IMG/VR virus record: IMGVR_UViG_2724679140_000008
DNA length: 33,770 nucleotides
Source of the DNA: a virus
Taxonomy: Duplodnaviria > Heunggongvirae > Uroviricota > Caudoviricetes
Direction: 5' to 3' (one strand)
This document shows positions 1 to 33,770 of the stretch, piece by piece. Numbering within the stretch: the stretch's first letter is position 1; each line of letters starts with the position of its first letter. The notes beneath the pieces were generated by a model. That model was not told the DNA's origin. It did no database searches and was given only the letters and a program-made list of their open reading frames with translations. The position numbers were made by a program, and so were the translations under genes.

Positions 1-1626
1 CACGCCGTCGGTGACGGACTGGACCTCCACGCTGACCGGATTACCCTCACCGTCAACCAGGCTTATCAGCGTGGTGCCGGAGGATGGCAGCGTGATTTCA
101 CGGTCGAGCGTCAGCGTCCGGGTCTGGCTGTTCACCGCCAGCACGCGACCACCGATGCTGATACCGGCATAGTCATCATCGCAGATTTCAATAACATCGC
201 CCGGCACATGGCGAAGCCCTTCTGCGCCCACGCTGAAATCCACGGTCTGCGTTTCCAGCAGTTCCGTTTTAATCAGCCACAGCCCGGCTCGGTGTGCCTG
301 CCCCCGACTGGTACAGCCAAAGGCATCCATCTTCGTGACATTACGACCGTAACGGGCAATGGCCTGCGTATCTTCAACAAGCTCTGTCGCCGTCTCCCAG
401 CCGTTGTTCGGGTCAATCCAGTTCACCTCAACGGCATTATGGCGGTCCTTCAGGGCGCTGAAGCTGTAGCGGAACGGCGCGCCATCATCCGGCATCACCA
501 CATTACTGCGGTTATAGGTCCACACCTTATCCGACTGTCGGTCCTGCACGAACGTCAGCGTCTGCCCGTTCCATACCGGCATACAGCGCATCGCCGAGCA
601 GAAATCACTGAGCACATCCCACGCCTTGCGCTGTGTGGTCAGGTAAGCGTTACAGGTGATGCGCGGCTCCGTGCCGCCAAAGCCGTCCGGCACCGACTGG
701 TCGCAATTCTGGCCGATGACATACAGCGCCCATTTATCCACATCCGCCGCACCAAGACGTTTCCCCATGCCGTAGCGCGGATGGGTCAGCATATCCCACA
801 GACACCAGGCCATGTTGTTGCTGTATGCCGGTTTTAACGTTCCGTCCCAGATACCGCTGTATTGCCGCGTCTGCGGGTTATAGTTCGACGGCACCTGCAG
901 AATGCGCCCGCGAAGATGATAATTACGGCTCACCTGCTGGCTGCCGAACTGCTCCGAGTCCACCTGCACGCCAACCAGTGCCGTGTTCGGGTAGCACTGT
1001 TTCACATCGATGATTTCGGTGTATGACGACCAGAGCGTTTTGTTCTGCAGCTGGTCTGTGGTGCTGTCCGGCGTCATCCTGCGCATCCGGATATTAAACG
1101 GGCGCGGCGGCAGGTTATCCACCACCACCGAGGCCAGATACTGCGAGGTGGTTTTGCCCTTAATGGTGATGTCTTTTTCCGTCACCCAGCCACCGTTACG
1201 CTGTATCTGAACCAGCAGGCGGACTTCCGATGGATTCCTGTCCCCCTTTGAGGTGGTTTCCACCAGTGCCTGCACACCGAAGGTAAAGCGCAGACGGTCG
1301 ATGTTTGCCGACGTGATGGTGCGGGTGATCGGCGTGTCATATTTCACTTCCGTACCCAGCACCGTCTCGGAGCCGGAGGATTCAAATCCCTCCGGCGGTG
1401 TCTGCTCCTGCTCACCTGCCCGGAACACCACCGTGACGCCGGAGATGTTGGTATTCCCCTCAGTGTCCAGCACTGGCGTACTGTTCAGCAGCACGCTTTT
1501 TAATCCATCCACCGGACCTTCAATCGGCCCTTCGCTGATGGCATCGATCACACTCAGCAACTGCGTGGACTTCAGGTTGTCCTTCGCTTCGCGCGGAGTA
1601 TGCCCCTTACTGCTGCCTTTACCCAT
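1..1626 (-). CDS. J: Tail tip / host-specificity protein J, N-terminal 542 codons (3' end of the gene lies beyond the window start)
   Basis: Minus-strand translation from the ATG at 1624-1626 begins MGKGSSKGHTPREAKDNLKSTQLLSVIDAISEGPIEGPVDGL, which I recognise as near-identical to the lambda gpJ N-terminus. The listed plus-strand ORFs in 208-1642 are antisense artefacts. Confidence 0.93.
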   Translation of the reverse strand, partial: MGKGSSKGHTPREAKDNLKSTQLLSVIDAISEGPIEGPVDGLKSVLLNSTPVLDTEGNTNISGVTVVFRAGEQEQTPPEGFESSGSETVLGTEVKYDTPITRTITSANIDRLRFTFGVQALVETTSKGDRNPSEVRLLVQIQRNGGWVTEKDITIKGKTTSQYLASVVVDNLPPRPFNIRMRRMTPDSTTDQLQNKTLWSSYTEIIDVKQCYPNTALVGVQVDSEQFGSQQVSRNYHLRGRILQVPSNYNPQTRQYSGIWDGTLKPAYSNNMAWCLWDMLTHPRYGMGKRLGAADVDKWALYVIGQNCDQSVPDGFGGTEPRITCNAYLTTQRKAWDVLSDFCSAMRCMPVWNGQTLTFVQDRQSDKVWTYNRSNVVMPDDGAPFRYSFSALKDRHNAVEVNWIDPNNGWETATELVEDTQAIARYGRNVTKMDAFGCTSRGQAHRAGLWLIKTELLETQTVDFSVGAEGLRHVPGDVIEICDDDYAGISIGGRVLAVNSQTRTLTLDREITLPSSGTTLISLVDGEGNPVSVEVQSVTDGV

Positions 1627-1686
1627 TCCTAACGCTCCATAAACGACAAAACCGCCCGGAGGCGGTTTCACATAAAACGTTTTTCA

Positions 1687-2334
1687 TCAGCGACCAATCA
1701 CTACAACCTGACCACCATCCCCTTCGTCTGCCGTGCTGATCTCCTGAGAGACCACCCGCGACCCCACGCGCATTTCACCGTACAGAACGGGCAGAACATT
1801 GCCCTGGGCAACCATGTTATCCAGTGAGGAGAAATAGGTGTTCTGTTTGCCGTTATCTGTACTTGCTGCCGTGGGCGTCCTGGCTTTCGGTGCCAGCATC
1901 TGCGCCACTCCGCCCAGGATCATACTGGCCCCTGCCGCATACATGCCCGATACAGCCGCGGCACCCAGCCAGCCCACAGGGTTCCACCATGCCACCGCAA
2001 TCAGCGCCGCCCCCAGCACCACCTGAAACACACCGCCACTTTTAGCTCCCGCCAGACGCGGCACGATGTGGATCACGGCACCATTTGCCAGCGGCTCATT
2101 AAGACGGGCAGACAATTCGGTTTCACCTGCATCACGCCCGGCAATGCGTACCTGGTACCAGCCGTCGCTCAGTTTCTGACGAAACGCCGGGATCTGCATG
2201 GCCAGCGCCCGGATGGCTTCATACCCCGTTTTCACTCGAAGGTCGATGCGGCGGCCAAATCGTTGTAAATCCCCGTAAAGGCAGATGCGTGCCATGCCCG
2301 GTGACGCCAGAGGGAGTGTGTGCGTCGCTGCCAT
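1687..2334 (-). CDS. I: Tail assembly protein I
   Basis: 215 aa; MAATHTLPLASPGMARICLYGDLQRFGRRIDL... and C-terminal ...NTYFSSLDNMVAQGNVLPVLYGEMRVGSRVVSQEISTADEGDGGQVVVIGR match lambda gpI. ATG start, TGA stop. Confidence 0.92.
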   Translation of the reverse strand: MAATHTLPLASPGMARICLYGDLQRFGRRIDLRVKTGYEAIRALAMQIPAFRQKLSDGWYQVRIAGRDAGETELSARLNEPLANGAVIHIVPRLAGAKSGGVFQVVLGAALIAVAWWNPVGWLGAAAVSGMYAAGASMILGGVAQMLAPKARTPTAASTDNGKQNTYFSSLDNMVAQGNVLPVLYGEMRVGSRVVSQEISTADEGDGGQVVVIGR

Positions 2335-2975
2335 TTGTCGGTATACCTCTCTCGTTTGCTCAGTTGTTCAGGAATATGGTGCAGCAGCTCACCGTCGCCG
2401 CAGTAAATGGCGGCATGATTCGGCACCGATGAACCAAAACAGCACAGCAGCACATCGCCCGGTTGTGCTGATGACAACGCCACCTGATACAGCCCTGTGG
2501 CCTCCAGATTATCCAGATAGAGATTCTGACCGTGACGCCACCAGTCATCCCCGCGATGAAAATCCGGCATCTCAATCCCCGCCAGATGATAAGCATCCCG
2601 GAACAGCGTGTAACAGTCCGTCACCCCGTGCTCAAAGCGCCGCCCGGTAAGATGCGGCACACAGCGGAACTTGTGAATCGCCCCCCGGCAGACCAGCCAC
2701 CACGGCAAATCACTCTGCACCTGCAGCCGCCGGTCGGCCTCACTCAGCCAGGGCAGACCACCGGGATGACTGTGGACCAGTGCCACAATCTCACCCTGCA
2801 TCTCTGCCTGCAGCCAGTCCTCCGGAGCCATCCGGAAATAATCCTCCGGCTCACCGGAAATATTCACGCAGGGAAAATATCTTTCCCCCTCCGGCGCTCT
2901 CACCACGAAGCCGCACGACTCCGCTGGCGCACATCGCCGGGCGTGCGCCAGAATCGCTGATTCTGTCTCTGTCAT
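2232..2975 (-). CDS. K: Tail tip assembly protein K (MPN/JAB plus NlpC/P60-type)
   Basis: MTETESAILAHARRCAPAESCGFVV... with HSHPGG motif, lambda gpK-like. Start placed at the ATG a few nt after the L stop; the ORF track extends to a TTG at 3017. Its 3' end overlaps I, as in lambda. Confidence 0.88.
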   Translation of the reverse strand: MTETESAILAHARRCAPAESCGFVVRAPEGERYFPCVNISGEPEDYFRMAPEDWLQAEMQGEIVALVHSHPGGLPWLSEADRRLQVQSDLPWWLVCRGAIHKFRCVPHLTGRRFEHGVTDCYTLFRDAYHLAGIEMPDFHRGDDWWRHGQNLYLDNLEATGLYQVALSSAQPGDVLLCCFGSSVPNHAAIYCGDGELLHHIPEQLSKRERYTDKWQRRTHSLWRHRAWHASAFTGIYNDLAAASTFE

Positions 2976-2979
2976 GGGA

Positions 2980-3678
2980 TTACTGCGACAGTTTGTTAAT
3001 GGAAAGGAAGCCGCCAAAGTTGCCGACGTTATTGCGAAACTTACAGCCGCTCAGGCATTTGCTGCATTTATCCTTCGTGATATCGGACGTCGGCTGGTCA
3101 TATTCATCCGCGACTGCCGGACCGTGATAACCGCACTCATCACCGCGATAGGTCCAGGTGCAGGTGTTGGCCAGCATGATACGTCCCGGAAAAACAGCGC
3201 CGTCCGTTTCCGTCGGCGTGGACAGTACAAAAGAGGCACTCACCGCGCTCAGTTCGCTGCACTGCTCAATGCGCCAGCGGCTGATCACCTCCTGCTCCGG
3301 ATCGGCGTCACTGTTTCCGTTGACGAAGTTCACCGCATCCAGAAAACGGGCGTAAACCTTACGCCGGACCACCGTTCCGCCGACCAGACTCTGCAGATCT
3401 TCCGCCATCCCGGTGACCATGCCGTGCAGGTTAGAAACCGTCAGTGTCGGACGGGCAGCACTGCCCTTGCCGTTCAGTTCAAATCCCGTCCCCTGAATGG
3501 GGTATACCTGATACTGCCGCCCCTGCCAGATAACCGGCTCACCTTTTTCGTTCTGCTCATTACAGAAAAAATAACGTTCACCACCGACCTCTGTCAGATC
3601 GATTTCCCAGAGCACCACCTGGGCTGACTGAGTGAGGCGTGTCGTCTCATGATGTGTTTCCTGTGGAATATCCTGCAT
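2980..3678 (-). CDS. L: Tail tip assembly protein L
   Basis: 232 aa, MQDIPQETHHETTRLTQSAQVVLWEIDLTEVGGERYFFCNEQN..., lambda gpL-like with a C-terminal Cys cluster; AGGAGG-type RBS. Confidence 0.93.
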   Translation of the reverse strand: MQDIPQETHHETTRLTQSAQVVLWEIDLTEVGGERYFFCNEQNEKGEPVIWQGRQYQVYPIQGTGFELNGKGSAARPTLTVSNLHGMVTGMAEDLQSLVGGTVVRRKVYARFLDAVNFVNGNSDADPEQEVISRWRIEQCSELSAVSASFVLSTPTETDGAVFPGRIMLANTCTWTYRGDECGYHGPAVADEYDQPTSDITKDKCSKCLSGCKFRNNVGNFGGFLSINKLSQ

Positions 3679-3687
3679 CAGAGCCTC

Positions 3688-4017
3688 CTATGCCACGACC
3701 TGTTCAAAATCTGCCGTTATGGTTACCCACAGCGCCCCCACGCTTGCCGACCATTTACGACAAACCACCCTGATCGGTTTCCAGTCATAAGGTGGCGTCC
3801 ACTGAAATGCACGGACGCCACCGTGCCGTTCCAGAAAGGCTTTTAAAGATGGGTGGTCACATTTACGAACACGTATCGTCACGCTGTAAGTCGACAACTG
3901 GTTATTCAGTCCCGCCGCACGACGCTGTTCATAACCATCGCCCAGCTTCACTGTCACCACTTTCGGCTCTGATACCACATTCATATCCGGGCGCACTTTC
4001 CAGTGAAACGTCTCCAT
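3688..4017 (-). CDS. M: Minor tail protein M
   Basis: 109 aa, METFHWKVRPDMNVVSEPKVVTVKLGDGYEQRRAAGLNNQ..., lambda gpM-like; its ATG overlaps the H stop. Confidence 0.92.
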   Translation of the reverse strand: METFHWKVRPDMNVVSEPKVVTVKLGDGYEQRRAAGLNNQLSTYSVTIRVRKCDHPSLKAFLERHGGVRAFQWTPPYDWKPIRVVCRKWSASVGALWVTITADFEQVVA

Positions 4018-7000
4018 TACCGATATGCTCCACTTAACCGACCACCATCACGGGCCTGCTGTTGCATAAAGTCCGCTGCCGCTTTTTTCCCGAGGTCATA
4101 AACCGCCTTCAGGGCAGCCGGACCTATCTGCCCGTTCGTGCCATCGTTATTGATCTCGATGTTGTACTGCGGGGAAAACATCGCCATACCTGACCCCCCA
4201 ATATCCGCCACAACCCCCAGCTTACCGTCAGCACCACGACGCAATGGCAGAATGGCTTCAGGTCCCGCTTCCCCCATCACACCCGCGCCTTTTGCAAAAG
4301 CAAAAAACGTCGGACGGTTAACCACCGTGCCACTGTAACGACTCAAATCAGCAGACTGATAAATCCCCCCATTGGCATTCAGGGAAAGGCTGCTGAGATC
4401 AAATCCCAGTACACTGCCAATCCCTTTTATCGATTTCATCATGGTTGCCTGCGCCAGGATTTTCGCCATATCTGACAGCACAGAAGAGGTGAAGGATTTG
4501 AAATTGAGTTTGCCGGTAGTGACAAAAGTTGCCAGGCCATTTCCCATGTTGCTGAAGGCTGACGAGAACACCTGTTCTGCTGTTTCTGCCGTATTATCTG
4601 CATCCACGGTAAAATCCTGAAATGCACGCAGGACTCCGTTTTTCCAGTTACCCTGCACAACTTCAAGCTGTTGCCAGTAACGGCGATTCTCATTCAGTTG
4701 TCGGTTCAGGCTCTCCGTCAGCGCCTGCTCGGCCTTTCTGTAGTCATCCGTGTTATATGTCCCTTTCTGCTCACTATCCCGCCTCAACTGCTCCAGCTGT
4801 TGCTGGTATTTCTGGCGAAGACTCAGTTGTACCTGATATCGCTGTCGCTGCTGATCACCCATACCCACCGTGGCGATATCCAGGTCATGTTGCTGACGCT
4901 GAGCGCGCTCTTCTTCAGCCAGTTGACTGGTCAGCTGAATTGTTTTTTTCTTCAGCTCGTTGAGTGCCGTCTGTTTCTGAAGCTCCTGCTGTTTTACATC
5001 CAGCAGCGTCAGTGCCTGAATCAGTTCATCTTTACGGGCCAGCACACTCTTTTCATCTGCCGTCAGTTTTTTCCCGTCCAGGTCGCTGATGCGCTGCTGC
5101 AGAGCCAGAAGCTGTTTATGCGCTTCTGTCATCCTTTCCGTGGCAGTGCCTGCTGACTGTCTGGCAGCAGCAATCTGTCCTTCCACCTGTGCCTGTTGCT
5201 GACTGTACTGCAGCAATAACCGGGTGGCCTCATCATTACGGGTTTCGCGTGTTTTTTTCTTACCGGATGCCAGGGCTTTCTCGTAACGTTCATTTTCACG
5301 TTGTATCGCCGCATCCCTGACAGCCTGATCGGCGTACTGCATGGCATTAATACGCGCAATTTCACGCTGATGTCGTGCTGCTTCCGTTTCATTCATCCGG
5401 TTCAGTGCAGCATTTTCAGCATTACGGCGTTTCTGTTGCTCCTGATAATTCCGCTCTGCCTGCTCTTTTGCATCCTGCAAATCCTTCTGGCGTTTTTTCT
5501 CCTGAAGATCGTTAAGACGCTGCTGATCGTATTCAACCTGAGAAGATGATGCCGTCCAGGGGAGTCTTTTCGCCCGCGACACTTTCTCCTGTAAAGCGGC
5601 AATCTGTTCATCCAGCGAGTCTTCACGACCAATATTCATGGCCGCATCCCAGAAACGACTCCACAAATCAGACAGATACTTCAGCGTACTGCCAAGCGCA
5701 TTGAGGTTATTATCAATATCCGCAGTACGCCGACCGGTTTCCTCTGCCAGTGCAGACATGGCTATCCGTGCAGCATCACTGGACCGCCCCTGCTCCCCAA
5801 GGACGCGTATCTGCTCAAGCTGAGTGGCAGTAAGAAAATGCAGCTCATTGTCCAGAGCCTTCGCGGCATTTACAGGATCATCCTTCAGCCGCTTAAACTG
5901 ATTTATGGTATCGCTGACCGACTGGCCAACCGATCGCTCCATCTGTGCGGCAACTCTCGCCACCATACCGATATCGTTTCCACGAAATGCACCACTCCCC
6001 ACCACCTGAGCCAGCGCACCGGCTGCAGCATGTTGCGTGATACCATTCCCGGAAATAGCACGACTGAGCGTCCACAGCTGCCCGGCAGTGACTCCGGCAT
6101 AATGCCCCGTCAGCGACAACTGGCGGTTAAATTCTTCCCCCTCCTTCTGACCGTCATACCAGGCTTTACCCAGACCATAGACGGCCGCGGCAATACCGCC
6201 AATAACCCAGCCAAGCATCATGCCTTTCGGTGACATCAGTGTGTCTATCCATCCGGCACGGTTAGCCAGCGTTATCCCGGATCCCCTCAGCGCCCCTAAA
6301 TTGCCGCGGGCCAGTTCACCTATCAGAACGCCTATCTCCTGGCGGGCTGCTGCACTTTTCAGACCCAGCGAATGCGTGGCTTTTCCTGCCTGCTCCATTT
6401 TGCGGATATACACTTCTGCAGCACTGCTTACCCCCAGCTGGGCTGCCTTAGCACGAAGCAACTCAGAAGATGAAAGATTCAGGCGGGTTGCCTGCTCTTT
6501 AAGCTGACGGATAAACGCCACTTTCTGTCGGGTAGCCTCTTCCTCAGCCTGTGTAAGAACACGGGTTTTCGCAGTAACCTCAGAAATCAGCGCCAGATAA
6601 TCCTGCTGACCAATCCCGCCACTGTTTCTGGCCTGTCGGATCTGCTGCTGAATACGCTGTAATTCCTGCAGCCCCGCACTGGCCTGTTTCACACTGTCAA
6701 TCTGACGATAAAACGCAGCAGCCGCTTTATCCTGAGCCTCCGCCAGAGCCATGGCCTGCGCCTGTTCCTCGCGCATTTTCTGACTCAGTGCCTCCATGCG
6801 CTGGCGGGTTTTCTCCACCTCGCGGGCCATGCGTTCATGAGCCTGTGCGTTCTTCTCCACCGTCTGCGTATGGACGGATGCGGCTGTTGCAGCCGAAGAA
6901 GCTGCCTGCGTTGTCTGCCGGGCGGCCTGAGTCTGACGCTCCATAAAACGCTGCATACGGGCAGAAGACCGTTCTGCATCGCTGGCTGCACCATTCAGAA

Positions 7001-7082
7001 GGTTTTTGATACGGGGAATTTCATTTTTAAACTCTGCCGCATCAATCCCCAAATCAATGACCAGGTTGGCTATCTGGTCCAT
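4017..7082 (-). CDS. H: Tail tape measure protein (H-like)
   Basis: About 1021 aa with a long coiled-coil middle and a lambda gpH-like C-terminus (EINNDGTNGQIGPAALKAVYD..., ...DGGRLSGAYR). Start placed at the ATG (MDQIANLVIDLG...) preceded by GGAGGTG; the ORF track extends to a TTG at 7112. Confidence 0.9.
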   Translation of the reverse strand: MDQIANLVIDLGIDAAEFKNEIPRIKNLLNGAASDAERSSARMQRFMERQTQAARQTTQAASSAATAASVHTQTVEKNAQAHERMAREVEKTRQRMEALSQKMREEQAQAMALAEAQDKAAAAFYRQIDSVKQASAGLQELQRIQQQIRQARNSGGIGQQDYLALISEVTAKTRVLTQAEEEATRQKVAFIRQLKEQATRLNLSSSELLRAKAAQLGVSSAAEVYIRKMEQAGKATHSLGLKSAAARQEIGVLIGELARGNLGALRGSGITLANRAGWIDTLMSPKGMMLGWVIGGIAAAVYGLGKAWYDGQKEGEEFNRQLSLTGHYAGVTAGQLWTLSRAISGNGITQHAAAGALAQVVGSGAFRGNDIGMVARVAAQMERSVGQSVSDTINQFKRLKDDPVNAAKALDNELHFLTATQLEQIRVLGEQGRSSDAARIAMSALAEETGRRTADIDNNLNALGSTLKYLSDLWSRFWDAAMNIGREDSLDEQIAALQEKVSRAKRLPWTASSSQVEYDQQRLNDLQEKKRQKDLQDAKEQAERNYQEQQKRRNAENAALNRMNETEAARHQREIARINAMQYADQAVRDAAIQRENERYEKALASGKKKTRETRNDEATRLLLQYSQQQAQVEGQIAAARQSAGTATERMTEAHKQLLALQQRISDLDGKKLTADEKSVLARKDELIQALTLLDVKQQELQKQTALNELKKKTIQLTSQLAEEERAQRQQHDLDIATVGMGDQQRQRYQVQLSLRQKYQQQLEQLRRDSEQKGTYNTDDYRKAEQALTESLNRQLNENRRYWQQLEVVQGNWKNGVLRAFQDFTVDADNTAETAEQVFSSAFSNMGNGLATFVTTGKLNFKSFTSSVLSDMAKILAQATMMKSIKGIGSVLGFDLSSLSLNANGGIYQSADLSRYSGTVVNRPTFFAFAKGAGVMGEAGPEAILPLRRGADGKLGVVADIGGSGMAMFSPQYNIEINNDGTNGQIGPAALKAVYDLGKKAAADFMQQQARDGGRLSGAYR

Positions 7083-7778
7083 AACGCACACCTCCGGAAA
7101 TACCTTCCCCAAGATGCATCAGTTCTTCGTCCGTTCGCTCCGGTATCCCGTTCTCTTCCGGTAAAAGGCTGAAATCAGCCACCGCAGCATCACTGCTGCC
7201 GGACACCATTCTCACGATCAATGCCTTCAGCGAGGCAAACTGCGCATCCATCCACACATCACTGAAGCTCTGCATCCGGAAATAATCACCCCACTCACCA
7301 AGCTCAGTGGCCGACATTTCCGACAGCATCCGCCGCCAGTCTGCCCGCCGGAACTCCCGGGCAAGCCGCATGACAAACTGCATTTCCCGCGTCAGGACTT
7401 TTCCGGCGTCAGCACCTCATGCTCCAAATCCCCGGCATTCTCAATGGCTCCCATACCGCTCAGCGACAGAACCATCTCTGCCCCCGCACCCAGGGCATCA
7501 TACGACCATGTTGTAATAACGGATGCGTAAAGCGTCTCAACATCCTGAGACTGTTCCGCATTCCACAGTGAGCGGGAAACCAGCCAGGCATTGATATCCA
7601 TCCCCATCCGCAGAAAAGCAATCTGTCGTTCAGCCTCCGGCAGTTCTCCCTCCCCGGCATCAAACTTTGCCGTTCGCTGCTGAACAAACGTCAGATATTC
7701 AATTCTCTGCAGCCCGGACAGCTCACTGAGCACCACGGACTGTTTTTCATAATTAAACGTGTCCTGTTTCAGAAACAT
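7054..7778 (-). CDS. Tail assembly chaperone G-T fusion, produced by a -1 programmed frameshift near the end of G
   Basis: The T-frame ORF 7054..7383 is in the -1 frame relative to G (from ORF-track coordinates). The end of G reads ...ACG CCG GAA AAG TCC TGA on the minus strand, with an A-rich run GGAAAAG at the position of lambda's GGGAAAG slip site. Confidence 0.6.
7392..7778 (-). CDS. G: Tail assembly chaperone G
   Basis: MFLKQDTFNYEKQSVVLSELSGLQRIEYL... resembles lambda gpG (MFLKTESFEHNGVTVTLSELSALQRIEHL). Start at the second of two tandem ATGs after GGAG; the ORF track extends to 7820. Confidence 0.85.
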   Translation of the reverse strand: MFLKQDTFNYEKQSVVLSELSGLQRIEYLTFVQQRTAKFDAGEGELPEAERQIAFLRMGMDINAWLVSRSLWNAEQSQDVETLYASVITTWSYDALGAGAEMVLSLSGMGAIENAGDLEHEVLTPEKS

Positions 7779-7838
7779 CATGTTCTCCACCTGCAAAAAA
7801 GCCCCGAATAACCGGGGCAAATGATGAGTATCGTCCTG

Positions 7839-8582
7839 TTAACCTGCTGCGCTGACAGTCACCGCAGCCACAGCCACAAAATTCCCGTCAGCGGTCATGC
7901 CCACAATGCTGACACTGCCCTGCTTCACGCCTTTTACCGTGGCCACAAGTCCGTTCAGGGTAACCGTGGCAGTCTGTGGATCTGACGAATGCACACTGAT
8001 CGCTTTGTCACTGGCTCCGTCAGGTTTTACTGTAAAGGTCAGCGTGGTGGTTGCTCCCACTTTTACACTGGCAGACGCCGGTGATACTGTCAGCCCGGTA
8101 ACGCTCACGGTTTCAGTGCCTTCCTCTGCCAGATACGGACGCCCCACACCGCTGATTTTCACAGTGCGGGTCATCACGTCTTTTGAGGCAATGGTTTTAC
8201 CCAGTGAGCTCAGCCAGCCACGGAAAACATCAACAGTGCCGTTGGGATATTTGATACGAAACGCGCAGACTTCACCGGAGTCGAACAACTGAACCAGTTT
8301 TTTCTGCCCGCTGTCACCCGGACGCCAGGCCAGCGTCGCCGAAGTATCACCAACGGATTTCTGCCCCTGGGTTGTCGTTTTCCAGTCTGCATCTTCATCA
8401 TCGAGATAAGTGTCATCTTCTGCATCAGCGGTCATTTCGCCAGGTTGCAGATCCTTCACCATCGCAAGACGCAGCCAGTCAGTGTCCGACAAAGGGTTCG
8501 CAAACGCATCGCCGTTGCCGGTATACATCCAGAACGTCGTCCCCGCACCTTTCGTCTTTGCCAGTGGATTTGGTGTGGTCAT
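7839..8582 (-). CDS. V: Major tail tube protein V with C-terminal Ig-like domain
   Basis: MTTPNPLAKTKGAGTTFWMYTGNGDAFANPLSDTDW... matches lambda gpV; AAGGAGGT RBS upstream of this ATG. The ORF track extends to 8657. Confidence 0.92.
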   Translation of the reverse strand: MTTPNPLAKTKGAGTTFWMYTGNGDAFANPLSDTDWLRLAMVKDLQPGEMTADAEDDTYLDDEDADWKTTTQGQKSVGDTSATLAWRPGDSGQKKLVQLFDSGEVCAFRIKYPNGTVDVFRGWLSSLGKTIASKDVMTRTVKISGVGRPYLAEEGTETVSVTGLTVSPASASVKVGATTTLTFTVKPDGASDKAISVHSSDPQTATVTLNGLVATVKGVKQGSVSIVGMTADGNFVAVAAVTVSAAG

Positions 8583-8592
8583 TACCACCTCC

Positions 8593-8994
8593 TTAATTCG
8601 TGTACGTGATCTGGTACGTGATTTCCGCCATCGCCCAGGTGGCCATCTCATTATCACGTTGATAGTTAAAACCGAGTGGGATCAGGGTGTCGATGAGTCC
8701 GGAAAGTGCCGGTATATCATTCAGGGCAGGGAAAATAGTGCTCTCCATCCACATATCCAGCTCTGAATCCGGTGCCTGTGCCCGGATGAAGACGGCAATA
8801 TGCAGAACAGCCTGCCAGTCATCTTCATCCGTCATTTTTCCGGTGTACTGAGCATCACTCAGCCACACCGCCACGGCAGGCAGTTCCTGCGCATCAATAA
8901 ATGCCGGAAGCCCGTCAAAAAACGTGGCGCTGTCTCCACACTGTTCCCGAAGGCGTGCCAGTACGGCCTGGCGGATTTGTGTATGTCGGTTCAT
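8593..8994 (-). CDS. U: Tail terminator protein U
   Basis: MNRHTQIRQAVLARLREQCGDSATFFDGLPAFIDAQELPAVAVWLSDAQYTG... resembles lambda gpU; ATGA start/stop overlap with Z. Alternative ATG at 9006. Confidence 0.88.
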   Translation of the reverse strand: MNRHTQIRQAVLARLREQCGDSATFFDGLPAFIDAQELPAVAVWLSDAQYTGKMTDEDDWQAVLHIAVFIRAQAPDSELDMWMESTIFPALNDIPALSGLIDTLIPLGFNYQRDNEMATWAMAEITYQITYTN

Positions 8995-9569
8995 CGGGTC
9001 AGCCATAACCTCAGTTGTTGTTTTAGTGCATACCCCAGCTGTTTCGGCATTTCCGCAGCAATGATGTGGTCGCGGGCATCTTCAAATGCCTGTGTCAGCG
9101 GTCCGGACAGCGGGATTTTCACCACATCAATGGGGTAACGATGTTTGCCATCAATACGTCGCATCACATGCCAGCGACCATTCGCCAGTTGCTGAATAAA
9201 CGCATCCCGGAAAAGATATTTACCCACCTTCAGCACACTGCCACGGTACTGCAGTTTTCCACCACGCCGGGCCAGTCTGACCCGGGCTGTCCCCAGCTTA
9301 ATGGCGGGCAGATTGCCCCGGTTAACGCGGATCCTGACCGTCATTTTTCCTGACGGACTGGCTTTAAACACCAGGACACGCTGACGTACCAGTTTCAGGG
9401 GGATCCCTTTCACCTGGTTATCTCCCGCAACGGTATTCCCGGCAACCTGCCGGGTGGCAACCGAGACCGCTTTCTGTGCCACACGGTTTATCGCCCATGC
9501 GCTGGCCTGTGGCACCATACGGGTATCAAGGCTGTTCAGATTGCGGATGGCATTCTCAAGCCCCTTCAT
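8991..9569 (-). CDS. Z: Tail completion protein Z
   Basis: 192 aa, the same length as lambda gpZ, with a similar C-terminus (RWHVMRRIDGKHRYPIDVVKIP...LGYALKQQLRLWL). Confidence 0.88.
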   Translation of the reverse strand: MKGLENAIRNLNSLDTRMVPQASAWAINRVAQKAVSVATRQVAGNTVAGDNQVKGIPLKLVRQRVLVFKASPSGKMTVRIRVNRGNLPAIKLGTARVRLARRGGKLQYRGSVLKVGKYLFRDAFIQQLANGRWHVMRRIDGKHRYPIDVVKIPLSGPLTQAFEDARDHIIAAEMPKQLGYALKQQLRLWLTR

Positions 9570-9580
9570 CCCACACCTCT

Positions 9581-9856
9581 TTACTCAATAAAGATCATTG
9601 GCTTACCGTTAAAACGTTCATGCCGTGTGACCGTCCATTGTTGTCCGTCATAAACAACGCGATCCCCGCGCCGTGGGCGGTATCCCGAAGAAAACACCAC
9701 CAGAGAGACCGCAAGTCCGGACAGAGCATTCAGCTCTGCCAGTGTTTCTCCCGGGATCACAGTCATATCGACATCATTAATCGAGGCTGTCTTTCCCATC
9801 TTTCTGACCGTGATCGCATCCATACGCGCTGCCAGCCGGGAAAAGGGATCAGACAT
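9581..9856 (-). CDS. Head-tail connector protein, FII-like (Gifsy-2-type)
   Basis: 91-aa protein sitting between the head genes and Z, where lambda has FII. Assignment is by position and size; I do not recognise direct sequence similarity to lambda FII. Confidence 0.6.
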   Translation of the reverse strand: MSDPFSRLAARMDAITVRKMGKTASINDVDMTVIPGETLAELNALSGLAVSLVVFSSGYRPRRGDRVVYDGQQWTVTRHERFNGKPMIFIE

Positions 9857-10172
9857 TGAGTTTTACCGGCACTTCTTCTGCACTGGTTCCGGCATCTGCC
9901 CAGACAACCCCGACCAGCGGCTCAGAGCCGCTGTTAGTCAGCTGAACTTTTCCTGACTTCAGATAAACCTTCTTACCCGTTTTCATGTCATCCGTTTTCA
10001 GCTTAGGCAGCATAAACACACCTTCGGTTATGCCGTCGCCTGTTTCTCCCTGTGGAATATCGGTCAGCGCCACCGCAAAAACATCCCCCACCTGCACCAG
10101 ATCTCCGCTGCTGATGGCTGCACTGGCAACAATCGCCACCGTTTTTCCTTCTTCTACAAAATTCTTTGCCAT
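9849..10172 (-). CDS. DUF2190-type small head protein (putative head decoration/stabilisation)
   Basis: MAKNFVEEGKTVAIVASAAISSGDLVQVGDVFAVALTDIPQGETGDG...; typical partner of ClpP-capsid fusion head modules. Start at the ATG after GGAG; the ORF track extends to 10217. Confidence 0.65.
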   Translation of the reverse strand: MAKNFVEEGKTVAIVASAAISSGDLVQVGDVFAVALTDIPQGETGDGITEGVFMLPKLKTDDMKTGKKVYLKSGKVQLTNSGSEPLVGVVWADAGTSAEEVPVKLNV

Positions 10173-10258
10173 AACTGTCTCCGCACAGCCCCGTTCAGGG
10201 GCTGATTTCAGGTACAAAAAAAGCCCTTACGGGCCATCAGAGTTGTTGTCTGCGACGT

Positions 10259-12217
10259 TTACGCCGTACATTTCACCAGGCCGCGGTGATCAACTGGCGC
10301 AACACCAGCGTCAATACGCACTTTCGTTGTCACGCCATCCACACTGAAGCCCTCCATCTGATCAATATATGGCGTATCCACACCGTTGAGATAAGCCACT
10401 TCAATCGTATCGGAGCCTTTGGACGCAGCCAGGTAGAAGGTGGTCTGGCTGTTATCATCAAGACGAGGCTCTGCAATAACGGTCGCAAAATCTTTCACCG
10501 GGTTAATAATACCGGCGTTAATGTCAGCCCCCTTGACACTTGAGGAGCGAATGACCTGGTTAGCAACAGACTCCATCGCCGTCGGTACCAGTACGAACGC
10601 AGGACGAATATTCAGATGACGCTCACCCTCTTTCTGAACGCGCATCAACTGGCGGGCTTTATCCAGCGATGCCACGTCCATTGCCGCGCTCTCCAGTACG
10701 TTTGCATGTTTCGCTTTATCGAACAGACTTACATTATCTGTGGAGATTTTCGGGTTAGACGTCAGAATGGCATAAACCAGATCGGCAATAGTGGATTTCG
10801 CCGCACGGCCCAGCTTCATCGGGACATCGGTCAGCATATTCAGATCATCATTGATAATGGCCTGACGGGTGATACTGAACAGCTCGCCATAGGTCGCCAG
10901 TGCAATAGTGGCCTGTTTATCTCCGGTGGTGACGTATTTATATTCTGCCCCTTCACGCACCTGACGCAGAGCACTGAAGCCCCCCATACCCACACGATGG
11001 GCAATTTTAAAATCAGACAACTGACCTTTCCGCGTCCACTGTTCATAGGTTTCAGGGGCATCTTCCCAGCCCTGCAGAATGGCTTTGTTCGCAACATCCA
11101 GCAGAATATTACCGAAGTCAGACGTACTGTGTGTGAACGCCGCACCGACCATCTGCATCGGGTTATAACTGGAAACACCAATACCACGTTCAGTCAGTGA
11201 CATACGGGCATATTCACGCAGGGTCATCCCGTTGTAGACATTATCACGTTCAGTTTTTTCAAACCCGGCGCGCGCCATCAGCGCCTGGCGGATCCCGTCC
11301 CCCACAAAATTACCGTTACCGGCATAAATATGAGCCGGGGTATTTTTATTGGATGGCGTGGACTCGCGCCCCATCTCGTTCAACAGCTTTTCGCGGGCCT
11401 GCTCCAGCGAACATTCAGGATCGGCAAGACACTGAGCCTGCAACGACTGATAACGCCCGCCAAACATGGCAAACAGATCATTAATACCGTTTACACGCGC
11501 TTTTTGCTCTGCCAGGACCTGCGCACGGATGCTGTTTTCATCCACCACGGGTGCTGCTGCCTGCACTGGCGTCCGGGAGGCTGCAGGTCCATCATCCTGT
11601 ACGCGTGGAGCACTGTTGCGTGGCGGAGTAATCATATTTCGAATGGATTCCGGCATCTTTTTAAATTCCTCTGTACGTTTTGACTGAATACATGCCATTG
11701 CCTTAACGGCTGGTGTCACCTGATCAGCAAATCCCTGTGCCAGACATTCGGCACCGGACATCCAGGTCTCATCCGCCAGCATGGCAGCAATTTCATCGGT
11801 GGTTTTCCCGGTTTTCTGTGCATAAGCGGGTAACAGAACCGCCTCAACTTTATCGAGCAGGTCGGCATAGGTGCGCATGTCCTCCGCATCACCGCCCGTA
11901 AAGCCAAATGGTTTATGAATCATCATGAAGGAGTTTTCCGGCATAATGACCGGGTTTCCCACCATCGCAATGACCGACGCCATTGACGCCGCCACACCGT
12001 CGACATAAACGGTAATGGACGCACCATGTGTTTTCAGTGCATTAAAAATGGCGATGCCTTCAAAGACATCGCCACCCGGTGAATTAATATGGAGATTAAT
12101 GTGGGTGATATCGCCCAGTGCATTCAGATCACTGATAAACTGCTTCGCCGTAACACCCCAGAAACCAATCTCGTCATAAATATAAATATCCGCGTCACTC
12201 TGGTGACCTGCCTGCAT
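10259..12217 (-). CDS. Prohead protease (ClpP/S14-like) fused to major capsid protein
   Basis: The N-terminal region has a ClpP-like motif (HINLHINSPGGDVFEGIAIFNALK...SITVYVDGVAASMASVIAM) followed by a long capsid-like C-terminal domain. Start taken at MQAGHQSDADIYIYDEIGFWG shortly after the portal stop; the ORF track extends to 12478. Confidence 0.8.
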   Translation of the reverse strand: MQAGHQSDADIYIYDEIGFWGVTAKQFISDLNALGDITHINLHINSPGGDVFEGIAIFNALKTHGASITVYVDGVAASMASVIAMVGNPVIMPENSFMMIHKPFGFTGGDAEDMRTYADLLDKVEAVLLPAYAQKTGKTTDEIAAMLADETWMSGAECLAQGFADQVTPAVKAMACIQSKRTEEFKKMPESIRNMITPPRNSAPRVQDDGPAASRTPVQAAAPVVDENSIRAQVLAEQKARVNGINDLFAMFGGRYQSLQAQCLADPECSLEQAREKLLNEMGRESTPSNKNTPAHIYAGNGNFVGDGIRQALMARAGFEKTERDNVYNGMTLREYARMSLTERGIGVSSYNPMQMVGAAFTHSTSDFGNILLDVANKAILQGWEDAPETYEQWTRKGQLSDFKIAHRVGMGGFSALRQVREGAEYKYVTTGDKQATIALATYGELFSITRQAIINDDLNMLTDVPMKLGRAAKSTIADLVYAILTSNPKISTDNVSLFDKAKHANVLESAAMDVASLDKARQLMRVQKEGERHLNIRPAFVLVPTAMESVANQVIRSSSVKGADINAGIINPVKDFATVIAEPRLDDNSQTTFYLAASKGSDTIEVAYLNGVDTPYIDQMEGFSVDGVTTKVRIDAGVAPVDHRGLVKCTA

Positions 12218-12230
12218 CCTGAACCAGGAA

Positions 12231-13739
12231 TTATTCTTCGGACTGGTCGTCGGTGTGCTGCGGCTCCTGTCGTTTCGTTGCGGCACTGCTGCCTCCTTTA
12301 TCACTGGCCGGATCGGTATCAAATACCAGATCCAGCTTGCGGTTTTCATCAATTTCGGCCTTGCGCCGACGTTTGACATCATCCGGATTACGACCACCTG
12401 CACGTACCCAGTCTGATTCTGTCGCCGCTCCACCACGAATCTGAATTTTCCAGGCCTCAGCCTCCTTAACAGGGTCAATCCACGGCATCACCGGTCCGGA
12501 ATACACCGCGGTATACAGTGAAGAACGGTCCAGATCGCGGGGTAGCCTGATAACACCGGATGCCACAGCCTGTTTCAGCCAGGCACGGTACATCGGGCGG
12601 GTGACGGCACCAATAAACCAGTCCTGCAGGATCAGGTAGCCATCAGTAGATTCAACCAGCTCCTGACGCTGGGCGCTGTAAGTGCCGTTATAGTTGCGCG
12701 CTGTACTGGAAAAACTCAGACGACTGCCCGCAGCCACGGCACGCAACTGACCATTACGAAAAGTTTCAAGGTTAGGATTGGGGCGATCCGACTTCACCAT
12801 TCCGATTTCTTCGCCGGGTTTCAGATCGTCGTAAATAATGCCTGGCTGAATGGTAAGCTCGCGTTCATTCTCCTTGCTGTCATTACCATCCGTTTCATAG
12901 CTCTGTCCGTCGCCTTTCCGGATGTACATCCCCAGAGCAGCGGCGATCCTTGCTGCAGTCAGCTCAGAATCTTCATACTCTTTCAGAGCACTGAGGCGGA
13001 TCAGCACACCGGACAACAAAGACGTCCCGCGCATCTGGTGCAGACGGCGAACAAATTTAAGATGCAGCATTCGCTCTGCATCCACTTCTTTGGTTTCCAT
13101 CTGCCGCCCGGATACGGGACGGCTTTTATACACCAGATATTTTTCGGGACGCCCCCAGTCATCAACAAACACGCCCTGATTCAGCCTGTTGCTCTCATCA
13201 CTGGTCATGGGAATAAAGTCCGGCTCGAGCGCCTCCAGCCAGAAATGAACACCGGCAGAAGGCGTCAGGCTGTTTATGCGCCCGGAAACCATCTGGGCAA
13301 ACACCTCACCATCGCGCAGCCAGGTACGCAGCATCAGACGTTCCAGCATCGGACGGGTAAACTGCCCGGTGACCTCCGGACTGACAGACCATTCACTCCA
13401 TCGGGTACGTATCTCCGCTGCCAGATCACGGGCAATGGCCCCATTGCGTAATACCGGATGTGGCTCGACAATAATCCCGTTTTTCCCCACCACCCGTTCT
13501 TCCAGCTTGTCAAATACACCAATGACCAGATCGTGGTTGTTATCAAGGTAACGGGCCTGCTCACGTAACGACACGGCCCCGTACTGGCTTAACTGGTCGG
13601 CAGTTCGGCTCTCCCGTCGGGCTTTGTGTGTCCGCGTCGTTTTTACGGCCTCATAAGCCTGGATCACCGCGCGGGAACGCAGCCTTGCCGCTTTCCATCC
13701 TGGTGAAAAAACGCCAATCACATCATCAAGAATTGCCAT
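12231..13739 (-). CDS. Portal protein
   Basis: About 500 aa at the portal position between the W-like gene and the protease/capsid gene; called from synteny and size, direct similarity to lambda gpB not established by eye. Start at MAILDDVIGVF..., overlapping the upstream stop in TGATG with GAGG upstream; the ORF track extends to 13811. Confidence 0.85.
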   Translation of the reverse strand: MAILDDVIGVFSPGWKAARLRSRAVIQAYEAVKTTRTHKARRESRTADQLSQYGAVSLREQARYLDNNHDLVIGVFDKLEERVVGKNGIIVEPHPVLRNGAIARDLAAEIRTRWSEWSVSPEVTGQFTRPMLERLMLRTWLRDGEVFAQMVSGRINSLTPSAGVHFWLEALEPDFIPMTSDESNRLNQGVFVDDWGRPEKYLVYKSRPVSGRQMETKEVDAERMLHLKFVRRLHQMRGTSLLSGVLIRLSALKEYEDSELTAARIAAALGMYIRKGDGQSYETDGNDSKENERELTIQPGIIYDDLKPGEEIGMVKSDRPNPNLETFRNGQLRAVAAGSRLSFSSTARNYNGTYSAQRQELVESTDGYLILQDWFIGAVTRPMYRAWLKQAVASGVIRLPRDLDRSSLYTAVYSGPVMPWIDPVKEAEAWKIQIRGGAATESDWVRAGGRNPDDVKRRRKAEIDENRKLDLVFDTDPASDKGGSSAATKRQEPQHTDDQSEE

Positions 13740-13951
13740 CAGAACCTCGCCAGCCGGTACCCGGGATGCCCCCGTTGTCGTGTAATCAGAGCCGCAAGGC
13801 GGCGCTCCCACTCCTGCCGCCCCTGCCGGATCTCAGATAAGTTTTCCATGGTCATCTGCTGACCATTAAAAGTGACGGATTTTCCGTCCAACACCGCCAT
13901 TTCAGCTTCCGTATAACGCTGAATCATGGCTTCAATATCATTCTGATTCAT
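13739..13951 (-). CDS. Head-tail joining protein, gpW-like
   Basis: About 70 aa; size, position and a C-terminal ...RGHPGYRLARF resemble lambda gpW. ATGA overlap with the terminase stop; GGAGG RBS. Confidence 0.7.
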   Translation of the reverse strand: MNQNDIEAMIQRYTEAEMAVLDGKSVTFNGQQMTMENLSEIRQGRQEWERRLAALITRQRGHPGYRLARF

Positions 13952-16047
13952 AACCATCCTCCGGAAGTCAGCCAGGGGTTAACATCGTCAGTTACTGTTT
14001 TCTTCCGTTTTTGTTTTTTAACAGGCGTGGGTACCGGTTCCGGTGAGGGTGACGGTTCGGTACTGTCCGGGACACACTCCAGCCAGGTTTCCCGGCTCGC
14101 CCACTCCGGTGCATCCGGCCAGCGGATCTTTTCGTATCCATGCAGAATGACCAGAGCCTCGGCATACACCATCAGGTCAAAAGCTTCGTTGGCAGCGCGA
14201 CCCGGCTTACTCCATTTCCCGTCACTGCTCCGCTCTTCATACGTCAGTTCGTCGTAAAACCAGCTCCCCAGCCAGTCAGGGAAATGCACATAGCCTGGAC
14301 CTGGCGAGTCACGCCATAACGCGTTATTCACCCGGTCTTTCAGGGCATCCGTCTGAAGAAGCCAGAGCGGCACATCACCTGCGGCCTGCGCCCGGCGGCC
14401 CGTTCGTCCGGTGTTATCAGGGAATGTACGGCTGATCAGTTTTGCGCGCCGGATGCTGTCGCCCTTAAACAGGTAAATACGTTTACCAAGGCCATCACGA
14501 CGGCAACGACGCCAGAATTTATAGGCATTATCAGTGACCCCGTCTTCACCGCCGGAGTCCACCGCCATTGCCATCAGTCGCATTTGTTGAGAAGGATCGG
14601 AGGCCAGCGGCCAGCTTTTATGAAAAACATCCGTCAGCAGGACATCCCAGTCTTCCGGATAGCTGGCCGGATCAATTCGCTGGCTCTCCCCGTCGCAGTC
14701 ACTGCGCAATGACTGCGTGATGTTGTAACGATCAATAATCCAGCGTTCGCCACGGCTGCCATAGCCCGTTACCTGAACCACAAAACGGCGATGACGTCCC
14801 GCCTGCACATCCACTGTCGCCACAAGGAAATTAACGCCATCCGGAACACTGCGGGAAGGAACTGGCTCTGCCCGCTGCTCAAGCAGTTCACTTTTTCGTT
14901 GCTCCATGCTGGCACGAGGAAGATAAGGCAATCCCCAGTCGGTGTTGATAACCGCCCTGAGTGTTTCTTCGCTTCCTGTCGCTTCATACTCCTGTTCTGC
15001 AGTCAGTAATTTGTAAACCAGTTGCGCCCAGGTCTGATACGCAGCAGCTGGCCCTTCCATCCAGAAACTGGCGATACGGGAGCGGCGTGGTTCACCGGAA
15101 ACGTTGCCGTTACGATCAATGACCTGACCTTCACGCAACCAGACTCCTGCACTATTGAGCTCACGCTTTTTCTCCGCAGTGATAATGCCGCTGCAGTGCG
15201 GGCAAAGTAGATACGCCGCCTCACTGGCTTTAAAGGGATCCGGTTCATTACGGTAGCCGGTCATGGCATCCATAGCTGGCTGAAAATATTCACCGCAGTG
15301 CGGACATGGCCAGTACCAGCGGCGGCGGTCACCACGATTGTAAAGGGAAAGAATACCAGTCGTCGGTGGCGCTTCATGAGGCGACTTACGTCGCCATTTG
15401 CTGTCGCAGATGTCACGTCCCGGCGAGCTCTCCACCAGAGTCATCCCGGCGGACATAAATGTGGTGGTACGTTTTGAGGCCAGGGAGAAACCATCACCCT
15501 CGCTGTCGATATTCTCCGGAAAACGGTCGTAATCGGTTAAGGCGACAAACCGGTAATCCGACGACGACATAATGTTGACCGAGGGCCAACCAATTTTAAG
15601 GAACGAGCCATCCCTGAACGTCTTATCATGGACATTATTGTCGTTACGACGTGGACTCATTCTTTTCTTTACCGCCGCACTGCTTCTGAACGTTCTGTCG
15701 AGGCGCTTTTTAGAATGCTCGCGGGCCTTATCTTCGGTCATCTGCACAACGAGCATGTCCGAAGGATCGCAAACGATGGTATAGACAATCCATCCATCGA
15801 TCAGACCAATGGTCTTCCCTGTTCGCGCAGGACCAACAAAAATCACCGCATCGTATTCACGCGATGCCAGGCAGTTCATGGGCTCAATGATGTAGGGTGT
15901 CAGTTCAGGATCCCATGGCACCGAGTTACCAGCCCCCTTGGGAACACGCATGAATTTTTTAACAGCCTCCGAAATCGGCATGCGACGTGGTGGGGAAAAT
16001 CCTGCCGATATGTCCCTTCCCAAATTTCGGGCTGATGAAAAACCCAT
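13948..16047 (-). CDS. Terminase large subunit (lambda gpA family)
   Basis: 699 aa; Walker-A-like VGPARTGKT and a CPHCG-type zinc motif as in lambda gpA; AGGAGG RBS. Confidence 0.93.
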   Translation of the reverse strand: MGFSSARNLGRDISAGFSPPRRMPISEAVKKFMRVPKGAGNSVPWDPELTPYIIEPMNCLASREYDAVIFVGPARTGKTIGLIDGWIVYTIVCDPSDMLVVQMTEDKAREHSKKRLDRTFRSSAAVKKRMSPRRNDNNVHDKTFRDGSFLKIGWPSVNIMSSSDYRFVALTDYDRFPENIDSEGDGFSLASKRTTTFMSAGMTLVESSPGRDICDSKWRRKSPHEAPPTTGILSLYNRGDRRRWYWPCPHCGEYFQPAMDAMTGYRNEPDPFKASEAAYLLCPHCSGIITAEKKRELNSAGVWLREGQVIDRNGNVSGEPRRSRIASFWMEGPAAAYQTWAQLVYKLLTAEQEYEATGSEETLRAVINTDWGLPYLPRASMEQRKSELLEQRAEPVPSRSVPDGVNFLVATVDVQAGRHRRFVVQVTGYGSRGERWIIDRYNITQSLRSDCDGESQRIDPASYPEDWDVLLTDVFHKSWPLASDPSQQMRLMAMAVDSGGEDGVTDNAYKFWRRCRRDGLGKRIYLFKGDSIRRAKLISRTFPDNTGRTGRRAQAAGDVPLWLLQTDALKDRVNNALWRDSPGPGYVHFPDWLGSWFYDELTYEERSSDGKWSKPGRAANEAFDLMVYAEALVILHGYEKIRWPDAPEWASRETWLECVPDSTEPSPSPEPVPTPVKKQKRKKTVTDDVNPWLTSGGWL

Positions 16048-16055
16048 TATTCCTC

Positions 16056-16583
16056 CTAGAGACTCTCTCCTTCCTCATCAGGAATTAATTCAGCAGCACA
16101 AGCCTCGTAGGATTTTTCCTGAAGAGTGTATCGCAGGTCATCAATGGCCTGCTGTACAACGCCGACGGCCTGAGGAGTCAGGGCGCAATCGCGTTCAAGA
16201 ACATCCGGAATTGTCTCCAGAACCTGGACGACAGCCTTTCTCATGGACGAATAGACGATGACTACTTCATCAACTGGGATGAGTTTTCGCTGCTCCTTTT
16301 CCAGCTTGATCCTTTCATTTTCAGACTGGTACCAGTCCTTTCTCTCTTTCGGCTCCATACGGGATGGATCATGAACAGAGTCTGCTGCCTCATGCTTCAC
16401 ACTAAACAGGGCGGGCCCGACATGCTGCAGGGCGTAAACGGGGTTCCCCCTGACAGTCGCAGCCACAGGAGTGTTGGCCGCGAGGAGCCGTTTTTTTACT
16501 GTGTCCCGGTGAAGCCCAAAGGCCTCGGCGATTTTAAAAACACTCCAGTAATAAGCATCACCGATCCCGCTCACATTTGACAT
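16056..16583 (-). CDS. Terminase small subunit (Nu1-like)
   Basis: About 176 aa immediately upstream of the large terminase, with N-terminal HTH-like WSVFKIAEAFGLHRDTVKKRL. Start at MSNVSG...; the ORF track extends to 16595. Confidence 0.8.
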   Translation of the reverse strand: MSNVSGIGDAYYWSVFKIAEAFGLHRDTVKKRLLAANTPVAATVRGNPVYALQHVGPALFSVKHEAADSVHDPSRMEPKERKDWYQSENERIKLEKEQRKLIPVDEVVIVYSSMRKAVVQVLETIPDVLERDCALTPQAVGVVQQAIDDLRYTLQEKSYEACAAELIPDEEGESL

Positions 16584-16595
16584 AAGCAACTCCAT

Positions 16596-16810
16596 CTGGC
16601 AGGTGAAAATCAGGTTTATTTATATATTTCAATTAATTGCAAACTGGTCTAATGACAGGGAGAAAAAAATATTGTACAGGTGAAAAGAGAAATAACTTTT
16701 AATTATCAATAAATTACCAAACATGCTGCCGCCGCCATGGAAATGCAAAAACTAGTCTTTTTCCGCGACGCTCCCGCCCCGTGGCAGGGACCCCCACTGG
16801 GAGGACCCGA
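16596..16810 (-). other. Putative cos region: cosB-like direct repeats and a cosN-like GC-rich element
   Basis: Immediately upstream of the small terminase. Three imperfect direct repeats ACAGG(T/G)(G/A)AAAA lie near 16599, 16655 and 16676. Near 16770-16800 the minus strand reads ...CACGGGGCGGGAGCGTCGCGGAAAAAG, resembling the lambda cosN context ACGGGGCGGCGACCTCGCGGGTTTTCG. Confidence 0.4.
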
Positions 16811-17145
16811 CAGCCTGACAACCGTGACGAGCATCTGAAACAGAGCGTTACATAATGGCATGGGGATAATTCAGAAGGACATCACAGCATGCCCACACAA
16901 ATTAGTGTGAGTGTCCTGTTTCTTACTACGCGCAGGACTGACGAGCATGAGGGGAAAATACGCGAACCGAAATGCCTTATCTTCAGAAATGCAGCCGGCA
17001 TCCGAACTGGACGATATTGTAAATTCACCTAAATACGAGGCATTGCTGTAGTTGAATTGCAGTACTGTATTAGCCTTACAGTGACAGAATACGATATTGA
17101 CTCTGTCACTTGTGAAATGGTCAGAATGGTTAGCAGTTATGGTGA

Positions 17146-17352
17146 TCAGTCAACCACCAGGGAATAATCCTTCGTATTCTTATCGTGCTTTACTAACGCG
17201 GCCTCAATTGCCCTGAATGCTTCCAGAGATACTTGATGTTCTATACATGCAATTACAACATCTGGGTAACCCATCGAAATGGTGCTATTAAGCATAGTTT
17301 TTACACGAACCTGCTCCTGGGAGGGGGCATCAGTGTATTGATCTTTATGCAT
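17146..17352 (-). CDS. Hypothetical small protein
   Basis: ORF-track ORF of 68 aa in the cargo region between cos and lysis; no recognisable motif; start uncertain. Confidence 0.35.
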
Positions 17353-17647
17353 TTTGTCGCTCCATTCGTTTGCTCTTCACTTGCGGCTAAAAATATAACG
17401 TCAAATCACTCAGCATGAAAGAGTGAAAGTTTCAGCGCGTTTCCCTTACATAATCTGTCGTTTGTATTCTCTTCAGGCATACCGGAAAGACTAGGTATTG
17501 TCACACAACCAATACCATCGACAATCGAGATTTATATCTATTCGGTAATGTTTAAATATAACAAAACCCCGTAAAAACGAGGTTTATGGGTAATTTGTAT
17601 TGTTGAATAGCATCTGGTGAGAAATTGATGCTAATACTATAAACATG

Positions 17648-17821
17648 CTAGATTAAATCAATCTTGATATCATAGCTTTCAAGACCAGTCATTTTTTCCC
17701 GTGCAGTAAACTGGATACTGGTAACTTCTTTCCCGGTCTTTTTCTTAAGCTCAATGATTTTTTTTGTTATATATTCAGAAATATCTGCTTCTGTTTTTGT
17801 TTTTAACTCTTCAATGTTCAT
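17648..17821 (-). CDS. gnsB: GnsA/GnsB-family protein
   Basis: MNIEELKTKTEADISEYITKKIIELKKKTGKEVTSIQFTAREKMTGLESYDIKIDLI, about 57 aa, matching the Gns family. The ORF track extends upstream to 17914. Confidence 0.8.
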   Translation of the reverse strand: MNIEELKTKTEADISEYITKKIIELKKKTGKEVTSIQFTAREKMTGLESYDIKIDLI

Positions 17822-17993
17822 CATTTCCTCTTTTAGTCTGTTATGACTGTCCTGGTACACAGTAGTGTCAATTATATGGAGCAAACGTATAAAAGATAAG
17901 ATGAAACATCGCAATAATCAACATACGACGGTCTAAATTTCACACAAACAGATAAAGATGATTATCATTTATTATCAATGCATTAGAATCAAA

Positions 17994-18263
17994 TCAATTC
18001 AAGAGTCTCATTGCTGCTTCCAGAATTTCTTCTGAAGTTACATGTCGATCCGCTGCTACATAAATGACTTTATGATCTCCGGTCAGAGATGGAAACCCTG
18101 CAGCCATTACAGTGAGGTGTGTTGTTTCGCCATTTGGATATTCACGCATGATGGTGTTAACTCCGGTCATCACTGGCACTACCATTGCTGGTTCAGAGTT
18201 AAAAAAACTATTATTTTTTTTCATAATGTTACCGTAATATGTGAGTATCCATCGACTAGACAC
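17994..18263 (-). CDS. Hypothetical small protein
   Basis: ORF-track ORF of 89 aa adjacent to the csp gene; several internal Met could be the real start. Confidence 0.35.
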   Translation of the reverse strand: MSSRWILTYYGNIMKKNNSFFNSEPAMVVPVMTGVNTIMREYPNGETTHLTVMAAGFPSLTGDHKVIYVAADRHVTSEEILEAAMRLLN

Positions 18264-18495
18264 TAAGCAAAAAAGCTCCCGAAGGAGCCTTCATTTTCAC
18301 TTTCTTAAATCTAACGACAGATGGCTAACATTTAAGTATTGTGAAATATTATCAAATGTGATCATCATTGATTTACAAAAGATACATTTTGCCCCGAAAG
18401 GATTTCTGTCAGAAACATCAAAAGATGATGTTCTATACTGAGAACCATGGCAACACGGGCATCTAAAGTGAATATGGTTTGTAATATTTTCTACC

Positions 18496-18708
18496 TCAAA
18501 GTGCCACTACATGAACAGCTGCAGGGCCTTTAGGTCCGTTCTCAATACCAAATTCGACTTCCTGATTCTCAGTTAACGTTTTGAAATCGTTGCTCTGAAT
18601 AGCTGAGAAATGCACAAACACATCTTTGCTACCATCTTTCGGCGTGATGAAACCAAAACCTTTTTCAGGGTTAAACCATTTCACTAAACCAGTCATTTTG
18701 TTAGACAT
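18496..18708 (-). CDS. cspI: Cold-shock protein, CspA family (cspI-like)
   Basis: [70 protein letters not shown], with the canonical RNP1/RNP2 cold-shock motifs. A long AT-rich leader lies upstream (18712-19070). Confidence 0.9.
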
Positions 18709-19071
18709 CATTATTACCTTTTGAAGAAGTTAGCCCTTGGGCAGAATGGTCCGAAAAAAAATATCAGAGAGAAAAACCAACAAGGAAATCTCAAGAGGTA
18801 CAAATAATAAAATTATAACAATGACTGCTTCAGATAATTTTGTAACAAACCAGAACACCATTAACGCATGATTAACCAACCATAGCAAGGATTACTTTTG
18901 TAAAGAAAAACACACGAATGAAACAATAGCTTTATTTATTAATAAAACGTGTCATTCTGTCTAATGACCTTTTATCTTACCCTTAAGATTTCAAGGATTT
19001 TGACTCATGGAAGAGTCCTTTTTATTTAAATTTCACATTCAGCGCTAAAAATAATCCGATTTAATATTAAT

Positions 19072-20095
<1,024 letters not shown>

Positions 20096-20099
<4 letters not shown>

Positions 20100-20407
20100 A
20101 GATATTTATGATGAGGACGCTCGTGCTTATTGGCAGGATTTTCAATCTTAAAGGAGTACTGATGCTGCAGATAAGACTCAACTTTTTCTGACAATTTTTC
20201 TGCTACTTCCAGGAAGACTTGCCGGACGCTCATTCTGGCTGCTGCCTCATAAAACTCCAGCGCAGCTCCTTCAACACGGTCCATGGCGACATCCAGGCCA
20301 AAAATTTCACCGTCAAAGCGTTCTTTGTCCTGTAAGGCTACAGTTACCGTAACTTTATTCTCAAAATTACGGACTCCTTTCACAACCAGTTCATAGTCTT
20401 GAGTCAT
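20096..20407 (-). CDS. ydfR: YdfR-like protein of unknown function inside the lysis cassette
   Basis: 103 aa, soluble, acidic; same size and position (between holin and lysozyme) as ydfR in Qin. Confidence 0.6.
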
Positions 20408-20411
20408 TGGA

Positions 20412-20627
20412 TTACTCTCCTCTCGCAGCCTTACGCCTGTCTTCTTTAATCTTGAAATAAAGATTTGTCAGGTACGTCAGCAGGCCAAATACCAGGCTAC
20501 CCAGCACACCTATTGCTGCCCACTGTGAGGGCGTGACTTTATCGAGCAGCTGTAAAAACCAGTAGCCAGCACTGCCTGCGGAGGTGCCGTAGGCAATGCC
20601 TGTTGAAATTTTGTCCATGGATTTCAT
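20412..20627 (-). CDS. Pinholin, phage 21 S-type (class II holin) with dual start
   Basis: [71 protein letters not shown], near-identical to S21. Met1 and Met4 are the antiholin/holin starts; GGAGGTG RBS. The ORF track extends upstream to 20684. Confidence 0.9.
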
Positions 20628-20723
20628 AGCCTCACCTCCGCACGGAACGGATGGCATAGTTATTATGTGTAGGCTTCCAGACACATCAATCAGAGCCTTA
20701 ATTGATATATATGCTGGAGACGA

Positions 20724-20753
20724 TGCAATATAAAAAGCTCGCCGTAGCGAGCT
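20724..20753 (-). terminator. Intrinsic terminator downstream of the lipoprotein genes and upstream of the holin
   Basis: Minus-strand hairpin AGCTCGC-tacg-GCGAGCT followed by TTTTTATA. Confidence 0.5.
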
Positions 20754-20878
20754 AATAAAATGTATTTCTCTGATATTATGTTTATTTGTATTAGCTCAGA
20801 CTTGACATCACAGGTTTCGTATATAGAACATCATCAAATCTGTCAGTTTGCTATGAATGAGATATAGTAATTGAAGAG

Positions 20879-21274
20879 CTAACCTCGCATGTCAAAGCCA
20901 GATTTCTGAAAATCTCTGTAGACTTCCGGATTGTTGAAGGCCGGAAATTTGGCTTTATGAGCTGCGGACTTTATCGCTTCGCAATAGGCTTTATCACCGT
21001 TACTGGTAGATATTTTTAACGCCGTGCCATCCTGAGAGAATTCCATATGCAACCTGCATTTTTTCCCTTTCCAGTTATGCGGCTCATCAAGTTTGGCATT
21101 AATTGCAGCTCTGATTCCCCGCGCTTGCGCCCCCCATTCATCCTGATCATCCCAGCGTCCTGAACTGCAACTACCTGTAGCAGTAGTTTTGTGGCAATCT
21201 GAAGGGTGTAAAGGTGTGCATCCCGCAACAAAACCGACCCAAAAAGTCAACATAACGATTTTCTTTAATCCCAC
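20879..21274 (-). CDS. Outer-membrane lipoprotein with TolA C-terminal (domain III)-like domain, paralog 2
   Basis: GTG start after GGAG; signal peptide with lipobox (MGLKKIVMLTFWVGFVAGC, Thr at +2). C-terminal ...KGKKCRLHMEFSQDGTALKISTSNGDKAYCEAIKSAAHKAKFPAFNNPEVYRDFQKSGF aligns with the TolA domain III pattern, including both Cys. Confidence 0.8.
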   Translation of the reverse strand: MGLKKIVMLTFWVGFVAGCTPLHPSDCHKTTATGSCSSGRWDDQDEWGAQARGIRAAINAKLDEPHNWKGKKCRLHMEFSQDGTALKISTSNGDKAYCEAIKSAAHKAKFPAFNNPEVYRDFQKSGFDMRG

Positions 21275-21424
21275 TTCTTGCTCCTCAATCCATTAAAATC
21301 TCAGCAATAGTAGTTGTTACGTCCGCCACTGGCTCAGAGCTGACTATCCGCTAAATTTAGCTCAGTGCCGTAGTTGTGTCAGAACAAACCTAAGCCGAAA
21401 CCGTTTATTACAAAACAATAAATA

Positions 21425-21853
21425 TCAGGGTTTAAAATCCAGCACCCCATTTTGAAATACTTTATATACTTCCGGCGAAGGGGGGGCAGGTATATCAGCA
21501 TTCTTTATCGCATTCATCGCTTCACGACATAAATCGAGGTCTCCACTTTCTCTTTTAACCTCCAGTAGAAGGCCATTCGGGGCCATATGCATTCTCAGTG
21601 TACACTCTTTTCCTGAATACTTACTCGCATCCCCGAACTGTTTTTCGATGGCGCTCTTGATTTGATGGGCATACAGACGGATATCCTCACTAACATCAGA
21701 AGTACGTTCAGATGAACTCACATACTGTGTCTCTATTGCTTTATCGGAGTAATATGATGTACGGTCATGATAATTTGTCGATACAGCATCAGTGCACCCG
21801 ATAATAATCCCACTAATAATCAACGTAAGAATTGATGCGCTACGAAAACCCAT
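21425..21853 (-). CDS. Outer-membrane lipoprotein with TolA C-terminal (domain III)-like domain, paralog 1
   Basis: Signal peptide with lipobox (MGFRSASILTLIISGIIIGC, Thr at +2); GAGGA RBS. C-terminal HQIKSAIEKQFGDASKYSGKECTLRMHMAPNGLLLEVKRESGDLDLCREAMNAIKNADIPAPPSPEVYKVFQNGVLDFKP closely matches the E. coli TolA C-terminus as I recall it (...QIKSAIESKFYDASSYAGKTCTLRIKLAPDGMLLDIKPEGGDPALCQAALAAAKLAKIPKPPSQAVYEVFKNAPLDFKP). Confidence 0.85.
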   Translation of the reverse strand: MGFRSASILTLIISGIIIGCTDAVSTNYHDRTSYYSDKAIETQYVSSSERTSDVSEDIRLYAHQIKSAIEKQFGDASKYSGKECTLRMHMAPNGLLLEVKRESGDLDLCREAMNAIKNADIPAPPSPEVYKVFQNGVLDFKP

Positions 21854-21869
21854 TTTTCCTCACATATGT

Positions 21870-21910
21870 CATATAGTAAAGAATTATATATACCGTTGTT
21901 TTGGACGCTC
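21870..21910 (-). promoter_or_regulatory. Candidate sigma70 promoter for the lipoprotein genes
   Basis: Minus strand reads ...TTTGAGCGTCCAAAACAACGGTATATATAATTC about 20-40 nt upstream of the RBS. Unverified. Confidence 0.3.
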
Positions 21911-22386
21911 AAACAGCGAATCAGATCAAATAAAACGCACATTTGTTAACATTTACACAAAGTCTGCGTGGGATATTCTGAAAGAATATCCATAATGTGG
22001 AGAGAATCTATTGAAGTGCATGGTGCCGGGTGCCTCCCGGTGAATTCAGTACCAGCACCTGAATCCGCGATTATCCCATATACCTACTCGCTGATTGCCC
22101 CTCCGCACAGGGGGATTCACCATGCCAGTTTCTTTTAACAAACTCCCCGCAAACCAGAGAACAGTCAACCGCCTGAATTGTGAAGTATTTAAAAATTTCT
22201 CCCGCTAACTGATACCCGGCTAACAGTCTGGCGTTTTCTTTTTCAGCAACGGGAAAGCAACAACCACCACACCCGCCACCAGCACACTGTCAGCCAGCAC
22301 TGACATTATCCGGCTGCTGCAATGCCATTCACAAAAACAGTAAGCAATCACTTTTTACCGTAACAGGTGATAATCCAGATATGTAT

Positions 22387-22740
22387 CTACCCCAGATGAG
22401 TAATCCGAAGTTCATCCATACCACAGGTCCTGGCTATTCTGTTGTACTCCTGAACAAGAGCAAATAATTCTGAATTAGCAACCATGAACTCATCGCAAAC
22501 CCTCTGTATAGCATCACTATTCAGAATAATAACGTCTCTTCCCGAAAGACGATCAGGAGCACAGAACAAAACTGTCAAACGGCTGAAGGCCTTTGCTCGT
22601 GCTGCATTGACTATATCAATACGCTGCCTAAGGATGAAACACCCCGACGCCTCATCAATATTCACTCTACCCACACCATATGAATGATAAATATTTAATG
22701 CTGAAAAAACCATTAGACCGTATAACAAACACTCAATCAA
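22387..22740 (-). CDS. Hypothetical protein between the tRNAs and the lipoprotein genes
   Basis: ORF-track ORF of 117 aa with a TTG start and no convincing Shine-Dalgarno; internal ATG at about 22713; no recognisable motif. Confidence 0.3.
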   Translation of the reverse strand: MIECLLYGLMVFSALNIYHSYGVGRVNIDEASGCFILRQRIDIVNAARAKAFSRLTVLFCAPDRLSGRDVIILNSDAIQRVCDEFMVANSELFALVQEYNRIARTCGMDELRITHLG

Positions 22741-22850
22741 TACTTAACAGAACTTTTATTTTTGACAAACATATTATGTTTTCAACAATATCCTGAGCCA
22801 GGTATATTCCAGTATAAGGCTCTGCCGGAAGGAATCTGGAAGAATGAATA

Positions 22851-22927
22851 TGGCGCGCTGTACTGGATTCGAACCAGTGACCGATTGCTTAGAAGGCAAT
22901 TGCTCTGTCCGGCTGAGCTAACAACGC
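22851..22927 (-). tRNA. tRNA-Arg (anticodon UCU)
   Basis: Minus-strand sequence GCGTTGTTAGCTCAGCCGGACAGAGCAATTGCCTTCTAAGCAATCGGTCACTGGTTCGAATCCAGTACAGCGCGCCA: 7-bp acceptor stem, anticodon loop CU-UCU-AA, GGTTCGAATCC T-arm, encoded CCA. Coordinates anchored on the spurious ORF 22762..23049. Confidence 0.9.
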
Positions 22928-22940
22928 TGAATACCGATAA

Positions 22941-23020
22941 TGGACCGCCATCGGGGACCCGCCCCCGCACCAACAACCCTGTTATCGTGTCGTCTGCTCT
23001 TCCTGATAAGCTAATGGCGG
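22941..23020 (-). ncRNA. Degenerate tRNA-like element (pseudo-tRNA)
   Basis: Minus strand CCGCCAT-TA-...-CGGGG-GCGGGT-CCCCG-ATGGCGG-T-CCA: perfect 7-bp acceptor stem, U8/A9, a T-arm-like hairpin, discriminator and CCA, but no canonical anticodon arm or T-loop. Confidence 0.3.
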
Positions 23021-23027
23021 TTTGTGA

Positions 23028-23103
23028 TGGTGGCCCTTGCTGGATTTGAACCAGCGACCTGGCGATTATGAGTCGCTCGCTCTCACCACTGAGCTAAAGG
23101 GCC
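23028..23103 (-). tRNA. tRNA with CAU anticodon (Ile2-like, ileX/ileZ type; Met not excluded)
   Basis: Minus-strand sequence GGCCCTTTAGCTCAGTGGTGAGAGCGAGCGACTCATAATCGCCAGGTCGCTGGTTCAAATCCAGCAAGGGCCACCA, which closely resembles E. coli ileX as I recall it. Confidence 0.88.
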
Positions 23104-23139
23104 GGGAGCAGAATAATAACGGTCCGTAATTAATTCCGC

Positions 23140-23166
23140 AATAAAAAACCCGCTCGGCGGCGGGTT
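23140..23166 (-). terminator. Intrinsic terminator downstream of the late promoter (tR'-like)
   Basis: Minus strand AACCCGC-CGCCGA-GCGGGTT followed by TTTTTT, about 60 nt downstream of the candidate promoter. Confidence 0.55.
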
Positions 23167-23206
23167 GTAGAAACTCTTCTAACGTCAGGCATAAAAAGCC
23201 CATCAT

Positions 23207-23246
23207 TATGACGAATTTACCACAGATTCCGGAAAAATCAACCTTG
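23207..23246 (-). promoter_or_regulatory. Candidate late promoter (pR'-like) just downstream of Q
   Basis: Minus strand TTGATT-N17-TAAATT immediately after the Q stop; placement as in lambdoid pR'/qut. Confidence 0.4.
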
Positions 23247-24068
23247 TTACCTAGTTACCTTTTTTAACTGCCGCTCAGCCCATGCTTCTTCAATATCAAA
23301 CCGGGTCACCAGCGCATCATAGAATTTCTTAACTGTTTTTTCCCATGACGCGCGTGTTATCTGGTTTGTCACCTCGCATATAGCATTAAATGCCTCCGTT
23401 GATGGTAGTCTTTCATAGCCACGACCACCACAACGCTGGCAGTCTCTGATAACAGGCATACCACGTTTTACCGACTCTTCACGGTGAATGGCGACACCAC
23501 GCCCACGGCAATCCTTACAGGCGGTGGAAACCTCACCCTTTCCGCCACACTCCGGACAGGCAACTTTTACCACCTCCCTGACTTTTTTCCATTCTTCCCA
23601 GTAAGACGGATACACACCTTTCGTACACTTTGCCCATACCGGCGGCTTACCATCCGGATACTGGACCTTGTTTGTAAAAACTATGCTTTCAATAAATTTT
23701 TCCCCATAGCAACAAGGGCACTGCTTTTTACTCGCTGCGCTGCGGGCATAATCCTCAAAAGCGTACGAAGCCATAATGCGCATCACTACCGGTTTTATTT
23801 CTGCCGGAAGTTTTCTCAACGCCGCCACACGATCGCACCGACTGAGTGCATAATCTGCCAGTAATTCTGTTGCCCGCGCCCTGTCATTCATACTGATGCC
23901 CATTTTCCCCAGGAACGCAGAAAAACCCATCTCAGCCCGATTCTGTGTCATGCCCTGCGCGGCCATCACATCAGTGATACTCAGCGCATCTTTTGACGTT
24001 GAGGCCGATGCATCGGTCAGGCCAGGGGATTTTGGGGAGTAGTATTTCGGTAAATCTTCCAGTTTCAT
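23247..24068 (-). CDS. Late-gene antitermination protein Q
   Basis: 273 aa with Cys-rich zinc-binding clusters (CPCCYGEKF...CPECGGKGE...CKDCRGRG...CQRCGGRG), upstream of a late promoter/terminator pair. Confidence 0.85.
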   Translation of the reverse strand: MKLEDLPKYYSPKSPGLTDASASTSKDALSITDVMAAQGMTQNRAEMGFSAFLGKMGISMNDRARATELLADYALSRCDRVAALRKLPAEIKPVVMRIMASYAFEDYARSAASKKQCPCCYGEKFIESIVFTNKVQYPDGKPPVWAKCTKGVYPSYWEEWKKVREVVKVACPECGGKGEVSTACKDCRGRGVAIHREESVKRGMPVIRDCQRCGGRGYERLPSTEAFNAICEVTNQITRASWEKTVKKFYDALVTRFDIEEAWAERQLKKVTR

Positions 24069-24082
24069 TTTTTGACCTGCTC

Positions 24083-24439
24083 TTAATGCATTATGGGGTA
24101 AATCTTCACCCCCAGACGTCCACCAGATACTGGCTGACCACGAACGATATTGATTTCATCAAACTGCTCATCGTCCATTAACACTCCCGCATGCGTCAGC
24201 GCATCCAGCGGTGCTTTCAGGATATTGTCCAGGTCGCGACGACGCTTATCCGGTGGCTCTGCAATCACCTTTATCGCCAGCCTTCCGGACAGGCTTAATT
24301 TCAGCCGCTGCTGGCGAACAATAAGCGCCACAGCCCGGCGATAACGCTTTCCCTCCTCCGAGATAAAATATGTGCTGCCACGGCGTCGCCAGTAAGTGTT
24401 CACCGTCGGCGGGTAAGGTAAAACCAAATCTATGAGCAT
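24083..24439 (-). CDS. rusA: Holliday-junction resolvase RusA
   Basis: 118 aa; PPTVNTYW...DKRRRDLDNILKAPLDAL... matches the RusA catalytic core (DxxRRDLDN). Confidence 0.9.
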   Translation of the reverse strand: MLIDLVLPYPPTVNTYWRRRGSTYFISEEGKRYRRAVALIVRQQRLKLSLSGRLAIKVIAEPPDKRRRDLDNILKAPLDALTHAGVLMDDEQFDEINIVRGQPVSGGRLGVKIYPIMH

Positions 24440-24451
24440 CAGTCACCTCTT

Positions 24452-25540
24452 TTACCCAAGCACGCCAGTTGCAAAGGCGTGATCAAGAAAACGAAAAATT
24501 AAATCAACCTGAGAACCATGCTTTTCTTCGAACGCCAGAGGATCCGCATGAAGCTCGTTGTGATGCTCCCGACACAGCGGTAGCGTGAAAATATCGTGAG
24601 ATTTTGTCCCCATTCCGCCCTGACCATGACCAATCAGGTGATGGGGATCGTCGGCTGGCTTACCACAACACGCACACGGCTGTGTCTTCACCCAGCGTTT
24701 GTATTTCTCGTTAACCCAGCGGCGACGTTTAGGTCGTTTCATGAAAGATTCCGGAGACTCAGGATCAACGGCAATGCTGACCACCGTCTTTTCCTGTGGT
24801 GGGTTCTGTTGCTGGTGGGCGTGAGGCAGCGGCGCAAGATTTTTTGTGCGCTGTTTCAGTATGCTGGTGGCGGTCTGCTCTCCCGGTACGATGTCGCTTT
24901 CACGGTACATTGAGCGGATTTTTTCCGCACGCAACCCCAGCGAACGACGTAATACCGCTTCCGGTAGCGCGTCCGCCACCTGATTGCAGACCGCCCACCA
25001 GGATAATTCAGCCAGAGATAATTCCCGCTCCTGCGTACCGCTTATTGCGTGACGGATGACGTCAATCACCCATGCTGTCAGATTTTGTTGAGCAAGCAGC
25101 TCCAGTGATTCCGATGTCTGGTCACGCAGTTGGTTGTCGCAGTGCCAGCACAACACCATTGCGCCGGTACCATAACGGTGAATGACTGTTTCAGTGTGAT
25201 GGTAATCGCCATTAGGCCACTGGCAGGATGTAACATGACGTAATAGCCAGTCGGACAATGCGCCAACGCCGCCAGCAGCACGAATCACCCGTTCGTTACT
25301 AAAAAACGGCAGCAATGTTTTGTCTTCCGCCAGCGGCTGGCGAACGGCAGGAACGACTCCGGATGGCAGATTACGCATGCTTTTTGGTTCCGGTTCCACC
25401 AGCACTCGAGGATTATGAAATATCTGTATGGATTCACGGCCCGGCTTAAGGACCACCAGCCCAAGCTCAGGCACCAGAACAGGTCTAAGTAATACCCGCA
25501 CGTTACCTCCAGATCCGTTGCTGGAAAGTGCGGGACGCAC
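24452..25540 (-). CDS. ydfU: YdfU-like DUF968 protein with an HNH-like Cys/His motif
   Basis: 362-aa ORF with a GTG start; C-terminal ...QPCACCGKPADDPHHLIGHGQGG...CREHHNELH. The true start is uncertain because the first 38 nt overlap the upstream ORF. Confidence 0.75.
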   Translation of the reverse strand: MRPALSSNGSGGNVRVLLRPVLVPELGLVVLKPGRESIQIFHNPRVLVEPEPKSMRNLPSGVVPAVRQPLAEDKTLLPFFSNERVIRAAGGVGALSDWLLRHVTSCQWPNGDYHHTETVIHRYGTGAMVLCWHCDNQLRDQTSESLELLAQQNLTAWVIDVIRHAISGTQERELSLAELSWWAVCNQVADALPEAVLRRSLGLRAEKIRSMYRESDIVPGEQTATSILKQRTKNLAPLPHAHQQQNPPQEKTVVSIAVDPESPESFMKRPKRRRWVNEKYKRWVKTQPCACCGKPADDPHHLIGHGQGGMGTKSHDIFTLPLCREHHNELHADPLAFEEKHGSQVDLIFRFLDHAFATGVLG

Positions 25541-25781
25541 GTGGTGGGCGTTCGGAATAAGGCAGCCTGACAGAGATTATCCAGTGCCGATAGTCGAGAC
25601 TGAGAGCTTTCTTAACCTCGAACCCGCGCCTGCGGTAAGAATGAATCAGCCATTCGGCCTGTTCTGCAGTGCATGGAGGGTGCTGGAACCATTCAGACTT
25701 GAATGCGTGAGAATACCGCCCGTGCGTGCAGGCAAGAACGGGCGAATTATCAGAATTGTAATATTTTGCGTTGCGTGCCAT
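25503..25781 (-). CDS. Hypothetical protein
   Basis: ORF-track ORF of 92 aa, Cys/His/Trp-containing, overlapping the 5' end of the DUF968 ORF in another frame. Confidence 0.4.
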   Translation of the reverse strand: MARNAKYYNSDNSPVLACTHGRYSHAFKSEWFQHPPCTAEQAEWLIHSYRRRGFEVKKALSLDYRHWIISVRLPYSERPPRASRTFQQRIWR

Positions 25782-25847
25782 CGGTTTTCTCCGGTGGCAC
25801 GGTGTTACTCAGCGGGAGTTCAGCCCCGCGCAAGATTGTAGATGAGT

Positions 25848-26099
25848 TTATTCTCCTGAAAAAGCAGAAAAGCCAGCTTTTATTCCGATCTCTTTCAATG
25901 CCTGTAATGAAGTGACAAACTCACCTTCGCGCAAGATAAATCCGTCCGTGACCCGAGCATCCACAAAATTAATTAACGCAGCCCCATTCTTTCGCAAACA
26001 CATAATGCGGTAATGACTAACAAGATTTCCATTTTCAACGCACACAGCATAGAGGCCATCTTCACAAAAAATTTTACGCAGTTCTTCGATGTTCATCAT
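25848..26099 (-). CDS. rem: Rem-like small protein
   Basis: 83 aa, located between the DUF968 gene and the hok/relBE locus exactly as rem (83 aa) is in Qin. Assignment is by size and synteny. Confidence 0.55.
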   Translation of the reverse strand: MMNIEELRKIFCEDGLYAVCVENGNLVSHYRIMCLRKNGAALINFVDARVTDGFILREGEFVTSLQALKEIGIKAGFSAFSGE

Positions 26100-26220
26100 C
26101 AGAATCCTTCCGGATAATTAGCTCTCCCCTTTAAGGGACCATCCCTCTTATCCCTGCGCGCTACTTAAGTATTTTTGATTCTATTCCGGCACCGTCCAGA
26201 ACTTCAAACGCGTTGAAAAT

Positions 26221-26246
26221 AAAAACAAAAACCCGCCGAAGCGGGT
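26221..26246 (-). terminator. Intrinsic terminator after the relBE-hok unit
   Basis: Minus strand CCCGCTTCGGCGGG hairpin followed by TTTTTGTTTTTATTTTC. Confidence 0.5.
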
Positions 26247-26315
26247 GAAGTGCGGGTGCGTTGAGGATGCCTGCCACATCAGAGGTGGCGAGGGATTTCT
26301 CCCCCGCCGGGTCTC

Positions 26316-26384
26316 TTACTCCTCAGGTTCGTAAGCTGTGAAGACAGCGACCTCCGTCTGGCCGGTTCGGATTCGTACCTCGCA
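26316..26384 (-). pseudogene. hokD: hokD/relF remnant (3' fragment only)
   Basis: Minus strand encodes CEVRIRTGQTEVAVFTAYEPEE-stop, the Hok-family C-terminus, but the frame is closed by TGA two codons upstream and no frame encodes the TM helix. Confidence 0.6.
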
Positions 26385-26443
26385 GTGTCAACGCAAAGCA
26401 GAAGTGTCACCTTCGGTGCGAAACAGAGATGTCATGCTTTGGT

Positions 26444-26731
26444 TCAGAGAATGCGTTTGACCGCCTCGCTATATACTTCCGAGCGTTCTCTTTTCCCAAC
26501 AGAAATCACGAAAACGACAACTTTCTCGTCTATAACCTGGTATACAAGGCGATAGCCTGAAGACCGGAGCTTAATCTTGTAACAATCAGGCATACCACGG
26601 AGCTTGTTTGCTTCAATCCGGGGTGACTCAAGTACTTCAACCAGCTTCTTTTTCAACTGTTCACGTACCGTCGAGCCCAGCTTTCGCCATTCCTTTAGTG
26701 CCCGCTCGTCAAAATCCAGAAAATACGCCAT
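26444..26731 (-). CDS. relE: RelE mRNA-interferase toxin
   Basis: 95 aa, MAYFLDFDERALKEWRKLGSTVREQLKKKLVEVLESPRIEANKLRGMPDCYKIKLRSSGYRLVYQVIDEKVVVFVISVGKRERSEVYSEAVKRIL, essentially identical to E. coli RelE. Confidence 0.97.
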   Translation of the reverse strand: MAYFLDFDERALKEWRKLGSTVREQLKKKLVEVLESPRIEANKLRGMPDCYKIKLRSSGYRLVYQVIDEKVVVFVISVGKRERSEVYSEAVKRIL

Positions 26732-26970
26732 CAGAGTTCATCCAGCGTCACACGTACTGGCTTAGGATTACGAAGCCGTTCTTTCACTATCTCCACAAGT
26801 TCAGCATCTTCATCACTCAGGAGTGTCTGTTTGAACGGCAAGCGTTCATTGTCAGCGATATACTCGAGCATGAGACGAAGCGCTTCAGAAGGAGTTACAC
26901 CCATTTTTTCAAGCGCGGCGTAAGAACGCGCTTTAAGTTCATCGTCAATACGCAGGTTAATGCTACCCAT
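26731..26970 (-). CDS. relB: RelB antitoxin
   Basis: 79 aa, MGSINLRIDDELKARSYAALEKMGVTPSEALRLMLEYIADNERLPFKQTLLSDEDAELVEIVKERLRNPKPVRVTLDEL; its stop overlaps the relE start. Confidence 0.97.
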   Translation of the reverse strand: MGSINLRIDDELKARSYAALEKMGVTPSEALRLMLEYIADNERLPFKQTLLSDEDAELVEIVKERLRNPKPVRVTLDEL

Positions 26971-26974
26971 GTCT

Positions 26975-27035
26975 TACACCTCTTGTAATTACAAATGTCA
27001 TTACAAGTATCGCACTACAACATGCTTAGGGCAAG
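26975..27035 (-). promoter_or_regulatory. relBE promoter/operator (relO-like inverted repeats)
   Basis: Palindromic TTGTAATTACAA and TGTCATTACAAG elements immediately upstream of relB. Confidence 0.5.
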
Positions 27036-27300
27036 TCACGAAGGAAGTCAGAAAGTAGTCGTAAGAACGGTGATCACTGTCCGCTTTGTGCCAGGAGCAG
27101 CCATTGCTAAGTCCATCCTGTATTGTGCAGGTCAGCTCGCTTTTAAAGAGTCCGGCCATCATCTTACTGGTACAGACACCATATACTTTGTGACGGTCAG
27201 GCTACATATGCACAACTCAACTTATTCATCTATTTTTTGCTTTAGCATGTCAGTGTTGCTTTCTCGTCGGCGGGTGAGCGGTGACCTGACCTGTCGATAA
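26995..27300 (+). CDS. YdfV-like hypothetical ORF
   Basis: 101-aa plus-strand ORF between relB and flxA, the same size and position as ydfV in Qin; it overlaps the relB operator and its coding status is doubtful. Confidence 0.25.
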   Translation: MSLQVSHYNMLRASHEGSQKVVVRTVITVRFVPGAAIAKSILYCAGQLAFKESGHHLTGTDTIYFVTVRLHMHNSTYSSIFCFSMSVLLSRRRVSGDLTCR

Positions 27301-27452
27301 AGGAACGTAGCACGTTTTATGCAACACCCGCATGCGGCAGAAAATTATTGCCGAACGTTTACCCCTGTCAACAAGCTTTACTTTCTGAGGCGCGCCAGCC
27401 CGCGAGGAAAACAATCTGAACATCAAACAATTAATGACACAAGAAATACGAT

Positions 27453-27479
27453 TAAAGATTTTTTTGTGCATGCCGATAG
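27453..27479 (+). promoter_or_regulatory. FliA (sigma28)-type promoter of flxA
   Basis: TAAAGATT-N11-GCCGATAG against the sigma28 consensus TAAAGTTT-N11-GCCGATAA, about 25 nt upstream of the flxA RBS (AAGGAG). Confidence 0.65.
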
Positions 27480-27502
27480 TGCTTTTTTAAAAGGAGAAAT
27501 CT

Positions 27503-27835
27503 ATGTCTGTCACAATTCAGGGAAATACCTCAACCGTTATTTCAAACAACTCCGCCCCGGAAGGAACATCAGAAATAGCCAAAATCACAAGACAAATTCA
27601 GGTGCTGACTGAAAAGCTTGGGAAAATCTCATCGGAAGAGGGGATGACGACACAGCAGAAAAAAGAAATGGCTGCATTGGTACAGAAGCAAATTGAAAGC
27701 CTCAGGGCTCAACTGGAGCAGTTGTTAAGGCAGCAGGCAGAGAAAAAGAATAAAGACGCGACAGTTCAGCCTGATAAAAAAGAAGAGAAAAAAGACGATA
27801 CAAATACCGCTGGCACCATTGATATTTACGTCTAA
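27503..27835 (+). CDS. flxA: FlxA (FliA-regulated prophage protein)
   Basis: 110 aa, MSVTIQGNTSTVISNNSAPEGTSEIAKITRQIQVLTEKLGKISSEEGMTTQQKKEMAALVQKQIESLRAQLEQLLRQQAEKKNKDATVQPDKKEEKKDDTNTAGTIDIYV. Confidence 0.95.
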   Translation: MSVTIQGNTSTVISNNSAPEGTSEIAKITRQIQVLTEKLGKISSEEGMTTQQKKEMAALVQKQIESLRAQLEQLLRQQAEKKNKDATVQPDKKEEKKDDTNTAGTIDIYV

Positions 27836-27849
27836 GTGACAGCCGTATT

Positions 27850-27873
27850 GTGGCCCTCATCGGGCCACTTTTC
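27850..27873 (+). terminator. Intrinsic terminator of flxA
   Basis: GTGGCCC-tcatc-GGGCCAC followed by TTTTC, 15 nt after the flxA stop. Confidence 0.55.
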
Positions 27874-28164
27874 GCCATCAGCCTTTTCTTTAAAGACATA
27901 TTATCTTTGTATCATTTCTGATAGTTAACATTACAAGATATAAGTAATGGACGCACTCCCAATTAGTCTATTTAAATCGCCACGAGTTTAACTGACAACC
28001 CATGATCAATTATGAATTGCAACTATTTCTGTAGTCACTTTTGTGGGGACAGTCCACAAAACTGCCAACTTCCGCTTCTTGCTCTTAGCGGACATTAGCA
28101 TAGGCTATTTACCATAACGCCTCATTACGCGCACCGCCCAGACTGACTCAGCGCGTTTCTGGCA

Positions 28165-29680
28165 TATCCCCGGTAAAACAAGTAACAAACCACCCGAAAA
28201 TGAACACCAGAAACGCGACTTAAGAATCTACCCTATGAATGGATATGCACTCAACCGAATCGATCTTGGTTTCAATCTATTTTATCGGGATCAGGCTTCT
28301 TTTTAGGTAACTTCGGGGGCTTAACTTGCTGATGACTTTGCGTTCGGCGCGTAAGCCAGGGATGGTCAGCTTTAGATTTAACATAGTATTTTGAGCGTAA
28401 ATCAATACGGGCATTATCCACTCGTTCATGGACACTCTTTTCATCATCCAGTGGTATAGGCTCCGGGCCATCAACATACTTTTCCCAGCCCAGCGCTTTC
28501 CCGTCATACAGAACGTTAATTTCACCGTCAAAGTTCTCACATACAGTAACAACCGAATGCCTAAGTCGATATCCCCGGCCCTCACTGCGTACCTGAAACG
28601 CACTGCTTTTGTACTGGAAAGTGAGATTTTTAGACAGAACGCGCTTCGCCTGTAGGCTGAAGATATAACCCAGTTCCTCTTCAGAATGGTGCACATCAAG
28701 ATGAGCATTATCAGTAGTACGAGGCGACGTAGCGAACCGGTTGTTATAGGCTTCAATAAAGGTCGGCAACCATGCATTTGCTGTTTCAATATCACTGATA
28801 TTCTGAAGCCGCATTTCTTTGACCAGCCTGTCCTGTAGTGTCTGATTGGCGCGCTCTACCCGCCCTTTTGCCTGCGGGCTGTTGGCATGGATTGGCTCGA
28901 TGCCCAGTGTCTTTATCGCACGAGTGAACTGGGTCAGCTCACCTTCCCGCTCTGGGTTATTTACCCTGAATATACTGTGTCTATCAGAGTAGAGAGCGAG
29001 CGGTACGCCATGATCATTAAGGTAACCCCGGAGGGTTTCCATGTAAGCCCGGGTTGTTTAAGCAGGCACAAAACGCAACGCCATCAACGCACTGGTGGCA
29101 TCATCAATGAAAACGATCAGTGTACATCTGGGGCCTCGATTTTCAAACCAGTCATGAGGTGAGCCATCAATCTGGATCAGTTCACCGTAAGATGGTCGTC
29201 GCATGCGGCGTTGATATATACGGGCAATTTTACGACGGCGTTCACGCCATAACCCCTCTTCTATCATCCACTTTCTGAGAGTTTCAACGGATAAAGATAA
29301 ACCGTGTATCTCGCGCAATTTTTCGCACGCAAACGTAGGTCCAAAATCAGCGTAACGGCCTTTGAGGAGTGAAATTACTGTTGCTCTGAATTCAGTAGAA
29401 AAGGAATTATTAGGACGCTTTCCACGTCGGTGGGAAACCAGACCAGAAGGCCCTTCATTTCTATACCGTTGCACCAGACGTTTAACCTGCCGAATAGAAA
29501 TGCCAATGCGTGCCGCAGCTTGTTCCTGAGTAATATGTCGATTAATTGACTCCTGAATAATCTGAAGTCGGTGGAGTTCCTTATGACTCATCGTAACAGT
29601 CTCTTTGATCATGAAAAATCCCCCAGAGAATTGTCTGGGGACATTTTAGAATGGTTCAAAGGGGACATTACAGCTTGGTG
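28165..29680 (-). mobile_element. Insertion sequence carrying the interrupted transposase (boundaries approximate)
   Basis: A single transposase gene with short flanks; terminal inverted repeats could not be defined confidently by eye. Confidence 0.35.
28272..29612 (-). pseudogene. IS transposase (DDE integrase-core type with N-terminal HTH; IS481/ISNCY-like) interrupted by an in-frame TAA
   Basis: ORFs 29058..29612 (184 aa, HTH) and 28272..29042 (256 aa, catalytic region) are in the same frame (both low ends are multiples of 3) and separated only by a TAA at 29058-29060 plus 5 codons. Read through, they give about 446 aa. Confidence 0.8.
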
Positions 29681-30065
29681 TTAACAATAGCCTGCTTCTC
29701 CTTGCCTTCCGGCACTCGCGACAGATTATGTTTAGACGACTGTCGTAGCGACGTATTTCTCCGTCAGGTAATGACCAGATAAGGTCCGGATCAACCACAG
29801 CAGGTTTCTTCACCTTTGCCCTCGAGAGTTTTTTGCGGGCGTTTTGCCAGTCCTTACGCGCCTGTTCAGACGGGAATAACCCGTAACCAGAGCTGTATAC
29901 ATCGCCACTGGCAACCAGCTCTCTGGCCAGAACGCTCATCAGATATCTTGTTGCCCCAGTTTTAGCTTCCAGTTGTCGTAACGTCTCGCGCCCACTCTGG
30001 CGTACGAGTTCCACCACCTGCCCTTTAATTTTTTCCCGCTCTTCTTGTGTAAAAACTTTTGCCAC
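29646..30065 (-). CDS. Hypothetical early-region protein, possibly C-terminally altered by the IS insertion
   Basis: ORF-track ORF of 139 aa directly downstream of the replication gene; its last codons lie within about 35 nt of the transposase start. Confidence 0.45.
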   Translation of the reverse strand: MAKVFTQEEREKIKGQVVELVRQSGRETLRQLEAKTGATRYLMSVLARELVASGDVYSSGYGLFPSEQARKDWQNARKKLSRAKVKKPAVVDPDLIWSLPDGEIRRYDSRLNIICRECRKARRSRLLLTPSCNVPFEPF

Positions 30066-30105
30066 AAGTCCTCCTGAACATTACTTTATACCCTAAAATC
30101 AACAC

Positions 30106-31125
30106 TTATCCCCTGAAACCAGGCGGAATTTCTGTATCCGGTTCAGAAATATGATTCACACAACGCTTTACAGGTGAACGTCCCAGGCGGATGACCAGTT
30201 CGTCCCATTTTTCGCGGAGTTTTGACGGGCTCATGATGTTTTTTACCCAGAATTGATCTCGCTGTACCCGACCAAACATTTCGCAAATTTGTCTGTGGCT
30301 TCTGCCATCCAGCATCCGCATTGTGCGCACGTCATTGGCCCAGGCTGTCCAGTTAGGCTCTTTTGGTCGCATGATCTCTCCATCGTCGCTGGCAGCCTGT
30401 TCGTAAAGGTTCACGATCCGCCCCCAAATCCACTGCGCACACGCCAAATCCTCCCTGCTACCCCACTGGCGTTTTTTCGCACTAAACACAACCGCGTCGG
30501 GGTTCCGGGTTAAAAAATCCTGTTCAGCGGTCTGCGGGTCCGGTTGCGAAGCTTCCGGACGAAAAGTGTTTTTATTCTCTGTAGTAATCTCTGTTGTATT
30601 CTCTGTAAGATCATCAGGCCATTTTGACCCGATGACATTGGGTCGTTTTGAACCAATGGAGCGTTTCATTTTGACCTCTTCCATCGTGTCATTTTGACCT
30701 GATGGAGCGGCGCATTTTAAACCGATGGATTCGCTCAATTTGCCACCATCTAAAAGCTCGCTCCCGTAGTTGATCGTGTAGAAATTGGTCATATCGCGCT
30801 TTGATTTATTGAGCTTTTCACAACGCAAAAGCCCCAGCGTTTTCAGACTTGCAAACGCGCGCTTTAACGTTGACTCTGACCAGAATGGGAACTGTTCCAG
30901 CCATTGTTCCGTTGTGTTGTAAATCCAGCGAACACCATCACATTCCATGCCGGAATTGGTATCTCTCAACCAGTAATGCAACTGCTGCAACACAATGGCT
31001 TCATTTAAGCCAATCTTCATCGCAAGCTGTGTGTTTATAACCAGTGGGCGTTCAGCAAAAAGAAGGCTCATAATTCCATCCAGCTTTTTGTTGGTATTGC
31101 TGTCGATACGCAAGTTTGAAAGCAA
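30106..31125 (-). CDS. Replication initiation protein, phage O-like
   Basis: 339-aa ORF downstream of the cro-like gene, with a winged-helix-like N-terminal region (AIVLQQLHYWLRDTNS...TLKRAFASLKTLGLLR). The start codon is uncertain. Confidence 0.7.
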   Translation of the reverse strand: MLSNLRIDSNTNKKLDGIMSLLFAERPLVINTQLAMKIGLNEAIVLQQLHYWLRDTNSGMECDGVRWIYNTTEQWLEQFPFWSESTLKRAFASLKTLGLLRCEKLNKSKRDMTNFYTINYGSELLDGGKLSESIGLKCAAPSGQNDTMEEVKMKRSIGSKRPNVIGSKWPDDLTENTTEITTENKNTFRPEASQPDPQTAEQDFLTRNPDAVVFSAKKRQWGSREDLACAQWIWGRIVNLYEQAASDDGEIMRPKEPNWTAWANDVRTMRMLDGRSHRQICEMFGRVQRDQFWVKNIMSPSKLREKWDELVIRLGRSPVKRCVNHISEPDTEIPPGFRG

Positions 31126-31573
31126 TTGCTTTTTCTATAAGTTCGTCAGTTTCACGATCCACTACGGCAGGATCAGCAAAAAGCAGTCCGGACTCCACCA
31201 CATCGCCATATTCTTTGTTTAACCCGGCGATCATGTACGTGATGCTTTTTCCGTCACTAATTTCACGATACAACCTGAAATCATTAATCCGAATAGCCTC
31301 CATAATTGCAGGCACTAGCGCCGTGAACTTTTCACGCTTATCCCTGGTGTCGATAGCCTTCCAGCGTTCGAATATCTTCACTCGATTAACGCCAAGTGCT
31401 CGCTGATCAACCGCGCCACCTTCATCTGTGACACGCTGAACATCGATGTTCGGGCGCTCTTTCAAAGCCCAGAATGCTTCAGTGATTAATATCGTCGCCT
31501 GCTCCTGTGTCATTCCTGGTCGACATATCCAGGCATCCAGAGCCTCACGAGCCTGTTCAGGAGTGATTTTCAT
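31052..31573 (-). CDS. Hypothetical early-region protein
   Basis: ORF-track ORF of 173 aa between dicC and the replication gene; no recognisable motif. Confidence 0.45.
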   Translation of the reverse strand: MKITPEQAREALDAWICRPGMTQEQATILITEAFWALKERPNIDVQRVTDEGGAVDQRALGVNRVKIFERWKAIDTRDKREKFTALVPAIMEAIRINDFRLYREISDGKSITYMIAGLNKEYGDVVESGLLFADPAVVDRETDELIEKAIAFKLAYRQQYQQKAGWNYEPSFC

Positions 31574-31784
31574 TGTTCAACCGCCCCGCCCGCTTCGTCT
31601 TACGATATTCGTCATAAACCTTGGGATCATACAGAAGCTCGCCGCCAGATGCCTCCTGTAGACGCATCGCGCGACCTTCAGGAACCAGCTCTTGCCATTG
31701 AGAAACAGCAGATGGGTCAACGCCAGCAGCTTTCGCTACTTTGGCTTTCGTACCGTAAAAATTAATTACGTCTGATTTAAACAT
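31557..31784 (-). CDS. dicC: Cro-like repressor DicC
   Basis: About 75 aa from MFKSDVINFYGTKAKVAKAAGVDPSAVSQWQ... (HTH); GGAGGT RBS; divergent from dicA. The ORF track extends to 31811. Confidence 0.8.
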   Translation of the reverse strand: MFKSDVINFYGTKAKVAKAAGVDPSAVSQWQELVPEGRAMRLQEASGGELLYDPKVYDEYRKTKRAGRLNNENHS

Positions 31785-31861
31785 CGCACCTCCAATATTG
31801 AGTTTTCTCAATGCTAATCACTCAAGGAATCTCAAGTCAAGGGTTATTAAGATATCTAAAT
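31785..31861. promoter_or_regulatory. dicC/dicA divergent promoter-operator region
   Basis: 77-bp intergenic region containing the palindrome TTGAGTTTTCTCAA and related CTCAAGG/CAAGTCAAGG half-sites. Confidence 0.4.
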
Positions 31862-32269
31862 ATGAACGAGAAAACTTTAGGTCAACGCATTAGAGAAAGA
31901 CGTAAGCAGGTAGGCTTAAGTCAAAACGGTTTAAGCAAAGCTGCTGGCGTATCTGGCTCATCAATTTCATTATGGGAAAGTGACCATACAGCCCCGCGCG
32001 GGCAAAATTTGCATCGCCTCGCCGAGGTATTGCAATGTTCACCAACTTGGATACTGTTTGGCGACGAGGACAAAACACCAGCTCCCCCTGTTTCACTCGA
32101 TAGTGCCTTAGACTTATCGGAAGATGAGTTAGAGATGCTGCGTTTGTATCGCGCACTTCCTAAATCAGAGCAACAAGCACAACTCAGCGAACTCCGCGCC
32201 CGCGTTGAGAATTTTAATCGCCTGTTCACCGAGCTATTAGAGGCTCGCAAACGCAACAAGCATCAATAA
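31862..32269 (+). CDS. dicA: CI-type repressor DicA (XRE-family HTH)
   Basis: 135 aa from MNEKTLGQRIRERRKQVGLSQNGLSKAAGVSGSSISLWES...VLQCSPTWILFGDEDK..., very similar to E. coli DicA. The ORF track starts further upstream at 31811. Confidence 0.9.
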   Translation: MNEKTLGQRIRERRKQVGLSQNGLSKAAGVSGSSISLWESDHTAPRGQNLHRLAEVLQCSPTWILFGDEDKTPAPPVSLDSALDLSEDELEMLRLYRALPKSEQQAQLSELRARVENFNRLFTELLEARKRNKHQ

Positions 32270-32460
32270 TCATCCCTTCACAAAATTTTAAAGCCTTACA
32301 TTTCAATGTATTGGCTTTATCTTGCGCCAACACTTGAGTTTTCTCATCAAAAACCTTGACGAAAAATAATGAGAAAACTAAATTATCTCCATCAAGACAC
32401 CGCACGGTGTTCTCAGCAAACAGTTCCGCTACCCCGGCGTTAAGGGGAAATGAGGTCAGC

Positions 32461-32616
32461 ATGGATACTATCGATCTTGGCAACAGCGAATCTCTGGTAT
32501 GTGGCGTGTTCCCCAACCAGGACGGCACGTTCACCGCGATGACGTATACCAAAAGCAAAACGTTTAAAACCGAAAATGGTGCCCGTCGCTGGCTGGAAAG
32601 AAACTCAGGTGAGTGA
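32461..32616 (+). CDS. ydfA: YdfA-like small protein
   Basis: 51 aa, MDTIDLGNSESLVCGVFPNQDGTFTAMTYTKSKTFKTENGARRWLERNSGE. The ORF track extends upstream to 32356. Confidence 0.8.
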   Translation: MDTIDLGNSESLVCGVFPNQDGTFTAMTYTKSKTFKTENGARRWLERNSGE

Positions 32617-32617
32617 T

Positions 32618-32869
32618 ATGGATTTCGACACAATCATGGAAAAGGCTTACGAAGAATACTTCGAAGGCCTTGCCGAAGGCGAAGAAGCTCTCAGCTTCAG
32701 TGAGTTTAAACAGGCACTCAGAATAAGAATGTGCTCTCACAATGACGCGGAGCACAAATATGAGAAGCAAAATCAGACCGCAGAAAATTTTGTTCTGGAA
32801 CCCGGAGAAACGCTTTTCAAAATTCCCCGTTACGTGCCCCATTTGCGGTTTTACATCAGAAGAACTTGA
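32618..32869 (+). CDS. YdfB-like acidic small protein
   Basis: MDFDTIMEKAYEEYFEGLAEGEEALSFSEFKQALRIRMCSHNDAEHKYEKQNQTAENF...; starts 2 nt after ydfA with AGGTGAG upstream. The ORF track starts at 32576. Confidence 0.55.
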   Translation: MDFDTIMEKAYEEYFEGLAEGEEALSFSEFKQALRIRMCSHNDAEHKYEKQNQTAENFVLEPGETLFKIPRYVPHLRFYIRRT

Positions 32870-33176
32870 CGACTCCTGTAACAATCAGGAAACAACCAAG
32901 TATGTCGAAGATGATACCGAGTGCGCACGAAGAACGATTATATCCACGAGTCCAAACTCCAGGACCAATAAATCTCACTATGAGAGGGTGATTAATCCAC
33001 TCCCCCAAACCAATAAAAAAGATGCCGGAGGACAAAAAACCCAATGGAACAACGGGATATCTGTCAAAAAAAGACGTTCCATTAAAGACAAACAACGCAG
33101 CGCCAACAACTGTAAGAGCTTTATACCAGTAATCAATTTTCATGTTCTTAAGCGGATTTATTGGTGGTTGCGACAT
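32856..33176 (-). CDS. Hypothetical small membrane protein, antisense to the dicB operon
   Basis: 106-aa ORF with two or three hydrophobic segments (ALTVVGAALFVFNG..., GFLSSGIFFIGLG..., ALGIIFDILGCFLIVTGVV). Confidence 0.25.
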   Translation of the reverse strand: MSQPPINPLKNMKIDYWYKALTVVGAALFVFNGTSFFDRYPVVPLGFLSSGIFFIGLGEWINHPLIVRFIGPGVWTRGYNRSSCALGIIFDILGCFLIVTGVVKFF

Positions 33177-33453
33177 TGCTTAATGAATCCTTAAAACTGT
33201 GGTGATTTTAAGGATACCACCTCGCCTGACGTGGTTAAAAGCAGGCACACAACACGAAAGCGCACGGCGAAGTTCGTCTCACTGTACGGTGTCGTTAAAT
33301 TTAATTCGACCGTGCGCTTCCGGTTGTGGCAACCCGCAAAATGGCGCGGCGGTAAGTATGGCGGGGTTATTCCTTCCCCGTTGAGGACACCGGGTTGTCA
33401 GGTTGACCATACGCTTAAGTGACAACCCCGCTGCAACGCCCTCTGTTATCAAT

Positions 33454-33510
33454 TTTCTGGTGACGTTTGGCGGTATCAGTTTTACTCCGTGACTGCTCTG
33501 CCGCCCTTTT
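33454..33510 (+). ncRNA. dicF: DicF small RNA
   Basis: TTTCTGGTGACGTTTGGCGGTATCAGTTTTACTCCGTGACTGCTCTGCCGCCCTTTTT, identical to the E. coli DicF sequence as I recall it, ending in its own terminator hairpin and U-run. Confidence 0.88.
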
Positions 33511-33680
33511 TAAAGTGAATTTTGTGATGCGGTGAATACGGCTAAGCGCACGCGGAACAGTTAAAACCAAAAACAGTGTTATGGGTGGATTCTCTGTATC
33601 CGACGTTAATTGTTAACTGGTTAACGTCACCTGGAGGCACCAGGCACTGCATCACAAAATTCATTGTTGAGGACGCGATA

Positions 33681-33770
33681 ATGAAAACGTTATTACCAAA
33701 CGTTAATACGTCTGAAGGTTGTTTTGAAATTGGTGTCACTATCAGTAATCCTGTATTTACTGAAGATGCC
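33681..33770 (+). CDS. dicB: Cell-division inhibitor DicB, N-terminal 30 codons (gene continues past the window end)
   Basis: ATG after GAGG; MKTLLPNVNTSEGCFEIGVTISNPVFTEDA matches the DicB N-terminus. Confidence 0.88.
   Translation, partial: MKTLLPNVNTSEGCFEIGVTISNPVFTEDA

What the first reader, a model, noticed from the sequence alone, without database searches (positions are those of the whole stretch)
7380..7410. G-T tail chaperone frameshift with a non-canonical slip site
T is in the -1 frame relative to G, as in lambda. The 3' end of G reads ACG CCG GAA AAG TCC TGA, so the slip would be on GGAAAAG (Glu/Lys codons re-pairing as GGA AAA) rather than lambda's GGGAAAG. This is a natural variant of a programmed frameshift site. 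Exact position is +/-2 nt.
Basis: partly seen in the sequence, partly recalled or inferred. Interest (0 to 1): 0.4.

Follow-up and report, generated by a model that had tools for sequence, protein, structure and literature searches.

The report
Lambda-type G-T tail chaperone frameshift site
This is the ordinary programmed -1 ribosomal frameshift that joins the two tail-assembly chaperone genes (G and T) of a lambda-like E. coli prophage; its GGAAAAG slip site differs from lambda's by one base but is already annotated in phages N15 and phi80.

Summary
Gene G (7778..7392, Pfam Phage_TAC_2) ends ACG CCG GAA AAG TCC TGA. The T reading frame (Pfam Phage_tail_T) is in the -1 frame and is open only from 7416. 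Any shift must therefore occur within eight codons, and G_GAA_AAG (7404..7398) is the only re-pairing site there.

Comparison supports function. In 18 diverse G-T loci (median 65% nt identity), CCGGAAAAG is the longest invariant run in the whole 824-column alignment, directly after 30 columns with no invariant position. The predicted 242-aa fusion aligns colinearly with lambda G-T and phi80 gpG-T, and the junction lysines coincide.

The "non-canonical variant" is not new. GenBank records of N15 and phi80 mark exactly GGAAAAG as the "slippery sequence for -1 translational frameshift" in the homologous genes. Fels-1, HK225, mEp237 and mEp043 carry it too.

The module occurs in 1847 of 5426 complete E. 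coli genomes, where G and T are annotated as separate genes without slippage. I found no conserved downstream RNA structure. An upstream SD-like GAGGUG is only suggestive.

One point remains open: in a reconstituted E. coli system G GAA AAG behaved as a poorly slippery control, so the real efficiency here is unmeasured.

Verdict: real, ordinary, already known. Low interest.

The parts
7839..8582 (-). Major tail tube protein gene (lambda V-like), immediately upstream of G
   Evidence: Pfam Phage_TTP_12 E=1.2e-66 plus Big_2 E=5e-13. Annotated as major tail protein in the near-identical phages Ayreon, mEp460 and Tritos.
7801..7818 (-). Terminator-like hairpin (GCCCCGGTTATTCGGGGC followed by T6) between V and G
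   Evidence: Consensus scan. The equivalent site is annotated as a rho-independent terminator in mEp460 and Ayreon. It is context only and not part of the frameshift signal.
7392..7778 (-). Gene G, tail assembly chaperone. It is 128 aa from ATG 7778, or 129 aa if the adjacent ATG at 7781 is used. The stop codon TGA is at 7394..7392.
   Evidence: Pfam PF06894 Phage_TAC_2 E=1.6e-40. Homologues start MFLK. PGAP calls the 387-nt version in an identical E. coli prophage.
7417..7419 (-). TGA stop codon in the T (-1) frame. It marks the upstream limit of the zone where a -1 shift can be productive.
   Evidence: Three-frame translation. The overlap is 25 nt in this lineage.
7413..7418 (-). SD-like element GAGGUG, 8 nt upstream of the heptamer. 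It is a possible weak stimulator and this is inferred only.
   Evidence: Duplex with the 16S 3' end is -9.3 kcal/mol. The calibrated rank is only the 8th percentile of 21-nt segments in G-T. It is present in many but not all clade members and is absent from phi80, N15 and lambda.
7398..7404 (-). Slip heptamer G_GAA_AAG. The zero-frame codons are CCG GAA AAG and the -1-frame codons are GGA AAA.
   Evidence: Direct reading. It is the only re-pairing site in the 8-codon permissive zone. It is invariant in 62 distinct junction contexts of the clade. CCGGAAAAG is the longest invariant run in the G-T alignment. The same heptamer is annotated as the slippery sequence in N15 and phi80.
7054..7398 (-). 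T segment decoded in the -1 frame after the shift (114 aa, VLTREMQF...GGVRYGPDSQPGH). The stop codon is at 7056..7054. The predicted G-T fusion is 241-242 aa.
   Evidence: Pfam PF06223 Phage_tail_T E=5e-15. The fusion was built. It is colinear with lambda G-T (33% identity, E=1e-41) and phi80 gpG-T (37% identity, E=3e-49).
4017..7082 (-). Tape measure protein gene (lambda H-like). It overlaps the end of T by 29 nt.
   Evidence: Pfam TMP_2 E=2.9e-49, Tape_meas_lam_C E=4.7e-22 and TMP_4 E=1.1e-16. The start at 7082 follows PGAP and phage annotations.

Best explanation
This is the lambda-type G/G-T programmed -1 ribosomal frameshift of an mEp460/cdtI-like lambdoid prophage of E. coli.

Most ribosomes translate G to its TGA and make the 128-aa chaperone. 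A small fraction slip back one nucleotide. At that moment tRNA-Glu on GAA is in the P site and tRNA-Lys on AAG is in the A site, on G_GAA_AAG (7404..7398, minus strand).

tRNA-Lys re-pairs cognately with AAA. tRNA-Glu re-pairs with GGA through G:C, G.U and A:U. Translation then continues in the T frame, giving a fusion of about 242 aa (…LTPEK-VLTREMQF…).

By analogy with lambda, the G part binds the tape measure protein and the T part recruits the major tail protein. Neither ends up in the virion.

Shown here: gene identities, synteny, frame relation, uniqueness of the slip site, its extreme nucleotide conservation, and colinearity of the fusion with lambda and phi80 G-T. Inferred: that slippage actually happens, its efficiency, and the two-tRNA mechanism.
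For: - G is PF06894 and T is PF06223. V and H flank them.
- T is in the -1 frame and open only from 7416, so the shift must occur within eight codons. Only GAA-AAG can re-pair there.
- In 18 diverse G-T loci (pairwise nt identity 59-99%, median 65%, 28.9% of columns invariant), the longest invariant run of all 824 columns is CCGGAAAAG, and 14 of 15 columns are invariant in CCGGAAAAGYCCTGA. None of the 30 columns just upstream is invariant (alignment A2).
- At protein level the G C-terminus PEK is invariant after a hypervariable linker.
- The synonymous third base of the Pro/Ala codon (the first G of the heptamer), GAA rather than GAG, and AAG rather than AAA are fixed in every lineage. This fits a two-tRNA heptamer rather than a bare A_AAG tetramer.
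- The window's first ATG in the T frame (7383) is not conserved. Fels-1 has CTG, Salmonella relatives have ATT or CGG, and gene callers pick different starts.
- The fusion aligns end to end with lambda G-T and phi80 gpG-T, with PEK|V opposite AGK|V and AEK|A.
- N15 and phi80 records annotate GGAAAAG as the -1 slippery sequence in the homologous genes.
- Heptamer position 3 toggles G/A in two different junction architectures, implying functional equivalence with lambda's GGGAAAG.
- Background: the lambda G:GT ratio of about 30:1 and the conservation of G-T frameshifting are described in PMC5009743. A_AA.G is the most shift-prone tetramer in E. coli (PMC4066793).
Against: - There is no direct expression evidence for this phage group, and none of the deposited records annotates slippage.
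- In a reconstituted E. coli system the sequence AUG GAA AAG was chosen as the unfavourable, 'less slippery' case. It gave mainly 0-frame product, because of the second-position mismatch of tRNA-Glu on GGA (PMC6924986).
- No significant or conserved downstream structure was found that could compensate. Folding z-scores were -1.07 and +0.13, and the RNAalifold consensus was -10.2 kcal/mol with only -0.98 from covariation.
- The upstream SD-like element is not statistically compelling.
- G_GAA_AAG also occurs in frame three more times in other ORFs of the window, so it cannot be strongly slippery by itself.
Confidence: 0.88

Rival explanations
1. T is made as a separate protein by independent initiation at ATG 7383 or the next ATG, as the database records annotate it. 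Under this view the heptamer is conserved for protein-coding reasons only.
For: Every deposited record of this phage group and PGAP annotate G and T as separate CDSs. An ATG exists at 7383, 8 nt after the G stop.
Against: - ATG 7383 is not conserved in the clade. Relatives have CTG, ATT or CGG at that position, and gene callers choose starts 9 to 63 nt after the G stop.
- No SD-like sequence precedes either ATG.
- The T frame stays open back to the heptamer in every relative.
- Synonymous positions of CCG GAA AAG are invariant while the preceding 30 nt have no invariant column.
- In lambda, the family prototype, T sequence is made as the G-T fusion (PMC5009743).
Confidence: 0.05
2. The shift uses only the A_AAG tetramer. 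In this model only tRNA-Lys needs to re-pair, with no contribution from re-pairing of the neighbouring tRNA-Glu, and slippage may be helped by the stop codon one codon downstream.
For: A_AA.G is the most shift-prone tetramer in E. coli (PMC4066793). tRNA-Glu re-pairing to GGA has a middle-position mismatch (PMC6924986). Some relatives (Ewingella L092, L129, L130) have only A_AAA directly before a stop codon and no heptamer. In this clade the stop is invariably one codon after the site.
Against: The first G of the heptamer is a synonymous third position of Pro or Ala, and it is invariant in all lineages and in the phi80/N15 clade. That would be unnecessary for a tetramer-only slip. In phi80, N15 and lambda the stop lies five codons downstream, so stop proximity is not general. 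Tetramers without a stimulator were barely above background (PMC4066793).
Confidence: 0.06
3. The frame change is made at the RNA level, by transcriptional slippage of RNA polymerase on the A run, rather than by the ribosome.
For: The site contains a run of four A residues.
Against: Four A's are far shorter than the homopolymer runs associated with productive transcriptional slippage, which are typically seven to nine or more (established knowledge, reviewed in PMC5009743). The conserved unit is the in-frame heptamer including the flanking G's, not the length of the A run.
Confidence: 0.01

Closest known systems
Bacteriophage lambda G / G-T programmed -1 frameshift (slip site G_GGA_AAG)
   Same: The Pfam families are the same (PF06894 and PF06223) and the V-G-T-H synteny is the same. 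T is in the -1 frame. The A-site codon is the same (AAG->AAA, tRNA-Lys). The junction lysine aligns exactly. No conserved downstream structure was found here.
   Different: Heptamer position 3 is A rather than G. The P-site tRNA is therefore tRNA-Glu re-pairing to GGA with a middle G.U, instead of tRNA-Gly re-pairing GGA->GGG. The G stop is one codon after the site rather than five. G-T identity is only 33%. T is shorter, 114 aa against 144 aa.
Phage N15 genes 14/15 and phage phi80 gpG / gpG-T
   Same: The heptamer GGAAAAG is identical and sits at the homologous position. It is explicitly annotated as 'slippery sequence for -1 translational frameshift' (NC_001901 10027-10033; FN582354 10194-10200). 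The phi80 G-T fusion is colinear with the one predicted here (37% identity, E=3e-49).
   Different: The preceding codon is GCG (Ala) rather than CCG (Pro). The zero-frame stop lies five codons downstream rather than one. There is no SD-like element upstream. G proteins are 30-35% identical.
Salmonella prophage Fels-1 and E. coli phages mEp460, cdtI, Ayreon, phi458 and Tritos
   Same: They belong to the same clade. The junction CCGGAAAAGYCCTGA is identical. The G-T region is 97.5-99.3% identical in DNA for the E. coli phages. Fels-1 G is 54% identical.
   Different: Nothing substantive differs. These records simply do not annotate the frameshift.
E. coli dnaX -1 frameshift (A_AAA_AAG with upstream SD-like element and downstream hairpin)
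   Same: The A-site event is the same (tRNA-Lys AAG->AAA). This window may have an SD-like element at a comparable aligned spacing: the GAGG core is followed by 10 nt before the heptamer.
   Different: The genes are unrelated. dnaX has cognate P-site re-pairing and a strong downstream hairpin, giving high efficiency. Here no hairpin was found and the SD-like element is not conserved.

Membership tests
Lambda-type tail assembly chaperone G / G-T programmed -1 frameshift | The upstream ORF is homologous to lambda gpG | tested here: met
   PF06894 Phage_TAC_2, E=1.6e-40, 138 bits against a cut-off of 27. tblastn reaches lambda, phi80 and N15-like G genes.
Lambda-type tail assembly chaperone G / G-T programmed -1 frameshift | The downstream ORF is homologous to lambda T | tested here: met
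   PF06223 Phage_tail_T, E=5e-15, 56 bits against a cut-off of 25.9. The fusion aligns with lambda G-T through the GGVR[FY]GP motif.
Lambda-type tail assembly chaperone G / G-T programmed -1 frameshift | The gene pair lies between the major tail protein gene and the tape measure gene | tested here: met
   V is at 7839..8582 (Phage_TTP_12, E=1.2e-66). H is at 4017..7082 (TMP_2, Tape_meas_lam_C).
Lambda-type tail assembly chaperone G / G-T programmed -1 frameshift | The second ORF is in the -1 frame, overlaps the 3' end of the first, and has no conserved start of its own | tested here: met
   The frame offset and 25-nt overlap are shown. ATG 7383 is not conserved in relatives, and gene callers pick varying starts.
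Lambda-type tail assembly chaperone G / G-T programmed -1 frameshift | A slippery sequence lies in frame within the overlap, and it is conserved | tested here: met
   G_GAA_AAG is at 7404..7398. CCGGAAAAG is the longest invariant run in the G-T alignment. The identical heptamer is annotated as the slippery sequence in N15 and phi80.
Lambda-type tail assembly chaperone G / G-T programmed -1 frameshift | The heptamer fits the canonical X_XXY_YYZ pattern with cognate re-pairing of both tRNAs | tested here: not met
   G_GAA_AAG has X_XX = G_GA, so tRNA-Glu would face GGA with a second-position G.U (PMC6924986). This is a property of the strict motif definition, not of the family. N15 and phi80 share the deviation.
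Lambda-type tail assembly chaperone G / G-T programmed -1 frameshift | A G-T fusion protein is actually produced at a low percentage of G | not testable with these tools
   This needs a reporter assay, western blot, mass spectrometry or ribosome profiling.
dnaX/IS911-type stimulated -1 frameshift (SD-like element upstream and/or RNA structure downstream) | A conserved downstream hairpin or pseudoknot | tested here: not met
   Folding z-scores were -1.07 (98 nt) and +0.13 (58 nt). The RNAalifold consensus of 14 diverse sequences was -10.2 kcal/mol with a covariation term of -0.98, and the predicted pairs include the slip site itself.
dnaX/IS911-type stimulated -1 frameshift (SD-like element upstream and/or RNA structure downstream) | A conserved SD-like element about 10-14 nt upstream of the heptamer | tested here: inconclusive
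   GAGGUG at 7418..7413 gives -9.3 kcal/mol, but its calibrated rank is 0.08. The clade median is 0.16, with 8 of 18 at or below 0.1. phi80, N15 and lambda have a median of 0.70.

The most novel reading that the evidence does not exclude
G_GAA_AAG behaved as a poorly slippery control in vitro. This clade may nevertheless reach a lambda-like G:GT ratio through context-specific help. Two candidates are the SD-like element 8-14 nt upstream that many clade members carry, and the invariant YCC-TGA stop one codon downstream. Alternatively, these phages may assemble tails with a much lower GT:G ratio than lambda's roughly 1:30. Either outcome would refine the rules for P-site re-pairing in bacterial -1 frameshifting.
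Probability: 0.25. Interest if true: 0.3.

Novelty: already known. Interest (0 to 1): 0.12.

Why it matters
It matters little scientifically. G-T frameshifting is a textbook case, and this exact heptamer is already annotated in N15 and phi80.

Its practical value is for annotation. The module is present in about a third of complete E. coli genomes (1847 of 5426). Both there and in the deposited phage records, T is annotated as a free-standing protein with an arbitrary start instead of as a G-T slippage product.

One small open point remains for frameshifting specialists. A heptamer used as an 'unfavourable' control in vitro (PMC6924986) is the strictly conserved natural site in a large branch of the family. 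Its in vivo efficiency appears unmeasured in the literature I could search.

Tried and rejected
1. Downstream stimulatory RNA structure. Single-sequence folds were not better than shuffles, and the consensus fold of 14 diverse relatives was weak with negligible covariation. Rejected.

2. Upstream SD-like stimulator. A first look was encouraging. When calibrated against all 21-nt segments of G-T, the window ranks only at 0.08. The element is not universal in the clade and is absent from phi80, N15 and lambda. Kept only as a suggestion.

3. Independent initiation of T. Rejected because no start or SD is conserved.

4. Transcriptional slippage. Rejected because the A run is only 4 nt.

5. Other slip sites. 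None is possible, because the T frame is closed by a TGA at 7419..7417.

6. Broader sampling. A profile scan of viral contigs with alignment A1 returned only the same near-identical loci, so that scan was wasted. The genome-contig scan gave 13 loci. Diversity came mainly from the look-up of encoding contigs, P0078 relatives and named phages.

7. Literature. No open-access paper in the library names GGAAAAG as a phage slip site. Xu et al. 2004 and Baranov et al. 2006 are not held. I therefore could not check whether GGAAAAG has been verified experimentally in any phage.

Full report
**Observation**

The genes around the finding lie on the minus strand. Read 5'->3' on that strand, 7418..7392 is GAG GTG CTG ACG CCG GAA AAG TCC TGA.

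The upstream ORF runs from ATG 7778 (or the adjacent ATG at 7781) to its stop at 7394..7392. The downstream ORF is listed as 7054..7383 from its first ATG, and it is offset by +2, that is -1. That frame carries a TGA at 7419..7417 and is open from 7416. A productive -1 shift can therefore happen only while one of eight codons is being decoded: GAG GTG CTG ACG CCG GAA AAG TCC.

Within that zone only GAA-AAG offers re-pairing. AAG->AAA is cognate for tRNA-Lys, and GAA->GGA gives G:C, G.U and A:U for tRNA-Glu. The heptamer G_GAA_AAG is at 7404..7398.

The bare heptamer is not rare. It occurs 11 times in the window against 5.65 expected, and four times in frame among 6804 codons of the long ORFs. 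Its occurrence in this particular 8-codon zone has a chance probability of about 0.5%.

**What the genes are**

- The upstream protein matches Pfam PF06894 (lambda tail assembly chaperone G), E=1.6e-40.
- The -1-frame product matches PF06223 (minor tail protein T), E=5e-15.
- The gene before G is a lambda-type tail tube protein with a C-terminal Big_2 domain.
- The gene after T is a lambda-type tape measure protein.

The order is therefore V-G-T-H, as in lambda.

The 801-nt G-T region is 97.5-99.3% identical to the E. coli phages 500465-3, phi458, Ayreon, mEp460, Tritos and cdtI. It is present in 1847 of 5426 complete E. coli genomes. None of the records I inspected annotates a frameshift. G and T are given as separate CDSs.

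**Comparative evidence that the heptamer is functional**

In 83 close relatives the junction is invariant.

G homologues at 54-94% identity, from E. coli and Salmonella, have a hypervariable linker of about 25 residues followed by an invariant C-terminal P-E-K.

At DNA level, every member of this clade that I could fetch carries CCG GAA AAG YCC TGA. That set comprises 62 distinct 240-nt junction contexts and includes Fels-1.

I aligned 18 diverse G-T loci (pairwise nt identity 59-99%, median 65%; 28.9% of columns invariant):
- The longest invariant run in all 824 columns is CCGGAAAAG.
- The 15-nt window with the most invariant columns (14 of 15) is CCGGAAAAGTCCTGA.
- None of the 30 columns just upstream is invariant (see also A2).

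The synonymous positions are fixed: the third base of the Pro codon, GAA rather than GAG, and AAG rather than AAA. A protein-only constraint does not predict this.

The ATG at 7383 is not conserved, and gene callers choose different T starts in different relatives.

The conceptual fusion (…LTPEK|VLTREMQF…, 242 aa) aligns end to end with lambda G-T (33% identity, E=1e-41) and with phi80's annotated gpG-T (37% identity, E=3e-49). The junction lysines are superposed.

**Comparison with what is known**

Lambda has GCG GGA AAG, the canonical G_GGA_AAG. The one-base variant GGAAAAG is not new:
- The N15 record marks 10027-10033 as 'slippery sequence for -1 translational frameshift', and that stretch reads GGAAAAG.
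- The phi80 record does the same at 10194-10200 and gives a joined gpG-T CDS.
- HK225, mEp237, mEp043, Fels-1 and chromosomal relatives in Superficieibacter and Symbiopectobacterium carry it too.

Across the family I saw four kinds of junction:
- G_GGA_AAG: lambda, ev017, an Stx2a phage, and Serratia/Symbiopectobacterium.
- G_GAA_AAG: this clade, phi80, N15-like phages and mEp043.
- A_AAA_AAG: VT1-Sakai.
- GCA AAA TAG: an Ewingella group.

Both G_GGA_AAG and G_GAA_AAG occur with the stop one codon downstream and with the stop five codons downstream. The G/A toggle at heptamer position 3 has therefore happened more than once, and the two forms look interchangeable.

**Mechanism**

The best-supported reading is two-tRNA -1 slippage, as in lambda. 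Lambda's tRNA-Gly (GGA->GGG) is replaced by tRNA-Glu (GAA->GGA).

I looked for stimulators:
- The 58 and 98 nt downstream do not fold better than shuffles (z = +0.13 and -1.07).
- The consensus fold of 14 diverse relatives is weak, at -10.2 kcal/mol with a covariation term of -0.98.
- Upstream, the window has GAGGUG (7418..7413), complementary to the 16S 3' end at -9.3 kcal/mol. It lies 8 nt before the heptamer, and the GAGG core is followed by 10 nt, close to the dnaX arrangement.

When calibrated against all 21-nt segments of G-T, the upstream element ranks only at the 8th percentile. The clade median is 0.16, with 8 of 18 at or below 0.1. phi80, N15 and lambda have nothing comparable, with a median of 0.70. 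I treat it as a suggestion only.

**A caveat worth stating**

Peng et al. 2019 (PMC6924986) used AUG GAA AAG, which is G_GAA_AAG, as the unfavourable, 'less slippery' sequence in reconstituted E. coli translation. It gave mainly 0-frame product, whereas G GGA AAG slipped readily at low EF-G.

Sharma et al. 2014 (PMC4066793) found A_AA.G to be the best tetramer in E. coli, but barely above background without a stimulator.

Lambda needs a G:GT ratio of about 30:1 (PMC5009743). A low intrinsic efficiency may therefore be sufficient. Either way, the efficiency of the natural GGAAAAG sites appears unmeasured in the literature I could search. The key papers, Xu et al. 2004 and Baranov et al. 2006, are not held.

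**Rivals**

- Independent initiation of T is unlikely: there is no conserved start or SD, the frame stays open back to the heptamer, and synonymous positions are conserved.
- A tetramer-only slip, possibly helped by the nearby stop, is a mechanistic sub-variant. It is disfavoured by the invariant first G of the heptamer and by the distant stop in phi80 and N15.
- Transcriptional slippage is implausible on four A's.

**Verdict**

The finding is real and its interpretation is essentially right. It is an ordinary member of a textbook system, and the 'non-canonical' heptamer is already annotated in homologous genes of N15 and phi80.

- Novelty: already known.
- Interest: low (0.12).
- Useful by-products: an annotation correction (G-T should be a slippage product in this very common prophage module), and the small open question of how efficiently G_GAA_AAG shifts in vivo.

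Noticed in passing
L092 1880-1911 (Ewingella americana); L129 and L130 (IMG/VR contigs), G/T junction: In these relatives G ends …CCA CTG GCA AAA TAG. The homologous T frame is open in -1, but the overlap contains no G_GRA_AAG heptamer. The only re-pairing option is tRNA-Lys slipping AAA->AAA directly before the stop codon (A_AAA_UAG). That would be a possible 'shifty stop' P-site slip, and a fourth kind of junction in this gene family.
   Followed up: partly
Loci L091-L105 compared with window 7392-7406: Heptamer position 3 toggles between G (lambda type) and A (this type) in two different junction layouts. In one the stop is one codon after the heptamer, and in the other it is five codons after. 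This suggests repeated interconversion of GGGAAAG and GGAAAAG.
   Followed up: partly
window 7801-7818 (-): A terminator-like hairpin, GCCCCGGTTATTCGGGGC followed by TTTTTT, lies between the major tail gene V and G. It is annotated as a rho-independent terminator in mEp460 and Ayreon. It could lower expression of G-T-H relative to V.
   Followed up: no
window 7413-7418 (-): An SD-like GAGGUG lies 8 nt upstream of the slip heptamer. Comparable elements (GGAGG, AGGTGA, AGGAG) sit 6-16 nt upstream in many but not all clade members, and are absent from phi80, N15 and lambda. The statistics are inconclusive.
   Followed up: yes
window 16296-16302, 24788-24794, 28479-28485 (all -): There are three further in-frame G_GAA_AAG heptamers inside other long ORFs of the prophage. 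I did not check their -1 frames. Their presence suggests the heptamer is not strongly avoided, and so is not very slippery on its own.
   Followed up: no
window 10259-12478 (-): A long ORF (739 aa from the listed TTG start) lies in the head-gene region. I noticed it while reading the ORF list and ran no family search on it. From recalled similarity only, it looked to me like a head protease fused to a major capsid protein.
   Followed up: no
E. coli genomes and phage records (e.g. NZ_CP025913 3221860-3222584; NC_019716 8788-9515): PGAP and the submitters annotate T as a free-standing CDS starting at whichever ATG is available, with no ribosomal slippage. The module occurs in 1847 of 5426 complete E. 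coli genomes, so this looks like a systematic annotation gap.
   Followed up: partly

Follow-up and report, generated by a model that had tools for sequence, protein, structure and literature searches.

What occupies the stretch between the late antiterminator gene and the lysis genes of a Qin-type prophage, and what might two TolA-like lipoproteins encoded there do? The DNA analysed here (the window, 33,770 nt) is a Qin-type (mEp460-like) lambdoid prophage of E. coli. It shares 99.9% identity with phage mEp460_ev081, and a prophage at the Qin site of E. coli GB089 matches it at 100%. Its cargo slot extends over positions 20685–23246 of the minus strand, on which all features described below are encoded. 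Upstream it is bounded by the Q antiterminator gene (23247–24068, 273 aa; PF03589, E 6.3e-55), named “antitermination protein” by PGAP, and downstream by the gene of an S21-type (pin)holin whose dual start reads MKSM (20412–20627; PF04971, E 1e-35; essD in PGAP). The phage lysis set is complete, with holin, lysozyme, Rz and a nested Rz1-like ORF. The GC content is 36–43% in parts of the slot, as compared to 47–52% in the flanks. The elements which an earlier note had listed between Q and the pinholin were all found, and the anatomy as read here, from Q via pR'/tR', the tRNAs, ORF108-DUF3927, STnc100, the TolA pair and a terminator to the holin, is very probably correct.

The pR'-type late promoter (23199–23241) scores 8/12 and thus misses the threshold of the consensus scan; it was recognized by direct comparison with lambda pR'. 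The window reads TTGATT (23241–23236)-16-TAAATT (23219–23214)-cgtcat-AATGATGGG (23207–23199), the lambda promoter TTGACT-17-TAAATT-tgactc-AACGATGGG; the –10 hexamers are identical, and the pause element for sigma70, which is the last block of each, agrees in both sequence and position. The terminator scan placed the intrinsic terminator tR' at 23141–23166 (hairpin 23166–23147, –11.2 kcal/mol, followed by U6), so that a pR' transcript ending there is predicted to be about 66 nt long. A tRNA with CAU anticodon of the ileZ type (tRNA-Ile2; 23028–23103; ARAGORN; Rfam tRNA 72.5 bits; tRNA-Ile in PGAP) is 100% identical to ileZ of Stx2a_WGPS8, and a tRNA-Arg(UCU) of the argO type (22851–22927; ARAGORN; Rfam 68 bits) differs from argO by one mismatch. 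Alignment to ileZ-argN-argO of the Stx2a phage revealed a degenerate argN remnant between them (approximately 22941–23020), which retains acceptor stem, D arm and 3' T-arm/acceptor, with diverged anticodon and variable region, and which was called as a tRNA neither by ARAGORN nor by Rfam at E ≤ 5. The two tRNAs decode AUA and AGA. Both codons are used unusually often by the island and lysis genes; AUA accounts for 25–40% of Ile codons, and this usage is a moron-like trait of the slot.

The next ORF (22387–22740, 117 aa) matches phrog_2873 over residues 10–117 (E 2e-69). Because this match starts at Met10, translation probably begins at the ATG at 22713, giving a protein of 108 aa (ORF108). Its homologue in L007, a locus of strain JNE082640, shares 58% amino acid and 71% nucleotide identity and has no internal stop. 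The ORF is absent from the PGAP annotation, reading of the upstream DNA gave no obvious Shine-Dalgarno sequence, and its AF2 model was not usable. It is followed by a PGAP-annotated gene coding for a DUF3927 membrane protein of 43 aa (22220–22351; PF13064, E 6e-26; phrog_1470, “TciB-like”). About 530 bp downstream of the ORF had earlier been taken for non-coding DNA; however, the 533-bp spacer that separates the first lipoprotein gene from the ORF holds both the DUF3927 gene and a match to the STnc100/PasD family of sRNAs (21964–22154; Rfam RF02076, 114 bits versus a gathering score of 47). The latter is full-length with an intact core, and it occupies the niche between Q and holin that is typical of these sRNAs in lambdoid prophages (bioRxiv 10.64898/2026.05.13.724894; PMC12370729). 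At the 3' end, the canonical GC-rich terminator hairpin is replaced by an AT-rich hairpin without U tract (–9.5 kcal/mol, canonical –17.3 kcal/mol). Because of this replacement, the copy may serve the TolA-like mRNA as a 5' leader instead of being a separate sRNA.

The proposal that the slot has the architecture of the Stx locus was borne out. Both regions follow the order Q, pR'/tR', ileZ/argN/argO-type tRNAs, cargo, STnc100, cargo, holin, and the likeness is in part homology, as seen from the tRNA module (88% identity to the Stx2a phage, including the ileZ and argO matches given above) and from STnc100, which in Stx2 phages lies about 75 nt downstream of stx2B (PMC12370729). The idea of a different cargo in the stx position holds for ORF108-DUF3927, which fills the place of stxAB between argO and STnc100, but not for the TolA pair, which sits downstream of STnc100 in the place of nanS-p. 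The window also differs from Stx phages in the lack of stx genes and nanS-p, in its degenerate argN, in its S21-type holin, and in its Q protein, which has 273 aa and belongs to PF03589, as compared to the 144-aa Q of Stx2a_WGPS8. In strain JNE082640, and likewise in loci L013/L014, a homologue of the first TolA-like gene is located exactly in the stxAB position.

The cryptic prophage Qin of K-12 is of the same chromosomal prophage type and shares the flanking genes (relBE, hokD, rem, ydfU / essQ, ydfR, rrrQ, rzpQ, cspI), with 94.6% identity over 18001–20654, and homology resumes at 20654. Its Q-to-essQ slot, in contrast, has an entirely different content, ynfS-cspF-cspB-ynfU, in agreement with the earlier assignment of cspB/cspF to the equivalent position, and it has another Q allele (ydfT, 250 aa), whose similarity to the window is weak and confined to the first 44 nt and the tR' region. 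The lysis operon does not always include this cargo: it is missing from K-12 Qin, and in strain CFT073 iraM and other genes take its place.

The description of the slot as a self-contained island did not stand, since the distribution of its parts reveals a mosaic in which at least three modules have been exchanged independently. One of them, pR'-tR'-ileZ-(argN remnant)-argO, is shared with Stx phages; the second, ORF108-DUF3927, occurs in 1182 of 5426 complete E. coli genomes; the third, STnc100-TolA1-TolA2-terminator, in 773 (14%); and the full slot in 357. Breakpoints fall within STnc100 or at its edge (22017 or 22145) and mark this element in the alignments as the recurrent recombination joint between modules. 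CFT073, whose Q-RusA region (23139–24500) is 99.7% identical to the window, keeps Q, the tRNAs, ORF108, DUF3927 and the STnc100 core up to 22017, followed by iraM and other genes. Rac-type prophages have 22145–20411 in common with the window, behind a DUF1133-type Q and without tRNAs.

The TolA-like genes code for two small proteins, both above the Pfam cut-off for PF06519. TolA1 (21425–21853, 142 aa; E 2.4e-23) has the lipobox IIGC with Thr at +2, a linker, and then TolA domain III in full, which is 60.5% identical to residues 336–421 of E. coli TolA. Its disulphide cysteines are conserved, LDFKP at the C-terminus is unchanged, with D418, F419, K420 and P421 of strand beta3 the same as in E. 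coli TolA, and the ColA box LLDIKP is conservatively changed to LLEVKR. Strand beta3 is the site bound by g3p, ColN and TolB (PMC4339652, PMC7391070). TolA2 (20879–21274, 131 aa; E 1.3e-14) starts with GTG behind GAGGAG and has the lipobox VAGC, likewise with Thr at +2, a Cys-x7-Cys-x8-Cys pattern from the lipid cysteine on (C19, C27, C36), and then domain III with 33.8% identity to E. coli TolA. Its AF2 model, with pLDDT >85 for residues 45–131, matches 3QDP in Foldseek (TM 0.92, rmsd 1.1 Å) and superimposes on TolAIII as seen in its complexes with colicin and with g3p. Both are predicted outer-membrane lipoproteins, each with a complete counterpart of E. coli TolA domain III (residues ~334–421; PDB 1S62, 3QDP/3QDR, 1TOL, 2X9A). 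In place of the transmembrane domain I and the long helical domain II of E. coli TolA, they have a short linker behind a lipoprotein signal peptide, which leaves them unable to couple to TolQR. “Cell envelope integrity protein TolA”, the name given in RefSeq, says too much: the match is confined to the last 97 of 362 model positions.

Homologues are widespread. TolA1 variants of 91%, 74% and 66% identity and the homologue in JNE082640 (L007) all lie between Q and holin with other co-cargo, either directly after tRNAs or directly after an STnc100 copy; among the variants the domain is nearly invariant, and signal peptide and linker diverge. TolA2 homologues are found on about 600 plasmids of E. 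coli and Shigella including pO157, on an I-complex conjugative plasmid directly downstream of the nikAB relaxase genes, in Serratia next to GmrSD and HEPN genes, and in Enterobacter in ordinary chromosomal neighbourhoods. The family comprises 68 clusters of short proteins, 54 with a lipobox-like N-terminus; among 50,697 deposited phage genomes, only one carries the TolA-like genes. PADLOC has no model for these proteins. Disrupted copies also occur, namely a TolA1 pseudogene in strain H14 and IS1 or IS3 insertions in several genomes, and together with the decayed argN next door they could suggest that the TolA-like genes are passenger DNA, i.e., captured fragments of host tolA decaying in a recombination hot spot. 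We regard this as very improbable. Purifying selection is evident from dN/dS values of 0.35 for TolA1 and 0.12 for TolA2 (versus the pO157 homologue), lipobox, disulphide cysteines and domain core are kept down to 66% identity and across genera, both genes have good Shine-Dalgarno sequences (AGGA and GAGGAG), and the size of the family as well as the confident, TolAIII-like model of TolA2 likewise argue against decay.

As to transcription, a candidate sigma70 promoter, TTGAGC-18-TATAAT (21883–21912; scan score 10/12), precedes the pair. It is the sole match of ≥10/12 on the minus strand within 3.1 kb (the probability of such a match by chance in its 110-nt stretch is about 0.015); in the variant of 91% identity, the –10 hexamer is degraded to TGTAAT. 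The operon is closed by an intrinsic terminator found by the scan at 20731–20753 (hairpin 20753–20736, –13.0 kcal/mol, z = –4.05, then U5), 104 nt upstream of the holin ATG. In the lysogen, the genes may be transcribed from their own promoter, as suggested by the consensus match, or by read-through from the STnc100 region, an equally good route because the STnc100 copy has no canonical terminator. Once the prophage is induced, RNA polymerase modified by Q would start at pR' and read past tR' and the operon terminator, so that the whole slot is expressed late.

Such late expression would be central if the proteins were accessories of lysis or release, in which Q-dependent TolA lipoproteins titrate TolB, perhaps also CpoB, at the outer membrane, and a transient tol phenotype with blebbing and leakiness aids the pinholin, SAR endolysin and spanin or the release of vesicles. 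In all prophage contexts seen, the genes belong to the late operon and precede the holin, directly so in the window and in the Rac-type loci, where the block is contiguous with the holin; read-through from upstream is likely given the STnc100 copy without terminator; the TolB-binding beta3 strand is conserved, and Tol-Pal defects destabilize the outer membrane (PMC7391070). However, a strong terminator separates the TolA genes from the holin and they have a candidate promoter of their own, the phage already possesses a full lysis set, relatives with the same Q and the same lysis genes go without TolA genes, and close homologues reside on conjugative plasmids and chromosomes without lysis genes nearby. 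On balance we consider a lysis accessory unlikely.

The slot also shows moron-like traits, namely lower GC content, a terminator at the 3' end and a candidate promoter. Like the lambda-type morons bor and lom, as reportedly defined by Hendrix and colleagues, its genes are extra in some relatives and absent in others, and the products are envelope proteins; unlike these, the slot comprises several modules and not just one gene, its autonomous transcription is putative, and its genes have no sequence relation to bor or lom. These traits would agree with lysogenic conversion in the manner of Bor and Lom, in which lipoproteins expressed by the lysogen modulate Tol-Pal or outer-membrane stability for host fitness (e.g., resistance to bile, detergent or serum, vesiculation, biofilm formation) without blocking invaders. 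Sister slots indeed carry regulators of host physiology (IraM, PmrD-like, AraC-like), the element is common among complete E. coli genomes, and the chromosomal settings in Enterobacter point the same way. On the other hand, we know of no Tol-Pal accessory protein with such an architecture, and free TolAIII, which cannot transduce force, could only compete with TolA, so that an inhibitory rather than a beneficial effect is expected. Conversion of this kind therefore seems quite improbable.

The reading we prefer, albeit tentatively and at somewhat less than an even chance, is that TolA1 and TolA2 act as decoys. Both proteins would be lipidated and present a folded domain III, tethered by about 30–35 residues of flexible linker, at the periplasmic face of the outer membrane. 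There they would offer themselves to the TolA-binding epitopes of group A colicins (A, E1, K, N) and to the g3p-N1 domain of filamentous phages as these emerge, and ligands thus captured would be kept off the energised TolA of the inner membrane, rendering the lysogen tolerant; expression in the lysogen, cellular location and decoy activity are what we infer here, whereas anatomy, homology, mosaicism and purifying selection are shown by the sequences. The retained beta3 strand of TolA1, the lipoboxes and the superposition of TolA2 on the complex structures speak for this reading. Overproduction of periplasmic TolA domain III reportedly rendered E. coli colicin-tolerant (Levengood-Freyermuth et al., 1993). 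Conjugative plasmids such as the I-complex one with a TolA2-type gene make the pili on which TolA-dependent filamentous phages rely. The plasmid homologues and the Serratia homologue beside GmrSD and HEPN genes fit a protective role. Since TolA binds TolB (Kd 40–200 µM; PMC7391070) more weakly than ColN (about 1 µM; PMC4339652), selective capture would be favoured. Nevertheless, TolAIII would also bind the N-terminus of TolB and could, at a cost, damage Tol-Pal function. The lack of a PADLOC model, the single deposited phage genome with these genes and the weakened promoter of the closest variant count against a decoy as well, and the position of the genes, which in prophages always adjoin the lysis cassette, would suit late expression or a part in lysis just as well.

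While this kind of architecture is already known, no published function of the cargo was found: in the open-access literature, relevant papers were found for STnc100/PasD only, and none for the two TolA-like proteins, for DUF3927 or for phage mEp460. For the locus as a whole, we give about an even chance to the best explanation, a mosaic cargo slot with decoy lipoproteins. Because TolA2-type genes reside at ordinary chromosomal sites in Enterobacter, the TolA2 family may have a housekeeping role in the envelope apart from defence. Small outer-membrane lipoproteins encoded by phages include Cor of phi80, N15 and HK022, which blocks FhuA. Llp of T5 likewise blocks FhuA (bioRxiv 10.64898/2026.03.26.714494). 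Neither Pfam nor PHROGs revealed sequence similarity of Cor or Llp to the TolA-like proteins. If the decoy reading is true, the latter would similarly protect the lysogen, against phages and colicins that share an import route; however, whereas Cor and Llp plug a receptor, the TolA-like lipoproteins would mimic a periplasmic translocation partner.

The region at 20685–23246 of the window is the exact gap between the stop codon of the Q antiterminator gene (24068–23247, minus strand; PF03589, E 6e-55) and the longest reading frame of an S21-type holin (PF04971, minus strand), which forms the downstream edge of the slot; DUF1327/ydfR, a lysozyme gene, and an Rz-like gene follow 3' of the holin. 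All slot genes discussed are located on the minus strand. The 2562-bp slot shares 99.9% identity with Escherichia phage mEp460_ev081, and 100% with a prophage of E. coli GB089 that is located at the K-12 Qin site, with relBE-hokD-rem-ydfU to one side and essD-ydfR-rrrQ-rzpQ-cspI to the other. As in the dicB operon region of Qin, the window contains a DicF small RNA in full length (33455–33506, plus strand; RF00039, 76.7 bits). Since a cspI-like cold-shock gene (18711–18496), with a cspA-type thermoregulator 5' UTR ahead of it (18450–18866; RF01766, 110 bits), is found just downstream of Rz, the csp cargo of this prophage follows the lysis genes. In K-12 Qin, in contrast, extra csp genes are situated inside the Q-to-holin slot, which comprises ynfS, cspF, cspB, and ynfU, in line with the cspB/cspF content assigned to it in the earlier note, and which has nothing in common with the window between 20654 and the tR' region.

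The proposed late promoter/terminator pair directly follows Q. The -35 hexamer TTGATT (23241–23236, minus strand) of a pR'-type promoter begins five bases past the Q stop codon and is followed, after 16 nt, by TAAATT (23219–23214), cgtcat, and AATGATGGG (23207–23199). Lambda pR', retrieved for comparison, reads TTGACT-17-TAAATT-tgactc-AACGATGGG; its -10 hexamer is the same, and the -10-like pause element matches in position and near-sequence. In lambda, this element pauses the sigma70 polymerase, letting Q load. A stem-loop with a U6 run at 23166–23141 (minus strand, -11.2 kcal/mol) represents tR', so that the terminated pR' transcript has a predicted length of about 66 nt.

Both tRNA genes expected next, with a CAU anticodon (23103–23028, minus strand) and for tRNA-Arg(UCU) (22927–22851, minus strand), were detected by ARAGORN and Rfam. 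The former is identical to ileZ of a Stx2a phage, and the latter is one base off argO. The 100-nt spacer between them retains both ends of argN of the Stx2a ileZ-argN-argO triplet, so the tRNA-like remnant noticed previously is real, though it has diverged in the middle and is not called by any tRNA finder. It folds into a cloverleaf-like structure, but with a z score of only -1.25 and a non-canonical T loop; a functional tRNA was therefore rejected, and the remnant is treated as a pseudogene. The ileZ and argO genes of Stx phages thus have intact, almost identical counterparts here, and argN persists as a remnant only. In most genes of the slot and lysis cassette (19072–24068), 25–40% of the Ile codons are AUA, and AGA is common among the Arg codons. 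This over-use matches the two intact phage tRNAs, which would serve these genes.

The 117-aa open reading frame predicted between the tRNAs and the lipoprotein genes (22740–22387, minus strand) exists, but since the match to phrog_2873 (E 2e-69) begins at Met10, its product probably has 108 aa (ORF108). A 58%-identical homologue from another strain contains no internal stop. The frame is conserved in >1000 E. coli genomes, yet PGAP leaves it unannotated; no obvious Shine-Dalgarno sequence precedes either candidate start, and searches of Pfam, NCBIfam, and PADLOC gave no match. An AlphaFold (AF2) model of ORF108, based on eight near-identical sequences, was unusable (pLDDT 44, pTM 0.37). The following 533 bp up to the lipoprotein genes, described in the earlier note as 530 bp of non-coding DNA, in fact hold a gene for a 43-aa DUF3927 membrane peptide (22351–22220, minus strand; PF13064, E 6e-26; annotated by PGAP) and a full-length match to the small RNA element STnc100. 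The PHROG family of the DUF3927 peptide, phrog_1470, is labelled 'TciB-like ... resistance to colicin', but no originating experiment could be traced, and the label was not used as evidence.

The STnc100 match (22154–21964, minus strand) spans model positions 1–206 and scores 114 bits, as compared to an Rfam gathering score of 47. The related small RNAs STnc100 and PasD associate with Hfq and are encoded between Q and the holin of lambdoid prophages; PasD has been reported to be abundant in EPEC strain E2348/69, and in Stx2 phages one STnc100 copy follows stx2B at a distance of about 75 nt (bioRxiv 10.64898/2026.05.13.724894; PMC12370729), which we confirmed in a Stx2 phage locus (L004). In the window, the rho-independent terminator at the 3' end of the element is absent, the canonical GCCCCTCTCCGGAGGGGC plus U run being replaced by GGATATTCTTTCAGAATATCC without a U tract. 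The same swap, from a GC-rich hairpin of -17.3 kcal/mol with a U run to an AT-rich one of -9.5 kcal/mol, was observed in Rac-type loci. Transcription should therefore run on into the TolA-like genes. GTTGAC and CACAATTC are conserved upstream of STnc100 in an alignment of six copies, but the search of this alignment for a sigma70 or sigma54 promoter yielded no convincing, correctly spaced -10 element. Small RNAs of the AgvB/AsxR/PasA type were not detected upstream of the holin by Rfam at E ≤ 5; weak Trp_leader and isrK matches were discarded, as they merely overlap terminators. A partial 'hypothetical protein' pseudogene annotated by PGAP on the plus strand at 21995–22135 (7311–7451 in locus L001), antisense to STnc100, is probably an annotation artefact.

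Further downstream, the two lipoprotein genes, the promoter-like site, and the terminator reported in the earlier note are all present. The genes code for TolA1 (142 aa, 21853–21425) and TolA2 (131 aa, 21274–20879). The candidate promoter, TTGAGC-18-TATAAT (21912–21883, minus strand), is located 30 nt upstream of the TolA1 ATG and matches the consensus; it is the only match of at least 10/12 on the minus strand in 3.1 kb, and the chance of such a match in the 110-nt stretch upstream of TolA1 is about 0.015. Its -10 hexamer is weakened in a 91%-identical variant. The putative operon terminator, predicted in silico at 20753–20736 (minus strand) with a U5 run, has a folding energy of -13 kcal/mol, and none of 200 shuffled sequences folds as well. 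The GC content is 0.36–0.43 in parts of the region, as compared to 0.47–0.52 in Q and the lysis genes, which is a modest gap.

The earlier note regarded this ensemble as one self-contained island. Pairwise comparisons, which gave sharp breakpoints, and counts in 5426 complete E. coli genomes instead reveal a mosaic: 357 genomes contain the whole slot, 1182 contain ORF108-DUF3927, and 773 contain the TolA pair. CFT073 shares the Q-RusA region (23139–24500) with 99.7% identity, as well as the tRNAs and the sequence down to 22017, inside STnc100; from there on, the anti-adaptor gene iraM and other genes stand where the window has the TolA pair. CFT073 retains an intact argN, and an IS200C insertion with STnc490 separates tR' from its tRNAs (L005, 3905–4240 and 5547–6138). 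Rac-type prophages share 22145–20411, comprising STnc100, both TolA-like genes, the terminator, and the holin, in a block that stands behind a different, DUF1133-type Q and has no tRNAs. A Stx2a phage shares only the tRNA module (22843–23143, 88%), the STnc100 core, and the holin. The Q-to-holin content is thus present in some relatives and absent in others, and the possibility that the TolA pair is a fixed part of the lysis operon was rejected, because K-12 Qin and CFT073 carry other content there.

The likeness to the Stx locus holds for Q-pR'-tR' and STnc100 and, with a degenerate argN, for part of the tRNA triplet (ileZ, argO), but not for the TolA pair, which is not in the stx position. 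Stx2 phages show the order argO, stxAB, STnc100, nanS-p, holin; in the window, ORF108-DUF3927 takes the position of stxAB, and the TolA pair, following STnc100, that of nanS-p. While the TolA pair of the window thus does not lie between argO and STnc100, TolA1 homologues of other prophages do. In E. coli JNE082640, the order is tRNA-Ile, tRNA-Arg, TolA1-like, STnc100, ..., nanS-p, which places the TolA1-like gene exactly in the stx position, and the homologues in two further comparison loci (L013/L014) likewise occupy it. Like the JNE082640 homologue, the TolA1 variants of 91%, 74%, and 66% identity are all found between a Q gene and a holin, together with varying co-cargo (PmrD-like protein, AraC-like protein, TfpB, SASA esterase). 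The TolA1 family is hence recurrent cargo of the late region, which supports the spirit of the original interpretation.

The recurrent breakpoints, 22017 and 22145, both map to STnc100 or its very border, and some prophages carry the element in several copies. Five are present within one Q-to-holin slot of JNE082640 (L007, 1466–2423 and 4182–4394), four of them near-tandem just upstream of the nanS-p esterase gene, and two other loci (L016, L017) contain three copies each, flanking a TolA1-like gene. STnc100 therefore likely behaves as a repeated recombination joint between cassettes, as judged from these sequence comparisons.

The N-terminus of TolA1 reads MGFRSASILTLIISGIIIGC followed by T; that of TolA2, which starts with GTG behind GAGGAG, reads MGLKKIVMLTFWVGFVAGC followed by T. 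The lipoboxes ([LVI][ASTVI][GAS]C), IIGC in TolA1 and VAGC in TolA2, each with Thr next to the cysteine, are conserved in homologues. According to the +2 sorting rule, a lipoprotein without Asp at this position is sent to the outer membrane, and from the Thr at +2 both proteins are predicted to be outer-membrane lipoproteins. In each, a linker of about 30–35 residues is followed by a complete TolA domain III (TolAIII), matching the PF06519 profile with 82.6 and 54.6 bits, respectively (Pfam cut-off 25). TolA1 shares 60.5% identity with E. coli TolA residues 336–421, keeps the disulphide cysteines, and ends in the identical LDFKP. This motif is strand beta3 of TolA, which is augmented by a strand of g3p-N1, colicin N, or the TolB N-terminus when they bind, D418 and K420 being critical (PMC4339652; PMC7391070). 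The colicin A box of TolA, LLDIKP, reads LLEVKR in TolA1. TolA2 is only 33.8% identical to TolA, but its AF2 model (pLDDT >85 for residues 45–131) superimposes on TolAIII of the colicin and g3p complex structures (Foldseek, 3QDP: TM 0.92, rmsd 1.1 Å). TolA2 thus has the TolAIII fold by model and Foldseek comparison, and TolA1 probably shares it, given its 60.5% identity.

TolA1 and TolA2 are paralogs with 29% sequence identity. From the lipid cysteine, TolA2 shows the motif C-x-PL-x-P-x2-C-x-K-x2-A-x3-C (residues 19–36), with the extra cysteines C27 and C36, in a region where the AF2 model is without confidence; the motif is common to TolA2-type homologues down to 18–24% overall identity and absent in TolA1. 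TolA1 variants diverge in signal peptide and linker, but show hardly any change in the domain. The dN/dS ratios of 0.35 for TolA1 (versus the JNE082640 variant) and 0.12 for TolA2 (versus the pO157 homologue) show that both proteins are under purifying selection. They count against the idea that the genes are functionless passenger DNA, which we disfavour.

In RefSeq, TolA1 (21425–21853; 6741–7169 in L001) is named 'tolA: cell envelope integrity protein TolA' by PGAP. TIGR02794 indeed scores 75.6 bits against a cut-off of 59.45, yet over the last 97 of 362 model positions only, whereas the NF007065 score, 107.8 bits, stays below the cut-off of 213; the matches to these TolA-orthologue models are limited to positions 265–362/362 and 293–386/387, respectively. 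TolA1 lacks domains I and II, and its N-terminus is a lipoprotein signal peptide, not a transmembrane anchor. Orthology to TolA was therefore rejected, and the RefSeq name is an over-naming that has been propagated to hundreds of genomes.

The family extends well beyond prophages. About 600 plasmids of E. coli/Shigella, pO157 among them, carry TolA2-type genes with 88% protein identity; for the homologue on I-complex plasmids and pO157, identity is 87% at the nucleotide and 88% at the amino acid level. On the IncK2/Z conjugative plasmid pSH275-2 the gene is located directly 3' of the relaxase genes nikA-nikB (L010, 3465–3896), and on the pO157-type plasmid pZ887-1 it adjoins a truncated nikB (L006, 4003–4434). 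About 300 Klebsiella plasmids carry a gene with 35% identity to TolA2 behind a thioredoxin-fold gene, an example being the 144-aa 'tolA' gene of a K. pneumoniae IncFII plasmid (L011, 2717–3746). In Serratia marcescens (L024, 4001–6736), a TolA2-type lipoprotein gene has nrdDG on one side and a pair of GmrSD and HEPN genes on the other, surroundings reminiscent of a defence island. The family is not exclusive to mobile elements, as in Enterobacter a TolA2-type gene is located in the chromosome among ordinary metabolic genes. A search of 1.8 billion cluster representatives gave 130 clusters; 68 of these comprise proteins of 105–170 aa, and 54 of the 68 have a lipobox-like N-terminus. Of 50,697 deposited phage genomes, only that of mEp460_ev081 contains these TolA-like genes.

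Given the pR'/tR' unit, read-through of the slot is expected after induction: Q-modified polymerase should pass both terminators, so that the whole slot would be expressed. In the lysogen, expression might start from the candidate promoter or the STnc100 region. A TolAIII domain anchored in the outer membrane, on its inner face, would be unable to transduce force, but could bind TolAIII ligands; since it would bind whatever binds TolAIII, it would act as a decoy, meeting colicin translocation domains and g3p-N1 right at their entry into the periplasm. We tentatively prefer this function for the TolA-like lipoproteins, although we give it somewhat less than an even chance. The Kd of the TolA-TolB complex is 40–200 µM (PMC7391070), that for colicin N about 1 µM (PMC4339652), a difference in favour of selectively capturing invaders rather than TolB. 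Homologues on conjugative plasmids fit the decoy function, because such plasmids make pili used by TolA-dependent filamentous phages. Periplasmic overproduction of TolAIII is known to render cells colicin-tolerant but leaky. As a rival function, a helper of late lysis or vesiculation that titrates TolB is considered unlikely, and a lysogenic-conversion factor that alters envelope physiology seems more improbable still.

The likeness of such decoys to the superinfection-exclusion and receptor-blocking lipoproteins Cor and Llp is functional only and hypothetical; neither Pfam nor PHROGs showed sequence homology, their matches being confined to TolA/TonB_2 and families of unknown function. PADLOC contained no match or model for the TolAIII lipoproteins, DUF3927, or ORF108. 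The open-access literature searched contained no published function for the TolAIII lipoproteins, DUF3927, or ORF108, and no work on prophage- or plasmid-encoded TolA-like proteins, TciB, or phage mEp460, an absence that is weak evidence; apart from the STnc100/PasD papers, it yielded only background on TolA-colicin-g3p interactions.

Cargo in the Q-holin interval, tRNA modules, and STnc100/PasD have all been described before, and hundreds of genomes contain the annotated sequence; the interest lies in the cargo family and the likely role of STnc100 as a joint, not in the island as such. Lambdoid phages carry Shiga toxin in this slot, and shuffling of other cargo on the same scaffold of tRNAs and STnc100 joints accounts for cassette movement. 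The cargo belongs to a common gene family: of 5426 complete E. coli genomes, 773 carry it, as do about 600 E. coli/Shigella plasmids and many Enterobacteriaceae. Somewhat more speculatively than the decoy function itself, TolAIII lipoproteins might form a widespread class of translocon-mimic decoys, encoded by lambdoid prophages in 14% of complete E. coli genomes and by pO157, I-complex, and Klebsiella IncFII plasmids, which would confer tolerance to TolA-dependent colicins and pilus-specific filamentous phages; the two paralogs may cover different ligands, and the terminator-less STnc100 may serve as both a regulatory leader and a recombination joint that moves cargo between phages. If the proteins are decoys against colicins and filamentous phages, they would represent a new route by which mobile elements shield their hosts, with relevance to colicin- or phage-based antimicrobials; if they perturb Tol-Pal instead, they would have a bearing on vesicle release from pathogenic E. 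coli.

Follow-up and report, generated by a model that had tools for sequence, protein, structure and literature searches.

Two adjacent genes of a lambdoid prophage code for small lipoproteins that end in a copy of domain III of TolA (TolAIII), the common entry point of group A colicins and filamentous phages. The best-supported account of their function, which we believe to stand roughly an even chance of being right, is that both proteins would act as tethered, dead-end decoys of the TolA head, providing tolerance to, or exclusion of, such invaders. The window, i.e. the whole stretch of DNA that was analysed, is a viral record of 33,770 nucleotides (Caudoviricetes, IMGVR_UViG_2724679140_000008), in which the genes, named here A and B, lie on the minus strand. 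It had been anticipated that no function was on record for such proteins, and this is borne out: in the library searched there was no paper on the function of A/B proteins, PMC6854850 and PMC2948877 mentioning no more than a 'TolA protein' or the genuine tolA gene.

Both reading frames that had been proposed on the minus strand are present, with products of 142 and 131 amino acids. Gene A (21425..21853), coding for the longer protein, begins with an ATG preceded by a Shine-Dalgarno-like GAGG. Its signal peptide and lipobox (21794..21853; codon of Cys20 at 21794..21796) read MGFRSASILTLIISGIIIG up to C20-T-D, with ..IIIG immediately before the cysteine; then come a disordered tether rich in S, T, D and Y (residues 21-54, 21692..21793, pLDDT <50), the TolAIII domain (residues 55-142, 21428..21691) and the stop codon (21425..21427). 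Gene B (20879..21274) begins with a GTG preceded by GGAG, a start supported by the plasmid copies of the gene, which carry an ATG at the same codon (M-G-V-K-K); PGAP places the start differently, at an internal ATG, for a 124-aa product. Here the signal peptide and lipobox (21218..21274; codon of Cys19 at 21218..21220) read MGLKKIVMLTFWVGFVAG up to C19-T-P, with ..FVAG before the cysteine, and are followed by a conserved cysteine-rich segment (residues 20-43, 21146..21217; C19-x7-C27-x8-C36), by a diverged TolAIII domain (residues 44-131, 20882..21145) and by the stop codon (20879..20881). In both genes the domain is supported by Pfam, PDB alignment and AlphaFold/Foldseek. The original prediction gave each protein a low-complexity linker: this holds for the tether of A, and not for B, where the C-x7-C-x8-C segment is highly conserved and present also in relatives that are 33-50% identical.

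Direct reading of the two N-termini confirms the lipoprotein signals, with threonine at position +2, that had been claimed for them. Each conforms to the lipobox [LVI][ASTVI][GAS]C, with a positive n-region and a hydrophobic core, and the signal is conserved in the homologues of A and B. As no Asp stands at position +2, the rule established for E. coli leads one to expect Lol sorting to the outer membrane, where the two proteins, presumably lipidated, should reside.

The resemblance of the C-terminal domain to TolA domain III is upheld by Pfam, phmmer, AlphaFold and Foldseek alike. The Pfam family of the TolA C-terminus (PF06519), with a gathering cut-off of 25 bits that both proteins exceed by far, is matched by A with 82.6 bits (E = 2.4e-23) and by B with 54.6 bits (E = 1.3e-14). 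Using phmmer against the sequences of the PDB, residues 55-142 of A align gap-free with residues 334-421 of E. coli TolA (E = 5e-28), at 59% identity and down to the last residue, and residues 50-129 of B align with TolA 340-419 (E = 5e-9). The disulfide-forming C363 and C388 of TolA, expected to be found in each protein, fall in the aligned columns on C84 and C109 in A and on C73 and C98 in B. AlphaFold models of the two proteins display a pLDDT mostly >90 across the domain, and their best Foldseek match is E. coli TolAIII in both cases (TM values being target-normalised): 2x9a_B for A, with an rmsd of 0.6 Å, a TM of 0.95 and 60% identity, and 3qdp for B, with an rmsd of 1.0 Å, a TM of 0.93 and 31% identity. 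In these models A and B share the alpha/beta fold of TolAIII, with its three-stranded sheet. Profile and structural matches are thus significant for both proteins. With only 28-29% identity between them, A and B do not result from a recent duplication, and their description as diverged paralogs stands.

A and B are nevertheless not bona fide TolA proteins. They have neither the inner-membrane anchor (domain I) nor the Ala/Lys/Glu-rich helical domain II, the signal peptide being followed by 34 (A) or 24 (B) residues, and then by domain III. The TolA models of NCBIfam match only the last ~95 residues, and neither protein reaches a full-length equivalog match. Against NF007065 (cut-off 213) A scores 107.8 and B 53.7, with only positions ~293-387 of the model matched; against TIGR02794 (cut-off 59.45) B remains below the threshold, at 47.2, and A, at 75.6, is above it, with a match limited to positions 265-362 of the 362 in the model. 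It is because A exceeds this last cut-off that PGAP labels the gene 'tolA'.

It is known that g3p-N1, colicin N and TolB make use of strand beta3 and helix alpha2 of TolA, and that substitutions D418P and K420P in beta3 abolish binding of all three (PMC4339652). Because binding proceeds by beta-strand addition, the side chains of beta3 matter little. In A this strand (L-D-F-K-P, bound by TolB, g3p and colicin N) is intact and helix alpha2 keeps 11 of 16 residues, including I344 and Y340; the strand used by colicin A, LLDIKP (site from PMC3365938), reads LLEVKR, with K379 and K396 kept. Over the known ligand sites A is 69% identical to TolA, vs 55% elsewhere, which is not a significant enrichment (p = 0.24). 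In B, both of the known ligand sites have diverged strongly: its beta3 reads FDMRG, the lysines of the colicin A site are missing and identity to TolA is lower at the known ligand sites (23%) than elsewhere (34%). This divergence, together with the extra cysteine segment, makes another specificity probable, so that B would probably differ from A in its ligand. The affinities of TolAIII for its ligands have been measured. The KD for ColN-T is ~1 µM (1.8 µM by steady-state SPR), that for g3p-N1 was ~1 µM in earlier work and is 12-15 µM by SPR, and that for TolB is ~40 µM (PMC4339652). As for CpoB, which the original prediction counted among the ligands to be titrated, it binds TolA 280-313 (PMC8928145); this region is missing from A and B, which makes its titration unlikely.

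The pair lies between the antiterminator gene Q and the holin gene, in the late region of a Qin-type lambdoid prophage that has a complete holin/endolysin/Rz set, and it adjoins, on their upstream side, the holin-lysozyme-spanin genes. Across 80 IMG/VR loci the order A-B-holin is fixed and the modules upstream vary, and the G+C content of the pair is 0.38-0.43, vs about 0.48-0.52 in the flanks; judged from the sequence, A and B look like a 'moron'-like accessory cassette. A candidate sigma-70 promoter-like site (21883..21912, minus strand; TTGAGC-18 nt-TATAAT, 10/12) is found ~30 nt upstream of the start codon of gene A. An intrinsic-terminator-like hairpin (20736..20753, minus strand; AGCTCGC-TACG-GCGAGCT then TTTTTAT), which comes 126 nt after the end of gene B and before the holin gene, would close the cassette. 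Both are predicted from consensus scans, which are weak evidence, that for promoters being unspecific (11 sites in the region vs 7.2 expected). The spacer between A and B (150 nt, 21275..21424, minus strand) contains no predicted terminator, and its last ~45 nt, Shine-Dalgarno included, are common to all plasmid and chromosome copies of the B type. Being part of the Q-dependent late transcript, the genes may be active chiefly in the lytic cycle. At one locus a variant of the A type stands alone between tRNA genes and the nanS-p esterase gene, the very place occupied by stxAB in phage 75/02.

The proteins had been presented as prophage lipoproteins. This is correct for the pair in its Qin-type prophage, and it is too narrow for the family, as B-type genes are also carried by plasmids and chromosomes: A and B belong to a general family of mobile elements and enterobacteria, and are no prophage invention. 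Among complete E. coli genomes, 16% carry gene A and 23% carry gene B. Plasmids with a B-type gene number ~600, including pO157 and the I-complex conjugative plasmids, where it follows the relaxase gene. B-type genes are also found, solitary, on the chromosomes of Enterobacter, Serratia, Citrobacter and Klebsiella, amid ordinary metabolic genes; in several genera these solitary genes also fit a housekeeping role in the envelope, which does not favour a decoy. The chromosomal neighbours differ in each genus, yet the copies have as much as ~250 nt of DNA upstream of the gene in common, as one would expect of an accessory gene that spreads by horizontal transfer. Both A and B are intact in hundreds of genomes. 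Compared with plasmid and chromosomal copies, B has a dN/dS of 0.04-0.13 at a dS of 0.5-1.1, i.e. B-type genes are under strong purifying selection; for A, dN/dS is 0.24 in the domain and 0.59 in the tether. In a tree that includes cellular TolA head domains retrieved by protein search, lipoprotein forms sit in clades apart from cellular TolA, the A-type proteins grouping with other lipoproteins in a clade of their own. That A was recently captured from E. coli tolA was considered and rejected, in view of this clade and of an identity to E. coli TolAIII of only 59%; for the cellular TolA heads retrieved from other Enterobacterales this identity is 55-92%, mostly >70%.

Further relatives came from an exhaustive search, which returned many lipoproteins of 110-160 aa with a TolA C-terminal domain; many truncated variants also exist in the protein database. 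On 236 Klebsiella ColRNAI plasmids a lipoprotein-TolA_C (123 aa) is paired with a periplasmic (secreted) TonB_C protein (121 aa), beside a bacteriocin operon of the cloacin/E3 type, and in sister plasmids an Exc2-family exclusion lipoprotein occupies the slot of the TolA_C lipoprotein. Uncharacterised relatives extend to a 144-aa TolA_C protein of Klebsiella IncF plasmids and to 147-aa lipoproteins of Serratia. Two candidates for kinship were discarded: the Exc2-family lipoprotein has zero sequence similarity to A and B, and proteins K and L of CloDF13 are not the TolA_C/TonB_C pair, K being an unrelated lipoprotein and L giving no significant match. In the collection of isolated phages the cassette occurs only in mEp460_ev081 and is absent from wild-type mEp460, so that isolated phages give no evidence. 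A scan of genome contigs with patterns of the A domain, which were overly specific, returned a single Shigella locus. BFVD contains no viral structure of the TolAIII fold at E <= 1e-3, PHROGs and Pfam offer for A and B only TolA/TonB families and phrog_5772, of 'unknown function', and neither A and B nor the Klebsiella TolA_C/TonB_C pair matches any model of PADLOC-DB v2.

The structure of the genes, their lipoboxes, the fold and homology of the products, their distribution and the selection on them are established, and the decoy account builds on these as follows. Displayed as TolAIII folds on a short tether at the inner face of the outer membrane, A and B would capture, just under that membrane, ligands that need TolAIII for entry, i.e. 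the domains that translocate Tol-dependent (group A) colicins and bacteriocins, and domain N1 of the pIII protein of filamentous phages, with tolerance or exclusion as the outcome for the lysogen. Without a membrane anchor to TolQR and without the helical domain II, they cannot transduce energy. The micromolar affinity of invaders for TolAIII, vs ~40 µM for TolB, would permit capture without fully blocking Tol-Pal. A would be a close mimic of the E. coli head, and B an older, diverged member, probably with another ligand. What we infer here is that the proteins are lipidated, reach the outer membrane, are expressed in the lysogen, bind these ligands and produce such a phenotype. The idea is plausible, with indirect support from the ligand strand kept in A and from the plasmid and bacteriocin carriers, elements that are exposed to such invaders. 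An experimental precedent for a dominant-negative decoy exists in exported, free TolAIII, which, in the work of Levengood-Freyermuth, Click and Webster in 1993, reportedly gave wild-type cells tolerance to colicins E1, E2, E3 and A, and not to the TonB-dependent colicin D. The cells are also said to have become leaky; a constitutive decoy could therefore be costly. Other observations speak against a decoy as well: identity to TolA is not significantly raised at the ligand sites in A and is lower there in B, which has lost the lysines of the colicin A site; the promoter-like site is a weak consensus match; the genes belong to the late transcript; and PADLOC gives no match.

The place of the cassette, downstream of Q and immediately upstream of the holin-lysozyme-spanin genes, could suggest a service rendered to the phage itself. 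Translated from the late, Q-antiterminated transcript shortly ahead of the holin, A and B would bind the N-terminus of TolB and block the TolA-driven release of Pal, and the resulting transient tol phenotype (weakened outer-membrane attachment, blebbing) would aid lysis, virion release or vesicles. The TolB-binding strand is conserved in A, and mutations that break the TolA-TolB interaction cause SDS sensitivity and periplasmic leakage (PMC4339652). We nevertheless find this modulation of Tol-Pal improbable: the ~600 plasmids and the solitary chromosomal B-type genes have no lysis genes nearby and remain under strong purifying selection, the prophage already owns its full holin/endolysin/Rz set, the cassette has a promoter-like site and a terminator-like hairpin of its own, and the affinity of TolA for TolB is weak, ~40 µM.

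Another possibility, which concerns B above all, is a family of envelope lipoproteins that reuse the fold of the TolA/TonB C-terminus for another partner, bound by beta-strand addition, in a role unrelated to the ligands of Tol; this partner might be an outer-membrane protein, a peptidoglycan enzyme or a periplasmic protein. B shares only 31% identity with TolAIII and departs from it at the two ligand sites that have been mapped, its additional C-x7-C-x8-C is shared with relatives 33-50% identical, many lipoproteins of 110-160 aa carry the same C-terminal domain, and the chromosomal copies are solitary amid ordinary metabolic genes. As an explanation of the family, this reuse is somewhat unlikely, because A closely copies the head of E. 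coli TolA (59% identity, with no change in the C-terminal strand), because the chromosomal copies, with their differing neighbours and common upstream DNA, behave like a gene that moves horizontally, and because there is a strong link between the family and plasmids, prophages and a bacteriocin operon. Finally, the 'tolA' name that PGAP gives to gene A and the many truncated variants of the protein database could evoke decaying, functionless fragments of a captured tolA. This is hardly credible at all: new N-terminal lipoprotein signals and ribosome-binding sites have been acquired, hundreds of genomes carry the genes in intact form, the clades of the lipoprotein forms lie apart from cellular TolA and dN/dS is far below 1, i.e. 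selection and conservation data already contradict it.

The decoy account may be enlarged. Lambdoid prophages, IncF and I-complex conjugative plasmids and small bacteriocin plasmids, as well as some chromosomes of Enterobacterales, might carry a previously unrecognised layer of protection, where heads of the two energy transducers of the envelope, deprived of their motor (TolA domain III tethered by a lipid and the TonB C-terminal domain secreted), would intercept bacteriocins and filamentous phages in the periplasm before these reach the real TolA or TonB; the tandem of A and B would widen the range of ligands caught in the E. coli prophage cassette. This generalisation we regard as possible rather than probable. 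A natural and widespread TolAIII decoy, should it exist, would open a new way for cells to tolerate bacteriocins and exclude phages, and would affect the performance of colicin- and phage-based antimicrobials against clinical and food-borne strains; B-type genes reside on pO157 and on I-complex resistance plasmids, with relatives on Klebsiella plasmids. It would also explain the mobile-element 'tolA' fragments that annotation pipelines mislabel, and supply dominant-negative tools of natural origin with which to probe how TolA and TolB are coupled within Tol-Pal.

Several known systems come close to A and B. Domain III of E. coli TolA (residues ~325-421; PDB 1TOL, 2X9A, 3QDP/3QDR, 1S62) has the same fold, the same pair of cysteines and the same C-terminal end point, but it comes with domains I and II, whereas A and B are uncoupled from TolQR and the proton motive force and would be anchored by their lipid in the outer membrane, opposite to the membrane of TolA. 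The exported TolAIII of 1993, mentioned above, is likewise a head uncoupled from its motor and present in the periplasm; it was a laboratory construct, soluble and overproduced, whereas A and B are natural, lipid-tethered, diverged and carried by mobile elements. The TolA_C lipoproteins of Klebsiella and Serratia have the same architecture, lipobox and TolA_C, with an end in ...LDF(K/R)P, but belong to other clades, with other partners (TonB_C, a thioredoxin-fold protein) and other carriers. Cor of phi80 and N15, Llp of T5 and TraT are small exclusion lipoproteins of prophages or plasmids that act in the envelope against phages, DNA or toxins. These proteins and Exc2 of ColE1-type plasmids, whose family shares a plasmid slot with the TolA_C lipoprotein in Klebsiella cloacin plasmids, are small lipoproteins of mobile elements as A and B are, with no sequence similarity to them; they block a receptor of the outer membrane, whereas A and B would imitate a periplasmic component of import. 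In Stx phages, the accessory region that lies between Q with the tRNA genes and the holin gene is likewise the seat of morons, stx and nanS-p, whose products and functions are unrelated. Akin in concept is a FimU-like pilus mimic of Pseudomonas which gives anti-phage defence from a prophage (PMC12952977): the machine is another one (the type IV pilus), the organism differs and the protein is unrelated, but there too a prophage copy of a component of the host envelope blocks invaders.

Two minus-strand genes, gene A (21425..21853, ATG start, 142 aa) and its neighbour gene B (20879..21274, GTG start, 131 aa), each with a Shine-Dalgarno sequence upstream, lie exactly where the original prediction placed them. 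Their products open with the lipoprotein signals MGFRSASILTLIISGIIIG, then C-T-D, for A and MGLKKIVMLTFWVGFVAG, then C-T-P, for B, so that the lipobox cysteine and the threonine at +2 that had been proposed are seen in both. Since, by the E. coli +2 rule, such a threonine predicts Lol sorting to the outer membrane, both are predicted outer-membrane lipoproteins. PGAP chooses an internal ATG for B, yielding 124 aa. In plasmid copies, however, ATG stands at the position of the GTG codon and M-G-V-K-K is encoded, which favours the 131-aa reading and its Lys-Lys n-region. Both proteins match the Pfam TolA C-terminal profile far above threshold (E = 2.4e-23 for A, 1.3e-14 for B). For A, residues 55-142 give a gap-free alignment with E. 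coli TolA 334-421 that extends to the final residue (E = 5e-28); for B, residues 50-129 align to TolA 340-419 (E = 5e-9). Identity to TolA domain III (TolAIII, the C-terminal ligand-binding head of E. coli TolA) is 59% for A and 31% for B, and both disulfide cysteines are present in each. AlphaFold models the two domains confidently and the N-terminal parts as disordered. E. coli TolAIII is the top Foldseek match for A (rmsd 0.6 Å, TM 0.95) and for B (rmsd 1.0 Å, TM 0.93), with TonB C-terminal domains ranking far below. Profile, alignment and structure comparison agree on the TolAIII-like domain first read from the sequence, and the view of A and B as diverged paralogs is borne out by their 28% identity.

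TolA domains I and II are absent from both, so that, judged by sequence, A and B are lipoproteins with a TolA head domain, not TolA proteins; against the NCBIfam TolA equivalogs they match the last ~95 positions only. RefSeq/PGAP names gene A 'tolA: cell envelope integrity protein TolA'. This label, explained by a TIGR02794 score of 75.6 bits (cut-off 59.45) that covers the last ~98 positions only, is a systematic mis-annotation in hundreds of genomes. As for the low-complexity linker ascribed to both proteins, it holds for A (residues 21-54, rich in S/T/D/Y, pLDDT <50) but not for B, where residues 20-43 (21146..21217, minus strand; C-TPLHPSD-C-HKTTATGS-C-SSGRWDDQDEW) are Cys-rich and almost invariant across genera. 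Two further cysteines (C-x7-C-x8-C) stand there between the lipid-bearing one and the TolA domain. The motif is recognisable even in relatives 33-50% identical, and AlphaFold confidence is low for the segment.

The pair sits in a Qin-family lambdoid prophage with a tail, head and terminase module plus a lysis module, which further holds Q, rusA, hokD, relBE, a cro/cI-like pair and DicF. Qin-type cargo includes the DicF sRNA (33455..33506, plus strand), a cspA-type thermoregulator leader before cspI (18450..18866, minus) and the hokD and relBE toxin-antitoxin genes (26316..27069, minus). On the minus strand towards the A-B cassette, Q comes first (24068..23247), followed by a predicted terminator-like hairpin and then a CAT-anticodon tRNA (23028..23103) and tRNA-Arg(TCT) (22851..22927), the usual pair in late regions of lambdoid and Stx phages. 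The former, Met for ARAGORN and Ile for PGAP, is presumably lysidine-modified. A 117-aa TTG-start ORF and, beside it, a 43-aa DUF3927 ORF (E = 6e-26) occupy 22387..22740 and 22220..22351 on the same strand; the former, having neither Pfam match nor PGAP annotation, is unlikely to be a gene. Directly upstream of gene A, and possibly co-transcribed with it, is the sRNA STnc100 (21964..22154, minus; Rfam RF02076, 114 bits, gathering score 47). Its 84-nt core (22017..22100) is conserved across thousands of E. coli genomes as well as in Stx phages; in Shigella phage 75/02 Stx it lies between stxB, which it closely follows, and the nanS-p esterase gene. A promoter-like site (21912..21883, minus) precedes gene A, 150 nt separate A from B on that strand, and a terminator-like hairpin (20753..20736, minus) follows B; beyond it come holin, ydfR, lysozyme and Rz, in that order. 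G+C over the cassette falls to 0.38-0.43. The layout is moron-like, though promoter and terminator are no more than consensus predictions. All 80 IMG/VR loci retrieved share the order A-B-holin, whereas their upstream Q regions differ. The sole phage-collection record with the cassette is mEp460_ev081, an evolved derivative; in wild-type mEp460 (NC_019716) the Q-holin interval is filled by gp51, gp52 and a DNA methylase. The derivative has apparently taken over a Qin-like late region (gnsB, cspI, rem, hok) from a prophage of its host, and would have acquired the cassette from a resident prophage, which makes the slot an exchangeable one.

Gene A is found in 888 of 5426 complete E. coli genomes, nearly always on the chromosome, and its protein family is restricted to E. 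coli and Shigella. A solitary variant, 66% identical, is found in other lambdoid prophages with tRNA genes on one side and the nanS-p esterase gene on the other, the very position that stxAB holds in phage 75/02. Gene B, present in 1269 of the same genomes (825 chromosomal and 525 plasmid places), is not specific to prophages as had first been thought. B-type proteins, its homologues, form 370 clusters (78-89% identity among the 120 listed) in Citrobacter, Enterobacter, Klebsiella, Raoultella, Serratia and Shigella. In Enterobacter, Serratia, Citrobacter and K. oxytoca the gene is solitary and chromosomal, with neighbours differing per genus and ~250 nt of upstream DNA common to three of the four. 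About 600 PLSDB plasmids have an 88%-identical copy; that of pO157 lies between psiB-psiA-hok and toxB, those of IncK2/Z and Shigella I-complex plasmids immediately after the nikB relaxase gene. In an exhaustive HMMER search most relatives are lipoproteins of 110-160 aa. Four from Serratia (P0328, P0333, P0337 and P0350; 137-147 aa, LTGC|TK) begin their mature part with the domain II/III hinge VDDLF..L.GK, followed by a TolAIII domain with 60-64% identity to the E. coli one (60-63% for the 147-aa versions), which suggests that a lipoprotein signal was joined to the tolA 3' end independently or long ago. Recent capture of E. coli tolA as the origin of A is ruled out by a distance tree, where lipoprotein forms fall outside the cellular TolA clade. 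An entire block recurs on 236 Klebsiella ColRNAI plasmids of ~10 kb, in which a cloacin/E3-type bacteriocin-immunity-lysis operon is transcribed away from two genes that overlap each other (1841-2574 in locus L102, K. pneumoniae plasmid NZ_CP028788.2). The first encodes a 123-aa lipoprotein-TolA_C (LTA|C, ending in APLDFRP), the second a 121-aa Sec-exported TonB_C protein, and as a pair they could serve as decoys of both envelope energy transducers. Sister plasmids have an Exc2-family lipoprotein in that slot, CloDF13 the unrelated proteins K and L. On ~310 Klebsiella/Enterobacter IncF plasmids a 144-aa TolA_C protein is encoded immediately behind a thioredoxin-fold gene, as at 5217-6246 in locus L100 (Klebsiella IncFIB/IncFII plasmid NZ_CP024040.1), where that gene is DsbA/TraF-like.

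What might such proteins do? That they are dead gene fragments is highly improbable, contradicted as it is by selection: dN/dS for mature B against plasmid and chromosomal copies is 0.04-0.13 at dS 0.5-1.1, Cys-rich segment included, and for A against its 66% variant 0.24 in the domain and 0.59 in the tether, values that mark both as functional genes. The best explanation, to which we give an even chance, is that A and B are lipid-tethered, motor-less decoys of the TolA head, which beneath the outer membrane would intercept Tol-dependent bacteriocins or the pIII of filamentous phages, A as a close mimic of the E. coli head and B with a different specificity. Exported free TolAIII, in work by Levengood-Freyermuth from 1993, reportedly made cells leaky and tolerant to colicins E1, E2, E3 and A. 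A Tol-Pal modulator assisting lysis or vesiculation is unlikely, a reading that the copies on plasmids and chromosomes weaken; that the proteins are envelope lipoproteins whose partner has nothing to do with Tol is somewhat less doubtful, and strongest for B.

The decoy reading can be set against mapped ligand sites. Helix alpha2 and strand beta3 (L417-K420) of TolAIII bind g3p-N1, colicin N and TolB by beta-strand addition, and D418P or K420P abolishes all three (PMC4339652). The KD is ~1 µM for ColN-T (steady-state SPR 1.8 µM) and ~40 µM for TolB; for G3p-N1 earlier work gave ~1 µM but the SPR of that study 12-15 µM (PMC4339652). Colicin A binds the opposite face, L375-P380 with K368, K379 and K396 (PMC3365938). 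A keeps LDFKP unchanged, I344 and Y340 of alpha2, and two of the three colicin A lysines, its colicin A strand being LLEVKR; B has FDMRG and ALKIST and none of the lysines. Identity at the mapped sites of A and B is not significantly enriched over the rest, so binding can be neither affirmed nor dismissed from sequence. As a proposed ligand CpoB is unlikely, its binding region, TolA 280-313 (PMC8928145), being absent from both.

The domain annotation is already in databases (PGAP names, Pfam, phrog_5772 'unknown function'). Our literature search found no functional study of these proteins, in keeping with the original prediction; PADLOC has no model for them and BFVD no viral structure of the TolAIII fold. 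A and B would be akin to the envelope lipoproteins with which mobile elements exclude invaders and to mimics of host components, with decoy action as a candidate mechanism.

Follow-up and report, generated by a model that had tools for sequence, protein, structure and literature searches.

Organization of the tRNA cluster

The DNA analysed here, a stretch of 33,770 nt referred to hereafter as the window, is an Escherichia coli lambdoid prophage in which the 481 nt around a tRNA cluster show no difference (100% identity) from either E. coli FDAARGOS_497 or phage mEp460_ev081. The Q gene, an intrinsic terminator, two tRNA genes and an 80-nt element, called type C below, all lie on the minus strand (Table 1). 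The Q gene is annotated as ‘antitermination protein’ in a 100%-identical E. coli locus (L004) and as ‘Phage antitermination protein Q’ in mEp460_ev081. The terminator has a 7-bp stem with five G-C pairs, followed by TTTTATT. Weak Rfam matches to Trp_leader and isrK at this position are due to the terminator. A short promoter-proximal late transcript would be expected to stop there unless Q modifies RNA polymerase.

A sequence-only reading of the cluster had described two intact rare-codon tRNAs, an Ile2-like tRNA with a CAU anticodon and a tRNA-Arg(UCU), flanking the 80-nt element. ARAGORN and Rfam confirmed both genes and their positions. The Ile2-like call is further supported by the PGAP label ‘tRNA-Ile’ in the identical E. 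coli locus, and in an alignment the gene was identical to ileZ of the Stx2a_WGPS8 prophage. Spacers of 7 nt and 13 nt separate the element from ileZ and argO respectively. No Pfam match was obtained for the open reading frames that overlap the element, one of 95 aa on the plus strand and two, of 64 and 46 aa, on the minus strand.

Table 1. Features of the Q-tRNA region of the window, with the segments of the type C element listed from its 5' to its 3' end
Feature	Position	Strand	Sequence, evidence or comment
Q-type antitermination protein gene	23247..24068	-	273-aa ORF, just upstream of the tRNA cluster
Intrinsic terminator, tR'-like	about 23140..23166	-	Between Q and the tRNAs; terminator scan
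ileZ-type tRNA, anticodon CAU (tRNA-Ile2, AUA reader), intact	23028..23103	-	ARAGORN; Rfam tRNA 72.5 bits
Type C element, probable pseudo-tRNA, 80 nt, argN position	22941..23020	-	Sequence; homology to argN at both ends. As RNA, 5' part CCGCCAU-UA-GCUU/AUCAGGAA/GAGC-AGACGACA; 3' part after AGACGACA CGAUAAC/AGG/GUUGUUG-GUG-CGGGG/GCGGGU/CCCCG-AUGGCGG-U-CCA
Type C, acceptor 5' strand	23020-23014	-	CCGCCAU
Type C, U8 A9	23013-23012	-	
Type C, D arm	23011-22996	-	GCUU/AUCAGGAA/GAGC
Type C, linker	22995-22988	-	AGACGACA
Type C, replacement hairpin	22987-22971	-	CGAUAAC/AGG/GUUGUUG
Type C, GUG	22970-22968	-	GUG
Type C, degenerate T arm	22967-22952	-	CGGGG/GCGGGU/CCCCG
Type C, acceptor 3' strand	22951-22945	-	AUGGCGG
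Type C, discriminator	22944	-	U
Type C, CCA	22943-22941	-	CCA
argO-type tRNA-Arg, anticodon UCU (AGA/AGG reader), intact	22851..22927	-	ARAGORN; Rfam 68.0 bits; PGAP ‘tRNA-Arg’

A canonical third tRNA, for which an ARAGORN check had been proposed, was not called. ARAGORN reported the two flanking tRNAs only, leaving the 80-nt element uncalled, and Rfam gave no RF00005 match over the element even at E<=10, which places it below the RF00005 gathering threshold of 29 bits. PGAP annotates nothing at type C. Identity with the Rfam YrlA family was considered and rejected; weak matches (E = 1.7 and 0.077) spanned the T arm of ileZ and the D arm of the element, and reflect generic tRNA-likeness.

Structure of the 80-nt element

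The acceptor stem of the window copy is perfect over 7 bp and is followed by U and an encoded CCA. The D arm is intact, with 4 bp including one G.U pair, and carries in its loop the GG that corresponds to G18 G19. A T-like arm with a 5-bp stem has a 6-nt loop that lacks the U54-U55-C56 motif. The features listed in the sequence-only reading (acceptor stem, U8/A9, T-arm-like hairpin, discriminator and CCA) are all present, and to these the intact D arm can be added.

The centre, which contains GACGACACGAUAACAGGGUUGUUGGUG, can pair as a 7-bp stem capped by a 3-nt loop or, in an alternative register, as a 5–6 bp stem (GACGAC/GUUGUU) with an 11-nt loop. No register in the window copy gives a canonical 5-bp stem with a 7-nt anticodon loop and U33. 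The minimum-free-energy fold is a four-arm cloverleaf with the 7-bp/3-nt hairpin at the position of the anticodon arm; this cloverleaf is not significantly better than that of shuffled sequence (z = -1.3). The claim that the element has no foldable anticodon arm is accordingly right for the canonical 5-bp/7-nt arm, but a hairpin does occupy its place in the predicted fold.

Relation of the element to argN and to type B

The tRNA cluster of the window was compared with two clusters of three tRNAs, that of the Stx2a_WGPS8 prophage, in which ileZ, argN and argO are annotated just upstream of stx2A, and that of E. coli THO-008. The alignment showed ileZ and argO to be essentially identical among the three. 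The 80-nt element takes the position of argN, between ileZ and argO and downstream of Q, as had been suggested by reference to Stx phages, and its 5' ~25 nt and 3' ~27 nt match argN while its centre does not. Since both ends align to argN, between ileZ and argO, the element is not, as judged from the alignment, a chance hairpin.

The window copy shares with argN, a tRNA-Arg(UCG), the acceptor stem CCGCCAU/AUGGCGG, U8 A9, the D stem, the T stem, the discriminator U and CCA. Its D loop is 1 nt shorter, and its T-loop is GCGGGU as compared with UUCGAGU in argN. The anticodon arm and variable loop of argN, GYCAGCCUUCGAAGCUGGYUGYG, are replaced by AGACGACACGAUAACAGGGUUGUUGGUG, so that the UCG anticodon is absent. 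The centre of the window copy was exchanged as a block and is still predicted to form a hairpin; it is not the outcome of erosion by point mutations.

An 81-nt element (type B) in Stx2e/phiP27-type prophages, for example that of E. coli ETEC6335, has the same position and the same ends, and a centre identical to that of the window copy. PGAP annotates it as ‘tRNA-OTHER’; in ETEC6335 it was uncalled by both ARAGORN and Rfam. Type B keeps the canonical UUCGAGU T-loop and a G-C D stem, whereas the window copy has lost both: T54/Psi55 and one T-loop base are missing, and the D stem has a G.U pair. Phages of the Stx2a, Stx2c and Stx2d types have been described as carrying Met/Arg/Arg tRNA genes, and Stx2e phages Met and Arg genes only (PMC7366253). 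This two-tRNA description fits a middle gene that went unrecognised.

State of the middle gene in other clusters

In a catalogue of ileZ-argO intervals obtained by pattern scans of IMG/VR, which combines several pattern searches and is not free of bias, three tRNAs were callable by ARAGORN in 83 of the 142 clusters with full flanks; 35 clusters had type C and 12 had type B. The remaining clusters showed other defects of the middle gene, such as acceptor-stem or T-stem mismatches, a D-arm frameshift or changed anticodons. At a separate locus (L297) the middle gene was cleanly deleted. With 47 type B or C elements set against the 83 clusters with three callable tRNAs, the middle position of the ileZ-argN-argO cluster is lesion-prone in general.

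The cluster was present in 3071 of 5426 complete E. coli genomes, in up to 13 copies per genome, and a B/C element (at least 80% of its length) in 1781 of them, about a third. The matching E. coli records numbered 1812, of which 911 were identical to the window copy, 713 were 95–99% identical and 188 were more divergent.

These clusters bear on the possibility that the element acts in cis within a polycistronic tRNA precursor, where it would serve as a processing spacer or an sRNA sponge. The 3'ETS-leuZ and ITS elements of host tRNA operons are sRNA sponges. The 80-nt element lies between two tRNAs in a single probable transcript, and its GU-rich single-stranded and hairpin sequence could in principle pair with C/A-rich RNAs. 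However, no target was identified, and ileZ and argO are intact in clusters with a canonical argN and in those with a deleted middle gene, so that a special spacer is apparently not needed. We regard a cis-acting role as very unlikely.

Decay of type C copies

Where GGGG-UUCGAGU would be expected, the T-loop region of type C copies read GGGGGC, GGGGGGC, GGGGCC or GGGCTC, and G-runs in the T arm ranged from 5 to 13 across E. coli, with runs of 9, 12 and 13 among them. Further lesions included a U8->G change, the acceptor-stem mismatches GATGACGG and GATAGCGG, and a T-stem deletion. Such lesions were present both in IMG/VR contigs and in aligned closed E. coli genomes. No T-loop variation was found in ileZ and argO of the same type C loci. 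Alleles of argO differed by a compensatory swap in the T stem (CACTGG/CCAGTA versus CAGTGG/CCACTA), as expected of a working tRNA.

Per-site nucleotide diversity at type C loci was 0.017 in the element, 0.006 in ileZ and 0.008–0.025 in the spacers. Constraint on type C is relaxed relative to the neighbouring functional tRNAs, in a sample of closely related copies whose D arm and hairpin remain in good order. Against a pseudo-tRNA reading, most copies preserve the acceptor stem, D arm and replacement hairpin, half of the E. coli records (911 of 1812) are identical, and the commonest substitution, a G->C change in the 5' strand of the hairpin, does not destroy it but shifts it to another register with a better fold (-7.3 versus -5.2 kcal/mol).

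The aberrant GGCGGGT T-loop was also found on an otherwise canonical argN (L054). This mosaic, together with the presence of up to 13 clusters in one genome, indicates that recombination between paralogous clusters can explain both the mosaics and the well-kept ends.

The description of the element as a degenerated third tRNA was correct in so far as the gene is non-canonical, has lost T54/Psi55 and has a hypervariable T arm. It requires correction in that the centre was replaced as a block.

A homologous element between yahL and yahM

Genome contigs were scanned with the D-arm pattern TAGCTYATCRGGAAGAGCAG. The matches listed were mostly tRNA-Lys(UUU) genes of Acidimicrobiia, which are unrelated; among them were also three Escherichia/Shigella loci, through which a further element (type E) was found. 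Type E is solitary and 81 nt long, CCGCCATTAGCTCATCAGGAAGAGCAGACGACAACCAGGATTGTTGTATGGTACGGGGTTCGAGGCCTCGATGGCGGTCCA, and lies in the yahL-yahM intergenic region of E. coli K-12, at 2595..2675 of locus L258; it was present in 5170 of the 5426 complete E. coli genomes. It is without PGAP annotation and has no Rfam match at E<=10, and ARAGORN assigned it, oddly, as ‘tRNA-Ser (gga) at position 38’. At minimum free energy type E folds into a clean cloverleaf in which a 7-bp stem with a 6-nt loop takes the place of the anticodon arm.

Type E and the window copy share an identical acceptor stem, a D arm with an 8-nt loop, A26 G27, U73 and CCA. The centre of type E (AGACGACA..CAGG..UUGUUG..GGU) is homologous to that of types B and C, from which it is several insertions and deletions apart. 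The two elements differ in setting and state: type E stands alone in the chromosome with a sigma70-like promoter of its own, keeps a canonical T-loop and shows strong conservation, whereas the window copy has a defective T-loop and is polymorphic. The promoter, a near-consensus TTGACA-16-CATAAT, lies about 95 nt upstream of type E. The annotated start of yahM is an ATG within the 3' acceptor strand of type E. In a Reg-Seq preprint the yahM promoter is reported as active and repressed by IHF, and yahM as ‘completely uncharacterized’ (10.1101/2025.05.13.653802).

Type E was identical to K-12 in 93% of the matching records, as compared with 57% and 70% for its two 81-nt flanks. The mean difference from K-12 was 0.05 for type E and 1.6 and 1.3 for the flanks across 114 mostly metagenomic copies, which had been collected with a search pattern that itself fixed 29 of the 81 positions. 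In a divergent Escherichia lineage (L158) type E was identical to K-12 at 81/81 positions, while the surrounding sequence was not: identity was 87.7% in the leader, 81.5% in the next 81 nt and 85.3% in yahN. Judging from these comparisons, type E appears to be under strong purifying selection. The yahM ORF has a stop at codon 12 in L158 and is frameshifted in Shigella. The conserved unit at yahL-yahM therefore appears to be the RNA element rather than YahM, and the yahM ORF is probably spurious.

We also considered whether the leader of type E in K-12 is a decayed ileZ, that is, a relic of an old phage tRNA cluster; the local alignment was no better than those of shuffles and lent this idea no support. 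The loop of type E, ACCAGGAUUGU, resembles the CsrA SELEX motif. The GGA of this loop is absent from types B, C, D and F.

The block-replaced centre is common to type B and homologous to that of the element upstream of yahM. The window copy is therefore a further-degraded member of a distinct tRNA-like lineage, and not a freshly decayed argN.

Relatives of the element and the central hairpin

Two more relatives, type D (L082 and L254) and type F (L334), adjoin badly decayed ileZ-like sequences. Type F was the sole new variant among the metagenome matches listed, the others being identical E. coli copies of type E; it has perfect stems and the T arm of type E. As a counterpoint to a pseudo-tRNA reading, type F keeps these perfect stems beside its badly decayed ileZ.

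Folded singly, types B, C, D, E and F all form a hairpin of 6–7 bp instead of an anticodon arm, with a GU-rich 3' strand. The hairpin loops differ completely among the relatives (CCAGGA, CUCAAU, UUGC and AGG). The individual folds were not significantly better than those of shuffles (empirical p = 0.04–0.17). Because RNAalifold on types E, F, D, B and C returned 0 compensatory pairs and no consensus central hairpin, and because all changes in the hairpin stem were one-sided transitions opposite the GU-rich strand, which are tolerated by default, the predicted hairpins are suggestive, at most, of structural conservation.

ARAGORN gave odd calls for type D (‘tRNA-Ser(gct)’) and type F (a 2-nt anticodon) as well as for type E. 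Together with the alternative register of the window copy, with its 11-nt loop, these calls would be the grounds for regarding the element as an unconventional decoding tRNA, for example one whose enlarged anticodon loop would permit frameshift or quadruplet decoding. Against this, no detector calls the window copy, no register yields a 7-nt loop with U33, the loop sequences of the relatives have nothing in common and the T-loop is defective. We find decoding of this kind hardly credible.

The main alternative is that the window copy is a functional tRNA-like non-coding RNA, a phage paralogue of the yahL-yahM RNA. It would be cut out by the tRNA-processing enzymes and, through its acceptor/T/D top half and hairpin, would engage a tRNA-recognising protein, for instance as its decoy, substrate or binding partner. 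The homology of its centre to type E speaks for this, as do the identity of type E in 93% of E. coli genomes and its complete identity between K-12 and a lineage whose flanks are 82–88% identical, the 6–7 bp hairpin common to types B to F, and the occurrence of the element in a third of E. coli genomes and in the phage record mEp460_ev081. Given the purifying selection that the comparisons suggest for type E, a tRNA-like architecture of this sort can be functional. However, the conserved T-loop kept by types B, E and F is missing from type C, whose T arm is free to vary, slippage in the G-run included, and some copies have acceptor mismatches. The family alignment shows no compensatory covariation, every change in the stem is a one-sided transition that the GU-rich strand tolerates in any case, and the middle gene can be cleanly deleted. 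A function for the window copy itself thus appears unlikely.

The window copy retains the features that run through these elements: the acceptor stem, the D arm with an 8-nt loop, A26 and the GU-rich hairpin in place of the anticodon arm. The UUCGAG T-loop is found in types E, F, B and D, as compared with GCGGGU in the window copy. We put forward, tentatively and as a proposal that falls short of being probable, that the window copy belongs, in degraded form, to a bacterial and phage family of tRNA-like RNAs that has not been described before. The family would combine a tRNA top half, made up of acceptor stem, D arm, T arm and U73-CCA, with a loop-variable 6–7 bp hairpin. It is a family of which type E would be the best-kept member, and which would have a non-translational role.

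Discussion

The window copy descends from a tRNA gene and has lost the essentials of decoding, which are the marks of a tRNA pseudogene. We consider it likely that it is a non-decoding pseudo-tRNA, co-transcribed with its neighbours, probably excised, and kept by linkage. In the lineage leading to type C, the anticodon arm and variable loop would have been replaced as a block by the GU-rich hairpin, as in type B, and the T-loop would have been lost subsequently. Going by the organization of lambdoid late regions, the element would be transcribed with ileZ and argO on the Q-dependent late transcript. As its 7-bp acceptor stem would stack on the 5-bp T stem and its CCA is encoded, the element would probably be excised like a tRNA by RNase P and the 3' trimming enzymes, according to the substrate rules of RNase P. 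Since there is no anticodon loop, the product could not read codons, and because its elbow is defective it would probably be unstable and turn over rapidly. The sequence-only reading also proposed that the element could give rise to a tRNA-derived small RNA.

The persistence of the pseudo-tRNA can be attributed to its location between two tRNA genes that are under selection and 100 bp apart, and to recombination among the many co-resident clusters, by which its ends are made uniform again and again. No selection acting on the element itself has to be invoked.

Several RNAs combine a tRNA-type top half and handling by tRNA enzymes with the absence of ordinary decoding: the species 1 and 2 RNAs of phage T4 (rnaC and rnaD), which are encoded inside the phage tRNA cluster, the Bacillus cereus pseudo-tRNA ‘tRNA-Other’, and the tRNA-like domains of tmRNA and YrlA. 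None has a sequence relationship to the window element. Their expression has been demonstrated, whereas an RNA from the window element is putative. A literature search, outside the older Stx-phage papers, found no description of either the pseudo-tRNA or the element upstream of yahM. Phage tRNA clusters are already known to contain decayed tRNA genes; the link drawn here is to a conserved, promoter-bearing, core-genome tRNA-like gene that is itself apparently undescribed.

The window element matters mainly for annotation, as pipelines pass over this 80–81-nt look-alike or label it ‘tRNA-OTHER’. Estimates of what lambdoid and Stx-type prophages contribute to host translation should not include it as a third rare-codon tRNA. 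Of the three genes of ileZ-argN-argO the middle one is dispensable: damage, replacement and deletion have struck it several times, while its two neighbours have been preserved. If the tRNA-like family is real, its members would be RNAs made by the tRNA-processing machinery that do not decode. Their role would then lie outside translation: they might, for example, regulate a tRNA-binding enzyme or nuclease or serve it as decoy or substrate, or their processing might act as a switch for the transcript downstream. Should type E prove to be a genuine RNA gene, it would add a new tRNA-like non-coding RNA to those of the best-studied bacterium.

A tRNA-like element between yahL and yahM

Type E, a relative of the window's 80-nt pseudo-tRNA in which a hairpin stands in place of the anticodon arm, was found in the yahL-yahM intergenic region of Escherichia coli K-12 MG1655 (Table), at the loci L158, L179 and L183, and at about 110 metagenome loci (L298 onward). 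It is carried by 5170 of 5426 E. coli genomes. Its predicted fold is a perfect cloverleaf in which the anticodon arm is replaced by a 7-bp stem with a 6-nt loop; the T-loop is canonical, and U73 and CCA are present. ARAGORN reported the element as 'tRNA-Ser(gga) at position 38', while the Rfam search returned no match to it and PGAP placed no feature at the locus. A promoter sequence, TTGACA-16-CATAAT, lies ~95 nt upstream, and the 3′ acceptor strand contains the yahM ATG.

The element was identical at 81 of 81 positions in a lineage whose flanks were 82–88% identical. Across genomes, it was identical in 93%, as compared with 57% and 70% for the flanks. L158 and Shigella both have a disrupted yahM open reading frame. 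Type E is an unannotated tRNA-like element of the E. coli core genome.

Coordinates of tRNA-like elements and matches to RNA families
Feature	Location	Strand	Remarks
Type E, 81-nt tRNA-like element	L258 (K-12 MG1655) 2595..2675	+	yahL-yahM intergenic region
Type F, diverged relative	L334 410..487	-	centre AGGCAACCTCAATGTTGTTGATGTA
Type D, diverged relative	L082 237..314	+	centre AGGCAGCATTGCTGTTGTTATTGTG
Type D, diverged relative	L254 8738..8815	-	centre AGGCAGCATTGCTGTTGTTATTGTG
cspA thermoregulator family (5′ UTR and coding region)	window 18450..18866	-	full-length Rfam match, 110 bits
STnc100 sRNA family	window 21964..22154	-	strong Rfam match, 114 bits
STnc100 family	L082 934..1137	+	downstream of type D cluster
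isrK	window 23143..23211	-	weak Rfam match, 18 bits, E = 0.15
DicF antisense sRNA	window 33455..33506	+	near-perfect Rfam match, 76.7 bits

Variation in the prophage tRNA clusters

Both type D and type F have an ileZ-like sequence 2 nt upstream, which drew no call from ARAGORN or Rfam because it is heavily decayed. The stems of type F are perfect despite the decay of this adjoining sequence. An intact tRNA-Thr(UGU) comes next after type D.

In the viral contig L297 (2113..2145, minus strand), ileZ is followed by one base and then by argO: the middle gene has been cleanly deleted together with both spacers. In the IMG/VR locus L054, the middle gene of the cluster is otherwise a canonical argN with its UCG anticodon arm intact, but has an aberrant T-loop, GGCGGGT, which it shares, along with the downstream spacer, with the window form. 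This combination points to recombination inside tRNA genes between prophage clusters.

Other RNA features of the window

The cspA match indicates a putative prophage-borne cold-shock protein gene with its own RNA thermosensor, and the presence of DicF fits a lambdoid prophage of the Qin/Kim type. isrK is an Hfq-binding RNA of Salmonella Gifsy-1. The stretch matching it is the short region from the end of Q to the tR′-like terminator, whose hairpin probably drives the weak match; this region marks the position of a predicted short, promoter-proximal late transcript.

The window's tRNA cluster and its STnc100 match share a strand, with STnc100 ~700 nt downstream. As STnc100 occurs downstream of both the window and the L082 clusters, it seems to be a regular late-region companion of these prophage tRNA clusters.

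What the first reader, a model, noticed from the sequence alone, without database searches (positions are those of the whole stretch)
26221..27035. relBE toxin-antitoxin intact, but the linked hok toxin is reduced to a 3' fragment
relB and relE are full length with the expected operator palindromes and a downstream terminator. Where K-12 has the 51-aa hokD/relF, only the last 22 codons (CEVRIRTGQTEVAVFTAYEPEE) remain, preceded by an in-frame TGA and no TM segment. This is a naturally disarmed version of the relBEF locus.
Basis: partly seen in the sequence, partly recalled or inferred. Interest (0 to 1): 0.45.

Follow-up and report, generated by a model that had tools for sequence, protein, structure and literature searches.

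The report
Transposon-end deletion that kills hokD
The small membrane toxin gene hokD next to the intact relBE toxin-antitoxin pair has lost its first 99 bases, and the cut starts exactly at the tip of a 3.3-kb jumping element that carries relBE and repeatedly inserts in front of hok-type toxin genes.

Summary
relB (26731-26970) and relE (26444-26731) match K-12, with operator and terminator intact. hokD is reduced to its last 22 codons (26316-26384) by a clean 99-bp deletion at 26385|26386. The deletion removes the ribosome-binding site, the start codon and the membrane helix.

The allele is real but rare. It occurs in 1 of 5,426 complete E. coli genomes (BKQWHE, where PGAP already calls hokD a pseudogene) and in four metagenome or viral contigs. 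1,166 genomes carry the intact junction.

The new point is the context. relBE lies inside a 3,301-bp IS1202-family (ISNCY) transposon at 26386-29686:
- It has 19/26 terminal inverted repeats with TGT...ACA ends.
- It encodes a 446-codon transposase.
- Its cargo is relBE, ydfV and flxA.

Copies are flanked by 14-16 bp target duplications at the ribosome-binding site of hokD, of pndA and of other hok homologues, on prophages and plasmids. This explains how the classic relB-relE-hokD operon arose.

The deletion begins exactly at the element's right terminus, shows no microhomology, and removes the adjacent target duplication while the far copy survives. These are the marks of a transposase-made adjacent deletion. 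That step is inferred, not shown.

The parts
26221..26246 (-). Intrinsic-terminator-like hairpin plus T-run. It ends the relBE(-hokD) transcript and is retained.
   Evidence: stem ACCCGCTTCGGCGGGT, tail TTTTGTTTTT. Identical in GB089.
26316..26384 (-). hokD remnant: codons 30-51 (CEVRIRTGQTEVAVFTAYEPEE) plus stop. It has no ribosome-binding site, start codon or membrane helix.
   Evidence: matches PF01848 positions 25-42 only. PGAP calls the same stretch a hokD pseudogene in BKQWHE.
26385..26386 (.). Deletion junction. 99 bp are missing relative to K-12/GB089, with zero microhomology, and the break is flush with the transposon terminus.
26386..29686 (.). 3,301-bp IS1202-family (ISNCY) transposon carrying relE, relB, ydfV, flxA and the transposase gene.
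   Evidence: Its ends are defined by 15-16 bp target duplications in GB089 and in IncI1 plasmid p7_33_46A-2, and by an empty site in an ordinary IncI plasmid. 46 copies with both ends were recovered. At least 80% of its length is present in 759 complete E. coli genomes, and it occurs on plasmids of several genera.
26386..26411 (+). Right terminal inverted repeat (IRR), TGTCAACGCAAAGCAGAAGTGTCACC. It lies within the 58 bases between the terminus and the relE stop codon.
   Evidence: 19/26 match to IRL, P about 4e-7.
26444..26731 (-). relE toxin gene, intact. It reads outward across IRR with no terminator in between.
26731..26970 (-). relB antitoxin gene, intact. Its stop overlaps the relE start.
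26982..27007 (.). relBE operator repeats in the promoter region.
   Evidence: This stretch is identical to K-12.
26995..27300 (+). ydfV, a passenger ORF of unknown function.
   Evidence: No Pfam match.
27503..27835 (+). flxA, a passenger gene.
   Evidence: PF14282 FlxA, E = 1.9e-14.
28272..29612 (-). Transposase gene, 446 codons. In this window it is broken by a private GAA-to-TAA nonsense change at 29058-29060 (codon 185). The annotated 'ydfW' (28272-28421) is its last 49 codons.
   Evidence: NF033594 ISNCY transposase 465 bits, with HTH and rve_3 domains. The ORF is intact in BKQWHE, GB089 and the other uninterrupted 3,301-bp copies; 19 in all read through.
29661..29686 (-). Left terminal inverted repeat (IRL), TGTTAACACCAAGCTGTAATGTCCCC read inward.
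29687..29701 (.). Surviving copy of the 15-bp target duplication ATAGCCTGCTTCTCC. Its reverse complement is GGAGAAGCAGGCTAT, the hokD ribosome-binding site through 'AT' of the ATG.
   Evidence: The partner copy beside IRR is present in GB089 and K-12 but lost in the window.
29702..29715 (.). 14-nt remnant of the canonical hok leader (reverse complement GTGCCGGAAGGCAA). The rest of the leader, including sok, is absent.

Best explanation
Shown from sequence:
- hokD has lost 99 bp. These cover its ribosome-binding site, start codon and the whole membrane-spanning half, so no Hok peptide can be made.
- relBE, its operator and the shared terminator are untouched, so the type II module should work as in K-12.

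Shown by comparison:
- relBE is cargo of a 3,301-bp IS1202-family transposon (26386-29686).
- relE sits 58 bases from the right terminus and reads outward.
- The element inserts immediately after the ...GGCAA motif of hok-family leaders and duplicates 14-16 bp, including the hok ribosome-binding site.
- Each insertion cuts hok off from its own promoter and mok/sok control and makes it the third gene of the relBE transcript. That arrangement is the classical relBEF operon.

Inferred:
- In the ancestor of this window, the right end of the element was joined by its own transposase to a new target 99 bp away inside hokD. This would be an intramolecular transposition, that is, an adjacent deletion.
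- The event discarded the intervening DNA together with the adjacent copy of the target duplication. The element itself and the far-side duplication were left intact.
- The allele then spread at low frequency, picked up an IS beside relE in one sub-lineage, and recombined into another prophage background.
For: The deletion is defined to the base and has no microhomology.

The element's ends rest on independent evidence:
- A 16-bp duplication CATCATAGCCCCTCCA flanks the same unit in an IncI1 plasmid, and an ordinary IncI plasmid shows the empty site.
- A 15-bp duplication flanks it in GB089 and in many IMG/VR prophages. Some of these keep the complete hok leader next to IRL; L082 is 100% identical over 260 nt.
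- Further duplications are seen at other hok genes: L017/L030 15 bp, L110 14-15 bp, L112 16 bp.
- The terminal repeats match 19/26 with TGT...ACA ends. These are the features Harmer and Hall give for the IS1202 family (PMC10132070).
- The transposase matches NF033594 at 465 bits.

Of the 46 copies recovered with both ends, the four window-type copies have a hok-type duplication beside IRL and none beside IRR; L109 has mismatched flanks and L065 sits at a non-hok site. The transposase ORF is intact in the deletion carrier BKQWHE.

A single origin is supported. The window and BKQWHE are identical over 24085-29059. L005 and L010 share one IS insertion. L005 is a recombinant.

Literature: relBE and relF/hokD are co-transcribed (PMC3598666). 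The HokD coding sequence is toxic when expressed, and a truncated Hok is not (bioRxiv 10.1101/2025.08.07.668861).
Against: - No experiment shows that this element transposes or makes adjacent deletions. The transposition mechanism of the IS1202 family is unsettled; circular forms have been reported for ISKpn21.
- The new junction (CTGCGAGGTACGAAT) does not resemble the element's usual target, which follows GGCAA. A strictly site-specific transposase would not be expected to choose it.
- Only one such event is seen, so a chance coincidence of a spontaneous deletion end with the terminus cannot be excluded. My rough estimate for that coincidence is about 1 in 100.
- The window's own transposase copy carries a nonsense codon. 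That change is private to the window and probably arose later.
- Whether HokD is translated at all from the native relBEF transcript is not established. The loss may therefore have no phenotype.
Confidence: 0.7

Rival explanations
1. A spontaneous, transposase-independent deletion (replication slippage or illegitimate recombination) removed 99 bp. Its left end coincides with the transposon terminus only by chance.
For: Only one independent event is observed: all seven carrier loci share the junction, and their flanks are consistent with common descent. The new junction does not look like the element's preferred target. The window's transposase is a pseudogene.
Against: There is zero microhomology at the junction, unlike typical slippage deletions. 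The endpoint is exact to the base at a terminus defined independently by target duplications, which I estimate at roughly 1 chance in 100. The element end is perfectly preserved while the flank is lost. The transposase is intact in the other deletion carrier, BKQWHE.
Confidence: 0.22
2. The hokD fragment reflects an independent insertion of the relBE transposon into codon 29 of hokD rather than a deletion.
For: The right end of the element abuts hokD codon 29/30 directly.
Against: The other end of the element is still flanked by the duplication made at the hokD ribosome-binding site, plus 14 nt of hok leader, exactly as in GB089. The 5' half of hokD is not found beyond IRL. The 7 kb around the locus differs from GB089 at only two bases.
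Confidence: 0.02
3. The missing 99 bp is an assembly or sequencing artefact.
For: None beyond the rarity of the allele (1 of 5,426 complete genomes).
Against: The identical junction occurs in six independent sources with different flanking polymorphisms, an added IS in two of them and a recombinant flank in one.
Confidence: 0.01

Closest known systems
relB-relE-hokD (relBEF) operon of the E. coli K-12 Qin prophage
   Same: The gene order, RelB and RelE proteins, operator, 58-nt relE-proximal spacer, 3' untranslated region and terminator are the same. Sequence is identical over 26386-27139. hokD likewise has no sok RNA.
   Different: The window lacks 99 bp (ribosome-binding site, start codon, codons 1-28 and part of codon 29 of hokD). 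It also keeps the full transposon: K-12 derivatives retain only the first 2,071 bp and have lost most of the transposase gene and IRL.
IS1202 family insertion sequences (ISNCY group; ISEsa1, and passenger-carrying 'tIS' such as ISKpn21), as described in PMC10132070 and bioRxiv 10.1101/2022.12.17.520857
   Same: It has a single large transposase with N-terminal HTH domains and a DDE core (NF033594). Its ends are TGT...ACA with imperfect terminal repeats of about 26 bp. Its target duplications of 14-16 bp are close to the 16-17 bp subgroup. Some family members carry passenger genes and show strict target choice.
   Different: It is twice the usual length and carries four passenger genes, including a complete type II toxin-antitoxin operon that reads out of the right end. 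Its target is the translation-initiation region of hok-family toxin genes, not a dif/Xer site. The papers read report no target for the long-duplication groups and no duplication for ISEsa1.
Canonical prophage and plasmid hok/sok loci (hokD with sok in strains C9, F5505 and O121; pndA of IncI plasmids)
   Same: The hok coding sequence and 3' untranslated region are the same. These loci are the empty target sites.
   Different: They keep the leader, mok and sok (Rfam RF01794, 107-117 bits) contiguous with hok. In the window the transposon separates them, the sok side is deleted down to 14 nt, and the hok 5' half is also gone.
Transposon-mediated adjacent deletions (classical behaviour of IS1, IS10, IS26 and Mu/Tn3-type elements; from general knowledge, not checked here)
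   Same: The deletion starts exactly at the element terminus. The element is intact, one copy of the target duplication is lost, and there is no microhomology.
   Different: This has not been demonstrated for any IS1202-family element, and only one event is seen here.
Inactivated chromosomal hok loci of E. coli K-12 (Pedersen and Gerdes 1999, recalled from memory; hokD described as altered by a major rearrangement)
   Same: This is another naturally inactivated chromosomal or prophage hok gene. About 5% of unique hok coding sequences are reported to be under 40 aa.
   Different: Here the inactivation is a defined 5' deletion flush with a transposon end. The 'rearrangement' of hokD itself can now be read as a transposon insertion.

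Membership tests
Hok/Gef type I toxin (PF01848) | Complete ORF of about 50 aa with its own ribosome-binding site and start codon | tested here: not met
   13 nt upstream of the ATG, the ATG itself, codons 2-28 and 2 nt of codon 29 are deleted. An in-frame TGA precedes the remnant.
Hok/Gef type I toxin (PF01848) | N-terminal membrane-spanning helix | tested here: not met
   The remnant aligns only to profile positions 25-42 of 42; K-12 HokD aligns to 1-42. No other hydrophobic ORF is present.
Hok/Gef type I toxin (PF01848) | Conserved C-terminal part | tested here: met
   The 22 residues are identical to HokD residues 30-51. PF01848 E = 8.9e-10.
[quoted passage not shown] | cis-encoded Sok antisense RNA and mok leader upstream of hok | tested here: not met
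   Rfam sok (RF01794) is found in canonical hokD loci L007 and L008, but not in the K-12-type locus or anywhere in the window. Only 14 nt of leader remain, beyond IRL.
RelBE type II toxin-antitoxin | RelB/DinJ antitoxin followed by an overlapping RelE/StbE toxin gene | tested here: met
   NF008412 at 133 bits (cut-off 96) and TIGR02385 at 54.7 bits (cut-off 27.9). The genes overlap at 26731.
RelBE type II toxin-antitoxin | Autoregulatory operator repeats in the promoter | tested here: met
   12-nt inverted and direct repeats lie at 26982-27007. The region is identical to K-12.
RelBE type II toxin-antitoxin | RelE mRNA cleavage activity neutralised by RelB | not testable with these tools
   Inferred from protein identity with K-12 RelB and RelE.
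IS1202 family (ISNCY) transposable element | Large transposase with HTH domains and a DDE (RNase H-like) core | tested here: met
   NF033594 at 465 bits (cut-off 250), plus Pfam HTH_28 and rve_3. In the window the ORF is interrupted at codon 185; it is intact in relatives.
IS1202 family (ISNCY) transposable element | Imperfect terminal inverted repeats of about 24-26 bp with 5'-TGT...ACA-3' ends | tested here: met
   19/26 matches and TGT/ACA ends. Family criteria are from PMC10132070.
IS1202 family (ISNCY) transposable element | Target site duplication of characteristic length, and filled versus empty sites | tested here: met
   Duplications of 14-16 bp occur at five different hok-family sites. 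Empty sites are seen in L015 (pndA) and in L007-L009 (hokD). In the window only the IRL-side copy survives.
IS1202 family (ISNCY) transposable element | Demonstrated transposition | not testable with these tools
   Mobility is inferred from copies more than 99.5% identical on prophages and on plasmids of several genera.
Transposase-mediated adjacent deletion | Deletion endpoint flush with the element terminus, element intact, adjacent duplication lost, no microhomology | tested here: met
Transposase-mediated adjacent deletion | Dependence on the transposase | not testable with these tools
   This needs a genetic assay. Only one natural event is available.

The most novel reading that the evidence does not exclude
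The relBE operon of E. coli K-12 and its relatives is the cargo of a previously undescribed site-specific IS1202-family transposon. The element homes to the translation-initiation region of hok-family type I toxin genes on prophages and plasmids. Insertion cuts hok from its sok/mok control and puts it under the relBE promoter, which is the origin of the textbook relBEF operon. The window captures this element remodelling its target by an adjacent deletion that finishes off the captured toxin. On this reading, ISEsa1 may have been recorded without a target duplication because its true right end lies beyond relBE.
Probability: 0.5. Interest if true: 0.75.

Novelty: new variant of a known kind. 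Interest (0 to 1): 0.6.

Why it matters
On its own, a truncated hokD is a minor pseudogene already flagged by automated annotation. Its exact breakpoint, however, exposes something larger.

- **Origin of relBEF.** One of the most studied toxin-antitoxin operons travels on a transposon that repeatedly chooses the same few bases in front of hok-type toxin genes. That gives a concrete origin for the relBEF operon and for the rearrangement of hokD recalled from Pedersen and Gerdes 1999.
- **A target for long-duplication IS1202 elements.** A 2023 survey found no target for this branch of the family.
- **One addiction module invading another.** A mobile element carrying a toxin-antitoxin pair invades and rewires a second one.
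- **Annotation.** 'ydfW' is the tail of the transposase gene. PGAP splits an intact 446-codon ORF into a 'partial' transposase plus ydfW.
- **Interpreting relBE knock-outs.** The downstream hok gene is there only because of where the transposon landed, so relBE deletion strains and relBE comparisons across strains should be read with that in mind.

Tried and rejected
- **Hairpin-mediated deletion.** RNA folds of the K-12 and window relE-to-terminator segments showed that the long-range pairing of GCGUUGA with UCAACGC is kept. The deleted block is not a closed stem, so this idea was dropped.
- **Recurrent deletion.** The OBWF contig (L005) has different flanks, which at first suggested a second origin. 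It proved to be a recombinant, with a K-12-type hokD 3' coding part joined to an O121-type 3' UTR. It shares an IS insertion with L010, so a single origin fits.
- **Window equals BKQWHE.** Rejected. The two are identical only over 24085-29059 and are 89-99% identical elsewhere. The source of the window was not found in any collection searched.
- **Spacer as native pnd or hok leader.** I tested whether the relE-hokD spacer belongs to pnd/hok leaders, which would explain the shared boundary by homology. Ordinary IncI plasmids lack it.
- **Internal right end.** I looked for a right end that would make a 1.6-kb simple IS. The best candidate is only a weak 17/26 match at 27105.
- **Species-representative genomes.** A scan for the deletion junction found nothing.
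- **Literature.** Searches for a described relBE transposon or hok-targeting IS found nothing. ISfinder and TnCentral could not be consulted. Pedersen and Gerdes 1999 and Ramisetty and Santhosh 2016 were not readable here.

Full report
**1. The observation**

On the - strand the region reads relB (26731-26970, 79 aa), relE (26444-26731, 95 aa) and a 58-nt spacer. After the spacer come TGA CAC and then 22 codons, CEVRIRTGQTEVAVFTAYEPEE, with a stop (26316-26384). A 3' untranslated stretch follows, ending in a hairpin-plus-T-run terminator at 26246-26221. The operator repeats lie at 26982-27007.

RelB and RelE score well above the curated cut-offs of their NCBIfam models. The window has no mismatch to a K-12-like O16:H48 strain between 26386 and 27139.

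Alignment with that strain and with strain GB089 shows a single difference: 99 bp are missing between 26385 and 26386. The missing block is GGAGAAGCAGGCT, the ATG, codons 2-28 and two bases of codon 29. There is not one base of microhomology at the junction.

The remnant covers only positions 25-42 of the 42-position Hok/Gef profile, whereas K-12 HokD covers 1-42. No other Hok-like ORF exists, and Rfam finds no sok RNA in the window.

**2. Is it real, and how common is it?**

A 40-base probe across the junction hits one of 5,426 complete E. coli genomes: strain BKQWHE, from a human in Blantyre, Malawi. PGAP already annotates that stretch as a hokD pseudogene 'missing N-terminus'. The intact junction is present in 1,166 genomes, including MG1655.

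The window is not BKQWHE. The two are identical only between 24085 and 29059 and diverge elsewhere. The closest intact locus, GB089, differs at two bases in 7 kb.

Exact-pattern scans found the junction in four more sources:
- two metagenome contigs, OBWF01000254.1 and ERZ1027608.6;
- two IMG/VR contigs, UViG_3300028991_000022 and UViG_2703718843_000009.

It was found in none of the species-representative genomes.

Two of these contigs (L005, L010) share an IS3-family insertion abutting the relE stop codon. L005 is also a recombinant whose 3' UTR and downstream flank come from an O121-type hok locus. Six independent sources with nested secondary changes mean a genuine, heritable, rare allele with one origin.

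**3. The breakpoint is not arbitrary**

In prophages that carry hokD without relBE (strains C9, F5505, O121), hokD is preceded by a canonical leader with a strong Rfam sok match. Their similarity to the K-12 arrangement stops at ...GGCAA|GGAGAAGCAGG. That is within one base of the left edge of the window's deletion.

The same 58-nt spacer ends at the same base in front of other hok-family genes:
- pndA on an IncI1 plasmid;
- different hok genes on IncHI2 and IncHI1B plasmids of Cronobacter and Klebsiella.

Comparing the IncI1 plasmid with an ordinary IncI plasmid settled the matter. A 3.3-kb block is inserted and flanked by a 16-bp direct duplication, CATCATAGCCCCTCCA, which is single-copy in the ordinary plasmid. 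The block runs from TGTCAACGCAAAG... through relE, relB, ydfV, flxA and a transposase gene to ...GGTGTTAACA.

In GB089 the same block is flanked by the 15-bp duplication ATAGCCTGCTTCTCC. Its reverse complement is GGAGAAGCAGGCTAT, the hokD ribosome-binding site through 'AT' of the start codon.

**4. The element**

In window coordinates the element is 26386-29686, 3,301 bp.
- **Ends.** The two ends match as inverted repeats at 19 of 26 positions (P about 4e-7) and read TGT...ACA.
- **Transposase.** The gene (28272-29612, - strand) has 446 codons. It matches the ISNCY transposase model NF033594 at 465 bits and contains HTH and integrase-core domains.
- **Family criteria.** These features, and the long duplication, fit the IS1202 family as described by Harmer and Hall (PMC10132070). 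That description gives TGT/ACA ends, 24-26 bp imperfect repeats, and duplication classes of 3-5, 16-28 or 0 bp. The related preprint reports a 16-17 bp class.
- **State of the ORF.** In the window the transposase ORF carries a private GAA-to-TAA change at codon 185 (29058-29060). It is intact in BKQWHE, GB089 and the other uninterrupted 3,301-bp copies; 19 in all read through.
- **ydfW.** The annotated 'ydfW' is simply the last 49 codons of this ORF.
- **Distribution.** 759 complete E. coli genomes hold at least 80% of the element. K-12 derivatives keep only its first 2,071 bp. Copies more than 99.5% identical sit on plasmids of Salmonella and several Enterobacter species, and variants with other cargo occur in Citrobacter and Enterobacter.

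**5. Target choice**

I scanned species-representative genomes and IMG/VR for the right-end sequence. This added 94 new loci; together with loci already held, 106 right-end occurrences were analysed.

In nearly all of them the terminus abuts the ribosome-binding site of a hok-family gene. At least eight different genes are involved: HokD, PndA, and several MK(L/M)P...-type and other Hok proteins from Enterobacter, Klebsiella, Citrobacter, Pseudocitrobacter, Pantoea and Buttiauxella.

Duplications of 14-16 bp are verified at five different hok sites. Many prophage copies still have the complete canonical leader next to the left end; L082 is 100% identical over 260 nt. Those are simple insertions into an intact hokD/sok locus.

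The leader-side cut always falls right after ...GCAA (...GGCAA in most). Almost all insertions have relBE pointing into hok. One is reversed (L025) and a few lie at non-hok flanks (L016, L020, L032, L065).

relE lies 58 nt from the terminus with no terminator, so whatever lies outside is co-transcribed. This matches published evidence that relBE and relF/hokD form one transcript (PMC3598666).

The relBEF operon is therefore a transposon-target fusion. Earlier work noted that relBE 'integrated' into hokD (PMC6379469). None of the papers I could read mentions a transposon vehicle, and the IS1202 survey states that no target was found for the long-duplication groups.

**6. How the window allele arose**

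In the window, the flank beyond the left end is exactly as in GB089: the duplication copy at 29687-29701 followed by 14 nt of hok leader. The flank beyond the right end has lost its duplication copy and the next 84 bases of hokD. This rules out a fresh insertion into codon 29.

Four features point to joining of the element's right end to a nearby target by its own transposase, that is, an intramolecular transposition giving an adjacent deletion:
- the deletion starts at the last base of an intact transposon end;
- there is no microhomology;
- only the adjacent duplication copy is lost;
- the transposase gene is intact in a sister carrier.

That behaviour is classical for other element families (general knowledge). 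It is inferred here, not shown.

Points against the inference: only one event is available, the new junction does not resemble the preferred target, and the family's mechanism is unsettled. The main rival is a spontaneous deletion whose end coincides by chance, which I rate at about 0.2.

**7. Consequences**

- **hokD.** Without a ribosome-binding site, start codon or membrane helix, no HokD can be made. The HokD coding sequence is toxic when expressed, and a truncated Hok is not.
- **relBE.** The operon keeps its promoter, operator, both genes, the 3' region that pairs back onto the spacer and the terminator. It should therefore behave as in K-12.
- **Fitness.** Whether the loss matters is unknown. 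In the K-12 arrangement hokD already lacks sok and mok, and its native translation is undocumented.

**8. Verdict**

The finding is confirmed and its interpretation is supported. As a pseudogene it is ordinary and already annotated.

Its value lies in the breakpoint. It reveals a relBE-carrying IS1202-family transposon that targets hok genes and apparently deleted part of its captured target. I rate this a new variant of a known kind, with moderate-to-high interest. The caveats are that ISfinder and TnCentral could not be checked and that no transposition experiment exists.

Noticed in passing
window 29058-29060 (- strand codon 185 of the transposase gene 28272-29612): A private GAA-to-TAA nonsense change splits the 446-codon transposase ORF in this window. 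BKQWHE, GB089 and the other uninterrupted 3,301-bp copies have GAA and an uninterrupted ORF (19 in all).
   Followed up: yes
window 28272-28421 and 28542-29612; same positions in L004 and L001: PGAP annotates a 'partial ISEsa1-family transposase, missing C-terminus' plus a separate 'ydfW'. In BKQWHE and GB089 these are one continuous 446-codon ORF, so ydfW is the transposase C-terminus. On the E. asburiae plasmid (L110) the same ORF is annotated as an intact transposase.
   Followed up: yes
L005 1-208 (OBWF01000254.1) and L010 3423-3506 (IMGVR_UViG_3300028991_000022): A sub-lineage of the deletion allele has an IS3-family element (end TGAACCGCCCCGG...) inserted at the relE stop codon. Depending on the duplication length, this may extend or preserve the RelE C-terminus. 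Both contigs end inside the IS.
   Followed up: partly
L005 272-460 versus L009 (O121 strain RM8352): The OBWF contig is a mosaic. It has a K-12-type spacer and hokD 3' coding part (with the deletion) joined just after the stop codon to an O121-type 3' UTR and a YgiW/YdeI-family gene instead of rem. No complete E. coli genome has that combination with an intact hokD.
   Followed up: yes
window 29687-29730 and ORF 29646-30065 (-): Beyond IRL only 14 nt of hok leader remain and sok is gone. This is a second deletion that is not flush with the element. The DUF977 ORF now runs through the leader remnant and the duplication copy into IRL, so its C-terminus is probably not native.
   Followed up: partly
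L111 2158-2224 (E. hormaechei plasmid NZ_CP085771.1): IRL and IRR lie head to tail, separated by exactly 15 bp (CAGGCCTTCTTCTCC, a hok ribosome-binding-site segment). This is either a tandem insertion into the regenerated target or an integrated circle-junction-like structure.
   Followed up: no
L109 (IMGVR_UViG_2534681836_000019): One element copy has the pndA-type leader and duplication at IRL but the hokD-type duplication and gene at IRR. This suggests recombination between a plasmid copy and a prophage copy of the element.
   Followed up: no
L025 2565 onward (Citrobacter portucalensis); L016, L020, L032, L065, L029: L025 has the element at a hok target in the opposite orientation. Four loci have IRR flush against non-hok DNA. 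L065 may have a 6-bp repeat. L029 has IRR only 3 nt before a hokE-like ATG. These may be further end-flush rearrangements.
   Followed up: partly
window 27105-27130: An inverted-repeat-like sequence (17/26 match to IRL; weak, roughly 0.1 expected by chance in the scan) lies 7-11 nt from where the IncHI plasmid copies lose similarity to the element (27094-27098). This hints that the IRR-relE-relB segment may once have been a separate module.
   Followed up: partly
window 33455-33506, 21964-22154, 18450-18866, 22854-22927, 23031-23103: Rfam gathering-score hits elsewhere in the prophage: DicF RNA, STnc100 sRNA, a cspA-type thermoregulator and two tRNA genes (Arg and Ile by the RefSeq annotation of the related strain).
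   Followed up: no
window 26328-26338 (- strand, ...GCTTACGAACC...): The TAC (Tyr47) codon in a UACG context is retained in the remnant. A recent preprint says the equivalent hok codon is recoded to Cys by TadA A-to-I editing. The editing site survives although the gene is dead.
   Followed up: no

Follow-up and report, generated by a model that had tools for sequence, protein, structure and literature searches.

A probable decayed IS1202-family transposon with a relBE arm at a hok gene of a lambdoid prophage

Introduction

The insertion sequence ISEsa1 is listed in ISfinder under the ISNCY category, IS1202 group, with a length of 1609 bp, terminal repeats that match at 15 of 22 positions, and the entry "no TSD detected" (PMC10132070, Table 7). 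The IS1202 family is the family of Hall and co-workers (PMC10132070). Site preference has been considered for some elements: ISKpn21 adjoins dif-like sites, and ISKpn65 clearly does so in only one of three examples (PMC10132070).

An ISEsa1-type transposase gene is found in a viral sequence (Caudoviricetes; IMG/VR record IMGVR_UViG_2724679140_000008) of 33,770 nucleotides, the whole of which is referred to here as the window. A sequence-only reading had described this gene as part of an insertion sequence inactivated by one in-frame stop codon, located beside flxA and next to a replication module that seemed truncated. Comparison with other copies leads to a different view of the locus. We consider it likely, with a probability of about 0.85, that positions 26386-29686 are a decayed unit transposon of the IS1202 family which has relBE as its right arm, which was inserted in a hok gene, and which later acquired a stop codon and two deletions.

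The transposase gene and its stop codon

The transposase gene (ISEsa1 type, IS1202 family, 446 codons) is encoded on the minus strand at 28272-29612. As the sequence-only reading had pointed out, it is split into two ORFs, 29612-29058 (184 aa) and 29042-28272 (256 aa), which share one frame and are separated by a TAA and five sense codons; the TAA corresponds to plus-strand tta at 29058-29060, with 29060 as the mutated base. When read through, the frame spans 1341 nt, which is the length of the gene for the intact 446-aa transposase WP_004196353.1 from plasmids. Codon-by-codon comparison with that gene revealed four nucleotide differences: G553T, which converts Glu185 (GAA) to TAA, one silent change, P413S, and K445I. 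The ortholog from E. coli O26:H11 11368 has the silent change, P413S, and K445I and is devoid of the stop. Codon 185 is GAA in the intact plasmid gene, in both orthologous copies that were read directly (O26:H11 11368 and GB089), and in every other copy read, so the conservation among homologues that is expected for recoding was not encountered.

All eight transposase relatives compared have a single, uninterrupted ORF of 446 codons with no programmed frameshift, and the frame in the window is continuous but for the one TAA. A 61-mer centred on the stop was matched exactly by none of the 795 complete E. coli genomes which hold this stretch; in 791 records, its best match differs at exactly one position. 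Because the TAA allele has no exact match in these genomes and the intact copies have GAA, we read the stop as private. Judged from these alignments, it is a G to T nonsense substitution private to the window, or a base-call error, and represents neither read-through nor an orfA/orfB design. The earlier description of the gene as a pseudogene caused by a single nonsense codon, rather than an orfA/orfB frameshift arrangement, is thus borne out by the uninterrupted copies.

The assignment to the family is supported by profile comparison. The 184-aa fragment carries helix-turn-helix domains and the 256-aa fragment an integrase-core (rve) domain. They score 221 and 217 bits, respectively, on NF033594 (NCBIfam, "ISNCY family transposase"), covering model positions 1-167 and 175-365. 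Intact WP_004196353.1 scores 465.5 bits on this ISNCY/IS1202-type model, for which the cut-off is 250. The region is >99% identical to entries annotated as "IS1202-like element ISEsa1 family transposase". A transposase of the ISEsa1 type is found at the same chromosomal place in about 790 complete E. coli genomes and also on many Enterobacteriaceae plasmids.

The first Asp of the catalytic triad is predicted to be D149 (IQIDGS motif). The second Asp and the Glu are predicted to be D210 and E253 from an alignment to retroviral integrase; the underlying PDB sequence search gave a marginal match (E = 0.0099), which was used solely to place these two residues. The TAA falls between the predicted D149 and D210, so that neither fragment is expected to be catalytic. 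Both terminal repeats (see below) are present in the window, and mobilisation of this copy in trans is therefore conceivable from its sequence. Such a private stop in a transposase is an ordinary sign of genome decay and is uninformative on phage replication.

Boundaries and architecture of the element

Homology to the plasmid copies covers 28071-29714, a block of 1644 bp. On the right side of this 1.6-kb arm, three different flanks start after ...GAAGCGGA, and on its left side a related flank is present in nearly all copies. The 1.6-kb block was considered as the mobile unit and dropped, as there is no convincing inverted repeat at the block boundary: when inverted repeats were sought at the block ends, including pairs exactly 1609 bp apart, the best match was 16/24, at unrelated positions. 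The 28 nt at 29687-29714 were considered as an IS end and rejected, being highly variable between copies and continuous with mok/hok, and thus target DNA. The different right flanks proved to be cargo leading into one and the same relBE arm; the left arm stops at the identical base ahead of differing cargo.

The uninterrupted hok locus of phage HannyBb was compared with E. coli GB089. Phage homology resumes solely downstream of relE, and in GB089 the 3.3 kb in between is flanked on either side by 15-16 nt of the hok leader. The window matches GB089 across the entire 3301-bp element and is about 99.95% identical to it apart from the stop codon and a 99-bp deletion. The whole transposon, on the minus strand at 26386-29686 (3301 bp), consists of the left terminal inverted repeat (IRL), the transposase arm, cargo, the relBE arm, and the right terminal inverted repeat (IRR), its ends being defined by target duplications in orthologous and independent copies. 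The inserted DNA thus reaches 74 nt beyond the transposase start, to 29686.

The IRL (29657-29686, minus strand) reads 5'-TGTTAACACCAAGCTGTAATGTCCCCTTTG, and the IRR (26386-26415, minus strand), the end of which is set by the duplication, terminates in ...GCTTTGCGTTGACA. Upon direct alignment of the IRL with the reverse complement of the IRR, TGTCAACGCAAAGCAGAAGTGTCACCTTCG, with the ends fixed beforehand by the duplications, 22 of 30 positions match, in keeping with the imperfect terminal inverted repeats of ~22-29 bp in the IS1202 family. The repeats are weak, their longest exact run being 4-5 nt, which is why they were missed by a repeat finder seeded with 6 nt.

Two arms are conserved by homology to the plasmid copies. 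The left arm (28071-29686, minus strand, 1616 bp) corresponds approximately to the 1609-bp ISEsa1 of ISfinder (PMC10132070, Table 7). The right arm (26386-27098, minus strand, 713 bp) contains relB (26731-26970, 79 aa), relE (26444-26731, 95 aa), and the IRR. The two genes are adjacent and of full length, and their orthologs are annotated as RelB and RelE. The arm is conserved including a palindromic TTGTAATGACATTTGTAATTACAA stretch, and relBE is accompanied by its upstream operator region. The relBE right arm is present in 784 plasmid records; among the matches listed, homology stops at the IRR tip unless the arm is truncated. The transposase gene is thus not part of a self-contained IS beside flxA, as had been assumed; flxA and relBE lie within one transposon, the right end of which is downstream of relE.

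Between the arms is a variable cargo segment (27099-28070), delimited by comparison with the plasmid copies, which in the window carries flxA (27503-27835, plus strand). Plasmid copies have 2-10.5 kb of different genes in its place, such as ncr/chr genes for metal resistance. The left-arm/cargo boundary is marked by a 24-bp site with palindromic arms (28070-28093; GTCCGCT-N10-AGCGGAC type) and the cargo/right-arm boundary by a second, degenerate one (27079-27102), for which a repeat finder was among the bases of assignment. There are exactly two such sites per element, one closing the transposase arm and the other opening the relBE arm. Cargo sits exactly between them, and their cargo-side half-sites differ with the cargo. 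No further 24-bp site was found inside the 10.5 kb cargo (shuffled expectation 0.04). These sites could mark site-specific cargo exchange or sub-terminal binding of the transposase.

Independent copies and their target duplications

Target duplications of 13-15 bp (16 when an ambiguous A is counted) were identified in six independent elements of 2.6-12.8 kb. These are the copies from E. coli GB089 (3301 bp, duplicated target GGAGAAGCAGGCTAT), a K. pneumoniae plasmid (7082 bp, GGAGAAAAAGGCTAT), a Phytobacter plasmid with ncrABCY and chrBA as cargo (12843 bp, GGAGAAGTCAGCTAT), an Enterobacter adelaidei plasmid (6093 bp, GGAGAAGAAGGCCAT), and Kluyvera sp. (4487 bp, GATGTTAGCCATG), and a decayed chromosomal copy at a non-hok site (2575 bp, duplication matching at 13 of 15 positions). 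In one element, the duplication is 13-14 bp long. Taken over all six elements, the lengths accord with those of the IS1202 family (3-5, 16-17, or 27-28 bp).

Each plasmid copy examined consists of the 1.6-kb arm, cargo, relBE, and the end ...GCTTTGCGTTGACA, which is followed by a repeat of its own left-flanking 15 nt. In all elements with both ends in view, IRL and relBE-IRR are bounded by a matching duplication of their own target. The duplicated sequence differs by target, and these are therefore independent insertions of the whole unit. Among about 25 loci, there was no case of the 1.6-kb arm alone inserted at an unrelated site with its own duplication. Boundaries and duplications are read directly from the aligned copies, and from this comparative anatomy we infer that the unit is mobile as a whole.

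In the window, the left copy of the 15-bp duplication, GGAGAAGCAGGCTAT, is found at 29687-29701 (minus strand) and was recognized from orthologous copies. It alone survives, the right copy having been deleted, and the status of the duplication in the window thus rests on the orthologous copies.

The target site in hok genes

To its left, the element is flanked by a hok toxin gene leader. The final ~28 nt of this leader, TGCCGNAAGGCAAGGAGAAGNAGGCNAT, are far more variable between copies than the element. They close with the Shine-Dalgarno sequence of hok and the first two bases of its start codon (AT), which in the window are the duplicated 15 bp. The rest of the leader remnant (29702-29714, minus strand) includes a 9-bp microhomology, TGCCGGAAG (29706-29714), and is the point of fusion to a Ren-like gene.

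In a sample of contigs with one genome per species, 12 of the 15 readable left flanks are hok leaders of several types, one of them inverted, and three are non-hok sequences. Together, the species sample and the plasmid copies provide about 10 types of hok leader. Insertion occurred after the AT or ATG of the hok start codon, except for one leader in which it is 11 nt further in. A Hok-family toxin gene is annotated directly after the IRR in both plasmids examined. The sequence pattern suggests that hok is recognized as a target. The window itself does not have a complete hok frame with mok, sok, and leader: what is left is 19-28 nt of the leader on the left and, on the right, the last 70 nt of hokD (26316-26385, minus strand), a remnant which is bounded by the junction of the 99-bp deletion (26385|26386) and was delimited by comparison with undeleted copies.

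History of the locus

The stages of this locus are represented in sequenced phages and genomes and can be read directly from them. The empty site is seen in HannyBb and mEp460_ev081, where the Ren-like gene is followed by accessory genes and mok/hok. An occupied but otherwise intact site, with the full mok leader, transposon, duplication, and hok, is found in PhiR42_1 (ECOR13 host) and S. flexneri SFBU0723. Both predate the stage at which the Ren-like gene was affected by deletion, and in PhiR42_1 this gene is annotated at 140 aa.

In the window and in about 790 E. coli genomes, including GB089 and O26, 1.6-2 kb have been lost between two copies of the 9-mer TGCCG(G/A)AAG, one in the 3' end of the Ren-like gene and the other in the hok leader. 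The lost DNA comprises the Ren-like 3' end, a methyltransferase fragment, small ORFs, and mok/sok; there are no replication genes in it. The 139-aa ORF next to the element (29646-30065, minus strand) is the resulting Ren-like/DUF977 gene. Its codons 1 to ~120 are native, and the last ~19 codons and the stop are from the hok leader and the IRL, the native last ~20 codons having been lost in this microhomology deletion, which is separate from the insertion. The earlier statement that the insertion lies between flxA and the replication module and abuts a 139-aa ORF is literally true, but that ORF ends inside the inserted DNA: rather than being merely abutted, it is fused by deletion and reads into the hok-leader remnant and the IRL.

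The stop codon and the 99-bp deletion are specific to the window. The deletion has its edge at the IRR tip or 1 nt off (26385|26386) and has removed the right duplication together with nt 1-86 of hokD, including the first 28 codons. Among the E. coli matches listed, this junction is always in the undeleted form (two pieces spanning 179 bp), a result from an 80-nt query across the junction, the halves of which are joined by the search so that deleted alleles are not countable. Because adjacent deletion by a transposase starts at the transposon tip, we attribute the 99-bp deletion to transposase-mediated adjacent deletion. If so, past enzyme activity in the window lineage is implied.

In K-12 MG1655, the region corresponding to window 28457-31293 is deleted, from transposase codon ~385 to inside a YdaT-like gene. 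The IRL, the Ren-like gene, the O-like gene, and the greater part of the transposase were lost in this way. K-12 retains window 26386-28456, which comprises flxA, the right arm, and some 61 codons from the end of the transposase, and in addition the right duplication and an intact hokD. By this alignment, the K-12 protein "YdfW" corresponds to the final 49 codons of the transposase, read in frame, and ydfX to the 5' stub of the YdaT-like gene. YdfW is the transposase tail, and therefore the uninterrupted genes of O26 and GB089 have obtained the PGAP label "missing C-terminus". By the same comparison, relBE-hokD and ydfW/ydfX of K-12 are remnants of the same element.

The replication module

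Upstream of the transposon, the minus strand carries genes for a Cro-like protein, a YdaT/cII-like protein, an O-like replication initiator, and the Ren-like/DUF977 protein, in this order. The O-like gene (30106-31071, minus strand; 321 aa; phrog_391, E = 1e-92) lies outside of the transposon and is apparently intact. Its product is identical at 314 of 321 positions to that of HannyBb. The last ~20 residues weakly resemble the C-terminus of the primosomal protein DnaT (E = 0.0034, far below the cut-off). Across the structural, lysis, and early regions, the window and HannyBb are collinear at 96-99% identity, and a 1.9-kb replication block is 96.5-98% identical in HannyBb, mEp460_ev081, and PhiR42_1.

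The sequence-only reading was right that no P-like gene follows the O-like initiator: neither a P-like nor a DnaC-like loader was found in this region of the window. In HannyBb, mEp460_ev081, and PhiR42_1, however, the O-like gene is also directly followed by the Ren-like gene, with no such loader annotated after the O-like gene, and the complete 45-kb genome of HannyBb has no annotated P, DnaC, or other helicase loader. Since these phages share the gene order and HannyBb has no annotated loader, the absence of P is normal for this type of module. As far as these genomes tell, it is a property of the module type and not a truncation, which makes the earlier conclusion about replication wrong. 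The 3.3-kb insertion sits between the replication genes and Q, where it might conceivably have a polar effect on late transcription.

Alternative explanations

In one alternative, a self-contained IS sits between flxA and the replication genes, and the absence of P means that the module is truncated, leaving a prophage which cannot replicate. There is indeed no P/DnaC-type gene between the O-like gene and the insertion, and ~1.6-2 kb are absent beside the element when compared to HannyBb and PhiR42_1. The missing DNA, however, is free of replication genes, flxA is within the element, the phages named above have the same gene order with no loader annotated in HannyBb, and the initiator is nearly identical to that of HannyBb, so that we regard this explanation as very unlikely. 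We assign a similarly low probability to the view that the 1.6-kb ISEsa1 is autonomous, with the relBE arm as an unrelated neighbour or solo end and the larger structures as accidental composites. ISfinder lists the element at 1609 bp with 15/22 terminal repeats (PMC10132070), and the left arm does end at one base before differing cargo. Against this, the 1.6-kb boundary has no convincing inverted repeat and no duplication is reported there (PMC10132070), the varied "right flanks" are cargo closing in the same relBE arm, and in every element with both ends in view it is IRL and relBE-IRR that lie within a matching target duplication.

With respect to the stop codon, the TAA might be functional, either through programmed read-through or by producing a 184-aa DNA-binding fragment which regulates transposition. 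This fragment retains the helix-turn-helix domains, and an ATG is present six codons past the stop. Termination in E. coli is efficient at a UAA with a following A, there is no evident Shine-Dalgarno sequence ahead of the downstream ATG, and the stop occurs in no other copy examined, nor in the 795 E. coli genomes; we thus consider a function of the TAA extremely improbable. It is improbable, though not to the same degree, that the stop, and perhaps also the 99-bp deletion, arose from faulty sequencing or assembly and that the transposase is intact as in GB089 and O26. The stop allele lacks an exact match in the E. coli collection, the junction matches listed are all undeleted (with their two pieces spanning 179 bp), and the window is otherwise ~99.95% identical to GB089, all of which would fit with errors. 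Single-base substitutions, however, are atypical as errors in finished assemblies, a clean 99-bp deletion from a transposon tip has a plausible biological cause, and nothing positive points to an error. A decayed relBE transposon in a hok locus therefore remains our preferred reading.

Discussion

According to this reading of the locus as a decayed relBE transposon, the element would have inserted into the hok/mok/sok locus of a lambdoid prophage of the mEp460/HannyBb type, within its nin-like region. Its DDE transposase would bind the two imperfect terminal repeats and make staggered cuts 15-16 bp apart at the hok Shine-Dalgarno/ATG, and insertion at this translation start would duplicate 15 bp (16 with the ambiguous A). 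Such an insertion would sever hok from its promoter, mok, and the sok target and place it behind relBE. With the Shine-Dalgarno-ATG copy that is left on the right, hok could be read from the relBE promoter, which is the relB-relE-hokD (relBEF) arrangement of K-12. In later steps, the 1.6-2-kb deletion between the 9-bp microhomologies would have fused the Ren-like gene to the hok leader, the G to T change at codon 185 would have created the TAA and left no active enzyme, and the 99-bp deletion from the IRR tip would have removed the right duplication and the first 28 hokD codons. The relBE arm may provide the element and its host replicon with a replacement addiction function, and we infer that relBE substitutes for the lost stabilising function of hok/sok. 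The choice of hok loci would steer the element to plasmids and prophages.

The model relBE operon of E. coli thus appears to be carried around as the constant right arm of a transposon that is present on hundreds of Enterobacteriaceae plasmids and in some cases brings along genes for nickel and chromate resistance. The insertion would account for the loss of mok/sok control by hokD and for its having become the third gene of the relBE operon, and the translation start of a toxin gene is an unusual choice of target. Annotation is also affected: "YdfW" is best described as a transposase tail, and copies that are intact have wrongly been labelled C-terminally truncated pseudogenes. More tentatively, it is possible, if rather doubtful at present, that ISEsa1 elements in general are hok-seeking transposons which swap hok/sok for relBE and exchange cargo at the 24-bp sites, with relBE-hokD of K-12 as a fossil. 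In the literature searched, we found no published account of the present relBE transposon or of targeting to hok. The true ends and the target duplication are undescribed in the family survey (PMC10132070) and in the other papers found, and novelty is claimed with respect to this searched literature. The listed right end of ISEsa1 is internal to the element, and therefore the IS1202-family survey of 2023 found no target duplication.

Comparison with known systems

The element resembles ISEsa1 in its left arm, which is >99% identical to sequences with the NCBI annotation "IS1202-like element ISEsa1 family transposase", and in having one DDE transposase ORF with N-terminal helix-turn-helix domains within ~1.6 kb. 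It differs from the published ISEsa1 in that the functional right end is 0.7-11 kb further on, after relBE, with terminal repeats matching at 22/30; in that there is a duplication of 15-16 bp, similar to the 16-17-bp class of the family; and in that the copy in the window carries a nonsense codon. With the transporter IS (tIS) and unit transposons of this family, such as tISKpn21, tISKpn65, and tISRel10, it shares the arrangement of one transposase and passenger genes between a single pair of terminal repeats. Those elements have one extra ORF of unknown function and 5-bp duplications (PMC10132070), whereas elements of the window type always end in relBE, have exchangeable cargo of up to 10.5 kb and 15-bp duplications, and are probably targeted to hok leaders.

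The replication module resembles the lambda O/P module, as the O-like initiator follows cro and a cII-like gene and is followed by a Ren-like gene; unlike in lambda, the P gene is absent from all members of this module type, free phages included. The relBE-hokD (relBEF) genes and ydfW/ydfX ("intK") of the Qin prophage of K-12 go back to the same insertion event. Unlike Qin, the window has not lost the IRL or the genes for the transposase, the O-like protein, and the Ren-like protein; it does carry the stop codon and the deletion of 99 bp in hokD.

Pedersen and Gerdes reportedly noted in 1999 that IS150 and IS186 are located near hokA, hokC, and hokE in E. coli K-12. To our knowledge, these K-12 insertions are ordinary IS elements near the reading frame, without evident targeting. 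In these IS-disrupted loci, as in the locus described here, a mobile element uncouples a hok gene from its regulation. The present element differs in that the same 15-bp Shine-Dalgarno/ATG window has been struck in about 10 different hok leaders.

Plasmid copies and cargo versions of the transposon

The flxA-ydfV-relB cargo version of the E. coli prophage is also present on two Enterobacter asburiae IncF plasmids (L002 and L008), where the transposon is inserted in the plasmid hok leader. Because the prophage and the two plasmids have this version in common, the same transposon variant has evidently moved between a prophage and plasmids from a different genus. On the Phytobacter plasmid pMRY16-398_1 (L013, locus 716-13557), the transposon measures 12.8 kb. 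Its cargo, located between the transposase arm and relBE, carries the nickel/cobalt resistance genes ncrABCY and the chromate resistance genes chrBA. This transposon resides in a hok gene in the leading region of the F-type plasmid, adjoining psiB-psiA.

In every element (that of the window and those of the compared loci L009, L012, L013, L016, and L017), each of the two cargo boundaries coincides exactly with a 24-bp site whose 7-bp arms are inverted (GTCCGCT-N10-AGCGGAC; window 28070-28093 and 27079-27102), and in these same elements no such site occurs in the cargo interior. The cargo-side half-sites differ from cargo to cargo. The 24-bp sites may serve for cargo exchange or for transposase binding.

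Transposase gene decay and annotation

The annotation of phage PhiR42_1 (L030, locus 4603-5916) splits the orthologous transposase into two ORFs, and the element of this phage is also missing 27 bp close to its left end. Transposase decay in PhiR42_1 seems to be independent of the nonsense codon in the window. The K-12 gene ydfW corresponds to the last 49 transposase codons, in frame (equivalent to window 28272-28421 and to 7280-7429 of the compared locus L001). As PGAP retains ydfW as a separate gene, the uninterrupted transposase genes of strains O26 and GB089 are labelled pseudogenes "missing C-terminus". The K-12 gene ydfX is the 5' stub of a YdaT-like gene.

Deletions flanking the transposon

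Sequence comparison with E. coli GB089, O26, and K-12 revealed that 99 bp are missing at 26385|26386 of the window, with the edge of the deletion at the right transposon tip or 1 nt off. This loss took away the target duplication on the right side together with hokD codons 1-28, leaving a hokD remnant at 26316-26385. All E. coli matches listed for this junction have the undeleted form. The deletion looks like an adjacent deletion made by the transposase.

The Ren-like gene is joined to the hok leader inside a 9-bp microhomology, TGCCG(G/A)AAG (window 29706-29714). As this sequence is found in both parents of the fusion, it points to a 1.6-2-kb deletion mediated by microhomology, in which transposase action played no part.

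Relationship to phage HannyBb and the replication module

The window prophage shows 96-99% sequence identity to HannyBb over the structural and lysis genes. Both ends of the linear HannyBb record map side by side at 16047|16048 of the window, and the prophage is thus collinear with HannyBb across the record ends. Window region 20655-24480, which separates the Q-like antiterminator gene from the lysis genes, is unmatched in HannyBb and contains two tRNA genes (22851-22927 and 23028-23103), one for tRNA-Arg(tct) and one with a CAT anticodon, which is called Met by ARAGORN but Ile in the PGAP annotation of GB089.

The O-like protein ends in ~20 residues (...EPDTEIPPGFRG, window 30106-30168) that weakly match the C-terminus of DnaT, a primosomal protein (NF002770; with E = 0.0034, the match falls far short of the cut-off), and in one phage record the O-like protein is called "Primosomal protein I". 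The weak match and this name hint at a possible route by which the P-less module might recruit host replication proteins.

Follow-up and report, generated by a model that had tools for sequence, protein, structure and literature searches.

What stands in the place of ydfC in a dicBF locus from which that gene is missing, and does the replacement reach into the precursor of the DicF small RNA? The question arises from a 33,770-nucleotide stretch of DNA from a virus of the Caudoviricetes (IMG/VR record IMGVR_UViG_2724679140_000008; the whole stretch is called the window here), at the end of which an immunity switch is followed by the beginning of a dicB operon. Judged by its sequence, this region is an ordinary Qin-type prophage dicA/dicC-dicF-dicB locus in which ydfC has been swapped for a cassette of about 530 bp. 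The order and orientation of dicC, dicA, PdicB, leader, ydfA, the start of ydfB, an RNase III stem, dicF and dicB are those of the Qin dicBF operon of E. coli K-12 (dicC/dicA, ydfABC-dicF-dicB-ydfD), from which the region departs in two modules. The first, comprising the dicC N-terminus, the operators, dicA and PdicB, represents another immunity allele according to alignment and annotated loci; the second is the slot between ydfA/ydfB and the DicF precursor, where the cassette is found in place of ydfC. As an explanation of the whole, including the cassette model developed below, we favour the immunity switch and early-left (dicB) operon of a lambdoid prophage of the Qin/P22-immC type that is mosaic relative to K-12 at these two places, and we consider this probable, albeit with appreciable doubt.

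The first module begins with dicC (31557-31784, minus strand), which encodes a Cro-like protein of 75 aa that matches Pfam P22_Cro and scores 165 bits against the curated NCBIfam model NF007282 (cut-off 130). DicC is 70% identical to its K-12 counterpart, the divergence lying in the N-terminal helix-turn-helix part, with a C-terminal half that is identical. The repressor gene dicA (31862-32269, plus strand; 135 aa) scores 239 bits against NF007257 (cut-off 101), so that both genes of the dicC/dicA switch claimed in an earlier, sequence-only reading of this DNA pass the curated thresholds; its product is only 57% identical to K-12 DicA and differs in the region of the recognition helix, which makes this dicA a heteroimmune allele. 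A repeat search found an operator-like repeat, TTGAGTTTTCTCA, in the dicC/dicA intergenic region (31798-31810), with two further copies at 32334-32346 and, inverted, at 32369-32382, making three in all, whereas the operator repeats of K-12 are of the TTAGnnnnnnCTAA type when the two loci are aligned. The latter two copies bracket a PdicB-like promoter (TTGACG-17-TAAATT; 32356-32384, plus strand) called by a promoter scan at the position of dicBp in K-12 (PMC10448788). The locus thus has what marks a Qin-type switch, namely genes for DicA and DicC that point away from each other and operators that recur at their divergent promoters and at PdicB. The allele and its operators differ from those of K-12, in contrast to DicF, which is identical.

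Downstream of the promoter, alignment places a conserved putative leader hairpin, CCCCGGCGTTAAGGGG (32432-32447, plus strand), ahead of ydfA; it recurs in Rac-like and Yersinia prophages, where the form GCCCAGCGTTAAGGGC shows a compensatory change. ydfA itself (DUF1391; 32461-32616, plus strand) matches PF07151 with 96 bits and shares about 97% nucleotide identity with K-12. With the Rfam match of dicF and a dicB that starts as in K-12 (both described below), this bears out the claim of a ydfA-dicF-dicB operon. The set ydfA-ydfB-ydfC that precedes dicF in K-12 is incomplete here: ydfA is present, ydfB is shared for 34 codons only, and ydfC, for which the earlier reading had found no 72-aa ORF, is absent from the window both in the list of ORFs and in the K-12 alignment. 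That alignment is accordingly not colinear through ydfC, the cassette replacing the 3' end of ydfB together with ydfC. The same reading had held that the stretch from ydfA to dicF was shorter than in K-12 (roughly 1 kb as against some 1.5 kb). In fact, the distance from the start of ydfA to the start of dicF is 994 nt here (32461 to 33455) and 874 nt in K-12 MG1655 (3509 to 4383 of our reference locus L002), so the segment is 120 nt longer, whereas the earlier reading would have made it some 500 nt shorter. The figure given there for K-12 was wrong, and the segment is longer because a cassette of about 530 nt replaces a K-12 segment of 398 nt.

The replacement does not reach the DicF precursor. 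In K-12, RNase III processing gives the 5' end of a 190-nt DicF species (PMC10448788), and RNA folding together with the K-12 alignment identifies the corresponding long stem of RNase III type at 33248-33329 (plus strand), whose two arms (approximately 33248-33271 and 33306-33329) are both conserved with K-12, the apical loop alone being different. From 33306 to 33506 there is one mismatch to K-12. Within this stretch lies dicF (33455-33506, plus strand), a full-length match to Rfam RF00039 at 76.7 bits (gathering score 48) that is identical to the K-12 sequence, terminator hairpin included. The first 29 codons of dicB follow at 33682-33770 (plus strand), the window ending inside the gene, as placed by the K-12 alignment and the RefSeq annotation of an identical locus; they encode the same amino acids as in K-12, with two synonymous differences. 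An altered precursor RNA around dicF, which had been suggested, is therefore unsupported, since the precursor lies wholly within the conserved part; by fold and alignment, the 190-nt precursor keeps its RNase III stem and is followed by dicB, as in K-12. Three features of the locus had escaped the sequence-only reading: the divergent immunity allele with its operators, the membership of the antisense ORF in a widespread, conserved protein family together with its location at the position of sieB, and a conserved long operon-sense ORF across it that is frameshifted in the window.

The cassette (32717-33246) corresponds in K-12 to positions 3776-4173 of L002. When presence is defined as at least 80% of its length at 99% identity or more, it is found in 795 of 5426 complete E. 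coli genomes (about 15%), and it also occurs in the isolated phage HannyBb. A search of the literature on ydfB and on antisense genes within the dicB operon yielded nothing on this cassette. Beyond the replacement of ydfC and the 3' end of ydfB, what sets it apart from K-12 is a gene on the opposite strand. The hydrophobic antisense ORF reported at 32856-33176 (minus strand) is indeed there, and homologs, an AF2 prediction and a RefSeq entry (WP_122986851.1, hypothetical protein) identify it as a real gene, one for a conserved membrane protein of 106 aa with three predicted transmembrane helices (residues 17-32, 42-62 and 85-105; pLDDT 85) and the motifs DYWYKA and GLGEWINHPL, of which DYWYKA and GEWINHP are invariant in the family alignment. 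A single search returned 60 homologs, down to 34% identity, and full-length homologs with 29-58% identity are present in Yersinia, Providencia, Serratia, Pantoea, Herminiimonas, Reinekea and many metagenomes. The family had no match in Pfam, PHROGs, PADLOC or NCBIfam even at permissive thresholds; the protein showed no similarity to known exclusion or defence proteins, and fold searches were uninformative. Homologs adjoin repressors of the CI, DicA or RacR type, antisense to the early operon, and those of Serratia and phage mEp390 are flanked by cro and cII. Distant homologs sit in chromosomal contexts that are not prophages, and therefore the basic activity of the protein need not concern phages.

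The strand of the operon carries a long ORF of its own across the same segment. Its first part, ydfB' (32618-32869, plus strand), begins with 34 residues equal to those of K-12 YdfB. The C run at 32822-32825 then has one base too many (CCCC instead of CCC), which shifts the frame and leads to a stop at 32869, and the corresponding RefSeq entry is a ydfB pseudogene. The ORF continues in another frame at 32826-33194 (plus strand), where it covers the membrane gene from end to end in the opposite, codon-aligned frame. With CCC restored, 32618-33194 is a single ORF of 191 aa (phrog_35040), which gene finders call as 205 aa. CCC is present in 119 IMG/VR contigs and CCCC in one, and the ORF is intact in about 99% of the E. 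coli-type copies; however, their intactness is not independent evidence, because these copies are at least 99% identical to one another. In the window, then, the sense ORF is broken, and the membrane gene, dicF and dicB (as far as its first 29 codons are seen) are intact. The N-terminal part of the sense ORF is broken as well in the Yersinia locus L008 and in the locus L014.

Which of the two ORFs is the gene? Existing annotation has settled on the operon strand: phrog_35040, gp39 of mEp390 and the pseudogenes named "protein YdfB" are all the operon-sense ORF of this cassette, treated either as the sole gene or as a broken ydfB, and the membrane gene is left unannotated in nearly all records, being called by PGAP only where the sense ORF is frameshifted. 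If that choice were right, the hydrophobic ORF would be the mere shadow of a hydrophilic protein rich in K, N, Q and E (a "long YdfB"), since any such protein automatically has a hydrophobic antisense frame when the codons are aligned, as the preference of gene finders (a set of 1798 member sequences, P0061, besides the entries just named) and the intactness of the sense ORF in E. coli might suggest. We find this hardly credible. Homologs of the 106-aa protein in unrelated bacteria have from 2 to 17 stops in the opposite frame. It is thus the membrane frame that defines the family, and on the strength of these distant homologs we reject a shadow. The two invariant motifs argue in the same direction, and so does the confident AF2 prediction for the membrane protein, as opposed to a pLDDT of 40 and no predicted fold for the sense product. 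In small samples, the membrane frame has a pS of 0.68-0.73 against a pN of 0.19-0.31 (pN/pS about 0.3-0.4), as compared with a pN/pS of about 0.75 for the sense frame inside the overlap.

The sense frame nonetheless carries a signal of its own. A scan of viral contigs with the family alignment returned only near-identical E. coli copies, and divergent members were therefore used for two further scans. The opposite frame is free of stops in 20 of 23 phage-type clusters, as compared with 5 of 29 others (Fisher p = 7e-7), and after matching for GC content the counts are 18 of 21 and 2 of 13 (p = 8e-5). This openness holds both in the pL operon and in the pR operon between cro and cII; both frames are thus open beyond chance, as expected of an antiparallel overlapping pair. 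The pN/pS of about 0.75 within the overlap compares with values of 1 or more in controls (small samples), which implies weak selection there on the sense amino-acid sequence. Outside the overlap, the N-terminal segment of the sense frame is conserved, with two conserved motif classes across many lineages, and its 18 non-overlapping codons have a pS of 0.70 and a pN of 0.30, a ratio of 0.42 compared with 0.8-1.2 in the other two frames (again small samples). The open sense frame and the conserved segment beyond the overlap together indicate that the cassette is probably read on both strands. One may also ask whether it is no more than inert mosaic material in a prophage undergoing decay, its two ORFs being open by chance or through recent insertion. 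The near-identity of all E. coli copies would leave little time for decay, and the sense ORF of the window is already frameshifted; yet more than 20 phage lineages, among them the isolated HannyBb and mEp390, have kept the pair even where its proteins have diverged to 35-50% identity, the membrane frame is under purifying selection, and stops in the opposite frame are depleted. These comparative data contradict inertness, which we therefore regard as very improbable.

The position of the membrane gene brings to mind sieB of lambda, P22 and Rac, which likewise encodes a membrane protein and runs against the early-left operon in which it is embedded. By annotation the slot and the orientation are the same as in Rac (racR-ydaG-ydaF-[sieB]-kilS-kilR) and lambda (N-[sieB]-ral), and the parallel with Rac goes further, in that its sieB lies between a DUF1391 gene (ydaF) and a pair consisting of a small RNA and a division inhibitor (kilS, kilR), just as the cassette lies between ydfA and dicF-dicB. 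Like a gene of the SieB type, the 106-aa gene is found near the repressor, and it recurs at that position in homologous prophages. The likeness does not extend to the proteins: the product here has 106 aa and SieB has 162-184 aa, and searches of Pfam, PHROG, NCBIfam and PADLOC gave no match that would make it a member of the SieB family. Nor does it extend to the opposite strand, since every antisense frame of lambda and Rac sieB is interrupted by 4-19 stops, whereas an open sense-strand ORF extends over the full length of the 106-aa gene; an open antisense frame as a general requirement of the sieB slot is thereby ruled out.

Tentatively, we propose, as possible rather than probable, that the cassette is an antiparallel nested gene pair kept beside the immunity switch by temperate phages of the Enterobacterales, in which one strand would encode a membrane protein of the lysogenic phase and the other, in the codon-aligned frame, the last two thirds of a protein made early in lytic growth. 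Which strand is read would depend on the repressor switch, and the early product, or its translation, would be the antidote to the membrane protein, by analogy with Esc, which is the phage's own antidote to SieB in P22. A precedent for such an overlap exists outside the lambdoid phages: in Pseudomonas phage Fc02, a small lysogen-expressed exclusion gene, olg1, overlaps the opposite-strand early lytic gene 10 beside the repressor/immunity switch, both products giving superinfection exclusion (PMC9936078). Fc02 is, however, a Mu-like Pseudomonas phage with unrelated proteins and an olg1 product of 7.9 kDa, and its expression and phenotype were measured, whereas the function of the present cassette is deduced from sequence (PMC9936078).

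An alternative that we think unlikely, though far from negligible, is that the membrane gene alone is functional and that the opposite frame is open merely so that the early operon stays translated over the 320-nt insert, the sense polypeptide being filler. A stop would, by a mechanism to which we give the same weight, uncouple ribosomes from RNA polymerase and lead to Rho-dependent termination or decay before dicF, dicB and exo (or cII and O) are reached. Such a role would fit a frame that is kept open in both pL and pR and yet is only weakly constrained in the overlap, a product without predicted fold, and N-terminal parts that differ in kind between contexts. It would also fit the placement of the sense ORF in Serratia, where it runs up to cII and overlaps its start, consistent with translational coupling, and in the locus L019, where it abuts the next ORF. 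On the other hand, filler needs neither the protein-level purifying selection seen in the 18 non-overlapping codons nor conserved motif classes, and the stops opposite sieB in lambda and Rac mean that an antisense insert need not, as a rule, be translated through.

In the explanation that we favour, the membrane gene would be transcribed from a promoter of its own. Alignment of the upstream regions reveals an extended -10-like element, TGGTATCCT (33211-33219, minus strand), 35 nt upstream of the ATG, which reads TGGTATC(C/A/T)T across the E. coli, Rac-like, Yersinia and Providencia cassettes, and a TGGTATCNT element is conserved upstream of the gene; a scan for two-hexamer promoters called none for this gene on the minus strand. 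From its likeness to the consensus we infer that the extended -10-like element acts as the promoter. It is overlapped by an inverted repeat, TCCTTAAAA-N9-TTTTAAGGA (33188-33214), which was recognised by alignment and RNA folding, spans the stop of the plus-strand ORF, the Shine-Dalgarno sequence of the membrane gene and the -10 element, and has arms that covary between lineages. The membrane protein is most likely made in the lysogen and silenced by read-through of the early operon. With PdicB repressed by DicA, the gene for the three-helix inner-membrane protein, which is opposite to the operon, would be transcribed from its promoter-like element, and the protein would give the lysogen a trait at the level of the membrane, most probably phage exclusion or abortive infection. 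Firing of PdicB would send transcription and translation through the cassette from the other side and so shut the membrane gene off, and the sense product (191 aa in most E. coli copies) may either have a function of its own or serve to keep ribosomes on the operon transcript.

A small hydrophobic protein wholly covered by a convergent transcript, with an inverted repeat over its Shine-Dalgarno sequence, might also be taken for the toxin of a type I toxin-antitoxin or suicide module in which the operon transcript acts only as antisense RNA, all the more as Rac and Qin hold other small toxic genes (hokD, relBE, kilR and dicB). At 106 aa and with three helices, however, the protein is larger than typical type I toxins, and it has chromosomal homologs in other bacteria that lack an antisense partner. 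Moreover, the antisense transcript would be the repressed one, which would leave the toxin unopposed in the lysogen, and the open sense frame would go unexplained. We consider such a module improbable.

For work on dicBF, these observations mean that about 15% of complete E. coli genomes have an alternative version of the operon. In that version DicA is heteroimmune and a further gene, on the opposite strand, immediately precedes the DicF precursor, so results on regulation obtained in K-12 need not transfer to it. For annotation, a conserved family of membrane proteins is almost never called because gene finders pick the longer opposite ORF, a choice on which one PHROG family and the PGAP pseudogene calls rest. 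For phage biology, the depletion of opposite-frame stops, which spans more than 20 diverged phage lineages and both the pL and pR contexts, offers unusually clean comparative support for the reading of one segment on two strands, and the coupling of strand choice to the lysis-lysogeny switch, as proposed here, would be a testable model.

In the stretch 31557-33770 the sequence-only reading had proposed a dicC/dicA switch followed by a ydfA-dicF-dicB operon, and database matches agree: dicC (31557-31784, minus strand; NF007282, 165 bits), dicA (31862-32269, plus strand; NF007257, 239 bits) and ydfA (32461-32616, plus strand; PF07151, 96 bits) were recognized by their NCBIfam and Pfam families, dicF (33455-33506, plus strand) by Rfam at 76.7 bits against a gathering score of 48, and the start of dicB (33682, plus strand) from the ORF list and family searches. 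Further Rfam matches lie elsewhere in the window, each of them on its minus strand: a cspA thermoregulator (110 bits), STnc100 (114 bits) and two tRNA genes, listed at 18450-18866, 21964-22154, 22854-22927 and 23031-23103. The entire 2.2-kb stretch is present in E. coli chromosomes, e.g. that of GB089, at 99.8-99.9% identity, where RefSeq labels it as a Cro/CI regulator, an HTH protein, ydfA, a ydfB pseudogene, an opposite-strand hypothetical protein, dicB and ydfD. Aligned to the Qin region of MG1655, the window is near-identical to K-12 in the 3' half of dicC, the leader of the operon, ydfA, ydfB codons 1-34 and everything from ~33248 onwards, and two segments are swapped: the immunity module (~31690-32395) and a cassette (32717-33246) of 531 nt, standing in place of 398 K-12 nt that comprise the end of ydfB and the whole of ydfC. 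The region is a dicBF locus of mosaic make-up whose switch is heteroimmune; dicF, the DicF precursor and the dicB start are intact, and ydfC, a gene already remarked as missing, gives way to a cassette with a minus-strand gene for a conserved membrane protein in the sieB position. The same reading had put the K-12 stretch from ydfA to dicF at ~1.5 kb and considered the region shorter here, which is wrong, as 994 nt separate the starts of ydfA and dicF in the window versus 874 nt in K-12. What it described is an ordinary prophage mosaic, with this one factual error.

Nor is there support for its suggestion that the RNA structure around dicF is altered. In K-12, DicF is processed out of the operon transcript, RNase III giving a 190-nt species and RNase E the 53-nt form (PMC10448788). 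The 190-nt part has a single mismatch between the window and K-12, and both arms (~33248-33271 and ~33306-33329) of a long stem in the predicted plus-strand RNA fold are kept, the difference being limited to the apical loop. DicF also occurs in an isolated 45-kb phage, HannyBb (PP925841.1; 3738-3789 of its locus, Rfam 72.5 bits), which shares the immunity allele and the cassette of the window; a 2016 paper reported that neither DicF nor DicB turned up in phage genome databases. Downstream of dicF in one cassette-bearing Rac-like prophage (L014, 3242-3430) come matches to C4 antisense RNA (81 bits) and isrK (64 bits), which adjoin an Ash/Rha-type gene.

This is a DicA/DicC-type switch with another specificity, since the residues that differ from K-12 (DicA is 57% and DicC 70% identical) fall in the DNA-binding parts and the operators differ as well. 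The repeated operator TTGAGTTTTCTCA lies at 31798 and 32334, with an inverted copy at 32369, the latter two flanking a promoter, TTGACG-17-TAAATT. A perfect 14-nt inverted repeat, ACGCCAGCAGCTTT / AAAGCTGCTGGCGT, is found within dicC and dicA (31720-31733 and 31937-31950), where both copies encode, on opposite strands, KAAGV of the helix-turn-helix motifs. Qin-like, Rac-like and Yersinia prophages (the window and loci L008, L014 and L015) have in common a leader hairpin 5' of the first ORF, CCCCGGCGTTAAGGGG (32432-32447 in the window), and in Yersinia it reads GCCCAGCGTTAAGGGC, the closing pair being altered by a compensatory change; it might be a nut/boxB-like or a processing element.

At least 80% of the cassette's length is present at 99% identity or more in 795 of the 5426 complete E. 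coli genomes, as well as in one isolated phage, HannyBb. Compared with most copies, that of the window is 1 nt longer, having CCCC rather than CCC at 32822-32825 (one contig versus 119 in IMG/VR). In the CCC version a single plus-strand ORF of 191 aa, which is phrog_35040 and the usual call of gene finders, runs from the ydfB start to 33194, while the window's copy of this sense ORF is frameshifted and falls into two pieces, 32618-32869 and a second frame ending at 33194. On the other strand a hydrophobic ORF for a 106-aa product (32856-33176) does not include the indel and is intact in both versions. Annotation of the cassette varies from record to record (window 32618-33194 and loci L003, L004 and L176), and this ORF is almost never called, because PGAP as a rule gives a 102-nt "ydfB" pseudogene and no more, reporting the 106-aa gene just in those records whose sense ORF carries a frameshift, and because phage annotations (HannyBb, mEp390 gp39, phrog_35040) pick the sense ORF. 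Our literature search found no paper describing the cassette; a 2016 survey of dicBF loci remarked only on the variability of flanking genes (PMC5069750). In some E. coli prophages (proteins P0067, P0068 and P0070, 245-271 aa) the sense ORF continues after the cassette in frame into YdfC, and thus cassette and ydfC can coexist in one operon.

The antisense ORF, which the sequence-only reading had pointed out, is a real gene of an unannotated family. Its product had no match in Pfam, PHROG, PADLOC or NCBIfam, and a protein search yielded 60 homologs, many of them full length (100-110 aa, 34-58% identity), from Yersinia, Herminiimonas, Reinekea and metagenomes, to which a one-genome-per-species scan added Providencia, Pantoea, Serratia, Pseudomonas, Shewanella, Arcobacter, Nitrospirales and others. 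One may also consider that the ORF is merely a shadow of the sense ORF. We reject this, since the alignment has the invariant motifs DYWYKA and GEWINHP, AlphaFold confidently predicts a three-helix membrane protein (pLDDT 85), diverged enterobacterial copies differ in the membrane frame with pS of 0.68-0.73 versus pN of 0.19-0.31, and the opposite frame of distant homologs holds 2-17 stops, so that it is the minus-strand frame that defines the family. Distant homologs lie outside prophages: that of Reinekea (L012/L013) in a run of small same-strand ORFs that precedes a ParD-like gene, and that of Herminiimonas (L011) with an AsmA-family gene on one side and a DUF5677 gene on the other.

The homologs of enterobacterial prophages always adjoin the repressor gene, on the opposite strand and either within the early-left operon or where it begins, as seen in two lineages with CI-type repressors, Yersinia, two Rac-like prophages (KilR, RecE) and Providencia. 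This is the slot and orientation of sieB, both in lambda (N-[sieB]-ral) and in Rac, whose order racR-ydaG-ydaF(DUF1391)-[sieB]-kilS-kilR parallels dicA-ydfA(DUF1391)-ydfB'-[106-aa gene]-dicF-dicB. In Serratia and coliphage mEp390 the pair of membrane gene and sense ORF instead occupies the interval from cro to cII in the early-right operon, the membrane gene again being antisense to the operon; gp39 of mEp390 is the operon-sense ORF, and its membrane gene is unannotated. An extended -10-like element, TGGTATC(C/A/T)T, precedes the membrane gene in all of the E. coli, Rac-like, Yersinia and Providencia cassettes; a two-hexamer scan called no promoter at it, and an inverted repeat with covarying arms comes next. 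The interval from the sense ORF stop to the RNase III stem contains two inverted repeats, 33188-33214 (overlapping the gene's Shine-Dalgarno sequence and -10 element) and 33224-33246, and the arms of both covary across lineages, e.g. GCCTG/CAGGC versus GCCGGG/CCCGGC in Providencia. In a prophage lineage with 58% identity (L005, 4803-4875) a tRNA gene immediately adjoins the membrane gene on its promoter side, in the position taken by dicF in E. coli.

The codon-aligned opposite frame has no stop in any enterobacterial copy, even at 35-58% protein identity, i.e. these genes avoid TTA, CTA and TCA codons altogether, for which the chance under the window's own codon usage is 0.11-0.30 per lineage. 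We clustered 95 copies from genome and viral collections into 52 clusters (<85% identity) and divided them into two subtypes by the helix 1-2 loop, which in the phage type is xNGxG...YP. Stop-free opposite frames were found in 20 of 23 phage-type clusters (opposite ORFs of 150-280 aa) versus five of the 29 others, three of these five at 54% GC or more (Fisher's exact test, p = 7e-7), and restricting GC (up to 0.52 for the phage type, 0.40-0.52 for the others) left 18 of 21 versus 2 of 13 (p = 8e-5). The open frame is not general to the sieB slot, since sieB of lambda and Rac, unlike the membrane gene, has 4-19 stops in every antisense frame. The two-strand coding pattern of the family, unusual as it is, is thus statistically well supported, and in phage-borne members the gene is systematically overlain by an open operon-sense ORF whose N-terminal part is conserved.

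That open frame continues 30-100 codons past the 3' end of the membrane gene, with either an hPxxCPxCG[F/C] motif (window, Rac-like prophages, Yersinia, several viral contigs) or PGSVxIDxExxxVxLxGWxLE (mEp390, Serratia, others). In 18 non-overlapping codons of the former class, changes cluster at third positions (Ile as ATT/ATC/ATA; Pro as CCC/CCG/CCA/CCT), with pooled pS of 0.70 and pN of 0.30 in the plus frame, and the other two frames give ratios of 0.8-1.2. Inside the overlap, selection on the sense product is less well supported: its pN/pS is ~0.75 versus at least 1 in controls, and the membrane gene's synonymous codons show somewhat higher conservation than those of controls. No fold is predicted for the sense product (pLDDT 40), and the N-terminal part of its ORF is broken in the window, one Yersinia genome and one Rac-like prophage. 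It may be a second functional protein, or the frame may be held open to keep the operon translated.

While the prophage is repressed, the membrane gene would be transcribed from a promoter of its own and may confer a membrane-level trait such as exclusion, and early-operon transcription and translation through it would switch it off. Pseudomonas phage Fc02 has a lysogen-expressed exclusion gene that adjoins the repressor and overlaps an opposite-strand gene of the early lytic operon (PMC9936078). Fc02 is a measured precedent for the overlap arrangement, whereas the function of the cassette is one that we infer.
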